Below the pieces are notes generated by a model. The model was not told the DNA's origin. It did no database searches and saw nothing but the letters and a program-made list of their open reading frames with translations. Of a stretch of 64,000 bases of DNA, positions 1 through 64,000 are shown one piece after another; the stretch's first letter is position 1, and the number at the start of each line of letters is the position of its first letter. Both the position numbers and the translations under genes were made by a program. The DNA is from Verrucomicrobiales bacterium (GTDB lineage Bacteria; Verrucomicrobiota; Verrucomicrobiia; Limisphaerales; UBA9464), in assembly GCA_027490985.1 (NCBI GenBank), contig JAIXXC010000153.1, forward strand, positions 20,592 to 84,591, read 5' to 3'.

Positions 1-1368
1 GATGGCCGTACTCTTGATGACCGCACCCTCCGGAGCCAAGTTGCCCCGCGGAAATGTCACCGTGCTGGTGAGGCCGCGCTCCCGGGCCAGAGCCGGCGGC
101 AGGATGACCGAATCGGCATCCACGCCGTCCAAGTCGAACAACCGCTGCCGCAGCATGGAACGACGCTCGGAGCGCGCCCACGCCTCGAGCGTGTCTCCGA
201 GTCGATCGCCCGTCGCCGTGAGGGCGTCGAGCTCGAGCAACCCGAGGTCCCGCAGATGCAGCATCACCTCGGGCACGCCGCCCGCAAGGAACGCCCGCAC
301 CGTGGGATGGTGGGTCGGCCCATTGGGCATCACGCTGACCAGTCGGGGCGTGCGGCGGTTGATGGCGATCCAATCGTCCACCGTGGGCCGACGCAGACCG
401 GCCGCATGGGCGATGGCCGGGATGTGCAACAGCAGGTTGGTCGATCCGCCGAAAGCCGCATGCACGGTCATGGCGTTGCGCAACGCGGCGTCGGTCAGGA
501 CCGCCCGCGTGGTCAGGCCCGCCGCTTCGCGAGCCATCAGCGCACGAGCGGAGTCGCGGGCCAACTGCATCCAGATCGGCTCGCCACTCGGGGCCAGCGC
601 CGAATGCGGCAGGGCCAGGCCCAGCGCCTCGGCCACCACCTGCGACGTGGCCGCCGTCCCGAGGAACTGGCACCCGCCCCCCGGCGTCCCGCAGGCGCGG
701 CACCCCAGGTCGGCCGCTTCGTCCAACGTGACCAGGCCATGCGAGAATCGGGCTCCGAGGGTTTGGACCGTGCCGGCATCTTCGCCACGCTCCGGCGGCA
801 ACGTGACTCCGCCGGGGACGAGCACCGTCGGCAGGTCCGATTGTGCGGCCAGGGCCATCATCATGGCGGGCAAGCCCTTGTCGCAGGTGGCCACACCGAG
901 CACTCCCACCCGCTGGGGCAGGGATCGGATCAACCGCCGGAAGACGATGGCCGCGTCATTGCGATACGGCAGACTGTCGAACATGCCCACCGTGCCTTGG
1001 GTGCGGCCATCGCAGGGATCGGAAACACACGCGGCGAAAGGCAGCGCCTTGCCCTCGCGGAAGGTTTCGGCGGCCGCCCACGAGAGGAGACCAATCTCCC
1101 AATGCCCCGTGTGATAACCCAGCGCGATGGGGCGCCCATCCTCGGCCCGGATGCCGCCCTGGGTGCTGAGGATGAGGAACTGCTTGCGGCCCAGTTCGGA
1201 CGGGTTCCATCCCATGCCCGCATTCTGAGTCATGCCGAAGAGGTCCCCGCTGGGGGCCTCGCGCAGCATCGCCTCGGTCAGCGGGAGTTTGCCGGCCGGA
1301 CCCGGCCCTCGGGTCCGCAGGCGCGCCAGGGCCTCCGGAAAGGGCCCGAAGAGTTCAGCAGCGGTCAT
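1..1368 (-). CDS. IlvD/Edd-family sugar-acid dehydratase, YjhG/YagF (D-xylonate dehydratase)-like. The first 456 codons are present; the C-terminus lies beyond the window edge
   Basis: Absent from the ORF track because there is no stop inside the window. My own minus-strand translation from the ATG at 1368-1366 is open to position 1. It reads [10 protein letters not shown]...[29 protein letters not shown]...[38 protein letters not shown]...[15 protein letters not shown]...[22 protein letters not shown]...[18 protein letters not shown]...[10 protein letters not shown]. These are conserved IlvD/Edd blocks and, from memory, are closest to E. coli YjhG/YagF. The + ORF 2..1114 is its antisense shadow. 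Confidence 0.85.
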
Positions 1369-1497
1369 GGTCGGACCAACAGCACCCCGATTGGGCCCAC
1401 CGGGCAAGCCCTGAAGAACCGGCGCCCCACTTTCGGACCCGCTCCGCCGAGCGGAGTCACCGGGGCCGGCACCGGGCCGGGCACCGGTCTCGGTCCT

Positions 1498-2814
1498 TCA
1501 GATGGCGAAGTCGTTGTACTCGGGTTTCACGGCTTCGAGGGGCGGGTTCAGCATGCCGGCGGCGACGGTCGCATTGGAACCCTGCTCCACCAGAATGAAG
1601 GCTCCGGTCAAGCGGTTGGTGCCGTAACCGTCGAAGACGACGGGCTTGGCCGTCTTGATGCGGATCTCGCCGATGTCGTTCATCGCCAGCTCGGCCGGTT
1701 CCGGCTCCGATTCGAAGGTCTGGATGTTGATGCGGGTCTCCAGCGAGGAGACCACGGCCTGCACCGTCTGCGTGGCGTGCTTGAGGAAGTACTTGCGACC
1801 CTTCTGCAGCGGGCGCGGATTCATCCAGCACACCTTGGCCAGCAGGTCCTGCGACATGCCCGGCAACGAATCGAGACCCACGATCATGTCACCCCGGCTG
1901 ACATCCAGATCATGCGCCAATTGCAGGGTCACGCTCTGGGGGCAGAAGGCCTCTTCGAGAGTGCCGTCGAGGGTCCAGATCTTCTGGATGGTGCTCTTGA
2001 GGCCGCTGGGCAGCACCATGACCCGCTGACCCACCCGGACGATGCCGCTGGCGATCTGGCCGCTGAGACCGCGGAAATCATGGAGCTGGGGATCGGTGGG
2101 GTTGTTGGGACGATTGACCCACTGCACGGGGAACCGGAGGCCCTGAAGGTTCCAGTCGCTGGCGATGTGCACGCTTTCCAGGTGGCCGAGCAGCGTCGGC
2201 CCGGAATACCACGGGGTGTGCGGGGAGGGATCCACCACGTTGTCGCCATTGAGGGCGCTCAAGGGGATGAACTTCACATCCTTGATGTCGAGGCGTGGCA
2301 GGAAGCTCTCGAAGGTGTCGCGGATCTCGTTGAAGCGGGCTTCGGACCAACCCACCAGATCCATCTTGTTGACCGCGATCACCAGGTGCGGGATCCGCAG
2401 CAGCGAGGCCAGGTAGGTGTGACGGCGGGATTGTTCGATGACTCCCTGGCGGGCATCGACCAGCACGATCGACAGATTCGCCGTCGAGGCGCCCGTGACC
2501 ATGTTGCGGGTGTACTGCACATGGCCCGGGGTGTCGGCCACGATGAACTTGCGCCGCGGCGTGGCGAAGTAGCGGTAGGCGACATCGATGGTGATGCCCT
2601 GCTCGCGCTCGGCCCGGAGTCCGTCGGTCAGGTTGGCGAGGTTGATCTGGCCGCCACCAGTGATGTCGGCGGAACGCTCCAGCGCCTCCAGCTGATCCTC
2701 CATGATCGACTTGGAGTCGTAGAGCAGCCGGCCGATGAGCGTGGACTTTCCATCGTCCACCGAGCCGCAGGTGTTGAAGCGCAACAATTCGATCGGATGA
2801 GTCGGGACAGACAT
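1498..2814 (-). CDS. cysN: Sulfate adenylyltransferase subunit 1 (CysN-type GTPase, no APS-kinase fusion)
   Basis: 438 aa. G1 motif GSVDDGKSTLIGRLL, then DGLRAEREQGITIDVAYRYF and DTPGH, NKMD, and EF-Tu-like domains II/III. Confidence 0.85.
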   Translation of the reverse strand: MSVPTHPIELLRFNTCGSVDDGKSTLIGRLLYDSKSIMEDQLEALERSADITGGGQINLANLTDGLRAEREQGITIDVAYRYFATPRRKFIVADTPGHVQYTRNMVTGASTANLSIVLVDARQGVIEQSRRHTYLASLLRIPHLVIAVNKMDLVGWSEARFNEIRDTFESFLPRLDIKDVKFIPLSALNGDNVVDPSPHTPWYSGPTLLGHLESVHIASDWNLQGLRFPVQWVNRPNNPTDPQLHDFRGLSGQIASGIVRVGQRVMVLPSGLKSTIQKIWTLDGTLEEAFCPQSVTLQLAHDLDVSRGDMIVGLDSLPGMSQDLLAKVCWMNPRPLQKGRKYFLKHATQTVQAVVSSLETRINIQTFESEPEPAELAMNDIGEIRIKTAKPVVFDGYGTNRLTGAFILVEQGSNATVAAGMLNPPLEAVKPEYNDFAI

Positions 2815-3056
2815 GACCAGAGAGCCGATTGAAAGGGATCGGGGTCAAAGGCGCACGTCAGAAAAGAGGCCTGCGCGGGAACGGGGCATTCCCGAGGGGC
2901 CGCGGGTGGGGGCCTGCGCTCGCAGGAAGGCTCGAACGAGGCTCGGCCTTTGCGCTGCGCGCGAGGGCTGGGGTGATCGCCTTCAGTGCTCGCTCCGACC
3001 CCCACCCGCTGCTGCCTGGATCAGGCAAGGTGCCCAAGGGCCGGTCGAAGGAGCGG

Positions 3057-4667
3057 TCAACGGGTCTGGTTGCGCAGGATGAGCACCGAGGGGCCTTTCT
3101 CGCGCCAGAGGCCCTTGAGCTTGTCGGGCACCGGGGTGGGCATCTCGATGAGGGAGCCCAGCACCAGATCGTCGTCGCCGTCGCCATCCAGGTCGCCGGC
3201 ATCCAGTGAAATCCAACGGCCGGTGACCGCCTGGCGCAAGGTCCGGGGCTTGAAGTTCAACGCTCGGGAGCCTTGGTCGCCGAGGTTCTCGAAATAGAGA
3301 AATCCCGCTTGGGGCGCGGTCTCGTAGTCGGCGAAGAACGAGGCGGCGGCGATGTCGAGATCGCCGTCACCATCGAAATCCCGGGCGACCGCGCGATAGG
3401 CGCCGTGCATCGGAGCCGTCCAGGCCGATTCCCAGGTCAGGCCGCCGCGGTTCAGGTAGATCCGAACCCCGTGGTACGCCTTGTGGGGGGAGGTGTTGAA
3501 GTCGGCGTTGTCGCCGTTGGTGATCAGGACATCCAGCAGGCCGTCGCGGTTGAAGTCGGCCAGTTCAAAACCCGAATGGCCCCAACTCGGCGGGCGCTGA
3601 TAGACGAGTTGCCGTCGAAACTTCCCGCCCCCTTCGTTGACGAAGAGCAGCAACGACTCGCGGGCCTGCGCCTGAAGCACCATCAAGTCGGGCAGACCAT
3701 CGGCATTGAAGTCCCGGATTTCGCACCGGAGGCATCCCGGCTCCGGCAGGATCACCCGCTCGGTGAAGCCTCCATCGGCGCGTCCTTCCAACCACGACAG
3801 GCGCCCCAGATAATTGCCGAAGGCGCAGAGCACCAGATCCTCCCGACCATCCCCATTGAGGTCGCCGGCGGCCACATGGGATACCCGCGGCAGCCCCGAC
3901 AGGATGGGCTCCGGCCGCAGCGGCGTGGCGGCGCGGTTCAACCGGATCAATTGACCCACCGGTTCTTCGCGAGGGAAGAAGTGTCCAATGGCCCCGATGT
4001 ACCACTGGCGCCCGCTTTCCGCGAGACTCACAGCGATGTTGCCCAGCGGCACGCTGCCCAGCAGGCGACCCGACCCGTCCAGAAAATCCAGGCTCTGCGA
4101 TGTGGCATCGGAGGCGAGGATCATCCCCTGCCCGGCGTCGATCCGGACCAGGGGAGTCCGTGGCGGCGCAGAGCGATGGGGGGCCATCTCCGGACGGAAC
4201 AGCGGCAATCCGACCTCGATGGACTGCGGGTCGCCCGAAGACACCCGCTCGGGAGCGGCCTGGGTGTAATAGTCCGCGATCTGGTCGAACACGGCCGGGG
4301 GGATCAGCGGCTTCTTCGGAAAGTAGTCGGCGGCCACGAGCCGCGGCAGGTCGCGGAAATAGCCATTGGTCGGGGCCGCGGCCACCCCGGTGACATACCG
4401 CATCTTCGGCAGGAGTTCCTCGCTCCAGGTGCGCCGATCCAAATCCGAGGGATTCGGCAAGGCGTGGCAAAGCACACAGTAGATGGCCGCGGCTTTCCGT
4501 CCCGGAAGGTTCTCATGCGCCACCGCTGCCGACGTCGCGGGTGATCGGGGAACCGCCAGGGATTCAGGCGTGGCATCGGCTCTCCCCACCCAGGAAGAAC
4601 CCATGACGACGGCCAGCAACCAGACCACCCCGGTGCCGCTGAAAAGGGAACGCCGACTCGGACTCAA
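3057..4667 (-). CDS. Secreted FG-GAP/VCBS-repeat protein with an N-terminal CxxCH (c-type heme) motif
   Basis: 536 aa. Signal-like N-terminus (GVVWLLAVVMGSSW) and CVLCH at residues 64-68. Repeated Ca-binding FG-GAP loops: DLNGDGREDLV, DFNADGLPDLMV, DFNRDGLLDVLI, DFDGDGDLDIAA, GDLDGDGDDDLVLG. Confidence 0.7.
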   Translation of the reverse strand: MSPSRRSLFSGTGVVWLLAVVMGSSWVGRADATPESLAVPRSPATSAAVAHENLPGRKAAAIYCVLCHALPNPSDLDRRTWSEELLPKMRYVTGVAAAPTNGYFRDLPRLVAADYFPKKPLIPPAVFDQIADYYTQAAPERVSSGDPQSIEVGLPLFRPEMAPHRSAPPRTPLVRIDAGQGMILASDATSQSLDFLDGSGRLLGSVPLGNIAVSLAESGRQWYIGAIGHFFPREEPVGQLIRLNRAATPLRPEPILSGLPRVSHVAAGDLNGDGREDLVLCAFGNYLGRLSWLEGRADGGFTERVILPEPGCLRCEIRDFNADGLPDLMVLQAQARESLLLFVNEGGGKFRRQLVYQRPPSWGHSGFELADFNRDGLLDVLITNGDNADFNTSPHKAYHGVRIYLNRGGLTWESAWTAPMHGAYRAVARDFDGDGDLDIAAASFFADYETAPQAGFLYFENLGDQGSRALNFKPRTLRQAVTGRWISLDAGDLDGDGDDDLVLGSLIEMPTPVPDKLKGLWREKGPSVLILRNQTR

Positions 4668-4758
4668 GAGCCCGAGGCTAGGCGAATCGGGCCCGATGGA
4701 AAGAGCGGGTTGAGGGCCCTGCCCAAGTCGGATCAGACCGACGGAGACGGGCCGCGCG

Positions 4759-6237
4759 TCAATGTGCGGCCTTGGGGGCGGACGGTGCCGCCTTGTGCGA
4801 AAGACCCGCCACGGCGTGGTCGGCGATCTTCATCAGACCTTGGGGGAAGATGCCGAGAACCAGCATTCCAGCCACGCAGGCCAGCAGAACCACCCGGGTG
4901 GGCAGGGCCACGGGGATGGTCGAGAGATTCGCGGATTGCCCACCCCAGTAGATCGCTCGGATCACCCCGAAGTAGTAGTAGAGCGAGATCACCACGCCCA
5001 CGACCGCCACGGCGATCAAGGCATAGAGTTCGGGATGGCCCGGGGCGGCCTCGAGCACACTCTTGAAGAGCAGCACCTTGCCGAAGAAACCGGCCAGGGG
5101 CGGGATGCCGGCCAGGGAAACGAGGGCCATCGTCAAGACGGCGGCCAACAGCGGCGAGCGCTGACCCAGACCCGACAGGGCGCTGATGTCGTCGCTCTCC
5201 ACGTGATTGGCGATGGCGCTGATCACCGTGAAGGCCGCCAACACCGTGAAGGCGTACCCGGCGAGGTAGTACAGGATCGCCGTCGAGCCGGCGGCCGAAC
5301 CGGCCACGATGCCCAGCAACAGGTATCCCGCATTGGCGACAGACGAATACCCCATCAACCGTTTTAGGTTGCGCTGGGGAATCGCGCACAGACTCCCGTA
5401 CAGGATCGTGGCTCCCGACATCACCACGAAGAGCCGGTGCCATTCGGCGGCGATCTGGGGCACCGCACCGACCAGGAGCCGGATCAGGAGGACGAAACCG
5501 GCCGCCTTGGAACCGACGGCCAGGAAGGCGGTCGCAGGAGCCGGAGACCCCTGGTAGACATCGGGCGCCCACATCTGGAAGGGCACCGCGGCGATCTTGA
5601 AACCCAGACCCACGAGCACCAGCAGCAATCCGACGAGGAACAGCGCCGACTGACCCAATTCCTTCTGCTTGGCCGCGATCACCGCCAAATTGGTCGCATT
5701 GGCGGTCCCGAAGATGAGCGCGATGCCGAAGACCATGAAGGCCGAGGAGACACCGCCCAGGATGAGGTACTTCACGCCCGCCTCGAGCGAGACCGAGCGG
5801 GTCCGCTGGAAGCTGTTCAGCACGATGAAGGTCACCGTGATCAATTCCAGGCTGACGAAGAACAGCACCAGGTCGCTGGCCGAGGCGGCGAAGAGCATGC
5901 CGACCAGGGCGAAGAGGGTCAGCGCGAAGAACTCCGAGAGACCGGCTCCGAATTTCGGGGCGAAATCCACGGTCATGAGCACCACCGCCAGTGCGGCGAA
6001 CAGGAAGAACCCCTTGAAGTAGCGGGCCAGGTCATCCACCACGAACATGCCGGTGAAGGCCGAGCCCGACTGCGGCGCCAGCGATCCGACGGCGAAGGCC
6101 AGCAGGCAGCCCAACGCGGCGGCCAACCCGAGGCCCAGGGCCTTGCGGGTCGCGGGCGCGACCCACAGATCGGCCACCAGCACGGTCAGACCCAGCAGGA
6201 CGGCCAGGATTTCCAACGTAATCAGCGAATAATTCAT
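4759..6237 (-). CDS. nuoN: NADH-quinone oxidoreductase subunit N
   Basis: 492 aa polytopic membrane protein. It holds the last position of a colinear nuo cluster and has the typical antiporter-like subunit sequence. Confidence 0.9.
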   Translation of the reverse strand: MNYSLITLEILAVLLGLTVLVADLWVAPATRKALGLGLAAALGCLLAFAVGSLAPQSGSAFTGMFVVDDLARYFKGFFLFAALAVVLMTVDFAPKFGAGLSEFFALTLFALVGMLFAASASDLVLFFVSLELITVTFIVLNSFQRTRSVSLEAGVKYLILGGVSSAFMVFGIALIFGTANATNLAVIAAKQKELGQSALFLVGLLLVLVGLGFKIAAVPFQMWAPDVYQGSPAPATAFLAVGSKAAGFVLLIRLLVGAVPQIAAEWHRLFVVMSGATILYGSLCAIPQRNLKRLMGYSSVANAGYLLLGIVAGSAAGSTAILYYLAGYAFTVLAAFTVISAIANHVESDDISALSGLGQRSPLLAAVLTMALVSLAGIPPLAGFFGKVLLFKSVLEAAPGHPELYALIAVAVVGVVISLYYYFGVIRAIYWGGQSANLSTIPVALPTRVVLLACVAGMLVLGIFPQGLMKIADHAVAGLSHKAAPSAPKAAH

Positions 6238-6260
6238 GGCTGCAAAGGCTTGGTCTGCGC

Positions 6261-7820
6261 TCAGTGAGCGGAATGGGCCGGGGCGGCGTGCGAGGCCGGG
6301 TTGCCCGCCGGAACCGCCGGACTCTCGGCGGCCTGCGACGGCGTGAGGTGGGCTGCCACGACCCCCTTGGCGGCCGGTTCAATGCGGGAGGTCAGGATGC
6401 CCGGAGCGACTCCGAAGAGCACCAGGGCGCTCAAGAGCACCACGAAGGGCAGACGACGCCACCAACCCGCATCGAGAACCCGCGAGAACTCGGGCTTCTC
6501 GGGCCCCTGGAGGACCGCACGCAGCGCCCGAAGCATGGCGACCGCACCGATGATCAACCCGCTCCAGGCCGCGATGATCACCAGCCAGGGCAACGCTTTC
6601 CACGATCCGAAGAGAACGGTGGCTTCACCGGCGAAGTTGGCGAAACCCGGCAGTCCGCAACTCGCCATGAATCCCATGACCATCGCGGTGCCATAGAAGG
6701 GCATCCGGCGCATGAGCCCGCCCATGCGGGTCATGTCGAGGGTGCCGGTCTGGGACTCGAGATAGCCGCTCAAGGCGAAGCTCAGTCCGGCCAGGAGTGC
6801 GTGGGCCACCATCACCAGCACCGTGCCGGTGACCCCGATCACCGTGAGGCTGGCGATGCCCAGAAAGGCGAAACCCATGTGGGCCAGACTGGAGTTGCCG
6901 ATGAGCAGGTTCAGATCTTTCTGACGGAGAGCCACCCAGGCGCAGTGCAACAGATTTCCGACGGCCAGCACGGCCACCACCGGCAACCACCGATGGGCAC
7001 CGTCGGGCATGAGGGGCACGGCCACCCGCAGGATCGCATACAGGCCGGCCTTCTTGAGGATGCCCGCATGCATCATGGCCGTGGCCGTCGGAGCGGCGGC
7101 GTAGCCCACCGGAGCCCAGGAGTGGAAGGGGAACAGACCCACCAGCGTCGCGAAGCCGAACACCACCAACGGGAAGATCCAGGTCTGGGCGCTGGCCGAC
7201 AGCGGATGGGTCGCCAGGTGGGCCTTCAGCACGGTGACATCCAGGCTGTTGGCACCGGCGGCCACATAGAACGCGATCAGGCCGACCAGAGCGGTGAGCG
7301 CTCCGAGGGTCAGGTACAAGGTGATCTTGAAGGCGGCCCAGTTGCGGTCTTCACCGCGACCCCAGACGCCGATCATGATGAAGGTCGGAACCAGCGCCAA
7401 TTCGTTGAAGAAATAGAAGAAGATCAGGTCGAGCGAGGCGAAGGCTCCCATCGCACCGGCGATCATCAACAGGAGCAGCACGTAGAAGAGCTTCACATGC
7501 CGCTCGATGTTCCAGGACACCAGCACGGCGGCCAGACCCACCAGGCCCGTCACCAGGATCAAACCGATGTTCAGGCCGTCGGCTCCGACGTGATAGGCCA
7601 GATTGAGGGGTCCCACGGTCACCCACGGCACGAGCGACTCGAATTGCAGGCCCGCTTGACCGGCCTCGAAGCGGGAGAACAGCGAAACGGCCGTCCAGGC
7701 CGTCGCGGCGGAGCCCAGAATGGCCACCAAGCGCAGCACGACCCGGAAATTGCCCGGGATCAGCAACAGCAGCACGGCCGTGAAGACCGGGGTGAGGATG
7801 ACGGAGTTCAGGGAGTCCAT
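6261..7820 (-). CDS. nuoM: NADH-quinone oxidoreductase subunit M
   Basis: 519 aa antiporter-like membrane subunit located between nuoL and nuoN. It has a short hydrophilic C-terminal tail. Confidence 0.9.
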   Translation of the reverse strand: MDSLNSVILTPVFTAVLLLLIPGNFRVVLRLVAILGSAATAWTAVSLFSRFEAGQAGLQFESLVPWVTVGPLNLAYHVGADGLNIGLILVTGLVGLAAVLVSWNIERHVKLFYVLLLLMIAGAMGAFASLDLIFFYFFNELALVPTFIMIGVWGRGEDRNWAAFKITLYLTLGALTALVGLIAFYVAAGANSLDVTVLKAHLATHPLSASAQTWIFPLVVFGFATLVGLFPFHSWAPVGYAAAPTATAMMHAGILKKAGLYAILRVAVPLMPDGAHRWLPVVAVLAVGNLLHCAWVALRQKDLNLLIGNSSLAHMGFAFLGIASLTVIGVTGTVLVMVAHALLAGLSFALSGYLESQTGTLDMTRMGGLMRRMPFYGTAMVMGFMASCGLPGFANFAGEATVLFGSWKALPWLVIIAAWSGLIIGAVAMLRALRAVLQGPEKPEFSRVLDAGWWRRLPFVVLLSALVLFGVAPGILTSRIEPAAKGVVAAHLTPSQAAESPAVPAGNPASHAAPAHSAH

Positions 7821-7825
7821 GGCGG

Positions 7826-9781
7826 TTACTTCAGGGCAAGGAGAACGATGAGGAGGACGCCGGCCGTGAACAGGAAGGCGTAAGTCTGGATGCTACCGGT
7901 CTGGACCAGGCGGAGGGCCCGGCCGGCGATCTCCACCACACCGGAGAGGCCGCGGACGGCCAGCCCGGCAATCAGCCAGCGATCGATGGCGTCAGCCACC
8001 TGGGACAAGAGGTTGTGGATCGGAACCACGATGCCGTCGTAGATCTCGTCGATGTAGAACCGGTTGCGCATGGCCTGCGAGAGCAGGCCCAGTTTGGGCG
8101 ACAGGGGATCCTGGGTCGGGGATTTTCCGTACAACGAATAGGCCAGCGAGAATCCGAAGAGGGCCGCACCCAGACCGAAGAAGGCGGCGATGGGGTTGTG
8201 GTTGAACGGTCCGAACAAGATGTCGCCCCCGTGGGCCGCGTGGCCCGGCTTGAAATGGCCGCTGAGGAACTCACCGAGCGGCAGCCAGGCGATGAAGGCA
8301 CTGGGCACGGCCAATACGAGCAGCGGCACGGTCATGCTCGCCGGCGACTCATGGGCGTGATCGGCCCCCTCGCCGCGGGGTTTACCGAAGAAGGCCACGA
8401 GCACCAAGCGGCTCATGTAGAAGGTGGTCAGCACGGTCACCAGCACTCCCACCCCGAAGAAGATGGGGTTGGCTTCGAGGGCCACGGCCAGGATCTCGTC
8501 CTTGGAGTAGAATCCGCTGAAGGGCGGCAGACCGGCCAAGGCGGCGGTGCCCAGGGCGAAGGTCCAAAAGGTCTTGGGCATTTTGGTGCGCAGGCCACCC
8601 ATCTTCCAGATGTCCTGCTCGTGGTGGCAGGCGTGGATGACCGACCCAGCGCCGAGGAAGAGCATCGCCTTGAAACCGGCGTGGGTGACCAGGTGGTACA
8701 TCGAGGCCGAGGCATCCCCGGTCTTGGCCCCCAATCCCACGGCCATGACCATCAGGCCCAACTGGGACAAGGTGGAATAGGCGAGGATGCGCTTGATGTC
8801 GTCTTGCTGCACGGCGATCACGGCCGCGAACAGGGCGGTGAACCCACCGATGCACGTGATGATCGTGGCCGCCGAGAGCCCGTCGAGGAATCCCAGCGCC
8901 GCCGGCCAACCCGGGGTCGCGGTGTACAGGAAGAACAGACGGCACAGCATGTACACACCGGCCGCGACCATGGTGGCCGCATGGATCAGGGCCGACACGG
9001 GCGTCGGACCTTCCATGGCGTCGGGCAACCAGACATGCAGCGGGAACTGGGCGCTCTTGCCCATCGCACCCATGAAGATCAGCAACCCGGCCAGACCGGC
9101 CCAGGGACCGAGCAACGCCGGATTGGCGATGAACTGGGCCTTCAACGCGGCGATGTCGAGAGTACCGGCCACACTCCAGATGGCCAGGATGCCCAGCATG
9201 AATCCGAAGTCGCCGATGCGGTTGGTGAGGAAGGCCTTTTTCGAGGCGTCACCGGCCGAGGGTTTCTCGTACCAGAACCCGATCAGCAAGTAGGACGACA
9301 CACCCACCAACTCCCAGAACACGAAGAGCATGAGCAGGTTGTTCGCCAGCACGATGCCCAGCATCGAGAAGACGAAGAGGCTCAGCGTGGAGAAAAACCG
9401 GGTGTAGGAGCGGTCTTCATGCATGTAGCCCGTGGAGTAGATCATCACCAGCGAGGCCACCCCGGTCACCACCAGGAGCATGAGCGTGGACAGGGCGTCG
9501 AGGTGCAGGCCGATCTGGGCATCGAGCCCGGCCACCGAGAGCCAGTGGAAGGGCGTGGCATCGGCCGACTGGCCGCCGAAGAGGCAGAAGAGGGTGAAAC
9601 TCAGCAGGAAGGCGACGACCACCCCGCTGATGTTGAAGACCGCCGAGAGCGTGCGGTTCTTGGGGATGAGGACGGCCGTCCCGAAGGCCATCACCAGCGG
9701 CAGGACGAGGATCGCCCAGGCCAGATCCTGGATCTTGGAGCCGGATTCAACGGCATGCTGTGCTACGGCGGCGTGTTCCAT
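7826..9781 (-). CDS. nuoL: NADH-quinone oxidoreductase subunit L
   Basis: 651 aa, the largest antiporter-like subunit. Position and sequence are typical (WELVGVSSYLLIGFW, long C-terminal lateral-helix region). Confidence 0.9.
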   Translation of the reverse strand: MEHAAVAQHAVESGSKIQDLAWAILVLPLVMAFGTAVLIPKNRTLSAVFNISGVVVAFLLSFTLFCLFGGQSADATPFHWLSVAGLDAQIGLHLDALSTLMLLVVTGVASLVMIYSTGYMHEDRSYTRFFSTLSLFVFSMLGIVLANNLLMLFVFWELVGVSSYLLIGFWYEKPSAGDASKKAFLTNRIGDFGFMLGILAIWSVAGTLDIAALKAQFIANPALLGPWAGLAGLLIFMGAMGKSAQFPLHVWLPDAMEGPTPVSALIHAATMVAAGVYMLCRLFFLYTATPGWPAALGFLDGLSAATIITCIGGFTALFAAVIAVQQDDIKRILAYSTLSQLGLMVMAVGLGAKTGDASASMYHLVTHAGFKAMLFLGAGSVIHACHHEQDIWKMGGLRTKMPKTFWTFALGTAALAGLPPFSGFYSKDEILAVALEANPIFFGVGVLVTVLTTFYMSRLVLVAFFGKPRGEGADHAHESPASMTVPLLVLAVPSAFIAWLPLGEFLSGHFKPGHAAHGGDILFGPFNHNPIAAFFGLGAALFGFSLAYSLYGKSPTQDPLSPKLGLLSQAMRNRFYIDEIYDGIVVPIHNLLSQVADAIDRWLIAGLAVRGLSGVVEIAGRALRLVQTGSIQTYAFLFTAGVLLIVLLALK

Positions 9782-9790
9782 GGCGGTCGA

Positions 9791-10096
9791 TCAGAGTTTC
9801 AGGGAAGTCAGGTCTTCCACATGCGCCGTCTGGCGCTTGCGGTACAGCGCCACGAGGAGCGCGAGGCCCACAGCCACCTCGGCTGCGGCGACGGTGATGA
9901 TGAAGAACACCATCACCTGGCCATTGAGGTTGTTGTGGTAGCGGGAGAAGGCCACCAGGGCGAGGTTGGCCGCGTTGAGCATCAGTTCGAGACCCATGAA
10001 GATCACGAAGAGGTTGCGGCGTGCGACCACGCCCAGCAGGCCCAGGCTGAAGAGCAGCGCGCTGACGATCAGGTAGTGGTGGAGTCCGGGAGTCAC
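9791..10096 (-). CDS. nuoK: NADH-quinone oxidoreductase subunit K
   Basis: 101 aa with three TM helices, [16 protein letters not shown] motif. Confidence 0.9.
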
Positions 10097-10160
10097 GGGA
10101 GAATCGGGTTCGGGTGGGTCGTCGCGCTCGGGCGGGTCGGGGTCTGGGATCCGGGGTGCT

Positions 10161-10673
10161 TCAACGGAGGTCCTTCTTGGTGATCAGGATCGCCCCGACG
10201 GTGGCGACGAGCAGCAGGACCGAGAGGATCTCGAAGGGCAGCAGGTGGGACTCGAAGAGCAGGCGTCCCAGGGCCTTGGTTTCGCCCTCGGCCAACCGGC
10301 CCGCGCCGGTCGCGACCGGGACGGTCTTGACGATCGACGCCACCAGGGTGCCCGCGATGGCCAGGGCCGACAGTCCGCCCAGACCCACGGCGATCTTGTT
10401 GAAATGCCGCCGTTCATCCTCCTTGAGGTCGAGGAGCATGATCACGAAGAGGAACACCACCATGACCGCGCCCGCATAGACGAGCACCTGGACCGCGGCG
10501 AGGAAGAAGGCGTGCAGCAGCACGAAGAGCCCGGCCATCGACATGATGGTCAGCACCAGGAACATCGCGCTGGTGACCGGATTGCGGCTCAGGGGATTGA
10601 GCACCGTGAGGAACCCGAAGAGCAGGGTGAGTCCGGCCAGCGCGTAGAAGAGAAGATCGGTGAACTGGGGCAT
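10161..10673 (-). CDS. nuoJ: NADH-quinone oxidoreductase subunit J
   Basis: The track ORF 10161..10955 was trimmed to the internal ATG at 10673 ([27 protein letters not shown]...). The upstream 94 codons are Arg/Pro/Gly-rich and overlap nuoI. Confidence 0.85.
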
Positions 10674-10741
10674 GTCGGGAAAGGGTGGGTCTCCGGCGGA
10701 TTCGGGTCTGGGAGCGTTGGAATCTCGGGGCTGGGGCTTCT

Positions 10742-11311
10742 CTAGTGGGCGTCGACCGGGAAGGACTCCTGCGCCTGGGCCTCCTCCAGCTTGTGCTTCC
10801 ATTTCTGGATGCCGGCATGGGTGCCCCCGAGCTTCAGGAGCTTCTCCTTGTTGAAGATCATCGATTCGCGGTTCTCGGCCGTGATCGAGTAGTCCTTCTG
10901 CAGGAAGATGGCCTCCTCGGGGCAGACCTCCTGGCACATGCCGCAGAAGATGCACCGCAGCATGTTGATCTCGAACTCACGCGGCATCTTCTCGGCGTTC
11001 TTTCGGTCGGCCGGTTGACCCTCCGCGCCCGGAGGGGTGATGCGGATGGCTTTGGGCGGACAGACGAACTCGCACAACTGGCAGCTCACGCACTTGGTGG
11101 CGCCGTCCTGGTCTTTCACCAGGTAGGGGGCCCCGCGATAGCCTTCGGGCACCACCCAGCGCTCCTCGGGATACTGCATGGTCACGGACTTGCCCTTGAA
11201 GACGGTGTCCGCGAAGTGCTTGGCCGTCACCTTGAGGCCGCCGAGGATGGTCGGCAGATAGGTGCGCTCGTAGAAGGTCAGCGGGGCGCGATCGACAACT
11301 TTGGTGCTCAT
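10742..11311 (-). CDS. nuoI: NADH-quinone oxidoreductase subunit I (2x[4Fe-4S] ferredoxin)
   Basis: 189 aa with two CxxCxxCxxxCP motifs (CVSCQLCEFVCP, CIFCGMCQEVCP). Confidence 0.9.
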   Translation of the reverse strand: MSTKVVDRAPLTFYERTYLPTILGGLKVTAKHFADTVFKGKSVTMQYPEERWVVPEGYRGAPYLVKDQDGATKCVSCQLCEFVCPPKAIRITPPGAEGQPADRKNAEKMPREFEINMLRCIFCGMCQEVCPEEAIFLQKDYSITAENRESMIFNKEKLLKLGGTHAGIQKWKHKLEEAQAQESFPVDAH

Positions 11312-11327
11312 GGGGTCGTGGGGCGGA

Positions 11328-12419
11328 TCAGTTGTTGAACAAGGCGACCACGAGCGCGGTCACCACGATGTTGGCGAGGGCCAGGGGGATGAATCGGCGC
11401 CACCCGAGATCCATCAGTTGGTCGTACCGGAAGCGCGGGAGCATCCAGCGCACCCAGATGAAGACGATCATGAAGAAGGCCATCTTGGCGAAGAACACCC
11501 CGATGTGGACGAGGCCGAGCAGCAGTGAATTGGCCGGCAGGCTCAAGGCGTCGACGAAGGGCAACGTCCAGCCGCCGAGGAAGAGCGTCACCATCATGGC
11601 CGACGAGGCGATCATGTTGGCGTACTCGCCCAGGAAGAAGAGGGCGAACTTCATCGAGCTGTACTCGGTGTGATAACCCCCCACGAGCTCGGACTCGGAC
11701 TCCGGCAGATCGAAGGGCAGACGGTTGGTCTCGGCGAAGGCCGCGATCAGGAAGATGACAAAGGCCAGCGGCTGTTTGAGGATCATCCAACCGTGTTCGG
11801 CCTGGTAGCGGATGATGTCGCTCAGGTTGAGGCTCTCGGTGAGCAGGAAGATCGGGATCACGCTCATGCCCATGGCGATCTCATACGAGATCATCTGGGC
11901 GCTCGAGCGGATGCTGCCGAGAAAGGGATACTTGGAATTGGAGCCGTAGCCGGCCAGCACGATGCCGTACACGCCCAACGACACGATGCCGAAGGTGTAC
12001 AGGATGCCGACATTCAGATCGGCGATGACCATCTTCTCGCTGCCGAGGTTGGAGCCGAAGGGGATGACCGCGACGGTGAGCAGCGCCGGGATCACCGTGA
12101 TGGCCGGAGCCAGCCAGAAGTACACCTTGCGGACGTAGCTGGGGGTGAAGTCTTCCTTCAGCAGGAACTTCAGACCGTCGGCCGCCGGCTGGAAAATGCC
12201 CAGCTTCACGAGGAACGGGCCGATGACCGGCAGGTAGTCGACGAAGAACGGAGCCGTGCGGTTCGGGCCGACCCGGTCCTGGATCCACGCCGACACCTTG
12301 CGCTCGACGAGCACCGCGTAGGCGACGGCCGTCATCACCACCCCGAAGACGACGCCGATCTTCAGCGCACTGAAGAGGATCATCTGCGCGGTCGGACTGA
12401 GATAATTGATGGCATCCAT
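11328..12419 (-). CDS. nuoH: NADH-quinone oxidoreductase subunit H
   Basis: 363 aa polytopic protein with NuoH/ND1 blocks (QDRVGPNR, GYHTEYSSMKFALFFLGEY). Confidence 0.9.
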   Translation of the reverse strand: MDAINYLSPTAQMILFSALKIGVVFGVVMTAVAYAVLVERKVSAWIQDRVGPNRTAPFFVDYLPVIGPFLVKLGIFQPAADGLKFLLKEDFTPSYVRKVYFWLAPAITVIPALLTVAVIPFGSNLGSEKMVIADLNVGILYTFGIVSLGVYGIVLAGYGSNSKYPFLGSIRSSAQMISYEIAMGMSVIPIFLLTESLNLSDIIRYQAEHGWMILKQPLAFVIFLIAAFAETNRLPFDLPESESELVGGYHTEYSSMKFALFFLGEYANMIASSAMMVTLFLGGWTLPFVDALSLPANSLLLGLVHIGVFFAKMAFFMIVFIWVRWMLPRFRYDQLMDLGWRRFIPLALANIVVTALVVALFNN

Positions 12420-12425
12420 GGTCTG

Positions 12426-14168
12426 TCAGATCTGAACCGCGACTCCGGTATCGCCCACCCGGGCCCATTCGAGCCCGGCGAAGGCCGGCACCTCGGCGGC
12501 CATCTGGTTGAAGAGCCCCTCGATGGTCCGGTATCCGTTCTGGCCGGTCAGCGAGTGCACCAGCCCGTGCAGGAATTCCCATTCGGCGCGGGCGTCACCC
12601 GGCGCCTCGACCGCCTTGTGGAACTTCTGCAGGCGCCCCTTGACGTTCACGAACGTGCCCCGCTTCTCGGCATGGGCCGCACCCGGCAGCAGCAGGGTGG
12701 CCGCGGCCGTGGTGGCATTGGGCAGGATGTCGCTGACGATGAGCGCATCGAGCTTGGCCAGCAGGTCGGCACCGATGCCGGCCCGGGTGACGTCTTCACC
12801 GAAGACCACCAGCGTCTTGATGCGGCCCTGGGCGATGCCGTCGGCGATCTTCAGGAGATTGAATCCGAACTCGGTGAAGGCCATGCCGGTCAGACGCACG
12901 CCGTTGCTGTTGGGATTGCGGTCTTCGCTCACCAGCAGGCGGTCGGGCTCACCATCGCGGGCGACCGCATCGGTCAGGGCCCCGGTGTGGTTGGCCAGCT
13001 TCTTGAGCAGGAAGAGCTCTTCATTGGTCTGACGCCCCGACACCACGAAGGCCACGCTGCCTTGGGGAGCCTGGGTCAGGATGAGGGCGGCCGACTCGAG
13101 GGCGGCGTTCCACGAAACGCGCTCGCGGGTCCCGCCCGCCGAGAGGCGCAGCACTTCCTTCAGGCGATCGGCACGCCCCACCCAGCGGTAGTTCAGGCGT
13201 CCGCTGTCGCACATCCACGGTCCGTTCACCGCGTCGTTCTCGCGCGGCTCGTAGCGGTGGATGGCGCCCTCGCGTGAACCGATGGTGATGTTGCAGCCCG
13301 TGCCACAACTGGTGCAGAGGCTCTTGGTCTCCTTGAGGAACCAGACCCGCATCTTGAAACGGAAATCCTTGGAGGTCAGGGCACCCACCGGGCACAGATC
13401 CACGGTGTTGAGCGTGTAGTTGTTGTCGAAGTGACCCGGCTTGAACGCGCTGATCGTGTTGTAGGAACCGCGGTTCACGATGCCCAGGGCGTCGTCGCCG
13501 GCGATGTCGCGCGTGAAGCGGATGCACCGGGTGCACAGGATGCAACGCTCATCATCGAGCACGATGCGCGGCCCCAGATCGACCGCCTTGGGTTTGTGGA
13601 CCTTGGCCTCGACGAACTGGCTTCCGGCCTTGCCGTGCTGGACCGAGTATTCCTGGAGCTTGCACTCGCCGGCCTGATCGCAGATCGGGCAGTCGAGCGG
13701 GTGGTTGATCAGCAACGATTCGAGGACCGACTCGCGCATCTGCTGCGTGGCCTTCGAATTGGCGTAGATCTCCATGCCCGGCGAGATGGGCGTCGCGCAG
13801 GCGATGGCACCCCGGGGGGTTCCCGGCTCGTAGGGCAGCACCGACTTGGCGATCTTCGGCGTGCCGTCTTCGTTGAGCACCGGCTTGCGGTCGGGGCCGA
13901 TCATCGGCGTGCCGAACTCCACCAGGCACATGCGGCAGTTGCCCGCGACAGGCAGCTTGTCGTGGTAGCAGTAGTGCGGGATGTCCACGCCGGCGATCTT
14001 GGCCGCCTGGAGCATGGTCGTCGGCGCGGGCTTGCCCTGCCAGTCGGGCATGGTCTTGGGCACCTGCACGGTCTTGCCGTTGACCGTCACGGTCATGGTC
14101 TCGACCGGCGGGGCCGCCGGAGCGGGAGCCGGGGCCGGGGTGGTGGAGGGAGCAGCGGGGGCGGACAT
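12426..14168 (-). CDS. nuoG: NADH-quinone oxidoreductase subunit G (short form)
   Basis: 580 aa. N-terminal 2Fe-2S region (CYHDKLPVAGNCRMCLVE), HPLDCPICDQAGEC, and further Fe-S cysteine clusters followed by a molybdopterin-oxidoreductase-like domain. Confidence 0.9.
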   Translation of the reverse strand: MSAPAAPSTTPAPAPAPAAPPVETMTVTVNGKTVQVPKTMPDWQGKPAPTTMLQAAKIAGVDIPHYCYHDKLPVAGNCRMCLVEFGTPMIGPDRKPVLNEDGTPKIAKSVLPYEPGTPRGAIACATPISPGMEIYANSKATQQMRESVLESLLINHPLDCPICDQAGECKLQEYSVQHGKAGSQFVEAKVHKPKAVDLGPRIVLDDERCILCTRCIRFTRDIAGDDALGIVNRGSYNTISAFKPGHFDNNYTLNTVDLCPVGALTSKDFRFKMRVWFLKETKSLCTSCGTGCNITIGSREGAIHRYEPRENDAVNGPWMCDSGRLNYRWVGRADRLKEVLRLSAGGTRERVSWNAALESAALILTQAPQGSVAFVVSGRQTNEELFLLKKLANHTGALTDAVARDGEPDRLLVSEDRNPNSNGVRLTGMAFTEFGFNLLKIADGIAQGRIKTLVVFGEDVTRAGIGADLLAKLDALIVSDILPNATTAAATLLLPGAAHAEKRGTFVNVKGRLQKFHKAVEAPGDARAEWEFLHGLVHSLTGQNGYRTIEGLFNQMAAEVPAFAGLEWARVGDTGVAVQI

Positions 14169-14174
14169 CGGAGA

Positions 14175-15623
<1,449 letters not shown>

Positions 15624-15677
15624 GGCTTTGCTTGACTCAGAAAGAGTTCCCGGTAAGGTCGCGGCTTCGGTTCCGGC

Positions 15678-15751
15678 TGCCCGATGGTGTAATGGTAGCA
15701 CAACAGTCTCTGAATCTGTTTGTCATGGTTCGAATCCATGTCGGGCAACCA
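15678..15751 (+). tRNA. tRNA-Gln (anticodon CUG), CCA encoded
   Basis: Hand-folded cloverleaf. Acceptor TGCCCGA/TCGGGCA is 7 bp and perfect. D arm is GTGT-AATGGTA-GCAC. Anticodon stem ACAGT/TCTGT has one U-U pair, with loop CT-CTG-AA. T arm is CATGG-TTCGAAT-CCATG. Discriminator A is followed by CCA. Confidence 0.85.
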
Positions 15752-16003
15752 CTCGCTGGAACCGTTTCTTCAGGCTTTTCGATAGGCTCAAAGGGCTCAA
15801 AGGGCTCGATAAACCTTTCGAACTTTTCGGCTTTTCCAAGCTGTCCAGCCTTTTCAGGCCTTCCGACCCGGGCTTTCAAACCCGAGGTCACCGACACCAC
15901 AACCCCGTCAACGGCGACACACGCCGCCGAACCCGTGAAGGTCGGGCGAGCCACCGCAATGCGGCTGGAGCCTTTGGACTGGGTGCAGGACGGGGTCATC
16001 GGG

Positions 16004-16513
16004 TCATCGGGCGGCTTGGCCCTGCTTCACTTGGCCTTGCTTCAGAATAGCGTCGGCCTCGGCGGTTCCCACCTTGTGGTGGAGGTCTTCGTTGACCAGC
16101 ACCACCGGAGCCGTGCCGCAGCTGGCCAGGCATTCCACGAATTCGACGGTGAACTGGCCGTCGGGAGTGGTCTGCGGTGCGTGGGCGTGGGGATCGAGCC
16201 CGAGCTTCGTGCAGAAGCGCTCCCGCAGCTCGGCGCTTCCGGCCAATGAACAGCTCAGGGTGCGGCACACCTTGATGTGCGTCTTGCCCAACGGTTCCTG
16301 GCGGAACATGGGATAGAACGTCACCAGCTCGTACACATTGATCGGCTGCAGGTCCAACTTGCGGGCGGTCCACTCCACGGCCTCTTTCGAGATGTACCCG
16401 AAGTGCTCCTGCAACGCGTGCAGGAACATCAGCGAGGCACTCCGCTTGACCGGATAGTGCGTGGTGAGCTCATCGAGCTCGGCTTCCAAACTGGCGGGAA
16501 CAGAAAAGCTCAT
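16004..16513 (-). CDS. nuoE: NADH-quinone oxidoreductase subunit E (2Fe-2S)
   Basis: 169 aa thioredoxin-like [2Fe-2S] subunit. Cysteines lie in CRTLSCSLAG ... CLASCGTAP. Confidence 0.9.
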   Translation of the reverse strand: MSFSVPASLEAELDELTTHYPVKRSASLMFLHALQEHFGYISKEAVEWTARKLDLQPINVYELVTFYPMFRQEPLGKTHIKVCRTLSCSLAGSAELRERFCTKLGLDPHAHAPQTTPDGQFTVEFVECLASCGTAPVVLVNEDLHHKVGTAEADAILKQGQVKQGQAAR

Positions 16514-16526
16514 CGGTGAAGTCCGG

Positions 16527-17819
16527 TTATCGGTCGCACTCGCCCATCACGAAGTCGAAGGAACCCAGGATGGAAACCACATCGCTCATGAGGTGCCCCG
16601 GCAACACCGCCGGCAGGATACCCAGATTCACGAATGATGGGGCGCGGATCTTGAGGCGGTAGGGTGTGCCGCCTCCGCGGCTGTTGATGTAGAAACCGAG
16701 TTCGCCCTTGGGGTTCTCGGCGCCGAAATAGACTTCGCCCGCCGGCGCATTCACGCCCTGGGTGACGATCATGAACTGGTGGATCAGCTCTTCCATGCTG
16801 GTCAGCACCTTGTTCTTGGGCGGCAGAACCACCTTGCCATCGGCCACGTTGATGGGCTCCTTGCCGGCATTGTCGGGGCCGCCCGGGATGCGGTCGAGGC
16901 ACTGGCGGATGATGCGCACGCTCTGGCGCATCTCTTCCATGCGAACCAGGTACCGGTCGTAGGAATCGCCCACCGAACCGATCGGGATGTCGAAGTCGAG
17001 GTCCTTGTAGACGAGGTACGGATGGGCCTTGCGGACGTCGTAATCGACGCCGCTGCCGCGCAGATTGGGGCCGGTCAGGCCGTAATCGATGGCCAGCTCC
17101 TTGGAGATCACACCCACATCGCGGGTGCGGTCGACGAAGATGCGATTGCGCGTGAGCAGCGTCTCGGACTCGTCGAAGTTGACGACCACCTCGTCGAGGA
17201 ACTTGCGCACCGCCGCCACCCAGCCCGGAGGGCAATCGCGGGTCATGCCGCCGATGCGGGTGTAGCTGGTGGTGAAGCGCGCGCCGGTGAGGGCCTCGCA
17301 CAGGTTGTAGATCTTCTCGCGCTCGGTGAAGGTGTGCAGGAACACCGTCAGGGCGCCCACATCCATGGCGAAGGCGCCCAGACCGAGGAGGTGGGCCGAG
17401 ATGCGGGCCAACTCGCAGCAGATCACGCGCAAATACTGGCAGCGCGGGGGCAGCTGGGTGTCGATGCCCATGAGCTTCTCGACGGCCAGCGCATAGGCCA
17501 CGTTGTTGGCCAGGGGCGCGAGGTAGTCCAACCGGTCCGTGTAGGGCACGAACTGGTTGTAGGTCATGTTCTCGGCGATCTTCTCATCGCCCCGGTGCAG
17601 GTAGCCCACATCGGGGATCGCCTTGGTGATCGTCTCGCCGTCCAGCTCGATGACGATGCGCAGCACCCCGTGGGTCGAGGGGTGCGACGGCCCCATGTTG
17701 AGGACCAGTTTGTCGCCGTGGAGATCCAGCAGATCGTCGCCCGAGTTCGGGCCTCCGGATTGCACGGCCTGCGCCGCCCGGGCCGCGGCGTCTTTGAATT
17801 CGATGGTTTGAGTCGCCAT
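16527..17819 (-). CDS. nuoD: NADH-quinone oxidoreductase subunit D
   Basis: 430 aa with NMGPSHPSTHGVLR and the C-terminal SILGSFDFVMGECDR signature. Confidence 0.9.
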   Translation of the reverse strand: MATQTIEFKDAAARAAQAVQSGGPNSGDDLLDLHGDKLVLNMGPSHPSTHGVLRIVIELDGETITKAIPDVGYLHRGDEKIAENMTYNQFVPYTDRLDYLAPLANNVAYALAVEKLMGIDTQLPPRCQYLRVICCELARISAHLLGLGAFAMDVGALTVFLHTFTEREKIYNLCEALTGARFTTSYTRIGGMTRDCPPGWVAAVRKFLDEVVVNFDESETLLTRNRIFVDRTRDVGVISKELAIDYGLTGPNLRGSGVDYDVRKAHPYLVYKDLDFDIPIGSVGDSYDRYLVRMEEMRQSVRIIRQCLDRIPGGPDNAGKEPINVADGKVVLPPKNKVLTSMEELIHQFMIVTQGVNAPAGEVYFGAENPKGELGFYINSRGGGTPYRLKIRAPSFVNLGILPAVLPGHLMSDVVSILGSFDFVMGECDR

Positions 17820-17822
17820 GGT

Positions 17823-18404
17823 CTATTCTTCCGGGGTTCGGACGCGAGGTTCGCGGGCTGCGGAATCCTTGCCGCCGGGCAGGGTCACGAAAGGGCCGCC
17901 CTCCAGCGGGGCGGGTTGGGAGAACGCCGTGTCGGGAAGCACCGTCGGCTTGCCCGCCAGCGGAAAATCCTTGCGGAGGGGAAAGTACGGATAGCCCTCC
18001 CACATGAGGATGCGACGCAGGTCCGGATGGCCGGAGAAGGTGATCCCCATCATGTCGTAGGCCTCCCGCTCATGCCAATCGGCCGTGCGCCAGACCTGCG
18101 ACACGGTCGGCAACGCCGAGCGCTCCTCTCCGACGTGGGTCTTGAGGCGCAGGTGCCGGCCGTGACCGATGCCCGAAAGCTCGTACACCACCGTCCAACG
18201 CGGATCGTCGCCGTAATTGTCGACGCTGCTCAGATCGAGCAGGAGGTCGAAACCCAGAACCGTCTTGGCATGCTGGCACACCTCGGTGATGCGCTCCGGA
18301 TCGGCCACGGTCACGGTCACCTCGCCCCGGAATTCGAGAGGCTCGGAGATCAGGTCGCCAAACTTCTCACGAAGCTGGCCGGCGAGTTCAGGGGAAGTCG
18401 GCAC
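17823..18404 (-). CDS. nuoC: NADH-quinone oxidoreductase subunit C
   Basis: The track ORF extends to 18695 and would overlap nuoB by about 280 nt. It was trimmed to the in-frame GTG at 18404, just after the nuoB stop (the exact start is uncertain). NuoC blocks: DLSSVDNYG, WHEREAYDMMGITFSGHPDLRRIL. Confidence 0.8.
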   Translation of the reverse strand: MPTSPELAGQLREKFGDLISEPLEFRGEVTVTVADPERITEVCQHAKTVLGFDLLLDLSSVDNYGDDPRWTVVYELSGIGHGRHLRLKTHVGEERSALPTVSQVWRTADWHEREAYDMMGITFSGHPDLRRILMWEGYPYFPLRKDFPLAGKPTVLPDTAFSQPAPLEGGPFVTLPGGKDSAAREPRVRTPEE

Positions 18405-18418
18405 AGGAGGACTTGAAA

Positions 18419-19027
18419 TCAGGGTTTTTGTTGCAGGACTTCTCCGTGGGCACCCAGTTCCAGGCCCATGCGGCCGTATTTCTCGGGCGCGACATCCCGC
18501 TTGAGGTCGCGGGTGATCGGCTCCCGGGCCACCTTGTCCTGCAGACGGATCAGCGCGTCGAGCAGCGCCTCGGGGCGCGGAGGGCATCCGGCGACATACA
18601 CGTCGACCGGGAGGATGTTGTCGACGCCCTGCAGCACGGCATAACTGCGATACATGCCCCCGGTGGAGGCACAGGCCCCCATCGCGATGACCCACTTGGG
18701 CTCGGCCATCTGTTCATAGATACGCCGGACGGCCAGGGCCATCTTGTAGGTCACGGTGCCGGCGACAATCATCACGTCGGACTGACGCGGAGAAAAGCGC
18801 ATGACCTCGGAACCGAACCGGGAGATGTCAAAGCGGCTGGCACCCACCGCCATCAACTCGATCCCGCAACAGGCCAACCCCATGGGCATGGGCCAGAGGG
18901 AGTTCTTGCGGAACCAATTGAGGGCTGCGTCCACCGTGGTATGAACGACCTCACCTTCGATTTTCGAGTTGTACCCGAACTCAGTGGTGGACTTTCCGCC
19001 GATCACAGCTGGGGACGTTGCATCCAT
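18419..19027 (-). CDS. nuoB: NADH-quinone oxidoreductase subunit B
   Basis: 202 aa with [24 protein letters not shown] and [11 protein letters not shown] (N2 cluster ligands). Confidence 0.9.
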
Positions 19028-19101
19028 AAACCAAAAGGGCGGGGAGTGTTCCCCGCGGACGCCGCAAACTATGTTTTCGATCCCAGTTGCAGCAAGCGGC
19101 T

Positions 19102-19121
19102 TTTGTGAATTTTTTCACAAA
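19102..19121. promoter_or_regulatory. Perfect inverted repeat TTTGTGAA-TTTT-TTCACAAA containing a TGTGA-N6-TCACA core (CRP/FNR-family type operator) upstream of nuoB
   Basis: Read directly from the sequence. The arms are 8 bp and perfect. The site sits 75-94 nt upstream of the nuoB ATG in a locally AT-richer intergenic region. Confidence 0.5.
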
Positions 19122-19252
19122 GTCACTGTGATTGAGCAGAACAGGGCTTCTGATACGGCTTGTTCATAGATCCGACGACGGCGGTGTCGGCTCAAAACCC
19201 CAGGAGTCATCCCCCTGCAACACGGGGAGCTTGATTCCCAAAGCCGCCCCGC

Positions 19253-19780
19253 TCACGGAGACGCCGGGCGGGCCATGCAGACGATATCATCGACCCGACC
19301 GTCGAGAATGCGCACCCCCCGTTTGACCCCCTCCACCTCGAAACCACGACTGCGGTAGAGGGCTTGGGCGGCGCTGTTCGAAGCGTAGACCTCGAGTTCC
19401 ACACGACTGAATCCGGCCGCTGGCGCCGCAGCCAGAGCCCGGTCGAGCAAAGCCTTCCCAAGACCAAGGCCACGCCAGGCAGACACCACCCCCATGCCCA
19501 GCCGTCCGTTGTGCTCATAGCCCGGATGCGGGTAGAGCCGGACGATATCGCACCATCCGACCACCTGCCGATCCCACACCGCGACCCATTGCGGCACCCC
19601 TGCGGCCTGATTCAACTGCACGAACATCCGGGTTTCTTCTTCCGAGAACGCCTCCACCGCCGCCAACCAACGCCGTTCACGGGCCACTTCACCCACGGCC
19701 CGGCACAACGCGGCGGCATGCACCGGATCGGTCGGCACGACGAGCACCTCCGGTGGCAGTGGGATCGGGCGGGTATTCAT
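19253..19780 (-). CDS. GNAT-family N-acetyltransferase
   Basis: Acetyl-CoA motif A (GMGVVSAWRGLGLGKALLDRAL) and a C-terminal YRSRGFEVEG block. The start was taken at the internal ATG (MNTRPIPLP); the track start at 19825 is also possible. Confidence 0.75.
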   Translation of the reverse strand: MNTRPIPLPPEVLVVPTDPVHAAALCRAVGEVARERRWLAAVEAFSEEETRMFVQLNQAAGVPQWVAVWDRQVVGWCDIVRLYPHPGYEHNGRLGMGVVSAWRGLGLGKALLDRALAAAPAAGFSRVELEVYASNSAAQALYRSRGFEVEGVKRGVRILDGRVDDIVCMARPASP

Positions 19781-20017
19781 GGATGAGGGCCAGGCATGAA
19801 CCCGCAAAGACCGGGGTTTGCGCAAGGGTTTGTGCCAGGGATGACGTCATTCCTCGGGGCTTCAGGACCCTGGGCCGTGCCTTCAGTGCAACCCACGGCC
19901 CGCGTCCCATCAAGCCCCGGTCCGAAGGGTGCAGGCCGTCGGGGTTGAAAAATCAGGCGTTGACACCCACGCCGGTGTTTGCTTCCTTCCACGTCCCCCT
20001 GTCGGGGGAAAGTTTTT

Positions 20018-20329
20018 ATGTACGCTGTTCTGGAAACCGGCGGTAAGCAGTACCGCGTCGCTGCAGGCGACACCCTCGAGATCGAACTCCTGCCCGCCAC
20101 TGCGGGTCAGGTCCACACATTCGACCGCGTCCTCCTCATCAACAAGGAAGGCAACGTCACCGTCGGCAATCCGGTCATCGCCGGCGCCACGGTCAAGGCC
20201 GATGTCGTGGAGCACATCCGCGGCGACAAGGTGGTGGCCTTCAAGATGCGCCGCCGCAAGGGTTATCACAAGAAGATCGGCCACCGTCAGGAACTGACCG
20301 TGGTGAAGGTCACCGAGATCAACGGCTAA
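20018..20329 (+). CDS. rplU: 50S ribosomal protein L21
   Basis: MYAVLETGGKQYRVAAGDTLEIE... The track ORF was trimmed to the ATG at 20018. Confidence 0.92.
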   Translation: MYAVLETGGKQYRVAAGDTLEIELLPATAGQVHTFDRVLLINKEGNVTVGNPVIAGATVKADVVEHIRGDKVVAFKMRRRKGYHKKIGHRQELTVVKVTEING

Positions 20330-20372
20330 CGATCAATCGACAACGATCAACGGCTAACACTCTTTTAGGTAT

Positions 20373-20633
20373 ATGGCTCACAAGAAAGGTCAAGGCAGTT
20401 CACGCAACGGACGCGACAGCGTCAGCAAGCGTCTGGGCGTCAAGGCGTACGGTTCCGAATTCGTGACCGCCGGCAGCATCCTGGTCCGCCAGCGCGGTTC
20501 CAAGTTCTCCGCCGGATCCAACGTCGGCACCGGTCGCGACTGGACCCTGTTCGCCCTCACCGACGGCACCGTCCAATTCGACAAGGCGCGCTCCCGCGTG
20601 AGCATCCTGCCTGCGGTCGAAGCGGCCGCCTGA
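20373..20633 (+). CDS. rpmA: 50S ribosomal protein L27
   Basis: [27 protein letters not shown]..., in the conserved rplU-rpmA-obg order. Confidence 0.92.
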
Positions 20634-20665
20634 TCGGATCCCGCCGAGCCGGCGTCGCACCACTC

Positions 20666-20697
20666 GGCCCGAACCGTTTTCGAACGGTCTTCGGGCC
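20666..20697 (+). terminator. GC-rich hairpin after rpmA (possible terminator or attenuator; no clear U-tract)
   Basis: GGCCCGAA-CCGTT-TTCG-AACGG-TC-TTCGGGCC, immediately followed by the palindrome CCGGAGGCCTCCGG. Confidence 0.3.
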
Positions 20698-20957
20698 GGA
20701 GGCCTCCGGTGGAGATTCCGTTGCGGATCCCCACTGTCAGACCTTCAGCGGTGAGCGACAGGGTCGAACGACTACGGTTAACGACCACGGTGATCGACTG
20801 AAATCCCGGATCGAACGATCCGCGGTCTCAAACCGGCAGTCCCTCGGCAATCTCAACACACTCTTGGGCGAGGCTCATCGGGCCTCGCCTTTTTTCTTCA
20901 TGCTTCCCGGCTCGACAGAGCCTCGCCAACCCCACCCGCTTCCCCTATTCTCAGGTT

Positions 20958-22184
20958 ATGTTCGTCGATGAGGTCAAGGTCTTCGCCCGTGCCGGCCACG
21001 GAGGCAAGGGTGCCATCGCCTTCCACCGGGAGGCCTACATCCCCAAAGGCGGCCCCAGCGGCGGCAATGGCGGTCGGGGCGGCGACGTGATTCTGGAGGC
21101 CGACCACGACCTCAACAATCTGATCCAGCAATTTTTCGTGTCCAACCTGCTGGCCGAGAATGGCCAGGGCGGGATGGGCAAGGGCATGGATGGCAAGGCC
21201 GGCAAAGACCTGATCATCAAAGTGCCCTGCGGAACGATCGTCTGGCGTGTGCATCGCGAGCCGGAGTTGCCCGAAGGGGTCACCGAATCCGAGGAGCCCG
21301 AAGATCCGACGCTCATCCCGGCTGCGGGCGCCGACCGTCCGGTCATCCGCAATTCCGGCGGCGTCCAAGCCATGGAACTGGACCTCAGCGCCGAAGAGGT
21401 CGAAGACACCCGGAGCGGGTCCCAACGCCGCGATGCTCAAAAGGGCGAGCGGGTGTGCGACCTCACCGAGCACGGACAACGCTTCGTTCTCTGCAAGGGC
21501 GGGCGTGGCGGACTCGGCAACCGCAATTTCGCCACCGCGGCACGCCAGACCCCGCGATTCGCGCAACCCGGTGAGCCGGGCGACGAAGGGGATTTCCTCC
21601 TCGAACTGCGCATGCTCGCCGAGGTCGGTCTGGTGGGCTATCCGAATGCCGGCAAATCGACCCTGCTGACCTCGATCTCCAAGGCCCGCCCCAAGATCGC
21701 CGCCTACCCGTTCACCACGCTGACCCCGCAGGTGGGCATCGTGGAATACCCGGAAGACTACTTCCGGCTCACGGTCTGCGACGTGCCGGGTCTCATCGCC
21801 GGAGCGCATCGGAATGTCGGTCTGGGGCACGCCTTCCTGCGCCACATCGCCCGGTGCAGAATCCTCGTCATCCTGCTCGACATGGCCGGGACCGACAACC
21901 GGCACCCGTGGGACGACTACCACAGTCTGCTGGAGGAACTCGAACTCTACGATCCCACCCTCTTGGAACGCCCCCGTCTGGTGGTGGCCAACAAGATGGA
22001 CGAAGAGCCCGCCGAAGCGAACCTCAAGTCCTTCAAGCGCCGCGTGCGCAAGACCCCGGTGCTCCCCATTTCGGCGGCCTTCGACGAAGGCATCCCCGCT
22101 TTCCGGAAGACCATCCGGCAGATGGTGGAAGAAGCCGGCGGTGCTGACGAAACTCCCGGATCGGATACCGACTCGGGCGACTGA
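20958..22184 (+). CDS. obg: GTPase Obg/CgtA (with a roughly 70-aa acidic insertion in the Obg fold)
   Basis: MFVDEVKVFARAGHGGKGAIAFHRE, glycine-rich GGPSGGNGGRGGDV and KGGRGGLGN. G domain: GYPNAGKSTLL, DVPGLI, NKMD. Confidence 0.9.
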   Translation: MFVDEVKVFARAGHGGKGAIAFHREAYIPKGGPSGGNGGRGGDVILEADHDLNNLIQQFFVSNLLAENGQGGMGKGMDGKAGKDLIIKVPCGTIVWRVHREPELPEGVTESEEPEDPTLIPAAGADRPVIRNSGGVQAMELDLSAEEVEDTRSGSQRRDAQKGERVCDLTEHGQRFVLCKGGRGGLGNRNFATAARQTPRFAQPGEPGDEGDFLLELRMLAEVGLVGYPNAGKSTLLTSISKARPKIAAYPFTTLTPQVGIVEYPEDYFRLTVCDVPGLIAGAHRNVGLGHAFLRHIARCRILVILLDMAGTDNRHPWDDYHSLLEELELYDPTLLERPRLVVANKMDEEPAEANLKSFKRRVRKTPVLPISAAFDEGIPAFRKTIRQMVEEAGGADETPGSDTDSGD

Positions 22185-22279
22185 CCCCGGGGGCCCGGGT
22201 GTGGCTCCTGTCATGGCTCCTGTTGCGGCTCCTTTTGCGGCTTGGTGACGGGGCGCCCCTGACGTACAAGACCGGCGGC

Positions 22280-23011
22280 ATGCCCCGACTCGTCTTCGAC
22301 ATCGAAACCTCCGCCGTCGGACTCGAACACTTCGACGACGTCCAACAGGAGTACCTGTTCCGGGAGGCCGAGCGTCAGCCGACCGAAGACGACAAGGCCC
22401 GCAAACGCGCCGAGATTTCGCAGCAGTTCAGCCTCTGGCCCTTCACCGCGCAGGTGGTGTGCATCGCGATGATCAACGCCGACTCCGGCAAGGGGCAGGT
22501 CCTCTACCAGTCCGACGACTTCGACGAAGAGGCGCTGGAATCGGCCGATACCGAGGGTTCCGTGGAGTTCGCTCCCCAGGTCGACGAGGTCGAACTCCTG
22601 ACCGCTTTCTGGGATGTCGCCAAACGCTATGACAGCATCGTGACCTTCAACGGGCGCGGCTTCGACGTGCCCTTCCTCTACCTGCGCTCGGCGCTGCTCA
22701 ATGTGCCCATCACGCGCAAGGACTGGCTGGGCTACCGCTACCAGACCGAGCCCCACTGCGACCTGGCCGAACAGTTCACCTTCTACAACGTCAGCGGCCG
22801 CGAAGGAGCCGCCCGCAAGTTCAACCTCGATTTCTACTGCAAGGCCTTCGGGATCCCCTCGCCCAAGGCCATGGGCATCTCGGGCATGGATGTCGGCTCA
22901 CTCCTGGCCGAGGGGCGCCACCGCGACATCGCCGAATACTGCCTGCGCGATGTCGTGGCCACGGTCGAACTGCACAAGGTCTGGGAAGAACGCCTCAAGG
23001 GCATCAAGTAG
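22280..23011 (+). CDS. Predicted 3'-5' exonuclease, RNase H-like fold (PolB-exonuclease-related family)
   Basis: MPRLVFDIETS (ExoI DxE), TFNGRGFDVPFL (ExoII) and HCDL...YCLRDV (ExoIII-like). Trimmed to the ATG at 22280. Confidence 0.7.
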   Translation: MPRLVFDIETSAVGLEHFDDVQQEYLFREAERQPTEDDKARKRAEISQQFSLWPFTAQVVCIAMINADSGKGQVLYQSDDFDEEALESADTEGSVEFAPQVDEVELLTAFWDVAKRYDSIVTFNGRGFDVPFLYLRSALLNVPITRKDWLGYRYQTEPHCDLAEQFTFYNVSGREGAARKFNLDFYCKAFGIPSPKAMGISGMDVGSLLAEGRHRDIAEYCLRDVVATVELHKVWEERLKGIK

Positions 23012-23092
23012 ACCGCCCCCGTCCCCACCCGTCCCGGGTTCGACCACCCGGGTGTTTTTGACTTCACCGCGCTCCCCCATACCCTCAAGCCC

Positions 23093-24421
23093 ATGCATAT
23101 CGTCCGTGCCTCGGATGCCGACCATGATGCGCGCCTGAATCAGGCCGCCGCCGCTTCGTCCCTCTTCGATCCCGTCATCGAGGAACGCACCCGGGCCATC
23201 ATCGAGGCGGTCCGCACCCGCGGAGACGCCGCCCTGGTCGAATTCACCCAACGCTTCGACGGAGCCACTCTCACGCCCGAGCAGATCCCGGTGACCCAGG
23301 CCGAACGGATGCAGGCCTCGCTGAAAGCCGGCCCCGAGTTGCGGACCGCGGTCACCGAATCGGCCAAGAACATCGCGGCGTTCTCGAAGCGGTCGCGCCG
23401 CCGGGACTGGTCGGCCAAGAACTCCCACGGAGCCCAGGTCGGCGAGGTGTTCCAACCGTTCCAACGGGTCGGGGTGTACATCCCGGGCGGCACGGCGCCG
23501 TTGGTGTCCACCGCGCTGATGACCATCACGCTGGCCAAGGTGGCCGGATGCCCGGAGATCGTGGTCTGCACCCCGTGCGGCAAAGACGGCACGATCAATC
23601 CCGCGCTGCTCTTCGCCGCCAATGTCGCCGGGGCCACCGAGATCCACCGCGTCGGCGGCTCCCAGGCGATCGCCGCGATGGTCCACGGCACCGAGACCAT
23701 CCGGCCGGTCCACAAGGTCTTCGGCCCGGGCAACGCCTACGTCGTGGCGGCCAAACGCCTGCTCTTCGGTCATGTCTCGGTCGATCTGCTGCCCGGGCCC
23801 AGCGAGACTCTGGTGCTGGCCGACGACACGGCCGACCCCCGCTTCATCGCGGCCGACCTGCTGGCCCAGGCCGAGCATGGCTCCGGCCACGAGCGGGTCT
23901 GGATGGTCACCACCTCGGCCACCCAGCTGAAGGCCGTGGAAAAGGAGATCGCGCGCCAATTGCCCTCGCTCAATCGGCGGGAATTCATCCAGAAGGTGCT
24001 CGAGGCCAACACCTGGTTGATCCAGGTGGGCGACCTCGATGCCGCCGTGGCGCTGGTGAACCGACTGGCTCCGGAACACTGCGAGATCATGACCCGCAAT
24101 CCCCGGGCCCTGGTGCCGCGGATCCATGCCGCCGGAGCCATCTTCCTCGGACAGGGCTCGCCCACAGTCCTGGGCGACTACGTGGCCGGCCCCAGCCACG
24201 TGCTGCCCACCGGCGGCGCCGGCCGCAGCTTCGCCGGCCTGACCGTCGACCAATTCCAACGCCGCACCAGCGTCGTCGAATACTCCAAGCCGGCCCTGCG
24301 CAAGGCGCTCAAGGGGGTCGAGGCATTCGCCGGGCTCGAGGGCCTCGATGGCCACGGCCGCTCGGCCGCCATCCGGCTCGAATCCTCACCCGGACCCGCG
24401 AAGACCGGGAAAAAACACTGA
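23093..24421 (+). CDS. hisD: Histidinol dehydrogenase
   Basis: 442 aa with [38 protein letters not shown] and [15 protein letters not shown]. Confidence 0.92.
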
Positions 24422-24519
24422 CCGAGACCGCCGCCGGTGACCGAGGCCGGCGTACCACGGCCCCGGGCCCGGATCTTGGATCCACGGTCTTGGGTCCACC
24501 TTGTTCAGGAGCCTCCAGT

Positions 24520-25326
24520 ATGTTTCCCTCTCCCGCGATGAAACCCTCGTGTTCCTCGACTTCACGCGGCCTCATGCTGGGCCTGGCCCTGCTGGCCGCC
24601 GGTTGCGTGACCGAACCGGTCACCGGCCGGAAACAGTTCATGGTGACCGGGGCCAGTCAGGAGATCTCCCTCGGACTGAGCGCCTTCGAGTCGCTCAAGA
24701 AGGAGACCCCGATCAGCAAGAACGCCGCCCAGCAGGCGCTGCTGGAAAAGGTGGGCCGCAGGATCGCCGCCGTCGCCGAGATGCCCAACGCCCAGTGGGA
24801 ATTCGTGCTGTTCGAAAGCCCCCAGGCCAATGCGTTCTGCCTGCCCGGCGGCAAGGTGGGGGTCTACACGGGCATCCTGCCCATCACGAAAGACGAATCG
24901 GGGTTGGCCACCGTGATCGGTCACGAGGTGGCCCATGCCTTGGCCCGCCATGGGGGCGAGCGCATGAGCGTGGCCAAGGGCATCGAGCTGGCCAGGATCC
25001 TCGGCGGCACGGCCATGTCGCAAAGCGAATACGGCCCGTACTTCCAGCAGCTCTACGCGCCGGTCTCCCAGGTCGGGGTGGCCCTGCCCCACAGCCGGAC
25101 GCAGGAGAGCTCCGCCGACGAGATCGGGCTCATCCTGATGGCCCGCGCCGGCTATGATCCGAAGCAGGCCGTCGGTTTCTGGGAACGGTTCGCCGCCCAC
25201 AACCAGACGGCCGGTTCCCAGACGCCCTGGTTCCTGCGGACCCATCCTCTGGACCAGCAGCGGATCGCCAAGATCCAGCAACTGCTCCCCAAGGCGCAGG
25301 CCGAGTTCCGTCCCGCCACACCCTGA
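24520..25326 (+). CDS. M48-family zinc metallopeptidase, lipoprotein
   Basis: This is the in-frame distal part of track ORF 23548..25326. Lipobox LLAAGC, HEVAHALARH (HExxH), and SRTQESSADEIG downstream. Confidence 0.8.
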   Translation: MFPSPAMKPSCSSTSRGLMLGLALLAAGCVTEPVTGRKQFMVTGASQEISLGLSAFESLKKETPISKNAAQQALLEKVGRRIAAVAEMPNAQWEFVLFESPQANAFCLPGGKVGVYTGILPITKDESGLATVIGHEVAHALARHGGERMSVAKGIELARILGGTAMSQSEYGPYFQQLYAPVSQVGVALPHSRTQESSADEIGLILMARAGYDPKQAVGFWERFAAHNQTAGSQTPWFLRTHPLDQQRIAKIQQLLPKAQAEFRPATP

Positions 25327-25331
25327 TTTGC

Positions 25332-26006
25332 ATGAAGCCCCCCATGACGCGTTTGACGACCCCGCTGCTGGCCCTCGTGGCCTTGAGCATCACCTCCGGC
25401 TGCGGCTCTTCCGGTTCCAAGGCCAAGGCCCGGATGATCGCACCGCAGGGTGACGAGGCCGTGGTCACCTCGACCGGTCTGCCGTACCGACCCACGGCTC
25501 CGGTGTACCCGGTCGATCCGCCGGCGGGCTTCCGTCCGGAACCCACCCCGCCGGCTCCGCTGAGCTCCGCGCCGGGGTTCAAGCCAGCCCCCCTGCTGCT
25601 GGCTTCGCCCCTGCGCCCGTACCGCGAACCCAAGGCCACCAACGACTGGGTGAGCGCCGCCAAGGGCTGGCGGGGCACCCCGTTCCGCGAAGCGGGATCC
25701 GACCGTCAGGGCGCCGACAGCGCGGGCTATGTGGTGCAGCTCCACAAGGAAGTCTCTTCGGCCGCCGTTCCTCCGACCCCGGCCGAGATGTGGACCTCGG
25801 GCAAGCCCGTGGGCATCGCCGCCTTCGAACCCGGTGACATCGTGTTCTTCGGCGATTTGAACTCCCTGTCGCCCATCCACGTGGGCGTGTATGTGGGAGA
25901 CCGCTCGTTCACCCACAGCAGCGTGGGCGTCGGCGTCTCGTTCGCCTCGCTCGACGACACCTACTGGAAGCCCCGCTTCCTGGGGGCCCGCCGACCCGGG
26001 CGCTGA
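25332..26006 (+). CDS. NlpC/P60-like lipoprotein (the catalytic Cys position reads Ser)
   Basis: Lipobox SITSGC and a Pro-rich linker. WRGTPFREAGSDRQGADSAGYV aligns to the canonical GxDCSGxV block. It is followed by PGDIVFFG...IHVGVYVGDRSFTHSS. Confidence 0.7.
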   Translation: MKPPMTRLTTPLLALVALSITSGCGSSGSKAKARMIAPQGDEAVVTSTGLPYRPTAPVYPVDPPAGFRPEPTPPAPLSSAPGFKPAPLLLASPLRPYREPKATNDWVSAAKGWRGTPFREAGSDRQGADSAGYVVQLHKEVSSAAVPPTPAEMWTSGKPVGIAAFEPGDIVFFGDLNSLSPIHVGVYVGDRSFTHSSVGVGVSFASLDDTYWKPRFLGARRPGR

Positions 26007-26053
26007 GCGCCTGTTTGGCGGAGGCCCGGCGGGAACCCGACCGGGTCATCGGG

Positions 26054-28009
26054 TCATCGGGGCAGCGCCTCGGGCAGGTCGGCGATGGCATAGACCATGG
26101 CCGCCATGGCCGCCGAGCACCGGGCCAGGGCTTCGGGGTCGACCTTGTCCACCGTATCGGCCTCGGTGTGGTGGACCCGGAAATACCGGGCCCGGTCCAC
26201 GTGCAGGGACATCACCGGAACACCCCGCTCCAGCAGCGGCCCGGTGTCGGCGGCCGATCCCCGGGAATCGGCCGGCCCCATCCCCAGTCGATCGGCCAGA
26301 TACGCGTGCACCGGAGCCAGCACCGCCCGGGCTCCATCGCTGCCGGTGAATCCGAACCCCCGGGGGGTGAACGTGCCCTCGTCGGCCTCCAACGCCACGA
26401 CGTGGCGCGCCAACTCGGAAGCATGCGCATCCCGATAACCCTGCGCGCCGCGACCGCCCCACTCCTCATGGGTCCAGAGCACGCAGCGCACGGTGCGCCG
26501 CGGCCGGAGGCCGAGCTTGGCCATCCAGCGCAGGGCTTCCCAAGCGGCCACACACCCGCCGCCATCATCCTGCGCCCCTTGTCCGACGTCCCAGGAATCG
26601 ATGTGTCCGCCGAGGACCACCACCTCGTCGGGGTGTTCGCGGCCCCGGATCTCGCCGATCACATTCCGGTTGGTCACCCCGCCCCGCTCCGACGCCGCCA
26701 TCTCCAGTCGCAGGGTGACCGGGTGACCCCGACCCACCTCGCGGGCGATGCGGGCCACGTCCTCCGGCGCCAGGGCCGCATGGGGGATGCGAGGCACCCC
26801 GTCTTCATAGCGCATGACGCCGGTATGGGGCGTGCGCAACGAGTCATCGGCCACCGAACGGATGAGGCTCGCGACCGCGCCCGCCTTGGCCGCCTCGATC
26901 GCACCCTGGGTCCGGAACCGGACCGTCTGGCCGTATTCCGTGAAGGGCGCGTTGAAGACCACGATGCGACCCCGGGCCTCGGAGGCCCGTCGGGTCAATT
27001 CGGCGAAGTCGTTCACCACGCAGACCGGGGCGGTGATGCCGCCGGGCGGCGTGGCCACACTGCCGCCCAGGCCCAGCATCGGCAGGCGTTCGCGGCGGGG
27101 AGTCAGCATCTCGACCGATTCGGTCCCGCGTTCCCATCGGGGCACGACCACCGGTTCGCCACGGACATTCTCCAGTCCATCGCGACGCATGCGCTCCAGG
27201 ATCCAGTCGACCGCCGATTCCAACGCCGGGGACCCACTCGGCCGGGCTCCGAAGGTGTCGCACAGTTCGGCCAGGCGATCCCAACCTTCATGGGAGGCCG
27301 TCATGGCCGAGACCAGACGATCCATCGCCGCGCGGGTCTCGGGAGGCAGCGAAGCCTGGACCGGCGCCTTCGGCGGGACCAACGAACGCCAGCGCAGATT
27401 CCGCAGGGCCGCCGTGGTGCTCCAAGAGGCCACCCCGAGGGGCTTGCTGCGCTCGATCTCGCCCTCGCGCAACGACAGGCGCTTGCCCCGGGTGTCGAGG
27501 TCGATGATCTGCTTGCCGTCGAGCCACACCGCCACGTTGGTGCTCACCACGCGCAACTTCAGTCCATACCATCGCCCGCTCTCGAAACGCTCGAGATGCG
27601 TGGTGCTGTTGCTGTTGGCCGAGTCGCCATCGATGTTGGAGAGCCCCACCACGCTGCCGCCCCAACCGCCGACGATGAGCGAGAGATGGTTGGTGCCCAC
27701 CGGAAAGGTCAGGCCGCAGAAGAAATCGATGCCCAACACGCGCTGGGCCTCCAGCGAGAGCTCGTAATCCAGGGTCGGGAAGTCGTTGGTCCAGTTCACT
27801 CCGGTCAGGATGCCCTGGTTCAACACCAGCGTGCCGTCGCGGACCTCCACCTCACCGGCACCGGCGAAGGGGGTGTTGGCCCAACCCGCCTGGGTCTTGC
27901 CGTCGAAGAGCGGCGTCCAGGATTCCTGGGCCGCCTGCAAGGCGCACGCCAGCCACCCGCCCAACATCAATCCACCCCATGCCAGAACTCGCCCCTTCCC
28001 GTGGTTCAT
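26054..28009 (-). CDS. Secreted two-domain protein: N-terminal DUF1080/LamG-like domain plus C-terminal M28 zinc aminopeptidase
   Basis: Trimmed to the ATG at 28009 (MNHGKGRVLAWGGLMLGGWLACALQA). WTPLFDGKTQAGW...VRDGTLVL is DUF1080-like. HIDSWDVGQGAQDDGGGC and WTHEEWGGRG are M28 metal-ligand blocks. Confidence 0.8.
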   Translation of the reverse strand: MNHGKGRVLAWGGLMLGGWLACALQAAQESWTPLFDGKTQAGWANTPFAGAGEVEVRDGTLVLNQGILTGVNWTNDFPTLDYELSLEAQRVLGIDFFCGLTFPVGTNHLSLIVGGWGGSVVGLSNIDGDSANSNSTTHLERFESGRWYGLKLRVVSTNVAVWLDGKQIIDLDTRGKRLSLREGEIERSKPLGVASWSTTAALRNLRWRSLVPPKAPVQASLPPETRAAMDRLVSAMTASHEGWDRLAELCDTFGARPSGSPALESAVDWILERMRRDGLENVRGEPVVVPRWERGTESVEMLTPRRERLPMLGLGGSVATPPGGITAPVCVVNDFAELTRRASEARGRIVVFNAPFTEYGQTVRFRTQGAIEAAKAGAVASLIRSVADDSLRTPHTGVMRYEDGVPRIPHAALAPEDVARIAREVGRGHPVTLRLEMAASERGGVTNRNVIGEIRGREHPDEVVVLGGHIDSWDVGQGAQDDGGGCVAAWEALRWMAKLGLRPRRTVRCVLWTHEEWGGRGAQGYRDAHASELARHVVALEADEGTFTPRGFGFTGSDGARAVLAPVHAYLADRLGMGPADSRGSAADTGPLLERGVPVMSLHVDRARYFRVHHTEADTVDKVDPEALARCSAAMAAMVYAIADLPEALPR

Positions 28010-28080
28010 GCGCACACCATGCCCCGGGTCGTTGGCCGGCACAAAGCAGAAGGCGAGTCGCGGGCGGCGGCCCCGGATTC

Positions 28081-28110
28081 TGGACACAGGTTGTCTGGAC
28101 ACCGGTTGTC
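28081..28110. repeat. Two tandem 15-bp direct repeats (TGGACACAGGTTGTC / TGGACACCGGTTGTC) in a divergent promoter region
   Basis: Read directly; there is one mismatch. Each unit has GACA-N5-TGTC dyad symmetry. The repeats lie between the M28 start (28009, minus) and the U32 start (about 28149, plus). Confidence 0.6.
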
Positions 28111-28148
28111 TTCCCGGCGGAACTCCCGCCTGCTATCCTCGGGGCCTC

Positions 28149-30779
28149 GTGACCGAAACGGCTGCTCCCATCCCGCCCCGTCTGCCCGAACTGCTGGCCC
28201 CCGCCGGCGACTGGGACTGCGCCCGCGCGGCCGTGGAGAACGGGGCCGACGCCATCTACTTCGGGCTCGACCGCTTCAACGCCCGCATGCGGGCCCGCAA
28301 CTTCACCGAGGCGGATCTGCCGGCGTTGATGGAGTTCCTGCACCGACGCGGGGTCCGGGGCTATGTCACCTTCAACACGCTGGTGTTCACCGACGAACTG
28401 ACCGATGCCGAAGACTACTTGCGCTCGGTCATCGCCGCCGGGGTCGATGCCGCGATCGTGCAAGACGTGGGCATCTGCCGCCTGATCCGCAAGATCTCCC
28501 CCGACTTCCCCATCCACGGTTCCACCCAACTCACGGTCACCAGCCCGGCCGGCGTCGAATTCGCCCGATCGCTCGGCTGCGAGTTGGTGGTGCTGGCTCG
28601 TGAGAACTCGATCCGCGAGATCGAGGCCATCCAGTCGGCCCAACGCGATCAGGCCTCGGTCAGCGGATCACCGGCCCCGCTGCCCCTCGAGGTCTTCGTG
28701 CACGGGGCGCTGTGCGTGGCCTATTCGGGCCAGTGCCTGACGAGCGAATCCCTCGGCGGGCGCAGCGCCAATCGTGGCGAGTGCGCCCAGGCCTGCCGGA
28801 TGCCTTACGAACTGGTCTCCGACGGTCAGACCGTGGACCTGGGCGATCGACGCTACCTGCTCTCACCCCAGGACCTGTCGGGACTCGAGGTGCTGCCCGA
28901 CCTGGTGAAGGCCGGGGTGCGCTCGCTCAAGATCGAGGGGCGCCTCAAGTCGGCCGAATACGTGGCCAGCATCACCCGCGTCTATCGGCGGGCGCTGGAC
29001 CGCATCGCCGCCGCCGGATCAGGCAACGCATCGGCACCGGCCGAGTCCGGGACCGTCTCTTCCCCCGAGGCCCGCTACGAATTGGAAATGGCCTTCAGCC
29101 GCGGGCTCTACACGGGATGGTTCCGGGGCATCGACAACCAGGCGCTGGCCCATGCGCGGTTCGGCAAGAAGCGCGGGGTGTACCTCGGCGAGGTGTCGGC
29201 GGTGGGGCCCAACGCGGTCCGCCTGCGCCTGGAAGGACCGCTCAAGCCCGGTGACGGAGTCGGCTTCGACGCCGGGCGCCCCGATCTCCCGGAGGAAGGC
29301 GGCCGCATCTACGGTGTGAGGCCTTTGCGGGACGGATTCGTCGAATTGACCTTCGGCGCGGGGGCTGTGGACTTCAATCGGGTGCAGGCCGGACACCGGC
29401 TTTGGAAGACCGATGATCCGGAACTGAACCGGGACCTGCGCAAGACCTTCGAGGGCGATGCGCCCCGCCAGACCCGGCCGTTGCGCTTCGAAGTGCACGG
29501 CAGCGACGGAGCCCCGATGACCCTGATCGTGCGGGACAGCGAGGGCCATGTGGTGCAGGTCTCGTCGTCGATCGTGCTGGTGGTGGCCCAAAAGCGCCCC
29601 ATGACCGCCGAATCCCTCCGCGACTCCCTCGGGCGTCTGGGTGGCACGCCGTTCCATCTGGGCGAACTGGAGCTGCGACTGGAGGGGGCCCTGATCCTGC
29701 CGGTGAGTGAGCTCAACCGCCTGCGCCGCGAAGCCATCGCCCAGCTGGAGATCCTGCGGGCGGCCCCGCGTCGCTGGACATTGCTGTGCCCGACCTCGGG
29801 ATCCGGATCGGTGGAATCGGCCGCACGGGCCGACGTCGCCCCCACAGCCACGGCCGCCACCCCTGCGAATGGCTCGGCACCCAAGCCCGAACTGATCGTG
29901 CTCGTGCGTTCCTTGGCGCAATTGGACGCGGCCCTGCGCTGCGGTGTCGCCACGGTCTACTGCGACTTCGAGGATCCGAAGAAATACCGCGAAGCGGTGA
30001 CCACCTTCCACACGGCCCACGGTTGCTCGGTGATCCCGGGATCGCCCAAGCCCGAGATCTGGGTGGCACCGCCGCGGGTCTTCAAACCGGGCGAGGAGTG
30101 GATCCTCAAGCAGGTGCTCTCCAGCAACGCCGACGGCTACCTGGTCCGCAACCCGGAGCACTTGCGCTTCTTCGCCGGTCACCGCCGACGCGGGGATTTC
30201 TCACTCAACGTCGCCAACCCGTTGTCAGCCGGTTGGTTCATCACGCATCAGAACCTCGAGCGGGTCACCGTCAGCTACGACCTCAATGCCGAGCAGGTGA
30301 GCGCCCTGTTGCGCGCCGCTCCCCCCGAGTGGTTCGAACTGACGCTGCACCAGCACATGCCGCTCTTCCACATGGAGCATTGCGTGTTCTGCGCCTTCCT
30401 GTCGCAGGGCACCGATTACACCAACTGCGGCCGCCCGTGCGACCAGCATGTTGTGAAGCTCCGGGACCGCACCGGGGCCGAGCACCCGCTCAAGGCCGAC
30501 AGCGGCTGCCGCAACACGGTGTTCAACGCGCGGGCCCAGACCGGCGCCGAATCCCTGGGCCGATTCCTCGATCTCGGGGCGCGGGTCTTCCGCATCGAAT
30601 TCGTGGACGAAACGCCCGAGCAGGTGGCCACGGTGATCGGGCGCTATCGGGCCCTGTTGCGGGGCGAGATCACCGGTCAGGCGCTCTGGCAGGAACTCAA
30701 GCTCTCCAGCCAGTTGGGGGTCACGCGCGGTCAGTTCGAAACGACCGAGGCGCGGAAGGTGTTCCCCCGCGCCTCGTAG
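28149..30779 (+). CDS. U32-family peptidase (long form with C-terminal extension)
   Basis: LPELLAPAGDWDCARAAVENGADAIYFGL..FNAR is the typical U32 N-terminus, and E..VHGALCVAYSGQCL is the U32 signature. The start was assigned to the in-frame GTG at 28149. There is no ATG between the divergent gene and the conserved N-terminus, so the start is uncertain. Confidence 0.8.
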   Translation: MTETAAPIPPRLPELLAPAGDWDCARAAVENGADAIYFGLDRFNARMRARNFTEADLPALMEFLHRRGVRGYVTFNTLVFTDELTDAEDYLRSVIAAGVDAAIVQDVGICRLIRKISPDFPIHGSTQLTVTSPAGVEFARSLGCELVVLARENSIREIEAIQSAQRDQASVSGSPAPLPLEVFVHGALCVAYSGQCLTSESLGGRSANRGECAQACRMPYELVSDGQTVDLGDRRYLLSPQDLSGLEVLPDLVKAGVRSLKIEGRLKSAEYVASITRVYRRALDRIAAAGSGNASAPAESGTVSSPEARYELEMAFSRGLYTGWFRGIDNQALAHARFGKKRGVYLGEVSAVGPNAVRLRLEGPLKPGDGVGFDAGRPDLPEEGGRIYGVRPLRDGFVELTFGAGAVDFNRVQAGHRLWKTDDPELNRDLRKTFEGDAPRQTRPLRFEVHGSDGAPMTLIVRDSEGHVVQVSSSIVLVVAQKRPMTAESLRDSLGRLGGTPFHLGELELRLEGALILPVSELNRLRREAIAQLEILRAAPRRWTLLCPTSGSGSVESAARADVAPTATAATPANGSAPKPELIVLVRSLAQLDAALRCGVATVYCDFEDPKKYREAVTTFHTAHGCSVIPGSPKPEIWVAPPRVFKPGEEWILKQVLSSNADGYLVRNPEHLRFFAGHRRRGDFSLNVANPLSAGWFITHQNLERVTVSYDLNAEQVSALLRAAPPEWFELTLHQHMPLFHMEHCVFCAFLSQGTDYTNCGRPCDQHVVKLRDRTGAEHPLKADSGCRNTVFNARAQTGAESLGRFLDLGARVFRIEFVDETPEQVATVIGRYRALLRGEITGQALWQELKLSSQLGVTRGQFETTEARKVFPRAS

Positions 30780-30845
30780 CGACTGTCTGAAGACGGTGTG
30801 GGATCGGGTCCGGACGCACCGGCGCCTCGGATCCTGAAGCCCCGG

Positions 30846-31682
30846 TCAGTTGAGGGGCTTCCAGTTCACGTAGCGGTAGCGGTCCCAGACCCAGCGGAAG
30901 TCGGGATTCCTCGAAGTGCCGCCGGCCCAGTAGAAGCTGTCCTTTCCGGCACCGGAATCCTTAGCCGCCTTGATGGTCGCGCCGTCCACCCATTTGTGGC
31001 TTTCCGAGTGCCCGTCTTGGAATCCGAAGGTGCTGACCTGGCCGTGGAAGATGGTGAACGGGTCCACCCAGCCCGGCGGCGCCGTGTTGATGACCCAAGT
31101 ACCCATGTTGTACCCGCGCGAATCGGCCTCCTCGACAAAGACCATGCTCTCGGAGGGATTGGTGACCTCGGATTCCTTTTTGTAGGGAATGGAGGCATCC
31201 CATTGCCCGCCGTTCATGCCATTGGCCTTGGAATAGCTGTCGAAGGCCCATCCCTTGCCCGGGGCGAGCTTCATGCGCGAGTCGCCCGGGCAGTGATAGA
31301 CTTGATAGCCCGGGCAGTACTGTTGGAGCGGCGCGTTGCTCATGCCGTTGTACACCCGTCGAAGGGCCTCGGCCTGAGAGATGCCCACGGCAAGGCCCGG
31401 CATGGGACTGCGCCAATAGCCACCACCCACCAGATCCACGATCGCATTGTTGATGCGGACTTGGAGCGGCATGAGATCGGACTGGTTGTCGTTGGAGTAC
31501 AGAATCCAACCGAGCACGAGCTGCTTCTGATTGCTCACGCAGTTGGCGCCGGTGGCCTTCATGCGGGCACGACCCAAAGCCGGCAAGAGCATCCCGGCCA
31601 AAATGGCGATGATCGCGATCACCACCAGGAGTTCGATCAGAGTGAAACCGGCACGAGGGTGCCGTTGGGAAGTCGTCTTCAT
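30846..31682 (-). CDS. Prepilin-type N-terminal cleavage/methylation-domain protein (pseudopilin-like, DUF1559-type)
   Basis: Trimmed to [36 protein letters not shown], the class-III signal (G/FTLIE). Confidence 0.85.
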
Positions 31683-31915
31683 GGGGATTGTCCAAAGACA
31701 ATCACCCGCTCCGGTTTCGGCAAGCCAAAAGCGGAACGATCCAGTTGGTAAAAAGTGACGGCGCAAGGGATTCGTTCAGGACATGAGGCCTTGGCGACGA
31801 GGGGCCGTGCTGAGGCTTATGACGAGCGAACAACGACGCTCTTGAAAACGACCTCGCCCGCACGACTGACCCAATTGAATCGCTCCGGCTATTGCGTTTA
31901 TGGACCGATTCCAAT

Positions 31916-31939
31916 CGCCGCACCGCCGCACCGCCGCAC
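31916..31939. repeat. 8-bp tandem repeat CGCCGCAC x3
   Basis: Read directly in the intergenic region between the pseudopilin gene and the next minus-strand gene. Confidence 0.6.
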
Positions 31940-32079
31940 CGCAGCCCCCGATGCCCTCGAAGCGAAAAGGCGGCGGCAAGGTGTCCAATCTCAGGCGCCG
32001 CGCCAGTCATCGGCATCAACGACCTGACCTGGCCTGGCCGGTAGATAGACCACGGTGAAGTTCCAGGCTCCCGCTCGAA

Positions 32080-33183
32080 TCAGGGGTTCCACAAATACGG
32101 AATTGGGTAGACCTCCAAGGCCTGCTCGACACCGCCCGGCCCCAGCACTTTCTCCAGACGTTCACGGATTTCCCGAGCATAGGGGTCGCCGGGAGGCAAC
32201 CGGTCACCTTGGCGCATGGTCCGAGTTTCAGCCTCAGTGATCACCGTCATCGAGGCCTCCAGCGCCTCGGGTGGCAGCTTCAACTGCTCCACCACCCGGG
32301 CCATCTTGCGGTACGCGGGTTGCTCGGTGCGCAAGTAGGCCTTGAAGCGATCGGGACCCAACGCCGACTTCAACCCCACGCCCAAGGAATGGATCCCGGA
32401 GACGAGGGCGATGTCGTCCTGACGACTCTCATCGGTGAGGGTCGGCAGTGCCACCGGTCCGCCGGAGCCTTTGGCGGTGAAGATCGCGCGGAACTCCTTC
32501 TCGTTCGGCTGAAAATAACGCATCTCGTGGGCCAGCGATCGGGAGCGGATGGAATGGCGCAGCTCGAATTCCGCCAACTCTTCCTTGGGAACCTCCCGGG
32601 CCGCGGCTTCAAAGAACTCGCGCTCGGCGGCCTCGATCGCCAACTCCCATTCCCGCGGCCGGGCCGAATCGAACGGGATCGACTGGTGCAACACCTGCAG
32701 TCGCTCGTCCAAGGCCGAAAGCAGCCCGCCTGCGGACACCGATTCCTCTTTCCAGCCGATCTCCGCCAGCAAGGCGGTGGTGATTTGCTGGCGCTCCCGT
32801 TCGAGGGCTTCGGGAGCCAGATACCCCGGGTCCGACGGCCGGAGCGCCTTGCGGGCGTCGAAGCTGGCATTGATGTCGGCCAGCAGGATATTGCGGATAG
32901 TCCCGGGCGGGCACCCGACCTCGCGGAGGTTCCGGAGATAGGTCGGGTAGTTCGTGGAATGGATGCGGGCCCAGTCCAAGCCCACAGCAGCCGGTCCTTG
33001 CGACGACACGGCCGCCTCACGGGGAAAGGCGAGCCGGGTAGCCACCAATTGATCGATGGCCGTCAGCGGGCGGGACCTCTCGAGGGCCTGTCGGGTCAGC
33101 GGGCCGAGGCGAAAGCCGATCAGGATGAAGACCAGGGCCCAAACGACCCCGCCTGCCGAAAAAGGAATGGAGGAAGTTCTCAC
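32080..33183 (-). CDS. Hypothetical membrane-anchored protein (paralog 1 of a tandem pair)
   Basis: 367 aa with one N-terminal TM helix (GGVVWALVFILIGF). It shares blocks with the next gene: W..I.S..Y..YL.NLR.VGCP..TI..I, F.P...EFRAIF.A, LPPE, L...LGP. Confidence 0.65.
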   Translation of the reverse strand: MRTSSIPFSAGGVVWALVFILIGFRLGPLTRQALERSRPLTAIDQLVATRLAFPREAAVSSQGPAAVGLDWARIHSTNYPTYLRNLREVGCPPGTIRNILLADINASFDARKALRPSDPGYLAPEALERERQQITTALLAEIGWKEESVSAGGLLSALDERLQVLHQSIPFDSARPREWELAIEAAEREFFEAAAREVPKEELAEFELRHSIRSRSLAHEMRYFQPNEKEFRAIFTAKGSGGPVALPTLTDESRQDDIALVSGIHSLGVGLKSALGPDRFKAYLRTEQPAYRKMARVVEQLKLPPEALEASMTVITEAETRTMRQGDRLPPGDPYAREIRERLEKVLGPGGVEQALEVYPIPYLWNP

Positions 33184-33225
33184 GGTTCAGGGGATTCTCT
33201 GGGGATGTCTGGGGTTCGTGGCCTT

Positions 33226-34320
33226 TCAGCGTCGACCGAACAGGCCGCTGGGCATCAGCCAACTGTACCGCTCCACGTACGCTGGGTAGCTCGGCCCGAG
33301 GATGGTCTTCAGCCGGGCTTGGATATCGGCGATATAGCGGGTGTCGTAACCGCCCGACATCGAGTAGACGCGCGAGGGATCCCGCGACACCTCGCGTTGC
33401 AGCTTGAAGTAGGCGGCGATGGATTCCGGGGGCAGCGAGAACTCCTCAACCAACGACACGATGCCCGAATAACCGGTTTCCCGGGTCAGGCGGTATTCCT
33501 CATAACGGATGGGCCCCAAGGCCTCCGACAGCGGAATCGGTCGGGAGTCCGGACCCGGCACCCGGGGATCGAGACCTGCCGATTTTGGTTGATCCACCGC
33601 GGCGAAGATCGCCCGGAACTCCGCGTCGGTGGGGGTAAATCGGCGCAATTGCTCCCGAAGTTGCCGCGCGATGGTGGAATGCTTCCGGCGGTATTCCAAA
33701 ATTCCCTCGGCATCGAGGTGCTTGGAGAGGGCCTCCAGGGTTTCCTTTTCCAGGTCCTCGGTCAGATCCCGGGCCTGGGAACCGTCGCGGCTATCGCGCA
33801 CGAGATGCCGGGCCAGAATGGCGTGGGTTTCCAAGATGCCCTCGACGCTGTCGGTTGGTTGAAATCGCGCGAGATCCCGGCCCTCGACATGGGCGAAGAG
33901 GAAAGCGATCAGCTCGGCTTTCTTGAGCACCACGTCCCGTCGGGCCCGCACCGAGTGGGACCAATAGGGCCCGCTGGCCGCAGCGAGTTGGGGTCGGTAG
34001 AGGTCCTCGACGTCGCCCTCGATGATGTCCTTGAGGGTCCGCACTGGGCAGCCGATGCGCTTCAGTTCGGTGAGGTACTTGAGGTAGCCGTCATCGTCGA
34101 GCGAGGCCCAGCGGATGGAGGCGGGAGCGCTGGAGGGTGCCGAGGCTCCCGACTGCGACCGAAACGCGTTAATCCGGCCGTCCAATTGCCGAAGTCCCGC
34201 CGCCGGCGATCCCGCCTCATCCGAGCGCGACACCGGCCGGTTCAGCCACATCCCCAAGACGCCCCCAATCAAGAGCGAGGCCAGGGCGATCGTTATGGGA
34301 CGTATTAGGGAGGGTTTCAT
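33226..34320 (-). CDS. Hypothetical membrane-anchored protein (paralog 2 of a tandem pair)
   Basis: 364 aa with an N-terminal TM helix (ITIALASLLIGGVLGMW). It has the same conserved blocks (YLKYLTELKRIGCPVRTLKDII, FTPTDAEFRAIFAA, LPPESIAAY, RLKTILGP). Confidence 0.65.
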   Translation of the reverse strand: MKPSLIRPITIALASLLIGGVLGMWLNRPVSRSDEAGSPAAGLRQLDGRINAFRSQSGASAPSSAPASIRWASLDDDGYLKYLTELKRIGCPVRTLKDIIEGDVEDLYRPQLAAASGPYWSHSVRARRDVVLKKAELIAFLFAHVEGRDLARFQPTDSVEGILETHAILARHLVRDSRDGSQARDLTEDLEKETLEALSKHLDAEGILEYRRKHSTIARQLREQLRRFTPTDAEFRAIFAAVDQPKSAGLDPRVPGPDSRPIPLSEALGPIRYEEYRLTRETGYSGIVSLVEEFSLPPESIAAYFKLQREVSRDPSRVYSMSGGYDTRYIADIQARLKTILGPSYPAYVERYSWLMPSGLFGRR

Positions 34321-34556
34321 TTTAGGCTAGTACGGCCGGAGTCCAACGATGATCTGATAGTGGATGATACTTCATCGAATTCGCTGAGTCGCCATGGAAG
34401 ACCGTGGGGGCCGGTTTGTGTAAAGACTAAGGGCCACCTTGGTTTCCCACGCAGCCAGCGTGACACGGCAGGCGAGGGTGGCCGACTAATGGCGTGCAGG
34501 CCAGAGGCGCGCTAGATCCTTTCACACTATTTAGCGAGACACCGTCGGTCGCGGCA

Positions 34557-34901
34557 TCACATAAAAGAAGCGCCGCCTTTGATTTGCTTGTAAACAGCTA
34601 GCCTCAAATCAGGATCATCTGATCGGTCGAATTCTCGAACCAATCGACGGAGAGGCAAAGGAAGCTCCATATTCCACTTGAAGCACGCTCTAGCCAATTC
34701 GTGTTGTAGCTGTCCCAAGAGGTCGAGATGGGAACTAGCGGCCTCTATGTTTCGGCTACCGCGAATTTCGACTAGAAGTTGATTGAACTTGAGTTTGAGT
34801 GCCGCTGCTTCATCAGAGGTAAGTTTCTGACCCACGTGTTCCAACGTCACTATTCCAGCAATGAGATCGTTCATGGTTATTTGATTGGCTGTAGATGCCA
34901 C
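34557..34901 (-). CDS. Hypothetical small protein (114 aa), islet gene 3
   Basis: An ORF inside the low-GC islet with a balanced, apparently helical composition and no recognisable motif. Confidence 0.5.
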   Translation of the reverse strand: MASTANQITMNDLIAGIVTLEHVGQKLTSDEAAALKLKFNQLLVEIRGSRNIEAASSHLDLLGQLQHELARACFKWNMELPLPLRRLVREFDRSDDPDLRLAVYKQIKGGASFM

Positions 34902-34998
34902 ACCTCTGGTTCCCCGCTTCCATAAACCAATTTCCAGGCCTATTAGCTAAACAACAGCATTAGCAATGTCAATGCATTTCACGAATCAAAATTCATTG

Positions 34999-35346
34999 TC
35001 AAAGCCGATAATAATCAAAAATCTCCTGTTGTTTGTTTTTTGCATAATCGCCAAATTTTGAGAAATGACTTACGATAGCCATCTTTTGTTCAAGGAGACG
35101 GGCAGGAATCTCAGTTGTATCACTTCGCCTTGCCAACGCGATGAGCGTCTGCGCCACCTCGATGGCGTTGGATTCATCAGACTGACCCAACAATACATCA
35201 ACCGTTGCCCCAATTGCTTCGAACGCCTCCACAGTAGACATACGATTTACAAAGCGTTCCCGAAACTTCACAAAGACCAATTCATCTTCAATCGGATCCT
35301 TGCTCCATTCGCCAATCGCATGCAAAAGCTGATCGTTAAAAGTCAT
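34999..35346 (-). CDS. Hypothetical small acidic protein (115 aa), islet gene 2; candidate immunity or antitoxin partner
   Basis: Its ATG (35346-35344) overlaps the TGA stop (35345-35343) of the upstream 392-aa ORF as ATGA. The composition looks more protein-like than the antisense + ORF 35065..35400. Confidence 0.6.
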   Translation of the reverse strand: MTFNDQLLHAIGEWSKDPIEDELVFVKFRERFVNRMSTVEAFEAIGATVDVLLGQSDESNAIEVAQTLIALARRSDTTEIPARLLEQKMAIVSHFSKFGDYAKNKQQEIFDYYRL

Positions 35347-36521
35347 GGTTTCACAAATTTGAAGTCGACCATCTGCTTAGTCGAGATATTTTCGACGTAA
35401 TGAATTTCAACGTCGTTGACGATTTGAGCGCGTTTCACCCAGCCGTCCGCAGCTAACAGATTGTTTTTCGTGTCAGACATCGGCGGCATTCGCGGAGGTG
35501 TTGTTCCCATCGGATTAGCCATTACCTGTTCCATAGCCAACTTTTCCTTGAGACTGTTGGGGACTGTCCGCCCAGTGCTTATTTTCTTTGCAACCAATCC
35601 TGCAACATCATCCACCTTCCCTGCCATCCTCGCCTTCCCCGCTCCCTTGACCACCCATCCGCCGGTCACATTAGAAGCCAAATGGAAAAGAAAGGCACCT
35701 TCTTTTCGGTAGGCGTCTTCGGGGTTGATCAGGCCGAGACGGCTCTCCCAGTAGGTATTGGCCGTGTCGTCCACCTGGCGCTGGATGGCCGCCATGGTCT
35801 GATCCCAATGGACGATGGCTTGACCCATATTCTGGGCTAAACCCACGGCCTCCATCGGATCGAAGACCATGCTACCCAACTCGATAATCCCTTGCACCTC
35901 TTCAGAGGCGGCCCCTGCGGCTCCTTCTAAGCGAAGCAGCATGGCACCCATCACGTCGTCGGGCCTCCTGGATTCTTCGTTCTTCAGCGAGAAGACCGTC
36001 GCCTTGGGAACGAATTGGATCTCCAGTCGGTGGCTTGAGGACAGGTTTTCAAAGGGTCGTCCTACCGCGCCCGGTGAAGGCATACCGATATCTTCCGATT
36101 GGAACTCGTACTCGAACAGCTTATCGACGGCACCCGCCTTGTAATACCACAGACTGTACCCTCCCCCGCTGCCATCGCGGCGGTAGTACTTCACCGATCG
36201 ACGCTCCACCAAGACGTCACGACCATCCTTCGCCGATGGATTGGAGTAACGGGCCACTATGTTGGGGTCGGTGTACAAGGAACAGATCCCCATCCTGGCG
36301 AACGTGCTATTCGGTCCGTAGTAGGTCATCCGAATGAACCCCAAGATCCCTCCGTCCACCGGAAGGGAAAGGCCCACACACAAATTCCGGGGATGGAGCG
36401 GTCGGGCAGGTTTCAAACAAGGGCCCGCGGTCGGACTCCAGGTCAACTGAGATTCAATGGCCATGGGCACCCGAGGTGTCGGGCTGTTGGAGCAAACTGC
36501 CGACGACCCACCCCGAACCAC
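35343..36521 (-). CDS. Hypothetical protein (up to 392 aa), islet gene 1; the C-terminal ~80 aa look like a polymorphic-toxin-type module
   Basis: This is the longest ORF in the islet. The start is uncertain: GTG at 36521, ATG at 36464 or ATG at 36329. There is no signal peptide and no Rhs/YD, PAAR, LXG or VENN motif. The C-terminus reads GRTVPNSLKEKLAMEQVMANPMG...DGWVKRAQIVNDVEIHYVENISTKQMVDFKFVKP. Confidence 0.6.
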   Translation of the reverse strand: MVRGGSSAVCSNSPTPRVPMAIESQLTWSPTAGPCLKPARPLHPRNLCVGLSLPVDGGILGFIRMTYYGPNSTFARMGICSLYTDPNIVARYSNPSAKDGRDVLVERRSVKYYRRDGSGGGYSLWYYKAGAVDKLFEYEFQSEDIGMPSPGAVGRPFENLSSSHRLEIQFVPKATVFSLKNEESRRPDDVMGAMLLRLEGAAGAASEEVQGIIELGSMVFDPMEAVGLAQNMGQAIVHWDQTMAAIQRQVDDTANTYWESRLGLINPEDAYRKEGAFLFHLASNVTGGWVVKGAGKARMAGKVDDVAGLVAKKISTGRTVPNSLKEKLAMEQVMANPMGTTPPRMPPMSDTKNNLLAADGWVKRAQIVNDVEIHYVENISTKQMVDFKFVKP

Positions 36522-36586
36522 TGGGCTGGGAACTGAGGATTACCGCCGGTCAGGCGACCGCGATGCACCGACTCGGTGCAGCCGAT

Positions 36587-37750
36587 TCAAAGCGCCTGGC
36601 GATACAGGCGTTCGAAGTCGGGGGCGGTGATGGGGCGGGGGTTGAAGGTGGCTGTCCACTGCCGCGAGGCCTCCTCGGCCAGGAGCGGGATCCGGGCCGG
36701 ATCCACGCCGGCGGCCGTGAGCGTTTCGGGGATCTCCGCCAATTGCAGCCAGCCCTGAAACCGGTCGGCCAGCACCGAAGCCGCGGCCTCGGGCGAGATG
36801 TCGGGGCCGGTCCATCCGGCGGTGGCCGCGAGGTCGGCATAGATACCTCGGACCTCCGGGTCGGCCGCGTTGAAGCGGATCACCTGCGGGATCATCAGCC
36901 CGACGGCCGCGCCATGAACGATGCCGAAATGCGCGGTGAGCGGATTGGCCGCCGAGTGGGCCGCGCCCAACATGGAGTTTTCGATGGCCGTGCCGGCCAT
37001 CGCCGCCCCCAGCAGCATGCGGCCGCGGGCCTCGAGGTCGTCGGGCGAACGCAGCACGGTTTCCAAGGCCCCGGCGCACAGTCGGAACGCCTCCCGCGAG
37101 AACATCGACGACCACACCGTGCGGCGCGTGGTGACGGCCGACTCCACGGCATGGACCAGCGCATCGAGACCGGTCAGGGCGGTGACGCGGCGCGGCTGCG
37201 ACACCGTCAATTCGGGGTCGAGCAGGGCGATGCGCGCGGCGGCCTTCGGATCCAGACAGGCCATCTTGTGATGGGTGACCTCGTCGGCGATGAGCGCCGC
37301 GCTCTGGCATTCGCTGCCGGTGCCGGCCGTGGTGGGGATGGCGATGAGCGGCAGCATGGGCCGGGTGGCCTTGCCGACCCCTTGATAATCGCGCATCTCG
37401 CCGCCTTGGGTGAGCAGGAAATTCACGCCCTTGGCCGTGTCGATCGAGCTGCCGCCGCCGAGGCCCACGAACAAATCCACCGAAGCGCCCCGGGCCGCCT
37501 CGAGACCCCGGGCCACATCGAGGGTCGTCGGATTTTCGCGCACCGCGTCGAAGACGCTCACTGCGAGACCGGCCGCCTGCAACCGGCTCACGGCCCGGGC
37601 CGCATGACCCGCACGCACGATGCCCGCATCGGTGACCAACAGCACCCGATGTCCGCCCAGACCGGCGGCCAGTTCGCCCACCCGATCGAGGCTGCCGGCT
37701 CCGAACACCACACGGGTGCGCAAGGTGCTGTCGAAGGAGGGAAGCGTCAT
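36587..37750 (-). CDS. Iron-containing (group III) alcohol dehydrogenase
   Basis: Trimmed to MTLPSFDSTLRTRVVFGAGSLDRVGE. Motifs: GLGGGSSIDTAKG, IPTTAGTGSE, and His-rich metal site blocks (HAVES..., AAHSAANPL). Confidence 0.85.
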   Translation of the reverse strand: MTLPSFDSTLRTRVVFGAGSLDRVGELAAGLGGHRVLLVTDAGIVRAGHAARAVSRLQAAGLAVSVFDAVRENPTTLDVARGLEAARGASVDLFVGLGGGSSIDTAKGVNFLLTQGGEMRDYQGVGKATRPMLPLIAIPTTAGTGSECQSAALIADEVTHHKMACLDPKAAARIALLDPELTVSQPRRVTALTGLDALVHAVESAVTTRRTVWSSMFSREAFRLCAGALETVLRSPDDLEARGRMLLGAAMAGTAIENSMLGAAHSAANPLTAHFGIVHGAAVGLMIPQVIRFNAADPEVRGIYADLAATAGWTGPDISPEAAASVLADRFQGWLQLAEIPETLTAAGVDPARIPLLAEEASRQWTATFNPRPITAPDFERLYRQAL

Positions 37751-37848
37751 GCGTGAGCGGAAGACTCGGTCAGCGGGCGATATCTTCAAGCCGGGCATTC
37801 AAGAAATGGATTGAACGCAACGGCACTTCCGCGGTCCCTAAGGGCGTG

Positions 37849-38202
37849 ATGACTTCGCGCGCTTTCGTCTCCGGCACCGCCGGATTGCTGCTCGCCCTCG
37901 GCGGTCTGGGCTGCATCTCCCATCAGGAAACCATCCGCCACGATGAGGAGCGCCTGCCGATCTCCTTCGAGACCGATGCGGCGGCCCGGACGTTCTATGA
38001 GGCCGTCGAGAAGATCCGCACCTCATCGACCCCGACAGAGAGCAAGACCGAGTTCCACATCCCGGTGATCCTGTCGCACAAGATCACCACCGTGAACGGA
38101 CCCCATCAGGTCTTCAACGAAGCGGTGCGCCGCGCCGACACCGACCGCGACGGCAAGATCACCGAGAAGGAAGCCCGCATCTTCGCCGACAACGCCCGGT
38201 GA
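37849..38202 (+). CDS. Small lipoprotein with a canonical EF-hand Ca-binding loop
   Basis: Trimmed to MTSRAFVSGTAGLLLALGGLGC (lipobox-like). DTDRDGKITEKE matches DxDxDGxIxxxE exactly. Confidence 0.6.
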   Translation: MTSRAFVSGTAGLLLALGGLGCISHQETIRHDEERLPISFETDAAARTFYEAVEKIRTSSTPTESKTEFHIPVILSHKITTVNGPHQVFNEAVRRADTDRDGKITEKEARIFADNAR

Positions 38203-38333
38203 TCGCCCGCTCCCGGTCGCCCCAACCGCCGCTCGTGGAGATCGGAACCCGGGCCGTGGGGCTGAGGACTCGTGACCTGTACCCCGGGGCTTGGGGATTG
38301 CCCGCACCCCGTCGAACGCTCATCCTGAGCGCC

Positions 38334-39044
38334 ATGACGTTTCCCGTCCTGCTGGCGGCCGTGTCGCCCACCAACGGCACGGCTCTGCCGACCGCCGCTC
38401 CGGCCGAGGCCGCCGGTGGCGGCTTTGGGATCCTCTTCTGGCTGCTGACCCTCCTGGCGGGTGTGGCGCTGAGCGTCATCATCGAGCGCCTGCTGTACTA
38501 TCATCGGGTGCAGATCGATTCGGCCCAGTTCCTGGCCGGCGTGCGCAACGTGCTCAAGCGCGACAATGTCATCGAGGCCATTTCCATCTGCGACGCCACG
38601 CCCGGGCCCGTCTCGCGTCTGGTCAAGTCGGCCATCCTCAGCCGTGATGCGGGTCGCGAACGCATCCAGGAGGCGATCGAAGAGGTGGGCTGGGTGGAGG
38701 TGCCGCGCCTCGAGGCCAACCTGCCCCTGCTGGCCACCTTCGCCCAGATCGCGCCTCTCATCGGCCTGCTCGGCACACTGGTGGGCATCGGCGGCACGTT
38801 CCGGCGCCTCCAGACCGGCCCCGGATTCGCCGCACCGGCCGAACTTTTCGCCGGGGTGTGGCAGGCGCTGTACACCGCCGGCCTGGGCATCGCCATCGCC
38901 GCCGTGTGCTACGCGGCCTACAACTACCTCGTGGCCCGGGTCAACGCGGTGGTCCTCGACATGGAACGGGCTTCGGCCGAGGCCGTGAAGATGGTCACCC
39001 AGACCGCCGAGACGGCCGCCACCAAACCTTCCGGAACCCCATGA
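38334..39044 (+). CDS. exbB: MotA/TolQ/ExbB-family proton channel
   Basis: Trimmed to MTFPVLLAAV.... It has three TM segments and the conserved LATFAQIAPLIGLLGTLVGI block. Confidence 0.85.
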   Translation: MTFPVLLAAVSPTNGTALPTAAPAEAAGGGFGILFWLLTLLAGVALSVIIERLLYYHRVQIDSAQFLAGVRNVLKRDNVIEAISICDATPGPVSRLVKSAILSRDAGRERIQEAIEEVGWVEVPRLEANLPLLATFAQIAPLIGLLGTLVGIGGTFRRLQTGPGFAAPAELFAGVWQALYTAGLGIAIAAVCYAAYNYLVARVNAVVLDMERASAEAVKMVTQTAETAATKPSGTP

Positions 39045-39487
39045 AATTCACGCGGACCCTCAAGCCGCTGAAGGGGCAGTTCGAGTTGGCGCCCTACCTG
39101 TGCGTGGTGTTCGTGCTGCTCTTCTTCATGCTGTTCGGCGGCTACCTGGTGCTGCCGGTGGGGACGCGTCTGGAGTTGCCCGCGGGCGGCACCCGCATCG
39201 GAACCTGGACGGGCGATCCATTCCTCGTGGTGGCGGTCGACGCGGGCGAGCAGTGCTATTTCGAAAACCAGATCGTGCCCGATCTGGGCGTGCTCAAGGC
39301 CCGCCTGAGCGCCCGGGCCGGCGCACCGAAAGGGCCCCGCAAGCTCTACCTGCAGGCCGATCGCTCGGTGCGCTACGAGCGGCTTCAAGAACTCGCCGGC
39401 CTGGCCCGCGAGGCCGGACTGTCGGAGATCGTGCTCGGTGGCAGTGGCAGTGGCAGCAACGGCTCACCCACCCCGACGACTCCATGA
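39041..39487 (+). CDS. exbD: ExbD/TolR-family protein
   Basis: ATGA overlap with exbB. It has a single TM helix (LAPYLCVVFVLLFFMLF) followed by a periplasmic domain (LYLQADRSVRYERLQELAGLAREAG). Confidence 0.8.
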   Translation: MKFTRTLKPLKGQFELAPYLCVVFVLLFFMLFGGYLVLPVGTRLELPAGGTRIGTWTGDPFLVVAVDAGEQCYFENQIVPDLGVLKARLSARAGAPKGPRKLYLQADRSVRYERLQELAGLAREAGLSEIVLGGSGSGSNGSPTPTTP

Positions 39488-40245
39488 CCGCCCCGAACCC
39501 CGGATGGAGCTCCCGCCGCTGGATCGGCGTCACGGCCCTGCTGACCTTGCTGCATGCGGGTGGATTCTGGCTGGTGGCCCGCTTCCCCGGAGGACCGAAC
39601 CTGGGTCGGACCGACGCATTCGCCGTGGTCTGGTCGACCACCTCTCCCGATCCTCTGGAAGGCACCCTGTCGTCACCCACGCGGTTCGCCCTGCCCGAGG
39701 CCGGTGGGTTTTCGGGGGATGCCGCGCAGGCCTTGCCGCCGGTGACCTATGGGTGGGGTCGAACCGAACCCAAGCCCTCGTTCCTGCCGGCCGACCCCGC
39801 CGGGTCCAACCTCGGCCCGCTGCCGCCGACACCCGTTCCTCCGGCCCGATCGACCGACCTGCGCACCGCTGCGCCCACCTCCGACAGCCTGGCCCGCATC
39901 ACGCTCGAACACACCCGTGTGGACCTCCTTGGGGCACTGGCCCAGAGGGGCTTGATGCGGCCCCTGAAGGCGACGGTCTGGACCGAGGGCGATTCGCCGC
40001 AACCCACCCGGATCGAAGTGGCGGTCAACCCGTGGGGCGAGGTGATCACCGCGCGCGTCACGGTCGGATCGGGGTCCAAGGCCGCCGATCTGGCCGCCCT
40101 CGAGGCCGTTTGGAACGCCCGGTTCAACCCGCTTCCGCAGGCCCGACAAGCCGATGCGCTGCAGGCCGATCCGCTGACCTGGGGCCTGGTCAGCATCCAT
40201 CCGATTCCGGGCGCGCCTCCCCAGGGACCCGCCCACCCGCTCTGA
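39484..40245 (+). CDS. TonB-like energy-transducer protein (TonB C-terminal domain)
   Basis: ATGA overlap with exbD. It has an N-terminal TM helix, a Pro-rich middle and a C-terminal block VAVNPWGEVITARVTVGSGSKAADLAALEAVWNARFNP. Confidence 0.7.
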   Translation: MTAPNPGWSSRRWIGVTALLTLLHAGGFWLVARFPGGPNLGRTDAFAVVWSTTSPDPLEGTLSSPTRFALPEAGGFSGDAAQALPPVTYGWGRTEPKPSFLPADPAGSNLGPLPPTPVPPARSTDLRTAAPTSDSLARITLEHTRVDLLGALAQRGLMRPLKATVWTEGDSPQPTRIEVAVNPWGEVITARVTVGSGSKAADLAALEAVWNARFNPLPQARQADALQADPLTWGLVSIHPIPGAPPQGPAHPL

Positions 40246-40251
40246 TCGACC

Positions 40252-40476
40252 ATGCAGCCGGAAACCGTCATCGCCCTGTGGGTGACCCTGCTCCTGGCGG
40301 GGTTGGGATTCCTCGCTCTGGTGGACGAATTCCGCCGGCGGCGCATCGGATCGGATGTGTCGCAGGATCAGGTGTTCCGCTGCGTGCGGTGCAGTTCGGT
40401 CTACACCGACGACGCCGAGGTGGAGCGGTCGCGCTGCCCTCAATGCGGCAAGACCAACGAGGCCGTGCGCTTCTGA
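40252..40476 (+). CDS. Small membrane-anchored zinc-ribbon protein
   Basis: 74 aa with a TM helix (VIALWVTLLLAGLGFLALV) followed by CVRC...CPQC. Confidence 0.55.
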   Translation: MQPETVIALWVTLLLAGLGFLALVDEFRRRRIGSDVSQDQVFRCVRCSSVYTDDAEVERSRCPQCGKTNEAVRF

Positions 40477-40614
40477 AACCCGCTCGGGCACCCCGGCCCG
40501 GAGCGGCCGGCTTTACCATTCCTTCACAAATCTCCCTCACGCTCCACACACGGTCTTGAAGGACTCCGAGTGGACTTGAAGCCACGCTCGAGTCCGGCAT
40601 CGGAACAAAAACCG

Positions 40615-40654
40615 GGAAACCCATGGAAACCCATGGAAACCCATGGAAACCCAT
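40615..40654. repeat. Perfect tandem repeat (GGAAACCCAT)x4, ending 33 bp upstream of the CotH start
   Basis: Read directly. The 10-bp period creates three CCATGG palindromes spaced by one helical turn. Confidence 0.9.
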
Positions 40655-40686
40655 TCCGGACCCGGGTGGTCACTTCAGACACGCTC

Positions 40687-42405
40687 ATGAACCCCAGAAC
40701 CTGGACCTTGTTGACCACCGCCGTGTGGTCGCTGGCGATCGCGCCGACCTCCCTTGCGCAGAATGACGCCGACCGCCCCCCGGGGCCGCCTCCGGACTTC
40801 GGCGGCCCTCCTCCATTCGGCCCCGGCGGTCCAGGCGGTCCAGGCGGATTCGGGGGTGGCCCCCGCGGTGGCCCCGGTGGCGGCGGGCCCGGTGGACCGG
40901 GTTCGGCTCCGAAGACCTTGCTGGTGAGCCGGTTCGACACGAACGGCGACAAACGCCTCGATGCCACCGAGCGCAAGGCGGCCCGCGATTTCCTCGTGCA
41001 GGAGAAGGCTGCCGGTCGGATCCGAGGCCGCGGACCCGGCGGACGCGGCGGACCCTGGGGCGGTGGGGAGACACCGGTCCCGACACCCGGCCCACGGCTG
41101 ACCCCCGCCGAGGTGCGGAATCATCCGGACACCCCGTTGTACGACGAGGGCACCGTGCGCACCGTCTTCCTGCAGTTCGAGAATGCCGACTGGGAGAAGG
41201 AGCTGGCCGACTTCAACAACACCGACGTCGAGGTGCCGGCCACGCTCACGGTCGACGGCAAGACCTACCGCGAAGTGGGTGTCCATTTTCGGGGGGCCTC
41301 GTCCTATTTCACGGTGGCCGAAGGCCGCAAACGCTCGCTCAACGTGTCGCTGGATTTCGCCCACAAGGACCAGTCTCTCGGCGGCAACAAGACCCTCAAC
41401 CTGCTCAATTCGCATGAGGATCCGTCGTTCCTGCGGACCGTGCTCTACAGCCATGTCGCCCGGGAATACCTGCCGGCCCCGAAGGTCAATCTCGTCCGGG
41501 TGGTGATCCAAGGCGAGAACTGGGGCATCTACGCCAATGCGCAGCAATTCGACAAACAGTTCACCCGGGAGTTCTTCGGATCCACCCAAGGGCACCGGTG
41601 GAAGGTTTCGGGCAGCCCCAATGGGCGCGGCACCCTCGCCTACCTGGGCGACGATCCGGCCCCCTACCAGAAGATCTACTCGCTCAAGGGCAAGGACAGC
41701 CAGAAGGCCTGGAAGGATCTGATCCAACTCACCCGCATTCTCAACCAGACCCCGGCCGACCGACTGGAGTCGGCCTTGTCCCCGATCCTGGACATCGACG
41801 GAGCCCTGCGATTCCTCGCCGTTGAAAACGCCCTCATCAACAACGACGGCTATTGGATCCGCACCAGCGATTACGCGCTCTATCAGGACCCCAACGGCCG
41901 ATTCCATGTGGTGCCGCACGACATGAACGAAGCCTTCAACCGCGCGGGCGGTCCCGGCTTCGGCGGCGGGCCCGGTGGACGCCGGGGGCCCGGAGGTCCC
42001 GGGGGTCCTGGAGGTCCGACTGGGGGCAACCGGGTGGACGGGGTGAAGCTCGACCCGCTGTTCGCCGCTCACGATGCCAACAAGCCCCTGATCTCCAAAT
42101 TGCTGGCGGTTCCGACCCTGCGCGAGCGGTATCTGAGCCATGTCCGCACCGTGGCCGAGCTTTCCCTCGACTGGCAGAAGCTGGGACCCCTCGCCGAACG
42201 CCTCCACACGCTGATCGCCGACGACGTGAAGGCCGACGGTCGGAAGCTCGACTCCACCGAAGCCTTCGACCGGAGTCTGACCCAGGATACGGCGGGCAAT
42301 GGGTTCGGTCCGGGAGGCGGAGGGACGATGGGGCTCAAGCATTTCGCCGAACAGCGACGGGCCTATCTGCTCGGAGACCGCCCCCCGACGACGCCGTCAC
42401 CCTGA
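40687..42405 (+). CDS. Secreted CotH-family (atypical kinase fold) protein with Gly/Pro-rich tracts and an EF-hand-like loop
   Basis: Trimmed to the signal peptide MNPRTWTLLTTAVWSLAIAPTSLAQ. DTNGDKRLDATE is EF-hand-like. CotH blocks: VPATLTVDGKTYREVGVHFRGASS, LNLLNSHEDPSFLRTVLY, NNDGYWIRTSDYALYQDPNGRFHVVPHDMNEAF. Confidence 0.8.
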   Translation: MNPRTWTLLTTAVWSLAIAPTSLAQNDADRPPGPPPDFGGPPPFGPGGPGGPGGFGGGPRGGPGGGGPGGPGSAPKTLLVSRFDTNGDKRLDATERKAARDFLVQEKAAGRIRGRGPGGRGGPWGGGETPVPTPGPRLTPAEVRNHPDTPLYDEGTVRTVFLQFENADWEKELADFNNTDVEVPATLTVDGKTYREVGVHFRGASSYFTVAEGRKRSLNVSLDFAHKDQSLGGNKTLNLLNSHEDPSFLRTVLYSHVAREYLPAPKVNLVRVVIQGENWGIYANAQQFDKQFTREFFGSTQGHRWKVSGSPNGRGTLAYLGDDPAPYQKIYSLKGKDSQKAWKDLIQLTRILNQTPADRLESALSPILDIDGALRFLAVENALINNDGYWIRTSDYALYQDPNGRFHVVPHDMNEAFNRAGGPGFGGGPGGRRGPGGPGGPGGPTGGNRVDGVKLDPLFAAHDANKPLISKLLAVPTLRERYLSHVRTVAELSLDWQKLGPLAERLHTLIADDVKADGRKLDSTEAFDRSLTQDTAGNGFGPGGGGTMGLKHFAEQRRAYLLGDRPPTTPSP

Positions 42406-42520
42406 ACGACCCGTTGCGACCCGGAACGCCTTCAGCGACGCGGGGTGGAATCGCGGTTCCACTCCGTGCCTCGGCCGATGAGCGGTTGGCTTTTTCCACG
42501 GGGTCCTCTCCACTCCTGCC

Positions 42521-43738
42521 ATGAGCGAAACGCTCCGGTTCCTGCAATCCTGTCCGTCCGACGAAGACATCGATGTCGTCCGGTTGGTCGACCTGGTGAT
42601 CGTCGATGCCGTGCGCTCCGGGGCGAGCGACATCCACATCGAGCCCTGGGAATCGAGCATCGCCGTGCGGGTGCGCATCAGCGGCGTGCTCAATGAGCTG
42701 ATCCATCTGCCCAGCGACCTGCTGCCGAAGATCACCGGCCGTCTGAAGGTCATGGCCAACCTCATGGGCCATGAAACCCAGCTCCCTCAAGAAGGCCGTG
42801 CCAACACCTTCCCGGAGGCGGGCAACGTGGTGCTGCGCATCTCGACGTTTCCGACGATCCGCGGTGAGAAGACCGTCATCCGCATCTTCGACCCCTCGAA
42901 CCGCGCCTTCAATCTGGAGGCCCTGGGTCTCGAGACGGATACCCTGGAGACCCTGAAGGGACTGCTCACCCGGCCCAGTGGTCTCATGCTCATGACCGGG
43001 CCTACCGGCTCCGGCAAGACCACGGTGATCTACGCCTCGCTCTGCCACCTCATCGAGCGGGCCGGCCCGAGCATCAGCATCGCCACGGTCGAAGACCCGG
43101 TGGAGTTCACGCTGCCCCTGATCGCCCAGTCGCAGTGCAACGCGGCCCGCGACTACACCTACCCGGTGGCCCTGCGCTCGCTCATGCGGCAAGACCCCCA
43201 GGTGATCATGATCGGCGAGATCCGCGATGCCGAAACGGCTCAGATCGCCGTCCAAGCGGGCCTGACCGGGCATCTGGTCATCAGCACCATCCACTCCGGC
43301 AGCACCACCGGAGTCTTCGCCCGGCTCATCAACATGGGCATCGAACCCTTCCTGCTGGCCTCCTCGATCACGGGTGTGCTGGGGATGCGATTGATCCGAC
43401 GCAATTGCCCGGTGTGCCTCGAACCCTACCGTCCCGATCCGGCCGTGCTGTCGTGCGTGCCGGCCGAGATGCGGGAGACGGCGCAGTTCCACCGCGGGGG
43501 CGGTTGCCCGGCCTGCAACCACACCGGGTTCAACGGACGCTCCACGGTCATGGAGACCCTGAAGGTGGACGAGACCCTGCGCGATGCGGTGCTCCAGAAA
43601 CTACCCACCCGGCGACTCCAGGAACTCGCCCAGACTCAAGGGATGGAAACCCTCTGGCAGGCCGGCCTGCGACGGGCCCTGCGGGGTGAGACCACGCTGG
43701 AGGAGATCCTGCGGGTCGTGGGCATGGAAGGATTCTGA
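42521..43738 (+). CDS. GspE/PilB-family secretion ATPase (short form lacking the N-terminal domains)
   Basis: Walker A GPTGSGKTT, the Asp box, Walker B VIMIGEIRD, the His box STIHS, and tetracysteine CPVC...CPAC. Confidence 0.85.
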   Translation: MSETLRFLQSCPSDEDIDVVRLVDLVIVDAVRSGASDIHIEPWESSIAVRVRISGVLNELIHLPSDLLPKITGRLKVMANLMGHETQLPQEGRANTFPEAGNVVLRISTFPTIRGEKTVIRIFDPSNRAFNLEALGLETDTLETLKGLLTRPSGLMLMTGPTGSGKTTVIYASLCHLIERAGPSISIATVEDPVEFTLPLIAQSQCNAARDYTYPVALRSLMRQDPQVIMIGEIRDAETAQIAVQAGLTGHLVISTIHSGSTTGVFARLINMGIEPFLLASSITGVLGMRLIRRNCPVCLEPYRPDPAVLSCVPAEMRETAQFHRGGGCPACNHTGFNGRSTVMETLKVDETLRDAVLQKLPTRRLQELAQTQGMETLWQAGLRRALRGETTLEEILRVVGMEGF

Positions 43739-43820
43739 AAGCACCCCGATCCGGGCATCCAGAGGAAGCCTCTCCGGCCGTTCCACGGCGGCGACCCGGG
43801 GCGACTTCGGCCCGCCTGCA

Positions 43821-43862
43821 AAAGCCAACGGGGCACTCCAGGGTCGAATCCCGGAGTGCCCC
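43821..43862 (-). terminator. Long hairpin with a short U-tract after the pseudopilin gene (in a convergent intergenic region)
   Basis: On the minus strand: GGGGCACTCCGGG-ATTCGA-CCC(T)GGAGTGCCCC followed by GTTGGCTTTTG. Confidence 0.45.
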
Positions 43863-43885
43863 GATCGGATGAGAACCAACGCTCT

Positions 43886-44800
43886 TCAGTAGCCGTACTG
43901 CGGCACGCTGCCGTTGGCCAGAATGTAGCCGGTGCGTTCGCGGTACCACTGGAAGTCGACGCGGCCCTGGGCGTCGAACGACTTGGTCGCCGGATAGGAG
44001 AATTTGACGGCCTGATATTTGGAGGTGCCGCTGAGCCAGCGGCGGATCTCGGCGTGGCCGTCGGCGAAGGAGAATCCGCAGGCGCCGTTATGATACGAGG
44101 CCGGTATGTCCTGCCAGGCCGAGGCGTCCGGATTGTTGATGAAGTAGCCGTCGTTGATGGAGTCGGGATGCTCATCGAGCGTGAGCCACGTCTTGGCGGG
44201 CGACGGCACCTGCGACTGCTTGAGGAACTGGATGCGGTCGGGGAAGCCCCAGTTGCGTCCGTCTTTGGTGGAGTCGTTGCCGATGCTGAAGCGCCCGAAG
44301 AAAGAGTTCATGGCCATGCTCCGGTTGCGACGGGCCCATCCTTTGGCGCGCTGGGCCGGTGCGACGAAAATGTCGGCCGGGCACTTGTACACACCCACCG
44401 CCCCGCCGGTGTACTTGCCCAAGACGCCATTCACGACCCAGGCATCATTGGTGACGCTGCGTTCAGCGGTGCCGCTGCCGACACCCCACGTCATGACGTT
44501 GTTGACCCAGTTGTCGAACACCCTCTGGTCGATGGCCTGGATGGTTTCAGCCACCCCGTAGTTGTTGGCCACGGCATCGTTGTAATCGGTCGAATACAAA
44601 TGCCAGGCGAGGGTGAGTTGCTTGCCGTTGTTCACGCAACCGATGCCCTGGGCCTTGGACTTCGCCTTGGCCAAGGCCGGCAGGAGCATGCCTGCCAGGA
44701 TGGCGATGATGGCGATGACCACCAGCAGTTCGATGAGGGTGAAGCCACGGCGACGCGCCTCACGGCGGCGAAAAGAGTCTGGGGTTTTCATGACGGGCAA
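43886..44800 (-). CDS. Prepilin-type N-terminal cleavage/methylation-domain protein (pseudopilin-like, DUF1559-type)
   Basis: [31 protein letters not shown]; paralogous to 30846..31682. The start may be the ATG at 44791. Confidence 0.85.
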
Positions 44801-44914
44801 CCGTCAAGATACCGGATCGGTCCAGACTGACAAGCGCGACGACACGGGCCCAGATGAACTCACGCGGACCCACGGCCAGGCGATGGTTCCCGACCGGGGG
44901 GAGCTCTCCGATCT

Positions 44915-47104
44915 TCAAGGATTCAGGATCCGGAAAAACTGACCACTCGGAGCATTGGTGGTGGCATCCATCAGGATGAGCACGCCTTCCGGATCGCTGA
45001 TCTCCAGATCGACGGCTTCTTCCCAGATTTGCAGGTCGGCCGATCGCTCCAACCGGAAGGTCTGATCCATCTGACCTCCGAAAAGGAACAAGCTGTCCTC
45101 GGGAGCCTTCGGATAGTTGAGGATCTGAACCGGGGCGTCATAGGCCACGGCCCGGGTCCTCAGGATGGCCCCGCCCGTTCCCGCCACGACCCATTGGCCC
45201 TGAGCCGCACAGGCCGTGTAGAGATTCCGCGTGGTGAGAGTGGGTGTCTCCACCCAGCTCGACAGGTCTTGAGACAGCGCGACCACACCCCCATCACCCA
45301 CCAGGCAGAACCATCCCGACTGCCAGGTCACATCGTTCCACCAGGTGGTCGAAGGAGTCGGACGGGCTGTCCAGGCAAGGCCATTGGTGCTGGTCAGCAC
45401 CGTACCGCCGTCACCCACGGCCACCAGATGGTCGCCCAGCCATCGCACTCGCCACAGCCATCGGGTCGTCCCCGAAGCACGGGTCGTCCAGGTGAGGCCA
45501 TTGGTGCTGCTCAGCAAGGTCCCGTTCTGACCAGAAACCACGAACCCTCCCGGCCACGCGGCGGCTCCGCTGAGGAAGGCGGTCGATCCGGAAGTCCGAC
45601 GCGTCCACGAACGGGCATCCGCACTGGTCAGGATGACACCGCCCGATCCGGCCACCACAAACAGGTTGCTGTCGGCACACACGGCCCGGAGGTCGGAGTT
45701 CACCCCCGATGACACCGCCTCCCAGGCGATGCCCAGGGTGTTGACCTGATTGGTGATCAGGATCCGGACACTCTGGGTTCCCTGGGTCGCACTGTTGGTG
45801 CTGACCAGCGGCACGTAGTCGGTGCGGCTCAGGGCCAACGCTCCGGATGAACCGGCCGCGACGGCCAGGCCCGGACGACCGCCCACCGCATAGTAGTTCA
45901 CGCCCGACGCGCTGGCCGGGGCCAGACCGCGTTTCCAATTCTTGCCGTCGGGGCTGTCCATGAACTGCGCCGATTCGCCCACCGTCACCCGCAGTGTCTG
46001 TGGGGTGGTGTTGGTCGTGAAGGCGGGAACCAGGCCGGTGAACGCCACGCTGACATTGGTTCCGGGAACGCTGAACACCGCCGAATCCCAGATCGCATAA
46101 AGACCGGTGGGCTCGGTGTACGACCAATTGAATCCGGCGAAGCTCGAGGACCGGGTTCCGGTCACGATCAAGCCGCCGCGGGTTCCGGCGATCACCTGCT
46201 GGCCATCCCACAGCAGGCATTGGTAGGTCAGCAGCGGGGCCGGGTTGGCCCGGAGCGGGTTCACTTCGGAGGACCACACCCAATTGCCGAAGAGGCTGAC
46301 CCCGAAACGCAACTCGCCGGCACCTCCCACCAGCCGCTCGCTACCCACCGCCAAGACCGCCGTCAGGGCATTGGTGGTGACGATCCGCCCGGAGTCCCAC
46401 TGGGTCAGCTGCGCGGTACGGCTGATCACATAGTTGCCGGAGTCGCCCACGGCCATGACACCGGTGGAGACCGGAGCCACACGGTAGAGATTGAATCCGG
46501 TCTTGCCGGTGTTGCGCACGGTCCAGGTCAACCCGTCGGCGCTGCTGGCCACGAAGGCGGCATCGCCCACGGCGACAAAGAGCCCCGAGGCATAGGTCAC
46601 ACTGGTGAGGTTGTTGGTCTTGCCGGTGGAGGCCGCCCGCCACTCGACGCCATTGGTGCTGACGAGCACGGTGCCCCCGTCGCCCACGGCCACCACCCGG
46701 TCGGACGAGGCGGCCACGCTCTCCAACCAGCGGCTCTGACCGGTGACCGCCGCTTCGAAGACCTCGCCATCGGACCAGAGGATGGTCCCGCCCTCACCCA
46801 CCACGATCGCCCGGTCGCCCAGGTAGGTGGCCCCGCGCAACGACGCGGTGGTTCCGGTCCGGGCACGACGCCACTCGGGCAGTGCCTGAGCCACCCAGAC
46901 CGAGCCGCGGTCTCCGACGGCGAGGTACAGGCGGTTGGTTCGCCATGCCAGATCGGTGATGGCATTGCCGAAGGGAGTCGGGTTGGACCACCGCCACGTG
47001 AGATTGGTGCCTTGGGCGGACACCGGGCCGCACACGGCCAGACCCACCCAGAGGAGCAACAGCCCCCAGATCCACCGGCACCGCATCGACCCCGGGTGGG
47101 CCAT
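44915..47104 (-). CDS. Secreted beta-propeller protein (Ycf48/BNR-like repeats)
   Basis: Trimmed to MAHPGSMRCRWIWGLLLLWVGLAVCGPVSAQ. It has more than 12 repeats of the form VAVGDGGTVL.S.NG..W. The upstream 159 codons of the track ORF overlap the kinase gene. Confidence 0.7.
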   Translation of the reverse strand: MAHPGSMRCRWIWGLLLLWVGLAVCGPVSAQGTNLTWRWSNPTPFGNAITDLAWRTNRLYLAVGDRGSVWVAQALPEWRRARTGTTASLRGATYLGDRAIVVGEGGTILWSDGEVFEAAVTGQSRWLESVAASSDRVVAVGDGGTVLVSTNGVEWRAASTGKTNNLTSVTYASGLFVAVGDAAFVASSADGLTWTVRNTGKTGFNLYRVAPVSTGVMAVGDSGNYVISRTAQLTQWDSGRIVTTNALTAVLAVGSERLVGGAGELRFGVSLFGNWVWSSEVNPLRANPAPLLTYQCLLWDGQQVIAGTRGGLIVTGTRSSSFAGFNWSYTEPTGLYAIWDSAVFSVPGTNVSVAFTGLVPAFTTNTTPQTLRVTVGESAQFMDSPDGKNWKRGLAPASASGVNYYAVGGRPGLAVAAGSSGALALSRTDYVPLVSTNSATQGTQSVRILITNQVNTLGIAWEAVSSGVNSDLRAVCADSNLFVVAGSGGVILTSADARSWTRRTSGSTAFLSGAAAWPGGFVVSGQNGTLLSSTNGLTWTTRASGTTRWLWRVRWLGDHLVAVGDGGTVLTSTNGLAWTARPTPSTTWWNDVTWQSGWFCLVGDGGVVALSQDLSSWVETPTLTTRNLYTACAAQGQWVVAGTGGAILRTRAVAYDAPVQILNYPKAPEDSLFLFGGQMDQTFRLERSADLQIWEEAVDLEISDPEGVLILMDATTNAPSGQFFRILNP

Positions 47105-47151
47105 CGGGGACCCCGGGGCGCGGCGAGGCCCGCAGGTTCGGCTCGGGTAAT

Positions 47152-48594
47152 TCACGGGGTTTTTATAGGTCTTGGCTCCACAGGGCGCAATTCGGACAGC
47201 CGTTGATCGATATCCTCGGCCGCCCGCGCCGCCTCGGGGGGCAGGTGCACGGCGAAGGTCGAGCCTCCGGGGCCGGTGGCCTCGAGGACCACATCTCCCC
47301 CCATGCTCAGCGCCAGTTGCCGAGTGATGGCCAATCCCAGCCCGCTGCCTCCCGGCTTGGTGGACACCGTGGGCTCGAACAGGTGCTCCCGAACCGACGG
47401 AGCGATCCCCGAACCGGTGTCGCTGACCCGGACGACCAACCCCTCCCCCGGAGCCTCCGACGCGGCGACGACCACTTCGGAGCGATCCGGTGCCGCTTCG
47501 AGCGCGTTGCCGACGAGATTCTCGACCACCAGGAGCAGGATGTTGGCCTCCCGATGGGACAACCGACGGGTGGATCCGCACCGGAGGACCGCCTGGACCC
47601 CGCGGGCGCGGGCTCGCGGATCCACCCGCTGGAGCACCCGGGGCAGGAGTTCGCCGATCTCCATCTCGAACTCGGAAACCCCGCCGGAATCGCGCAGCAC
47701 CCGGACCACGCCGTCGATGAGGGCCCGCATCCGGCGCAGGGTGGCCATCGCCTCGGACCGATCTTCGGCGCTCACCGGTCGATCCCCGATGGCGGCCAGG
47801 AACGCCTGGAGGCCGGCCAAGGGGTTGCGCAACCCGTGGACCAGGTGCGAGGCCACCGCCCCCATGGCCCCGGTCTTGGTGGCCACCATCAACTCCCGGT
47901 TGGCGCGGGCCAGACGTTCACCCCGCTCGAGGAGGTCGCGGTTGGTGCGGGCCAATCGCCCGAAGGCCACGACCAGAGCGAGGCTCAGAGCCGTCCCCGA
48001 CAGGAGCACGGTGAGGAAACCTTGGCGCCACAGGCTGCGATCCAACCGGGTGTACTCCTCCAGCAGGGCGCCCCCCTCGACTTCGACACCCAGAATGCCC
48101 ACCAGCGACGGCGCGGGCCCGTCGGGCAGAGGGATGTACATCCGCAGGACGGCCGAGCCGCCGGCGGCGGGCCGGACCTCGGGTTGCGCCCCGTGTTGAA
48201 CCTCTTGCAGCACCTCGCCCCAGATCAACCGCTCCACCTGGGCGGGCCCGGGCGGGGGCACGATCGAGTCGCCATAGATCCGCGAGGGCAGCGCGCCGCG
48301 GGCATCGAAGACGGTGATCCGCTGGACGTGGGCCAACTGCGGCAGGGTGGCCACCTCGACGGCGGCCAGCAGCGGATCATCGACACCCTCGGCTCGCAGG
48401 GCGGCGAAACGACCTTGGAACAGCGCGGCCACCCCGCGGGATTCGCGCTCCGACAACCCGGCGCGCAAATCGCGACGCAACTGCAGGCGGGTACCCAGCA
48501 CGGTCGCCACCAGGACCGCCACCGCCGCCCCCACCGCGAGCAGGGTGGGGCCGTGCATCCAGACCGGTTTGCGATGGGGCTTCAAAACTCCCAT
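47152..48594 (-). CDS. Sensor histidine kinase (two TM helices, ~200-aa periplasmic domain, HisKA + HATPase_c)
   Basis: H-box ASHLVHGLRNPLAGL, N-box LVVENLVGNALEA, G-boxes DTGSGI and GGSGLGL. The start is the ATG at 48594 or 48558. Confidence 0.85.
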   Translation of the reverse strand: MGVLKPHRKPVWMHGPTLLAVGAAVAVLVATVLGTRLQLRRDLRAGLSERESRGVAALFQGRFAALRAEGVDDPLLAAVEVATLPQLAHVQRITVFDARGALPSRIYGDSIVPPPGPAQVERLIWGEVLQEVQHGAQPEVRPAAGGSAVLRMYIPLPDGPAPSLVGILGVEVEGGALLEEYTRLDRSLWRQGFLTVLLSGTALSLALVVAFGRLARTNRDLLERGERLARANRELMVATKTGAMGAVASHLVHGLRNPLAGLQAFLAAIGDRPVSAEDRSEAMATLRRMRALIDGVVRVLRDSGGVSEFEMEIGELLPRVLQRVDPRARARGVQAVLRCGSTRRLSHREANILLLVVENLVGNALEAAPDRSEVVVAASEAPGEGLVVRVSDTGSGIAPSVREHLFEPTVSTKPGGSGLGLAITRQLALSMGGDVVLEATGPGGSTFAVHLPPEAARAAEDIDQRLSELRPVEPRPIKTP

Positions 48595-49847
48595 TCCAAT
48601 CCCCCCGTCGCCGTGTGGGATGCGTACGTGTACAACAGCACGTTCGAATTCTGCCGCTCGAACAGATACTCGGCAAACACCGTGGCGTGACGCCCCAGCT
48701 TGCGGTACAGCCGGGCGTTGGTCTCCACATCCTGGGTGTGGCGGTATTTGAAGAGGTCTTCCGGGGCCGGGGAGATGAACTGCCGCTGGTAATCCCACTG
48801 GCTCCAGCGCGCTCCGCACTGGGTTCCCCACCGCGATCCCTCCCACCGCAGCGTTCCGGCCACTCCCCAGCGGTTGAAGTCATAGAACCCCACCGCCTGA
48901 TCGCGATTGACCATCTGGAAGAGACGCACCGTGGAACGGAGTCTGGGTTGGGCCGACCACTGATGCTTCCAGGCCAGATCGGCATTGAGTTGGGTGAATC
49001 GGGCGATGGTGTCCGGTTCCGGCACCCCCAACAGGTTGGCCGCCGGTCGGGAATCATAGGGCCGGCTCTCATACCGCACCGTGGCTTCGAACGCCGAATT
49101 CTCGGCGTAGTCCCAGGCGAGCACCGAACGCGGTCCGGTCTGCCAGAAGCCATCGAGCGGCGGGTTGAAGTTCTGCCGCTGCCACTGGTGGCCGATCTCC
49201 CAACGGAAGCCCCGACCCCGCGTCCAACGCACAGACGGGTGCGCGGTGAGTGAATGGACCTTGGTCCGCACCGAACCCAAACCATCGGCCAACGTCGAGG
49301 CATCGAACACCTGATTGGCGTAGAGGTATTGACCGACCAGTCCGGGACTCCATCCCGACGGGCTTTGGTATCGGTACTCGCCATAGGTCGAAAGCCAGGC
49401 ATCGCCATCGACGGGCTGACCGGTGAGGCCGGAGTCGACCGTCTTCAGGTAACGACGCTCTTCGCCGCCGACAAAGAGGGTCCAGCGGTGGGCGTCGAGG
49501 GGCATGCGGAGCAGGAACGCCTCGAATCCATACCCGGCGAAAGGAGTGTCTTGGGCATTGGTGCCGGAGAGCAGCGCATTGTCACGCCAACCGCCCGAAC
49601 TGCGCAGGGTCACCGTGGTCGTCCACACCGGAATTTCCAATTCGAGGTCCGGATCGCGCGGATGGAGCGGCCCGAGCACCGGTTGACCGGCCCGGAGCCC
49701 GACTCCGAAGAGCCACACCGTCAGTCCCCACCATTCCCAGGCCCGCAGGATCGACCACAACCCGGAGAGGCCGCTCCGGCTGGGAATGGATGTCAGGATC
49801 GGCATGCGGCGGTGAACCCGGTCGATGAACCCGAGGGTGTCGGACAC
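48582..49847 (-). CDS. Putative outer-membrane beta-barrel protein
   Basis: Alternating aromatic/polar beta-strand pattern, many W/Y residues, and a C-terminal GGLEWEF ending in Phe, as in OMP C-termini. The start is uncertain. Confidence 0.55.
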   Translation of the reverse strand: MSDTLGFIDRVHRRMPILTSIPSRSGLSGLWSILRAWEWWGLTVWLFGVGLRAGQPVLGPLHPRDPDLELEIPVWTTTVTLRSSGGWRDNALLSGTNAQDTPFAGYGFEAFLLRMPLDAHRWTLFVGGEERRYLKTVDSGLTGQPVDGDAWLSTYGEYRYQSPSGWSPGLVGQYLYANQVFDASTLADGLGSVRTKVHSLTAHPSVRWTRGRGFRWEIGHQWQRQNFNPPLDGFWQTGPRSVLAWDYAENSAFEATVRYESRPYDSRPAANLLGVPEPDTIARFTQLNADLAWKHQWSAQPRLRSTVRLFQMVNRDQAVGFYDFNRWGVAGTLRWEGSRWGTQCGARWSQWDYQRQFISPAPEDLFKYRHTQDVETNARLYRKLGRHATVFAEYLFERQNSNVLLYTYASHTATGGLEWEF

Positions 49848-49938
49848 AACAAGGGCAGGCGAGCCGCAACCCGCGATTCGCCTGCCCCGCCTTGAACTTC
49901 AAACCCGATGGAATCGACTCCGAGGAGTGCGATACCGA

Positions 49939-50430
49939 TCAGCCGCGAGGACGGCCGGGGCCCTTGCCGCCGCCGGTGCCACCGCCGTCGGTGGGCTTGT
50001 TCTCGCGGACAGCGACACCCAGATCCTTCAGCTGGTCGCGGATCTCCGTGCGCAACTGCTGGGAGTCGGTGAGGAACTTGTCGCGGTTGGCCTTGAGCTG
50101 CTCGCGGATGGTGTTGCGCTGCTCCTCGGTGGCCGTGCTCAGCGTCTTGGCCAGTTCGCGCTGGGCATCGATGAAGGTCTTGGACTGCTCCCGATACTTG
50201 CCGATCTGGTCCTGTAGGGCCTGCGGCAGGGTGGGCAGGACCTTGTCGGGCACCCCGATCCGGGGCACTTCAACACCGGGGCCACGGCCACGCTGGGGCT
50301 TCTCCGGACGGGCCGGCTTTTCGGTGGGAGGAGTGGTGGGGGGTGTCGGCGGGGCGCTTTGGGCGACCGAGCTCAGCGCGGTGATGGCGGCGAGCATCGA
50401 GGCCAGCAGGAGGGACTTCTTGGAGTTCAT
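49939..50430 (-). CDS. Secreted helical protein, possibly Spy/CpxP-like
   Basis: Trimmed to MNSKKSLLLASMLAAITALSSVAQS. It has a Pro-rich linker, then a charged helical region with one LTxxQ-like motif (LTDSQQL). Confidence 0.55.
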   Translation of the reverse strand: MNSKKSLLLASMLAAITALSSVAQSAPPTPPTTPPTEKPARPEKPQRGRGPGVEVPRIGVPDKVLPTLPQALQDQIGKYREQSKTFIDAQRELAKTLSTATEEQRNTIREQLKANRDKFLTDSQQLRTEIRDQLKDLGVAVRENKPTDGGGTGGGKGPGRPRG

Positions 50431-50737
50431 TTTCTTGGAGTTGATTTGGATGTGGTTTGTTTCGGACAGGCGAGGCTTCGACACTCCACTCGGAGACTTG
50501 AACCTCGCGGTTTCTGGAATCCTTCCTGCACAGACCGTGCCAAGGCCCTGGAGCGCCTTGGAGGCTCGCCCACCCCCGTTACATGGCGCTTCCATCCCAT
50601 TGTCGCCTCTGTAACACCCGTCGCACGGCCCCCATTGGGAACTATTCCCCACCCCGCAGGAACCCGGTTGGGGATCGACACCCACCCCGCCTCGCCGTCG
50701 GCGTTCGAACAGTTCGCGTTTTGGTCCTTCGGCTCCT

Positions 50738-51640
50738 ATGCTGGGCCCCATGGGAGATTCGCCCGCCGCTCCGATTCCGATCCGGAACACTTGGAAGGCC
50801 GTTGTCGATCACGCTCGACGCTATCAGGACTTCACGTACGTCTATCCGGTCATCTCGCGCCGGTCGCGGGGGCTGTCCATCGGGGTGAATCTCAACCCGG
50901 ACAAGCAGTGCAACTTCGACTGCGTGTATTGCGAGGTGGATCGCACCACTCCGGGCAAGGCCCGTGAGGTCCGCCTGGATCAGGTGCGGGACGAACTGCG
51001 TTGGCTCATCGACCATGCCTTGAACGGCGGGCTCGGCCGCGAGGCCAAATTCAGCGACGCCCCGCCCGAGGTGAGCCGGATCGTCCGCGACGTGGCCTTC
51101 AGCGGCGACGGCGAACCCACCATGGTCTCCAACTTCGACGTGTGCGTGGAGGTGGTGGCCGACGTGCTGCGCGAGAAGGGGCTTTCGGAGACCAAGATCG
51201 TGCTCATCACCGATTCGGCCGGCCTCGACAAGGCCTCGGTCCGCCGAGGGCTGTCGCTGATGGAGGCCCATCACGGAGAGGTCTGGGCCAAGCTCGACGC
51301 CGGCACCGAGGAATACTACCGGCACATCAACCGCAGTTCGGTGCGCTTCGACCGGATCCTGGGCAACCTGCTGGAAACGGCACGCGTTCGACCCATTGTG
51401 ATCCAAAGCCTCTTCCTCAAGACCCACGGCCAGCCGATGTCTTCGATCGAACTGGATGCCTACTGCCGGCGCCTCAACCAGATCCGGGACGGCGGGGGCC
51501 ACGTGCGGGAGGTGCATGCGTACACGCTGGCGCGGCCCACGCCAGAAGCCTGGGCCACACGCCTGAGCGTCGAAGAACTGTCGGCAGTGGCGGAAACCAT
51601 CCGGACCCAGACCGGACTCCGGGTGGAAGAGTTCCCCTAG
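50738..51640 (+). CDS. Radical SAM protein
   Basis: CNFDCVYCE (CxxxCxxC) near the N-terminus and FSGDGEP (a SAM-binding GGE-like block). 300 aa. Confidence 0.8.
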   Translation: MLGPMGDSPAAPIPIRNTWKAVVDHARRYQDFTYVYPVISRRSRGLSIGVNLNPDKQCNFDCVYCEVDRTTPGKAREVRLDQVRDELRWLIDHALNGGLGREAKFSDAPPEVSRIVRDVAFSGDGEPTMVSNFDVCVEVVADVLREKGLSETKIVLITDSAGLDKASVRRGLSLMEAHHGEVWAKLDAGTEEYYRHINRSSVRFDRILGNLLETARVRPIVIQSLFLKTHGQPMSSIELDAYCRRLNQIRDGGGHVREVHAYTLARPTPEAWATRLSVEELSAVAETIRTQTGLRVEEFP

Positions 51641-51714
51641 GGGGCAAAGAAAAACTCCCGCGGGAATCCCCATCATTCAGGGGTCCAGCGGGAGTGGATG
51701 GGCGACCTTCTGGT

Positions 51715-53085
51715 TCAGCTCACGTACTCACGCGGATCGGCCACTCGACCGGCCAGCGCACTGGCGGCCACGGTGGCCGGTGAGGCCAGGAACACCTGGC
51801 TCTCCTTGTGACCCATGCGGCCGGGGAAGTTCCGGTTGGTGGCGCTGATGCACTTGAGCGGCGCATTCATGCGGCCGAAGGTGTCCACCGGTCCACCCAG
51901 ACAGGCCGAACAACCAGCATTCTCGGTCATTTGCACGCCGGCCGACACGAGGATGTCCCAGATGGTCTGGTTGCCCCAACGGGTGTTCTGCAAGTCATGG
52001 ACGATCTCCGGAGTGGCGGGCACGCCGAAGGTGTCGATGACCACCTTCTTGCCCCGCAGCACGCGGGCGAATTCCACGAAGTCGCTGGTCTTGCCACCGG
52101 TGCAGGAGCCGACATAGGCCCGGTCGAGTTGGATGTTCGACAACTCCTTGGCCGACTTGCGTTGGCCGGGGTCGGGGTGGCAGGCCACCGTGGGCTCGAG
52201 CCGGGAGAGGTCGATGACGATCTCGCGGGTGAACTTCTGGTCGCGATCGACTTCGACCGGCTCGTAGGTGGCCCGGGTGCCATTCAGACGAGTGCGGGCA
52301 TCGACGTACTCGGCCGTGCGCGCGTCGAAGGGGAAGATGCCGTTCTTGCCGCCGGCCTCGATGGCCATGTTGGCGATGGTCATGCGGTCATCCATCGACA
52401 GGGTCGCGATACCGGACCCGTGGAATTGCATGGCCTGATAAGTGGCTCCGTCGAAGCCGATCTCACCGATGGCGTGCAGGATGATGTCCTTGGCCATGAC
52501 GCCCGGCTGCATCTTGCCTTCGAGGCGGAAACCGATGGTCGACGGCACCTTGATGAGCAGCTTGCCCGTCCCCATGACGAAGCCCGCGTCGGTGTTGCCG
52601 ATGCCGGTGGCGAACTGGTTGAAGGCGCCGGCCATGCACGTGTGCGAGTCGGTGCCGAAGAGCACCTCGCCAGGGCGGGTGTGACCCTTCTGGGGCAGGG
52701 CGGCGTGGCAGACGCCGGCGTACTGGGAACCGTACTGGCGCTTCAGCAAGCCCTTGGTGGCGTCGAACTTCCAGGCGCCGTTGGGATCGTCGATGACGTC
52801 GTAGAAATAGGGGATGTCCTGCTCCCGCACGAAGTCGCGCAAGATGTCGACGTTGCGGTTCGACTTGGAGTCGGACGTGAAGATGTAGTGGTCGGGGATG
52901 ATGACGATCCGATTGCGATCCCACACCTTGGCCGTCTGACCGAACTCGCGCTTGAAGACACCGATGGTCCCCGGACCACACACGTCGTGGGTCATGAGGA
53001 CATCCGCATTCACCCAGATATTGTCACCGGCGGACACCTGGGATTTGCCCGCGGCTCGGGCCAACAGCTTTTCGGTCAACGTCAT
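51715..53085 (-). CDS. leuC: Aconitase-family dehydratase large subunit (3-isopropylmalate/homoaconitate dehydratase type)
   Basis: Trimmed to MTLTEKLLARAAGK. Motifs: MTHDVCGP, GTDSHTCMAGAF, VGSCTGG, and NRNFPGRMG with the Fe-S cysteines. Confidence 0.8.
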   Translation of the reverse strand: MTLTEKLLARAAGKSQVSAGDNIWVNADVLMTHDVCGPGTIGVFKREFGQTAKVWDRNRIVIIPDHYIFTSDSKSNRNVDILRDFVREQDIPYFYDVIDDPNGAWKFDATKGLLKRQYGSQYAGVCHAALPQKGHTRPGEVLFGTDSHTCMAGAFNQFATGIGNTDAGFVMGTGKLLIKVPSTIGFRLEGKMQPGVMAKDIILHAIGEIGFDGATYQAMQFHGSGIATLSMDDRMTIANMAIEAGGKNGIFPFDARTAEYVDARTRLNGTRATYEPVEVDRDQKFTREIVIDLSRLEPTVACHPDPGQRKSAKELSNIQLDRAYVGSCTGGKTSDFVEFARVLRGKKVVIDTFGVPATPEIVHDLQNTRWGNQTIWDILVSAGVQMTENAGCSACLGGPVDTFGRMNAPLKCISATNRNFPGRMGHKESQVFLASPATVAASALAGRVADPREYVS

Positions 53086-53422
53086 AGAATCGTTGTCGAC
53101 GATAGCCAACGGACTGAGCCGACCGCAACCGCGAGTTCTTGGGGCGATTTCGCGTGTCGGCAACAGCTCCAGCAAGGCCCATGCGGGGGAGGGCGTGAAT
53201 CCTTGAGCGGAACATCGCAGGGGAGGCTCCGCGGGACCAGGCCTCCGGTCGCTGAGGAGGCTCTGGGAGTGGAGCGTTCGCGCTGCGCGCTGGGAGAGGC
53301 TGGCTGTTCGCCTCCAAGGCTCCCTCCAGCCCGGTCCCGCTGCCGCTCAGGGTCGGCCGGATCGGTCTGGTCAACGGATGGGATGCCCAGGAATACAAGA
53401 ATCGGGCAAGACCGAGGCGGTT

Positions 53423-54115
53423 TCAGGACTCGAGCAACCTCAGGATCTGGTCGAGTTTGCGGTTCAACGCGACAGAAGGCGAACCGGCTCCGGACTGGAT
53501 CTCTTCAGAAACTCTGGGGACTTCGACGATACGGTCGGCCGGGTGGTAGTCGGAGAGACTTCGGGCATTGCGGACCGTGGACGCATCGGCCGTGGCTGGA
53601 GCCATCAATACGACCGGCGCCCGATTCCGCAGCGACGGCGGCAAGCTTCCGAGCGTGGCGCGGACATCGTGGATCACTCCGAGCCGGTTGGAGGCCACAA
53701 TCAACGGGAAGGCCCTCAGACGGAGAATCAAATCCCGGTTGTCGCCGTCGGCGGTGAGGGGGCTCAAGAGCCCCCCGGCTCCTTCGACCAGAGTGAGCCC
53801 GCTCCGCGTGGAATGCCGGCGGACGTGTTCGGCCACCTGCATCAAGCTCACGGTCCGCCTCTCCAGTCGGGCTGCCAAGGCCGGGCTCAAGGGAGCCTCG
53901 AAATGCCAGGGATTGATTTCATCCAATGTCTGGGCCCCGCCCGAGGCCGCCGCCAAGGCCTTCGCGTCATCGCGACCGCCGCTGCACAGCGGCTTGAAGG
54001 CCCGGACTGGCCGCCCGGTTTGGACACAACGCCGCACCAGAAGGGCCGACAACACGGTCTTGCCGACGCCGGTCCCCGTGCCGGTCACCACCAGAATCTG
54101 CCGTCGCGCTGCCAT
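53423..54115 (-). CDS. bioD: Dethiobiotin synthetase
   Basis: This is the distal 231 codons of track ORF 53423..55309. P-loop [12 protein letters not shown], then KPLCSG and [11 protein letters not shown]. Confidence 0.85.
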
Positions 54116-54232
54116 GGGCTGCCACTGTGTCGGGCCCGCGCTCGAGCGACCAGCCCATTCGCCCCTTGTGCGGCCTTCCGCCGATTTGTCACGGTCAACC
54201 CCGTCCGGGGAGCGACTCCGGCACCGAACACC

Positions 54233-55066
54233 ATGAACTCCAGCGCACCCGGCACCCAGGCCACACCGTTGCTGTCGAACCCGCGGCCGACGCCCTTGGC
54301 CCGTCGGATCATCCCCTGCCTGGATGTCCACGATGGTCAGGTGACCCGCGGAGTCCAATTCGGCCGGGCCGAGGAGGGCGGACTGCGCAATGTCGGCGAC
54401 CCCGTGGCGATGGCCCTCCGCTACGATGCTCAGGGCGCCGACGAGATGGTGTTCTTCGACATCACGGCCAGCGCCCACGGACGTGCCTCGATGATCGGAG
54501 TCATCGAACGGGCGGCCGACCAGTGCTTCATGCCGCTGACCGTCGGAGGCGGCATCCGGACGGTCGACGACATGGGACTCATGCTCCGGGCCGGCGCCGA
54601 CAAGATCAGCATCAACTCCAGCGCCATCTCGAATCCGGACCTGATCCGACAGGGAGCCGAGAAGTACGGCAGCCAATGCATCGTGGTTTCCATCGATGCC
54701 AAGAAGATCGGGCCCGACCGCTGGGGCGTCTTCGCCGCCGGGGGGCGCAAGGAGACGGGCCTCGATGCCCTCGAGTGGGCCCGGCGGGCCTGCGAACTGG
54801 GGGCCGGTGAGATCGTGCTCAATTCGATCGACGCCGACGGGACCAAGCAGGGGTTCGACCTCGTGATCACCCGTCGCATCAGCGAATCGGTGGGCGTCCC
54901 GGTGGTCGCCAGTGGCGGGGCCGGCAACTTGCAGCACCTGGCCGACGTGCTGAAGGAAGGCCGGGCCGACGCCGTCCTGGCCGCCAGCATCTTCCACTTC
55001 GGCACCCATACCGTCCGCGAAGCGAAGGAATTCCTCGCCACCCAAGGCATCACGGTCCGGCTTTGA
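54233..55066 (+). CDS. hisF: Imidazole glycerol phosphate synthase cyclase subunit
   Basis: [46 protein letters not shown] and ASIFHF. Confidence 0.92.
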
Positions 55067-55298
55067 TGGATCCCCATCGCCCCGGTCGGGTCCAGGCTGG
55101 GGGAGGGTCGGTAAAAATAGTCGGCGAAAGGAATTGCCCTGAACCTGAGAATAAGGAGGATGGGTGCTGTCTGTCAGAGATCTAGTGCTTCCAAGGCGTG
55201 GTGAATCCTCAGGTGAACTTGGTTCGGTGATGATTTGAAACCCGGCAGTCGGGAACAACCTCGAGAACGCAAGCGGTACTCCGAACAGCAAGTCATCA

Positions 55299-55655
55299 AT
55301 GAGCAACAAACTGTTTGTCGGAAACCTTTCCTACAATACCACCGAGAACGAACTCCAGGACGCCTTCGCCGCTTACGGCACCGTTCTGGAAGCCAACCTG
55401 ATGGTCGACCGCGTGAGCGGCCGTCCCCGCGGTTTCGGCTTCATCACCTTCAGCACCCCCGACGAGGCCCAGAAGGCTGTCGAGGCCATGAACGGCGCCC
55501 AGGTCGGCGGCCGTCCCCTGACGGTCAACATCGCCCGTCCCCGTGAAGACCGTCCGTCCGGTGGTGGCGGCGGCTACGGTGGTGGTGGCGGCGGCCGCGG
55601 TGGCCGTGGCGGTGGCGGCGGCGGCTACGGTGGTGGCGGCCGCGATCGGTACTGA
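55299..55655 (+). CDS. RRM-type RNA-binding protein with Gly/Arg-rich tail
   Basis: RNP2 KLFVGNL, RNP1 RGFGFITF, and a C-terminal GGGGYGGGGGGRGGRGGGGGG tail. Confidence 0.9.
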   Translation: MSNKLFVGNLSYNTTENELQDAFAAYGTVLEANLMVDRVSGRPRGFGFITFSTPDEAQKAVEAMNGAQVGGRPLTVNIARPREDRPSGGGGGYGGGGGGRGGRGGGGGGYGGGGRDRY

Positions 55656-55698
55656 TCCGGATCGGTATTGAACCGTTCCCACGTCATTCTTCTTTCAC

Positions 55699-55736
55699 GG
55701 GCGAAGGCTGGAGTCTTCCGGTCTTCGCCCTTTTTC
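55699..55736 (+). terminator. Rho-independent terminator after the RRM-protein gene
   Basis: GGGCGAAGGCTGGA-GTCT-TCCGGTCTTCGCCC (14-bp stem including 2 G-U pairs) followed by TTTTTCT. Confidence 0.75.
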
Positions 55737-55821
55737 TCGTTCCTGTTCCCGTTTTTCGGATGAGCTGCCCGCAGCTCGTCCAATCCAGTCCCTGTTCCCG
55801 TCCCGATAGAGTCCTGTCCTC

Positions 55822-56037
55822 ATGAAAGAAAACGCCATCGAAGTTGAAGGCCGCATTTCCAGCGTCCTGGCTGGCACCATGTTCCGCGTCGAACTGAACA
55901 ATCAGCACCTGGTCTTGGCCACCGTCTGCGGCAAGATGCGCAAGCGCTGGGTCCGGCTCACCGTGGGTGACCGGGTCAAGATGGAGATGTCTCCGTACGA
56001 CCTGAACAAAGCGCGCATCACCTGGCGGATCGGCTGA
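55822..56037 (+). CDS. infA: Translation initiation factor IF-1
   Basis: 71 aa: KENAIEVEGRISSVLAGTMFRVELNNQHLVLATVCGKMRK...VGDRVKMEMSPYDLNKARITWR. Confidence 0.92.
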   Translation: MKENAIEVEGRISSVLAGTMFRVELNNQHLVLATVCGKMRKRWVRLTVGDRVKMEMSPYDLNKARITWRIG

Positions 56038-56103
56038 GCCACCGCCCATTCCGCGTTCCTCCGTATCTATCTGCTCGATTTTTCCCCTTCCCTCACGGAT
56101 TCC

Positions 56104-57411
56104 TTGCCAACAATGGATTTCAGACAACTGGGCCTAGACCCGCGTGTGCTCCGCGCCGTGGACGATGCCGGCTACACCGAACCAACACCGATCCAGGCCG
56201 CGGCGATCCCCGTCATCCTCTCCGGCAAGGATCTCATCGGCATCGCGCAGACCGGAACCGGCAAGACCGCCGCCTTCACCCTGCCGCTGCTCACACGTCT
56301 GACGACCGGTCACTCCAGCCCCGGCCACATCCGGGCGCTGATCCTGGCCCCGACCCGTGAACTGGTGGTCCAGATCCACGAGAATGTCCGGGCGTATGCC
56401 CAGTATCTGTCCCTCAGTGTGGCCACGGTCTTCGGGGGCGTGGGCGAGAAGCCCCAGATCGAGGCGCTCCGACGGGGAGCCGACATCATCATCGCCACGC
56501 CGGGCCGATTGCTGGACCTCATGGGCCGGCGCTACGGCAACTTCTCCGGCATCCAGCACCTGGTGCTCGACGAAGCCGACCGCATGCTCGACATGGGCTT
56601 CCTGCCGGCCATCCGGGATGTGGTGCGACAACTGCCCAAGCGACGGCAGACGCTCCTCTTCTCGGCGACCCTGTCGCGCGAGATCGAGGCCGTGACCCGC
56701 GAATTCCTGCAGTCGCCGCAATCGGTCGAGATCGGAAAGCGTTCCAATCCGGCCGAGACGGTCTCCCAGTCGGTCTACGAGGTGCCCCGCCACCTCAAAC
56801 CCGCCTTGCTGCAGCAGCTGCTGCGTGATCCCGCCCTCGAAATGGTGCTGGTGTTCACCCGCATGAAGCACGGAGCCGATCGGATCGCCCGGCGGCTCGA
56901 GCAGAGTGGCATCCGCACCGCGACGCTGCACTCCAACCGGTCTCAGAACCAACGTCTGCGGGCCCTGTCCGAGTTCAAGGGCGGAGCGGTGCGCGTTCTC
57001 GTGGCGACCGACATCGCGGCCCGGGGCATCGATGTGGACGGCATCTCGCACGTGGTGAACTTCGATTTTCCGCCGGCTCCCGAAGACTACGTCCATCGGA
57101 TCGGCCGCACCGGGCGGGCCAATGCCGTGGGTGACGCGATCAGTCTGGTCAGTCCCGACGAATCCAACGACCTGCGCGCACTGGAGCGATTCATCCACCG
57201 GACACTGCCCCGCAAGCGCTTGGATGGGTTCGACTATTCGGCCCCGGCTCCGGCGGCATCCCCGGAGACACGGCGCGGACCCGGCCCTTCGGGTGGACGA
57301 GGCGGCTCCCCGGGCCGCGGACCCCGGCCCCCCGGCGGTGGCGGTGGCAGCGGCGGTTCGGGCGCAGGCCCCTCCCGCGGCGGCAACTTCAGGCCGCGGC
57401 GATTCCGTTGA
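56104..57411 (+). CDS. rhlE: DEAD-box ATP-dependent RNA helicase (RhlE-like) with Gly/Arg-rich tail
   Basis: Q motif TEPTPIQ, AQTGTGKT, PTRELV, DEAD, SAT, HRIGRTGRA, and a C-terminal GGGGSGGSG/RG tail. Confidence 0.9.
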   Translation: MPTMDFRQLGLDPRVLRAVDDAGYTEPTPIQAAAIPVILSGKDLIGIAQTGTGKTAAFTLPLLTRLTTGHSSPGHIRALILAPTRELVVQIHENVRAYAQYLSLSVATVFGGVGEKPQIEALRRGADIIIATPGRLLDLMGRRYGNFSGIQHLVLDEADRMLDMGFLPAIRDVVRQLPKRRQTLLFSATLSREIEAVTREFLQSPQSVEIGKRSNPAETVSQSVYEVPRHLKPALLQQLLRDPALEMVLVFTRMKHGADRIARRLEQSGIRTATLHSNRSQNQRLRALSEFKGGAVRVLVATDIAARGIDVDGISHVVNFDFPPAPEDYVHRIGRTGRANAVGDAISLVSPDESNDLRALERFIHRTLPRKRLDGFDYSAPAPAASPETRRGPGPSGGRGGSPGRGPRPPGGGGGSGGSGAGPSRGGNFRPRRFR

Positions 57412-57597
57412 CCGGGTTTGGGACGCCGTCCTGAGCCCGGTGCAATAGCACCAACCCTTCCTACCTGCGGACGGTGTCGACTGGATGGCCGACGCCATGC
57501 CCCACCCTACCCGGCTCTCCCCACTCGGCGACCCCGCGGTGGATGGGGCCTACTCACACCGGGTTTGTCGATCTGCGCCCTCCCCGGGCGCACCATG

Positions 57598-57629
57598 AAA
57601 AAAGGAGGCCGGGCTTTCGCCCGGCCTCC
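57598..57629 (-). terminator. Rho-independent terminator after the LamG/PA14 protein gene
   Basis: On the minus strand: GGAGGCCGGGC-GAAA-GCCCGGCCTCC followed by TTTTTT, 27 nt after the stop at 57656. Confidence 0.85.
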
Positions 57630-57655
57630 GTGTCATAAACGAGTCTCTGACTGGC

Positions 57656-60607
57656 TCAGCGCTTGGCGCGGATGAACAGCGCAGCGCCATCCACCGTGAT
57701 CTCATCCCCGCTCTTGATGGCGGAGTCGGCATAGGTGCCGTTGAGGGTGGTGGAGGTCTGCAGCGTGCCCGTTCCGTCGAAGGTGATCTTCACCTTGCCG
57801 TTGGCACCGACAGCCGCCTTCAGGTTGCTGACGGCCGAGATGACAGGAGCCACGTTGAAGTCCCAGTAGGCGATCAGGCCCTTGGAGGCCGGGAGGGCCG
57901 TCGGGAGGGTTCCCTTGGACAGGGCGACCACGTCGGCCTCGACCAGCTCCTTACCGAAGACCGAGAAGTCATCGATGATGGCTCGGCTCAGCTCAGCGCC
58001 GTTGGCACCGGAGCCCATGTAGAAGGCGTCGATGTCGACCGGCAGCTTGGCCGTGTTTTCGCCCGACAAGAACAGCTGACCGTCGATCCAGATGTTCTTC
58101 GAAGCACCCTTCTTGGTGAACACGAACAGGTGGTAGGCGTTGGTCCACCAGGACGCGTTGCCGGAGTATCCGGGGAAGGTCTGGATGTCGGCCGAGATGC
58201 GCTGGGTGGCGCCGTCGCAGCAACCCACGGTATCGAAGTAGATGTTCTGGTTGCTCCACGGCGTGTGGCTGTGGAAACCGCGGTTGTTCGGGCTGCCCGG
58301 GGAGTTCATCGTGAACGCAGAGCTGTCGGAGATGTCGAGACGCTTCTGCCAGAACGCGATCGTGAGCTCATCGTTGGCCGTGGCGGCGTTGACCTTGGCC
58401 AAGAAGTCGCGATTGAAGCTGACCACCGGACCACCCTTCATCGTGAGGTTGATGGCCTTGTCGCCCGCCTTGCCGGTGGCGCCAGCGGCATCGTCCGTGA
58501 AGACCGCCGAACCCATGAGCAGGCCGGGGTAGCCACCCACCTTGTCCGCGGTCGTGCCGCTGTAGGCACCCGTCGTGAAGGTGTAGTCGTAGGTCGCAGC
58601 CTTGCCACCGGCATCGAGGTAACCCAGCGAGACGGTGTGGACCGACAGGCTCGCGGCCAGAGCCGGCGGGGTGTACTTGATGGTGACGATGTTGCCGTCC
58701 TTGGTGACGGTCGGGGTCACGGTCTGGCCGTCGTACTTCAGGCTCACGTTCTGGGCAGTCCAGGCCGTCTTGCCGTCGCGGTGCACGATGGTGATCGAGG
58801 CCGCGGGGCTCACGCCCTTGGCGTTCGCGGCCGGGCTGATCTGGGTGTAGGCACCAGCCGGATCCGCCGGGAGATCCACGGCGGAGCTCAGGAACTTGCC
58901 CGCGATCGGGGTCAGCTTGTTGGCAGCCGTGGTGTCGCCTTCTTTGCGCCAGGCGATCTGGCCGTAGTCACCGCCGCCGCCCTCCTTGTAGACCATGCGG
59001 ACGAAGTACTTCTTGCCGGCGGTCAGAGCAACGGGCTCCGAAGTGCGCGGGCTGTCGGGCTCGGTGAAGAAGTTGCAGCATCCGGTCTCCTCGGCGATCT
59101 GGGCCAGATTGGCCTCCTTGTCGTCGGAGCTGATGAAGAACTGCGAGGCGTCATCCGAGTAGATGAAGAAGCGGTAGCTGCCGCTTTCGGACGGGGTCAG
59201 GAAACCTTCCATCGACGCACCGTAGTTGTCCTTCGAGTCGTTCGGCAGGGCATCGCGGCTGTTGAACGCGAACACGGCGGCCGTCATGTCCGGAGAAGCC
59301 GGCCAGCGGGGATCCTGGTAGAGGTTGTCCACCGGGGTGCCGTTGATGCCACCCCAGAACGAGAACTTCAGCACGCCATCCTTGACGTTCAGGAAGGAGT
59401 AGAAGCTGGCCGTGCTGTTGGCGGCGACCGCGTTCTTGGAGGTGTCGACCACGTTGTTGACGGTGACCGTGTAGGCCACGGCGCCCGGGGTCTGGGCGGC
59501 GGTGGTCAGAGTCACCACGTTCTTCTTCACGGCCGCGGCGGAGACCGCGAGGTTCGGGCTGAAGGAGTAGTTGGCCAAGGTGGTGGCCGAGGCGGCGTCG
59601 ACGGCCTCCGAGAAGGTCAGCGTGACCGTCTTGAAGTCACCGGCGGTGCTCGCCGAGACGAGCACCGGCTTGGTCACGTCGATCGGGTTGGTGCCGGCCT
59701 GGAACTCCTGAAGGTTGGTCGCACCGTCCTTGTCGAAGTCGAGGGCGGCATCGGCGGCGCTGTTCGGGTTGAAGCCGTAGTCCTGTTCCCAGGTGTCGGG
59801 CATGCCGTCCTTGTCGGTGTCCACCGGGGGGGTGCCGATCGGGCCGCCTTTGACGATGGCCTGAATGTCCTTCTGCGACAAGGCTCCCTTGAAAATGGCG
59901 AAGTCGTCGATGATGCCGTCGGGTGCGTTCTTGTCGCTGGCCGCTCCGATGAAGAGCTGGGTGAAGTCGGTGGGCAGCGGAGACACGCCTTCGGTCTGCT
60001 CGGCGAGCAGCTCACCGTCGACGTAGATCTGCTTGGTCTCCTTGTTCTTGACGAAGGCGTAGTGGTGCCAAGTGGTCCAGTCGAAGCCCTCAGCAGCGGC
60101 CTGATCGAGGCGCTGGGACGGAGCCGAGCAGCAGCCGTTGCTGTCGAGATAGATGCGGCCGTTGGACCAGGGCAAATGGGCCTGGATGCCGCGGCCTTGG
60201 CTCGCGGCGACGAACCAGAAGGAAGAGCTGTTGACGTTGGAGAAGTTCTTCTGCCAGAGCACGATCGACACGGCGTCGTCGGCCGCGGCGAGATTCATCG
60301 GGTTGGCGTCACCCTCGGCTTCCACCAGGATGTGGCCCCGGGCGCTGTTGGCCTGGGACACGTCGAAACCACGACCGCCACCCGGGCGACCGCCGCCCGC
60401 CTCGGTGATCTTGGCGGCATCGTTGATGGTGCCCACGTACTTGCCGTTGGTGGACTTGATGGAAACGCCGTCGGCTTCGACGCGCTCGAAATCCCAGTAC
60501 GCGAGGACCGGGGGGGTGGATTGGGCTTGCGCCGCAACCGTGCCCAGGGTGAGGGCGGCCAGACCGGCGAGGAGCCGGTACGAGGCCTTATTGGGGTTTT
60601 GATTCAT
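57656..60607 (-). CDS. Large secreted multidomain protein: LamG/concanavalin-like lectin domains, thrombospondin-type-3-like Ca loops, Ig-like domain and PA14-like domain
   Basis: Trimmed to MNQNPNKASYRLLAGLAALTLGTVAAQAQ. Two or three LamG-like blocks recur (IVLWQKN...W..YAFV, IAFWQKR...H..VFT, DDFAIF/DDFSVF). DTDKDGMPDTWE...DFDKDGATNLQEF is present. The PA14-like stretch is GFLTPSESGSYRFFIYSDDASQFFIS. Confidence 0.75.
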   Translation of the reverse strand: MNQNPNKASYRLLAGLAALTLGTVAAQAQSTPPVLAYWDFERVEADGVSIKSTNGKYVGTINDAAKITEAGGGRPGGGRGFDVSQANSARGHILVEAEGDANPMNLAAADDAVSIVLWQKNFSNVNSSSFWFVAASQGRGIQAHLPWSNGRIYLDSNGCCSAPSQRLDQAAAEGFDWTTWHHYAFVKNKETKQIYVDGELLAEQTEGVSPLPTDFTQLFIGAASDKNAPDGIIDDFAIFKGALSQKDIQAIVKGGPIGTPPVDTDKDGMPDTWEQDYGFNPNSAADAALDFDKDGATNLQEFQAGTNPIDVTKPVLVSASTAGDFKTVTLTFSEAVDAASATTLANYSFSPNLAVSAAAVKKNVVTLTTAAQTPGAVAYTVTVNNVVDTSKNAVAANSTASFYSFLNVKDGVLKFSFWGGINGTPVDNLYQDPRWPASPDMTAAVFAFNSRDALPNDSKDNYGASMEGFLTPSESGSYRFFIYSDDASQFFISSDDKEANLAQIAEETGCCNFFTEPDSPRTSEPVALTAGKKYFVRMVYKEGGGGDYGQIAWRKEGDTTAANKLTPIAGKFLSSAVDLPADPAGAYTQISPAANAKGVSPAASITIVHRDGKTAWTAQNVSLKYDGQTVTPTVTKDGNIVTIKYTPPALAASLSVHTVSLGYLDAGGKAATYDYTFTTGAYSGTTADKVGGYPGLLMGSAVFTDDAAGATGKAGDKAINLTMKGGPVVSFNRDFLAKVNAATANDELTIAFWQKRLDISDSSAFTMNSPGSPNNRGFHSHTPWSNQNIYFDTVGCCDGATQRISADIQTFPGYSGNASWWTNAYHLFVFTKKGASKNIWIDGQLFLSGENTAKLPVDIDAFYMGSGANGAELSRAIIDDFSVFGKELVEADVVALSKGTLPTALPASKGLIAYWDFNVAPVISAVSNLKAAVGANGKVKITFDGTGTLQTSTTLNGTYADSAIKSGDEITVDGAALFIRAKR

Positions 60608-60849
60608 AACTCGGGAGTTGATGAGGTTGACGCTCCCCAATTCAGGCCTATCTATGCATCCTGAGCATTCTGGTGCGGACACCATTCGGCCTGACGAGGC
60701 CTTCAGCTCGTGGTGCTTGAGCGGTCTTAACGGGGGTAACTGGGGCAGTGCATACGAAACGCCACGGAGCCACAAGCGAAAACGTGATCGGACGGATCAC
60801 AAAGTTATTCACACCCTACCGGAGCGCCACCCCGGGATCGGGCGGAGTG

Positions 60850-63800
60850 TCACTGCCGTTGCCGAAGTCCGGTTTCAGACACCACCACCGACCGAGCACT
60901 CGGGGGCCAGGGTCGGCGCTGGGTAAGCCCCCCGGGCCAGCGGACCTCCAGGGCCGTCGGCGTTTCCGGGGCCGCCAGCACGGTATCGGGGGAGTCCTGA
61001 GACCTGAATCCCGATCCGGCGTGGATCTCGCGAGCCGGGCCGAGGCGCTCACCCATCACCAGCCGGATCACGGCCCCGACACCCTCCGGATTGCCCGGTG
61101 ACCCCTCCAGAGCCACTCGAACCCCCGGCTTGCCGGCGCGATTGCGCAAGATCCGGGTCTTGCCCGCATGCTGGCCCACCGCCAAATCAGGGCGGCCATC
61201 GCCGTCCAGATCGGCCACGGCACTGCCGCGCTGTTCACCGGGCAGACTGAAGCCGGCCTCGCGGGGCGAAAGGCTCCGGAACCCGCCCCGACCGTCGCCC
61301 AACAGCACCAATCCCGTTCCGGCGTCTTGGCGGGCGGTTTCCACATCCATGCCAAAAAAGTTCTGAGCCAGGAAAAGATCTTCATGGCCGTCTCCATCGA
61401 AATCGACGATCGAGATCCCGAACGCCGGCGCCCATTGGGCCTCGACCGGCAGTGGGCGACCCTCGAAGCGCCCTCCGCGATTCAAGAACACCATGGAGTC
61501 GAAGGTGTCGGCGCTGAGAGACTGGGCACGGGCCGCCAACGGACCCAGCAGGGAGTCGAGGCTCAGCGCGGCGAACTCGCGGTGGGACTGGACCCGCTCG
61601 GCCAGGGCGGGAATCGCCTGGGACAGCGCCGACCACGAACGCCATGGGCGGTCTCGATCGCCCGACGGATCGGTCGAGGCCAACAGGGTGAGAATGCGTG
61701 CGGGTTCGTGGAACTCCCCATACACCAGCCGGACCGGTGCGGAGATTCGACCCGGCGAGTCGACCCTCCAGTTGCGCCCGCCATTGGAGGCCACCAGGTC
61801 CAGTCGGCCGTCTCCGTCGAAATCTCCGGCGCCGACCCCGTTCCACAGCCCACGCCACGCACCCAGTCCGGACTCGGCGGTGGCCTCGACCCAACGGCCG
61901 CCCTCATTGCGGAAAAGCCGCAGCGTATCCCAGTCGCCCGCCAACACGAGGTCCGGATCCCCGTCAGCGTCCACGTCGGTGAAGACCGCCCCACTGGTTC
62001 GAGTGGATTTCGTTATCGTTATTGGTTTACCCCAGCCCGAAATCTGCCCCGGAAGAAGGACGGTCTCGGAGGTCTCGGGGTACCGACCCGCCCGACTGCG
62101 CGCGCCGACCAGGAGGTCCAAGCGTCCGTCGCCGTCCACATCGGCCAAGGCCATCGCCCCGGTGGTCGCCTCGTCGGCCGGGGCGTTGGTGGCCACGACC
62201 GCCTGCCCCGACTGGAGGCTCCAACTGTGGAACCGCGGTGCCTGGGCCAGAGCCGCCTTCACGTTGGAGAGCCCGGTGAGAATCCGCGGTGGCGTGACGC
62301 CTTGACGCTGCACCAGCACTTGAAGGGCGCCGGGTCGGTCTGCGGCTCCCATGGCCACCGCCAGGGCACCGGTCTCCGGAACAAAACCGGCGGGCCCGTC
62401 ATTGCGCAGCACTCGAAAACGGCCGTCTTCGTCGGCACTGATGAGCAGGTCGGGATCGCCATCGGCATCCCAGTCGGCCCAGGTCAGACCCGGAGCCTCC
62501 GTACCCAGACGGCGCGGCAACAGGGGTTGTCGCTCCCACTCCGTGGCATCGGGTTCCCGCGGGACCGGATCGGGATCGGTGACCAGACCCTCGAACAGCG
62601 GTTGCGGAAGCGTGGGCACCGGCGACGGGTCGAGGGTGTCCCGCTCCTCGATCTCCACAAGCTGATTGGGCTCGAGCCCGCCGACCACCGTGCGGCGTCC
62701 GTTGCGCCAGGTGACTTCGACCTGCAGATGGCGCGCCTGCCCCGCGGCAAACACCCGGACGGCCTGGTCACCCGACAGGTAGCGACCGCCGGAGATCATT
62801 TCCTGCGTCTGGCTCACCGGCCCGCCGGTGACCTTGAGCCGGGCTCCGATGCCCGCGGTGTTGCCGCGGGCCCCCTTGAGGCGGACGGCCAGACGCGGGG
62901 CCGGACTGCCATTGCACAACACCCGGGCGGGGCCGTTGAGCACATTGACCACGACGTCCAGATCTCCGTCGTTATCGAGGTCGCCGAAGGCCATGCCGTG
63001 GGCGAACCCGCGCTGATCGAAACCCCAGCGCGCGCCCGTGTCTTCGAAGGTCAGGTCGCGGCGATTGCGAAAGGCCATCGACGGGGTGTTGCGGGGCGGG
63101 AGCAGCGCCAGGGCCCGCTGGCGGGTTTCCGGGGTCTTCCAGAGGCCTTCCCGGATGATGCGGCTCTGGGCGTCGATGTCCTGCACATCGTGGAGATTGC
63201 CGGTGGTCAGCAGCAGGTCTTCCCAGCCGTCGAGATCCACATCGAGGAAGGCCGCAGACCAGGTCCAATCGGTGGCCGCCACGCCCGCGAACTGGGCTAT
63301 CTCGGCCCAGGTGCCGTCGCCCCGGCCGAGTTGAAGGGCGTTGCGGGTCACCTCGGGGCGGAACTGCGGGCGTTCAACCGGCCAGCGCACCACCCCGTCG
63401 AGCGTGTCGGGTCGTTGACGCGCCCGATCGTCGCCCCGGGGGCTGAGCATCTCGGCGACGAAGAAATCGTCGTGGCCGTCACGGTTGATGTCGGCCGCGT
63501 CCATGGACATCGACGACAGGGGCTGGTTGCGCAGGGCGAAGTCGGGGGCCGCCTGGAATCGCTTGCCACGGTTGAGCCACAGCCGGTCGGGCCAGTGGAC
63601 GAAATCATTGCACACGTACAAGTCCGGCTGATGGTCGCCGTCGAGGTCGCGGAACATCACCGCCAAACCCCAGTCCCGGGGGGCATCGCTCAGGGCCTGT
63701 CCGCGCTCGTCCAGAAACAATCCGACATTCCAAGGAGCCACCACCACGTTCGTCCCACCCCGGTTGATGTAGAACGCGTCGGGTTCTCCCCGTTCCAGGA

Positions 63801-64000
63801 CCTCGAGGTTGCCGTTGAGGGCGGGGACTCCGAGGTAGCGATCCTTCGGTTCGATCACCGTGCTGCCGTCGGGCTGGCGACGCTGGACGAACCGGCCGCC
63901 TTTGGGCGGATCGTGGAAGGTGTCGGTGCGGTAGTGGGTGACATACACGTCGAGATCCCCGTCGCCATCGACATCGGCCAAGGCCATCGACGTGGCCCCC
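60850..64000 (-). CDS. CRTAC1/ASPIC-UnbV-family protein with many FG-GAP/VCBS repeats; the N-terminus lies beyond the window end
   Basis: The frame stays open upstream of the listed Met at 63987 (…GATSMALADVDGDGDLDV). FG-GAP loops are repeated (DLDGDHQPDL, DINRDGHDDF, DLDNDGDLDV, DVDGDGRLDL, DFDGDGHEDL...). There are two ASPIC/UnbV-like modules (RGNTAGIGARLKVTGG...GGRYLSGDQ and GNPEGVGAVIRL...AGSGFRSQDS). Confidence 0.8.
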   Translation of the reverse strand, partial: GATSMALADVDGDGDLDVYVTHYRTDTFHDPPKGGRFVQRRQPDGSTVIEPKDRYLGVPALNGNLEVLERGEPDAFYINRGGTNVVVAPWNVGLFLDERGQALSDAPRDWGLAVMFRDLDGDHQPDLYVCNDFVHWPDRLWLNRGKRFQAAPDFALRNQPLSSMSMDAADINRDGHDDFFVAEMLSPRGDDRARQRPDTLDGVVRWPVERPQFRPEVTRNALQLGRGDGTWAEIAQFAGVAATDWTWSAAFLDVDLDGWEDLLLTTGNLHDVQDIDAQSRIIREGLWKTPETRQRALALLPPRNTPSMAFRNRRDLTFEDTGARWGFDQRGFAHGMAFGDLDNDGDLDVVVNVLNGPARVLCNGSPAPRLAVRLKGARGNTAGIGARLKVTGGPVSQTQEMISGGRYLSGDQAVRVFAAGQARHLQVEVTWRNGRRTVVGGLEPNQLVEIEERDTLDPSPVPTLPQPLFEGLVTDPDPVPREPDATEWERQPLLPRRLGTEAPGLTWADWDADGDPDLLISADEDGRFRVLRNDGPAGFVPETGALAVAMGAADRPGALQVLVQRQGVTPPRILTGLSNVKAALAQAPRFHSWSLQSGQAVVATNAPADEATTGAMALADVDGDGRLDLLVGARSRAGRYPETSETVLLPGQISGWGKPITITKSTRTSGAVFTDVDADGDPDLVLAGDWDTLRLFRNEGGRWVEATAESGLGAWRGLWNGVGAGDFDGDGRLDLVASNGGRNWRVDSPGRISAPVRLVYGEFHEPARILTLLASTDPSGDRDRPWRSWSALSQAIPALAERVQSHREFAALSLDSLLGPLAARAQSLSADTFDSMVFLNRGGRFEGRPLPVEAQWAPAFGISIVDFDGDGHEDLFLAQNFFGMDVETARQDAGTGLVLLGDGRGGFRSLSPREAGFSLPGEQRGSAVADLDGDGRPDLAVGQHAGKTRILRNRAGKPGVRVALEGSPGNPEGVGAVIRLVMGERLGPAREIHAGSGFRSQDSPDTVLAAPETPTALEVRWPGGLTQRRPWPPSARSVVVSETGLRQRQ

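Follow-up and report, generated by a model that had tools for sequence, protein, structure and literature searches.

A probable polymorphic-toxin locus of freshwater Verrucomicrobia with a truncated toxin gene and intact immunity genes

The region examined here lies in a 64-kb stretch of verrucomicrobial DNA (hereafter the window) and is probably the variable end of a polymorphic-toxin locus of the chromosome; the toxin gene of this locus is truncated and its immunity genes are intact. It holds a real toxin-plus-antidote cassette of the type that freshwater Verrucomicrobia presumably use against close relatives, and the window copy probably serves as an antidote locus only. This reading is carried by direct observations: the architecture of the locus, the modules that it shares with other toxins, the co-occurrence of toxin and immunity genes, the synteny of the site and a deletion in the toxin gene.

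Results

Gene layout and the low-GC cassette

The features of the locus are listed in Table 1. An overlap of the toxin gene with a small downstream ORF had been claimed in an earlier note on this DNA, and it was found as described: the plus strand reads TCAT at 35343-35346, corresponding to ATGA in the coding direction, where the toxin stop codon overlaps the start of the 115-aa ORF, and the 392-aa ORF contains both the C-terminal sequence given in the note and the TGGWVVKGAGKARMAGK linker. The 392-aa protein itself stood only in part, in that the ORF is real and only its residues from about 62 onward are homologous to anything.

The neighbors of the toxin locus are core genes kept in synteny. 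On the upstream side, window 38000-36555 is 85-97% identical at the nucleotide level to the syntenic loci L001-L011, in which the alcohol dehydrogenase gene carries PF00465/PF13685/PF25137. Downstream of the toxin island, the 364- and 367-aa genes recur with 70-97% identity in every syntenic locus that reaches far enough. Their products are 26% identical to each other and each has a hydrophobic N-terminus, possibly membrane spanning; no Pfam or NCBIfam match was found for either ORF. The idea that the upstream ExbB/ExbD/TonB and T2SSE genes form a system dedicated to export or uptake was rejected, since what supports this is core-gene synteny only. A promoter and terminator scan returned nothing exceeding the shuffled expectation.

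The GC content falls to 41-50% across 34600-35500, compared with about 65% in the flanks, and is 41-54% over the whole cassette. Homology to loci with other C-terminal domains (CTs) ends at 35644 and picks up again at about 34387-34417; in the Ntox10-type allele L002, nucleotide homology likewise ends at window 35644. The segment that holds the cassette (window 35798-34300) is 93% identical to L008 at the nucleotide level, while the N-terminal domain of L008 gives no nucleotide-level alignment to the window (the proteins are 57% identical overall). The window differs from L001 in eight places, seven of them within 52 nt of the CT, a gene-conversion-like patch. The drop in GC content, together with the many homologues of both proteins, means that the feature is not a product of chance. 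To judge from these alignments, cassettes are clearly exchanged between strains, and the low-GC cassette would move as one by recombination at the junction.

Table 1. Features of the toxin locus in the window
Feature	Position	Strand	Remarks
Fe-dependent alcohol dehydrogenase (Fe-ADH) gene	36587..37798	-	Conserved upstream flank; outside the toxin system
Intergenic remnant between ADH and toxin	36341..36586	-	Collinear with L008 9520-9768, about 90% identity
392-aa toxin ORF	35343..36521	-	GTG start at 36521
Deletion junction	36318..36373	-	Three-way comparison, alignment, blastn
Lineage-specific N-terminal domain, lacking the first ~68 codons	35643..36340	-	Ends in GGWVVKG
Gly/Lys/Ala-rich linker AGKARMAGKVDDVAGLVAKK	35583..35642	-	Directly past the allele divergence point
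Toxin CT, ORF residues 314-392	35346..35582	-	Stop codon at 35343-35345
115-aa immunity ORF	34999..35346	-	Cognate to the toxin CT
Putative orphan CdiI-like immunity gene, 105 aa	34557..34874	-	ATG at 34874; longer ORF version from GTG at 34901
Low-GC cassette (linker, CT, immunity and putative orphan immunity genes)	34388..35643	-	GC drop, homology breaks
364-aa gene	33226..34320	-	Downstream flank; the pair spans 32080..34320
367-aa gene	32080..33183	-	Downstream flank; paralogue of the 364-aa gene

The C-terminal toxin domain

The CT, composed of the last 79 residues, is basic (pI 9.6). That the last ~80 residues form a polymorphic-toxin module, as the earlier note had supposed, is borne out by a search on which it had also advised, for homologues fused to different N-termini. 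The same CT was found at the C-terminus of Rhs/YD-shell, PT-VENN, DUF637/Fil_haemagg, MafB, PT-HINT and PT-TG proteins, with 45-88% identity across the Rhs, PT-VENN/haemagglutinin, MafB and PT-HINT proteins, and wherever the N-terminal domain could be named the scaffold is a secreted one. A homologue search with the CT only returned mostly short orphan fragments. By these sequence relationships, the CT appears to be an unnamed polymorphic-toxin family shared across phyla, and it is presumably toxic.

A PDB sequence search with the whole toxin protein gave nothing, and a profile of the CT only had no match in the PDB (best E 1.6). When the flanks were included in the profile, the PDB matches were Rhs cores only; they were caused by the flanks and were discarded. 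Pfam searches of 20 CT sequences at E up to 10 gave noise alone. The invariant residues of the family are S315, T316, G317, R318, E326, D350, G360, W361, V362, K363, E372, H374, Y375 and N378. The window CT has no Cys, and in the family no Cys is invariant; metal-binding motifs and hydrophobic segments are also absent. The AF2 model of the CT (pLDDT 86.9) consists of one helix (17-28) and three long strands (54-61, 64-71 and 77-82) with short bridges, the strands forming an antiparallel sheet in which neighboring strands bear the invariant E-x-H-Y, K and R. The structural comparison proposed in the earlier note came out negative: Foldseek returned nothing below E 0.1 for this model in the PDB or BFVD, and RNase Sa2, at rank 15 with a TM of 0.31, is not a significant match. 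Foldseek is weak for domains as small as this one.

Immunity proteins

We regard the 115-aa protein as the cognate immunity protein because a homologue directly follows the CT, 0-4 nt downstream, in all the scaffold types for which a locus was read; the role of immunity partner earlier suggested for the ATGA-coupled ORF thus holds. The protein is acidic, as had been stated (pI 4.9), and would neutralize the CT by binding to it. Its homologues next to CTs are 22-92% identical and are joined by significant transitive E-values, and none of the 40 homologues has a Pfam domain. The profile of the family matched PDB 8tzm_A from end to end (E 3.7e-30), and the window protein alone matched it with E 8.9e-5 over 82 of its 115 residues. 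The PDB profile matches of the 115-aa protein are 8TZM and designed helical repeat proteins, which is consistent with the all-helical fold that its sequence had suggested. Chain A of 8TZM has 115 aa and was deposited as 'Type I site-specific deoxyribonuclease.' From the profile match, we take 8TZM to be a member of the immunity family and its one solved structure, with the immunity proteins that accompany MafB and VENN toxins as its closest relatives; the name under which it was deposited seems to have been carried over in error. No complex of 8TZM with a toxin is deposited in the PDB, and a literature search on 8TZM found no relevant paper.

The 105-aa protein of the window is 100% identical to the proteins encoded in L001 and L008-L010, for which precomputed matches to PF28101 (CdiI-like) exist. 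The Pfam search of the window ORF itself gave no match, and its sole PDB match was CdiI of 5i4q_B, a weak one (E 0.82). The gene is missing from L011 and L015, which share the CT of the window, and no toxin fragment was found upstream of it. These matches point to an orphan CdiI-like immunity gene. No significant Pfam, NCBIfam or PADLOC model was found for either of the two small ORFs.

The N-terminal domain family

The N-terminal domain (residues ~1-300) has more than 70 homologues with 43-99% identity and different C-termini. At least ten different CTs are carried by this family, among them Ntox10, colicin E5, a barnase-type RNase and Ntox5 as well as unnamed ones, with PF00545 (RNase) and PF15533 among the Pfam families recorded, and its members diverge after GGW(V/K)(V/I)KG, which is GGWVVKG in the window. 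Every member locus that was read occupies one syntenic site, between Fe-ADH and the 364/367-aa genes. The domain is restricted to freshwater Verrucomicrobia MAGs. A profile search of 1.84 billion (1.84e9) representative proteins found no relatives outside its own narrow family, in agreement with the suggestion in the earlier note that the N-terminal domain might be new. The AF2 model of a full-length orthologue, built with 27 sequences, had a pLDDT of 40.8 and was too poor for a structure search. The leader of full-length orthologues (MNSK...FRASA/QDSG) is Sec signal-peptide-like, as judged by eye, and the intact form would be exported through Sec. An intact gene would then encode a Sec-like leader, a domain of ~280-300 residues (beta-rich, then helical), a Gly/Lys linker and a swappable CT, and the cognate immunity gene would follow it, translationally coupled.

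Truncation of the window allele

The N-terminal part of the window protein corresponds to residues ~69-301 of the full-length orthologues, and over residues 62-400 the window protein is 93% identical in amino acid sequence to the full-length P0001, to which tblastn homology starts only at window 36362. Compared with L027, 429 nt are missing from the window. This deletion of ~430 nt removed the upstream region, the start codon, the leader and the first ~68 codons. It is flanked by imperfect direct repeats (TCCGGTGRMCGGAG...GGTT(T)CAT), and its crossover was placed in the GGTT at about 36337-36340. At its start, the 392-aa ORF reads through ~60 codons (36521..~36341) of sequence that lies between genes in the relatives and has no homology to the toxin family. 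An assembly artefact was rejected, since the identical junction is present in contigs of four separate studies and in the JGI contig L001, and so was a frameshifted signal peptide upstream, none being found in any frame of 36341..36586. The window copy has no trafficking or secretion element in any frame, a failing that belongs to the allele and not to the family. The sister allele (L027 and L028) has a premature stop at codon 100, a second independent knock-out.

The earlier note had considered the missing signal peptide a possible sign of a new or intracellular, abortive-infection-type mode of action. This is not supported: the window copy has no signal peptide because of the ~430-nt deletion, orthologues at the same site have a leader that looks like one, and no defense-system model matched in PADLOC. 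The negative observations of the note were correct, as a scan of 20 long ORFs elsewhere in the window found no T6SS, T7SS or TpsB/CDI genes, and the toxin ORF has no Rhs, PAAR, LXG or VENN elements or haemagglutinin repeats and no Pfam, NCBIfam or PADLOC match.

The truncated ORF is open for 331 homologous codons, and its dN/dS against a full-length allele is 0.18, a value that shows no decay and by which the deletion cannot be dated; the deletion may simply be recent. Metatranscriptome contigs of 99-100% identity to the window lie on 35417-36040, over the CT and a portion of the N-terminal region, and none crosses the deletion junction. Some transcription of the window allele, or of a near-identical one, therefore occurs.

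Discussion

Alternative explanations

The nuclease/RNase-type activity proposed for the CT in the earlier note is plausible, and our best guess, guided by the model, would be a metal-independent RNase using E372/H374 with R318/K363. This assignment was made because of the size and charge of the domain, its invariant E/H/K/R/Y residues and the helix-plus-sheet model, which are its whole basis. Small metal-independent RNases dominate the short CTs of polymorphic toxins (PMC3482391), and a basic domain of 79 residues, with no invariant Cys, metal-binding motif or hydrophobic segment, with the invariant E-x-H-Y, K and R on adjacent strands and with an acidic partner protein, suits their profile. 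The same properties speak against a CT that is not a nuclease and has another activity (membrane, protein or small-molecule attack), possibly in a new fold. Such a CT would explain why a confident model has no significant structural neighbor in the PDB or BFVD and why no Pfam toxin family is linked to the domain by sequence, and we consider it possible, although unlikely. A broader proposal is a doubtful one: the N-terminal domain would be a Verrucomicrobia-specific delivery module that, once exported through Sec, brings various toxin domains from the producer into neighboring cells along a path distinct from T5SS, T6SS, T7SS and colicin-type uptake, and the CT would be a new-fold toxin outside the known activity classes.

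For the window copy itself, a protein translated from an internal start (GTG 36521, ATG 36329 or ATG 36293) could form an intracellular toxin-antitoxin or abortive-infection pair with the 115-aa protein. The ORF that stays open with a low dN/dS, the near-identical RNA contigs and the wide, stable distribution of the allele would fit such a pair. However, the leader was lost by deletion while orthologues at the same locus keep a Sec-type leader, the native upstream region is missing and no RNA contig crosses the junction; moreover, no PADLOC or Pfam defense model matches, the CT family is found on secreted scaffolds where the N-terminal domain can be named, and the stop codon in the sister allele argues for loss rather than repurposing. 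We therefore consider an intracellular pair improbable. Orphan CT-immunity modules serve as silent reservoirs in CDI and Rhs loci, and the truncated gene might similarly recombine with a full-length paralogue at another site in the genome and so be restored or pass on its CT. Homology for such an exchange is offered by the conserved N-terminal sequence and by GGWVVKG, cassettes are evidently exchanged, and the patch of differences from L001 resembles gene conversion, but all the family loci that were read lie at a single site and the window has no second copy, so that a reservoir of this kind has little likelihood. We thus prefer a polymorphic-toxin locus whose window copy has probably lost its toxin function: without the leader, the toxin would no longer be exportable through Sec and would most likely be a dead or silenced remnant, and the intact immunity genes would shield the cell from kin still making the same toxin.

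Implications

Three unnamed families are added to the polymorphic-toxin repertoire: the CT, its immunity family and a Verrucomicrobia-specific N-terminal carrier domain. The CT family is common to Rhs, CdiA-like, MafB and HINT toxins across phyla, and the immunity family already has an unpublished structure in 8TZM. Verrucomicrobia are abundant in lakes and rivers; to our knowledge, almost nothing is known about their competition. Many toxin cassettes succeed one another here at a single fixed site of the chromosome, and the toxin has probably been lost repeatedly, by deletion in the window and by a stop codon in the sister allele, with immunity genes being retained, which makes the locus a natural example of the dynamic between producers and immune non-producers. 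It also illustrates how a toxin can seem to be 'signal-less' when the allele that was read is a truncated one.

Comparison with known toxin systems

The BECR fold (barnase, RelE, colicin E5/D) consists of an N-terminal helix and a four-stranded meander sheet. In the CT model a helix precedes the sheet, only three long strands were modelled and no significant Foldseek match was found; the domain is small and basic, and its invariant residues of acid/base type are E372, H374, Y375, K363 and R318. The locus differs from abortive-infection and type II toxin-antitoxin systems in that no significant PADLOC match was obtained, the cytoplasmic location of the toxin results from the deletion and the neighbors are core genes. 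With CdiA-CT/CdiI and Rhs-CT/RhsI it shares the interchangeable CT-immunity module, and the 105-aa ORF is putatively CdiI-like. The motif that demarcates the variable region is GGWVVKG here and VENN or DPxGL in CDI/Rhs. In contrast to CDI, haemagglutinin repeats, VENN and CdiB are absent from the protein and from the long ORFs scanned in the window, and in contrast to Rhs/T6SS, so are YD/Rhs repeats, PAAR, VgrG and T6SS genes.

Neisseria MafB toxins are composed of a signal peptide, the MafB N-terminal domain PF06255 and a variable CT, and are accompanied by MafI immunity. In its intact form the locus would follow the same plan, in which a Sec-type leader and an N-terminal domain of ~300 aa peculiar to the lineage precede the variable CT and a small immunity protein is encoded alongside, and some MafB proteins bear the CT family of the window together with a homologous immunity gene. 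However, there is no N-terminal similarity: PF06255 was found neither on the window protein nor on any member of the N-terminal family, the N-terminal profile search retrieved no MafB, and no MafA-like gene adjoins the locus.

Polymorphic toxins exported by a signal peptide alone form the 'T2SS' class of Zhang et al. 2012 (PMC3482391), who already listed Ntox10-Imm27 toxins of Verrucomicrobia. The present locus is like this class in its conserved N-terminus, its recombining CT cassettes, the immunity gene that directly follows and the putative orphan immunity gene, and L002 carries a sister allele that consists precisely of Ntox10 and Imm27. It differs from the class in that its N-terminal domain, CT and immunity family are unnamed and lack a Pfam model and in that the window copy has lost its signal peptide through the deletion. 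Of the features by which polymorphic toxins are recognized (PMC3482391), the N-terminal secretion element is missing from the window copy, and three others are found here: alternative CTs on one N-terminus, the CT on unrelated scaffolds and an immunity gene downstream that travels with the CT.

RESULTS

The toxin ORF and the 115-aa ORF were found as the earlier note had described them, and the ATGA overlap was confirmed: TCAT on the plus strand at 35343-35346 joins the toxin stop codon to the start of the 115-aa ORF. The GC content is 41-50% over 34600-35500 versus ~65% in the flanks. The pI is 9.6 (basic) for the C-terminal 81 residues of the toxin ORF and 4.9 (acidic) for the 115-aa protein. 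The toxin ORF returned nothing significant in Pfam, NCBIfam, PADLOC or a PDB sequence search.

Features of the toxin island and its surroundings in the window
Feature	Position	Strand	Remark
392-aa toxin ORF	35343-36521	-	
115-aa ORF	34999-35346	-	
Third small ORF	34557-34901	-	105 aa if read from ATG at 34874
364-aa and 367-aa paralogues	32080-34320	-	26% identical to each other; hydrophobic N-terminus each
ExbB/ExbD/TonB-like, CotH and T2SSE genes	38199-43738	+	upstream of the Fe-dependent alcohol dehydrogenase (Fe-ADH) gene
CotH-family protein	40570-42405	+	
T2SSE-family ATPase	42521-43738	+	
Large probable surface or secreted proteins	57656-63987		window ends; FG-GAP/ASPIC and Laminin_G_3/PA14/Big_5 domains
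	3057-4667	-	

A homologue search with the whole 392-aa ORF gave two classes of match. About 70 proteins align to the N-terminal 50-70% of the query only (43-99% identity) and carry different C-termini, among them the known toxin domains Ntox10 (PF15520), PF15533, PF00545 ribonuclease and colicin E5 (PF12106). About 28 proteins align to the last ~20% only (43-88% identity), and their N-termini are RHS repeat/YD-shell, PT-VENN, PT-HINT, MafB or PT-TG. In a profile search that covered 1.84 billion representative proteins, this C-terminal module (CT) also turned up at the end of 1507-aa and 2396-aa Rhs proteins and of DUF637/Fil_haemagg proteins, and the closed 6.4-Mb genome OZ260079.1 carries it on a 737-aa Rhs-like protein. 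The CT starts at ISTGRT and ends at DFKF(K/V)x; S315, T316, G317, R318, E326, D350, G360, W361, V362, K363, E372, H374, Y375 and N378 (ORF numbering) are invariant in both CT alignments (A2 and A4). Judged from these sequences, the CT appears to be a polymorphic-toxin domain, and the earlier reading of a toxin-immunity pair holds, as homologues of the CT do occur in toxin contexts. In the closed genome (L026), a DarT/Macro (DarTG-type) pair of genes occupies 2164-3888, ~3 kb ahead of the gene for the Rhs-like protein. The haemagglutinin-repeat protein P0197 (726 aa; residues 572-724) covers only the first half of the Ntox10 model (positions 11-100 of 193) and then has this CT as its end, so the Pfam model may combine two separable modules.

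The next gene after the CT, with an overlap or a 2-3 nt gap, encodes a homologue of the 115-aa protein in all of the following settings. Identity to the window protein is 92% and 83% in the Verrucomicrobia orthologues (L008 and L011), 72% behind an Rhs scaffold (L012), 67% behind the Rhs-like protein of the closed genome and 37% (E 2e-28) behind a PT-HINT scaffold (L024). The MafB-linked homologue (L023) matches with E 8e-9, and the PT-VENN-linked one (L014) with E 3e-4, the latter being 58% identical to the MafB-linked protein. The 115-aa protein would thus be the cognate immunity protein of the CT. None of the 40 database homologues of the family bears a Pfam domain. The family profile aligns end to end with PDB 8tzm_A (E 3.7e-30; window protein alone, E 8.9e-5), for which we found no paper. 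Its deposited name, "Type I site-specific deoxyribonuclease", seems to be a misannotation that was carried over, and the name "rhamnose utilization protein RhaD" of two further family members, P0128 and P0130 (JGI), also seems wrong.

The CT was modelled with confidence (pLDDT 86.9); in the 85-aa fragment, the model shows a helix (17-28) and three strands (54-61, 64-71 and 77-82). Foldseek found no significant neighbour in PDB (best E 1.6) or in BFVD, and CT-only profiles had zero matches in PDB or Pfam. By definition, the BECR fold has an N-terminal helix and then a meander of four strands (PMC3482391); the predicted model is compatible with this fold without establishing it. Domain size, basic charge alongside an acidic partner protein, the absence of conserved Cys and of motifs for metal binding, and the invariant E-x-H-Y, K and R lead us to suggest, tentatively and with somewhat less than even confidence, that the CT is a small metal-independent RNase.

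Wherever a related contig reaches far enough to include the neighbouring genes, the toxin gene occupies one chromosomal site, with ExbB/ExbD/TonB-like genes, a 117-aa gene and the Fe-ADH gene upstream and the conserved 364/367-aa gene pair downstream. The pair flanks the island in all related loci of sufficient length, and its proteins have no match in Pfam or NCBIfam. The ExbB/ExbD/TonB-CotH-T2SSE arrangement is kept in synteny among relatives, and no evidence tying these genes to the toxin was found. In L008 and L009, the lineage with this cassette, the 367-aa gene is closely followed by a gene for a Y1 transposase (PF01797; 14577-15527 in L008). The content of the island varies: L002 has Ntox10 with Imm27, L005 has colicin E5, and L008 and L011 have this CT and the 115-aa gene, joined in L008, but not in L011, by the 105-aa gene. 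At the nucleotide level, similarity between the window and the Ntox10 allele ends at 35644, right behind the GGWVVKG junction, and returns at ~34387. The cassette stretch (35798-34300) is 93% identical to L008 at the nucleotide level, despite a toxin protein that is only 57% identical overall and an N-terminal part without nucleotide-level alignment, which indicates exchange of the cassette between alleles.

The 105-aa protein is 100% identical to the products of genes in L001 and L008-L010, which bear a precomputed PF28101 CdiI-like match; the sole PDB match of the third ORF is weak, to CdiI of entry 5i4q (E 0.82). The 115-aa gene ends just 124 nt ahead of it, hence there is no preceding toxin fragment, and it is absent from L011 and L015, both with the same CT. 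We read it as an orphan immunity gene.

Compared with L011 over 34999-36340, dS is 0.30 for the N-terminal domain and 0 for the CT (80/81 aa identical), and the adjoining immunity gene has dS 0.37 and only 83% amino acid identity. The contrast between CT and immunity gene marks the cassette as a mosaic, and a recombination breakpoint seems to lie between them. In the comparison with the 99.8%-identical L001, seven of the eight differences sit within 52 nt at the CT start (35511-35562; KEKLAME to KEQLAME, MANPMG to MAKPMG), a cluster resembling a short patch copied by gene conversion from another allele of the CT.

DISCUSSION

The window allele begins to match full-length orthologues only at their residue ~62-69, and the missing part is encoded in no upstream frame. 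Past the Fe-ADH gene, the window DNA is collinear with the intergenic stretch of L008 and L027 down to ~36337 and then jumps to toxin codon ~69; the "392-aa protein" therefore opens with ~60 residues that are translated from intergenic DNA. Compared with L027, 429 nt are absent, with the crossover in GGTT inside the imperfect direct repeat TCCGGTGRMCGGAG...GGTT(T)CAT. What is lost comprises the start codon together with the AT-rich stretch directly before it, a signal-peptide-like leader and 68 codons. An assembly error at the junction was ruled out, because it is carried by a 99.8%-identical JGI contig and by contigs of four separate studies, three of them without any difference from the window.

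The earlier note had offered an intracellular effector as an alternative, on account of the missing trafficking element. This is not supported, since the missing signal peptide traces to the 5' deletion and the intact orthologues have a signal-peptide-like leader. The window allele is a toxin gene that has lost its 5' end and is probably non-functional, whereas its immunity genes are intact. A sister allele that has a different CT, seen in two samples (L027 877-2115; L028 41-1189), keeps the leader and has a stop at codon 100 (VAG*SNPS), and gene callers break it into 99- and 299-aa ORFs; here the toxin gene was inactivated a second time, independently, and the genes downstream were kept. Metatranscriptome contigs map to the CT, both immunity genes and part of the N-terminal region, and none of those mapped crosses the deletion junction. 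The N-terminal part has a dN/dS of 0.18 against a full-length allele, a value that gives no date for the deletion.

The N-terminal domain was proposed to be new, and the exhaustive profile search (1.84 billion representative proteins) bears this out, finding it in 18 clusters of its own family only. All eight species-representative genomes that carry it are Verrucomicrobia MAGs, from lakes and rivers where the source is named. Its AF2 model is unusable (pLDDT 40.8). Full-length orthologues (~400 aa) start MNSK...LLISVFRASA, followed by QDSGYLPDLPGFPSGTYAQVAAVG, which, judged by eye, resembles a Sec signal peptide carrying an AxA site. By this leader, the intact toxin family would fall in the Sec-dependent class of polymorphic toxins, and its architecture is closest to that of MafB.
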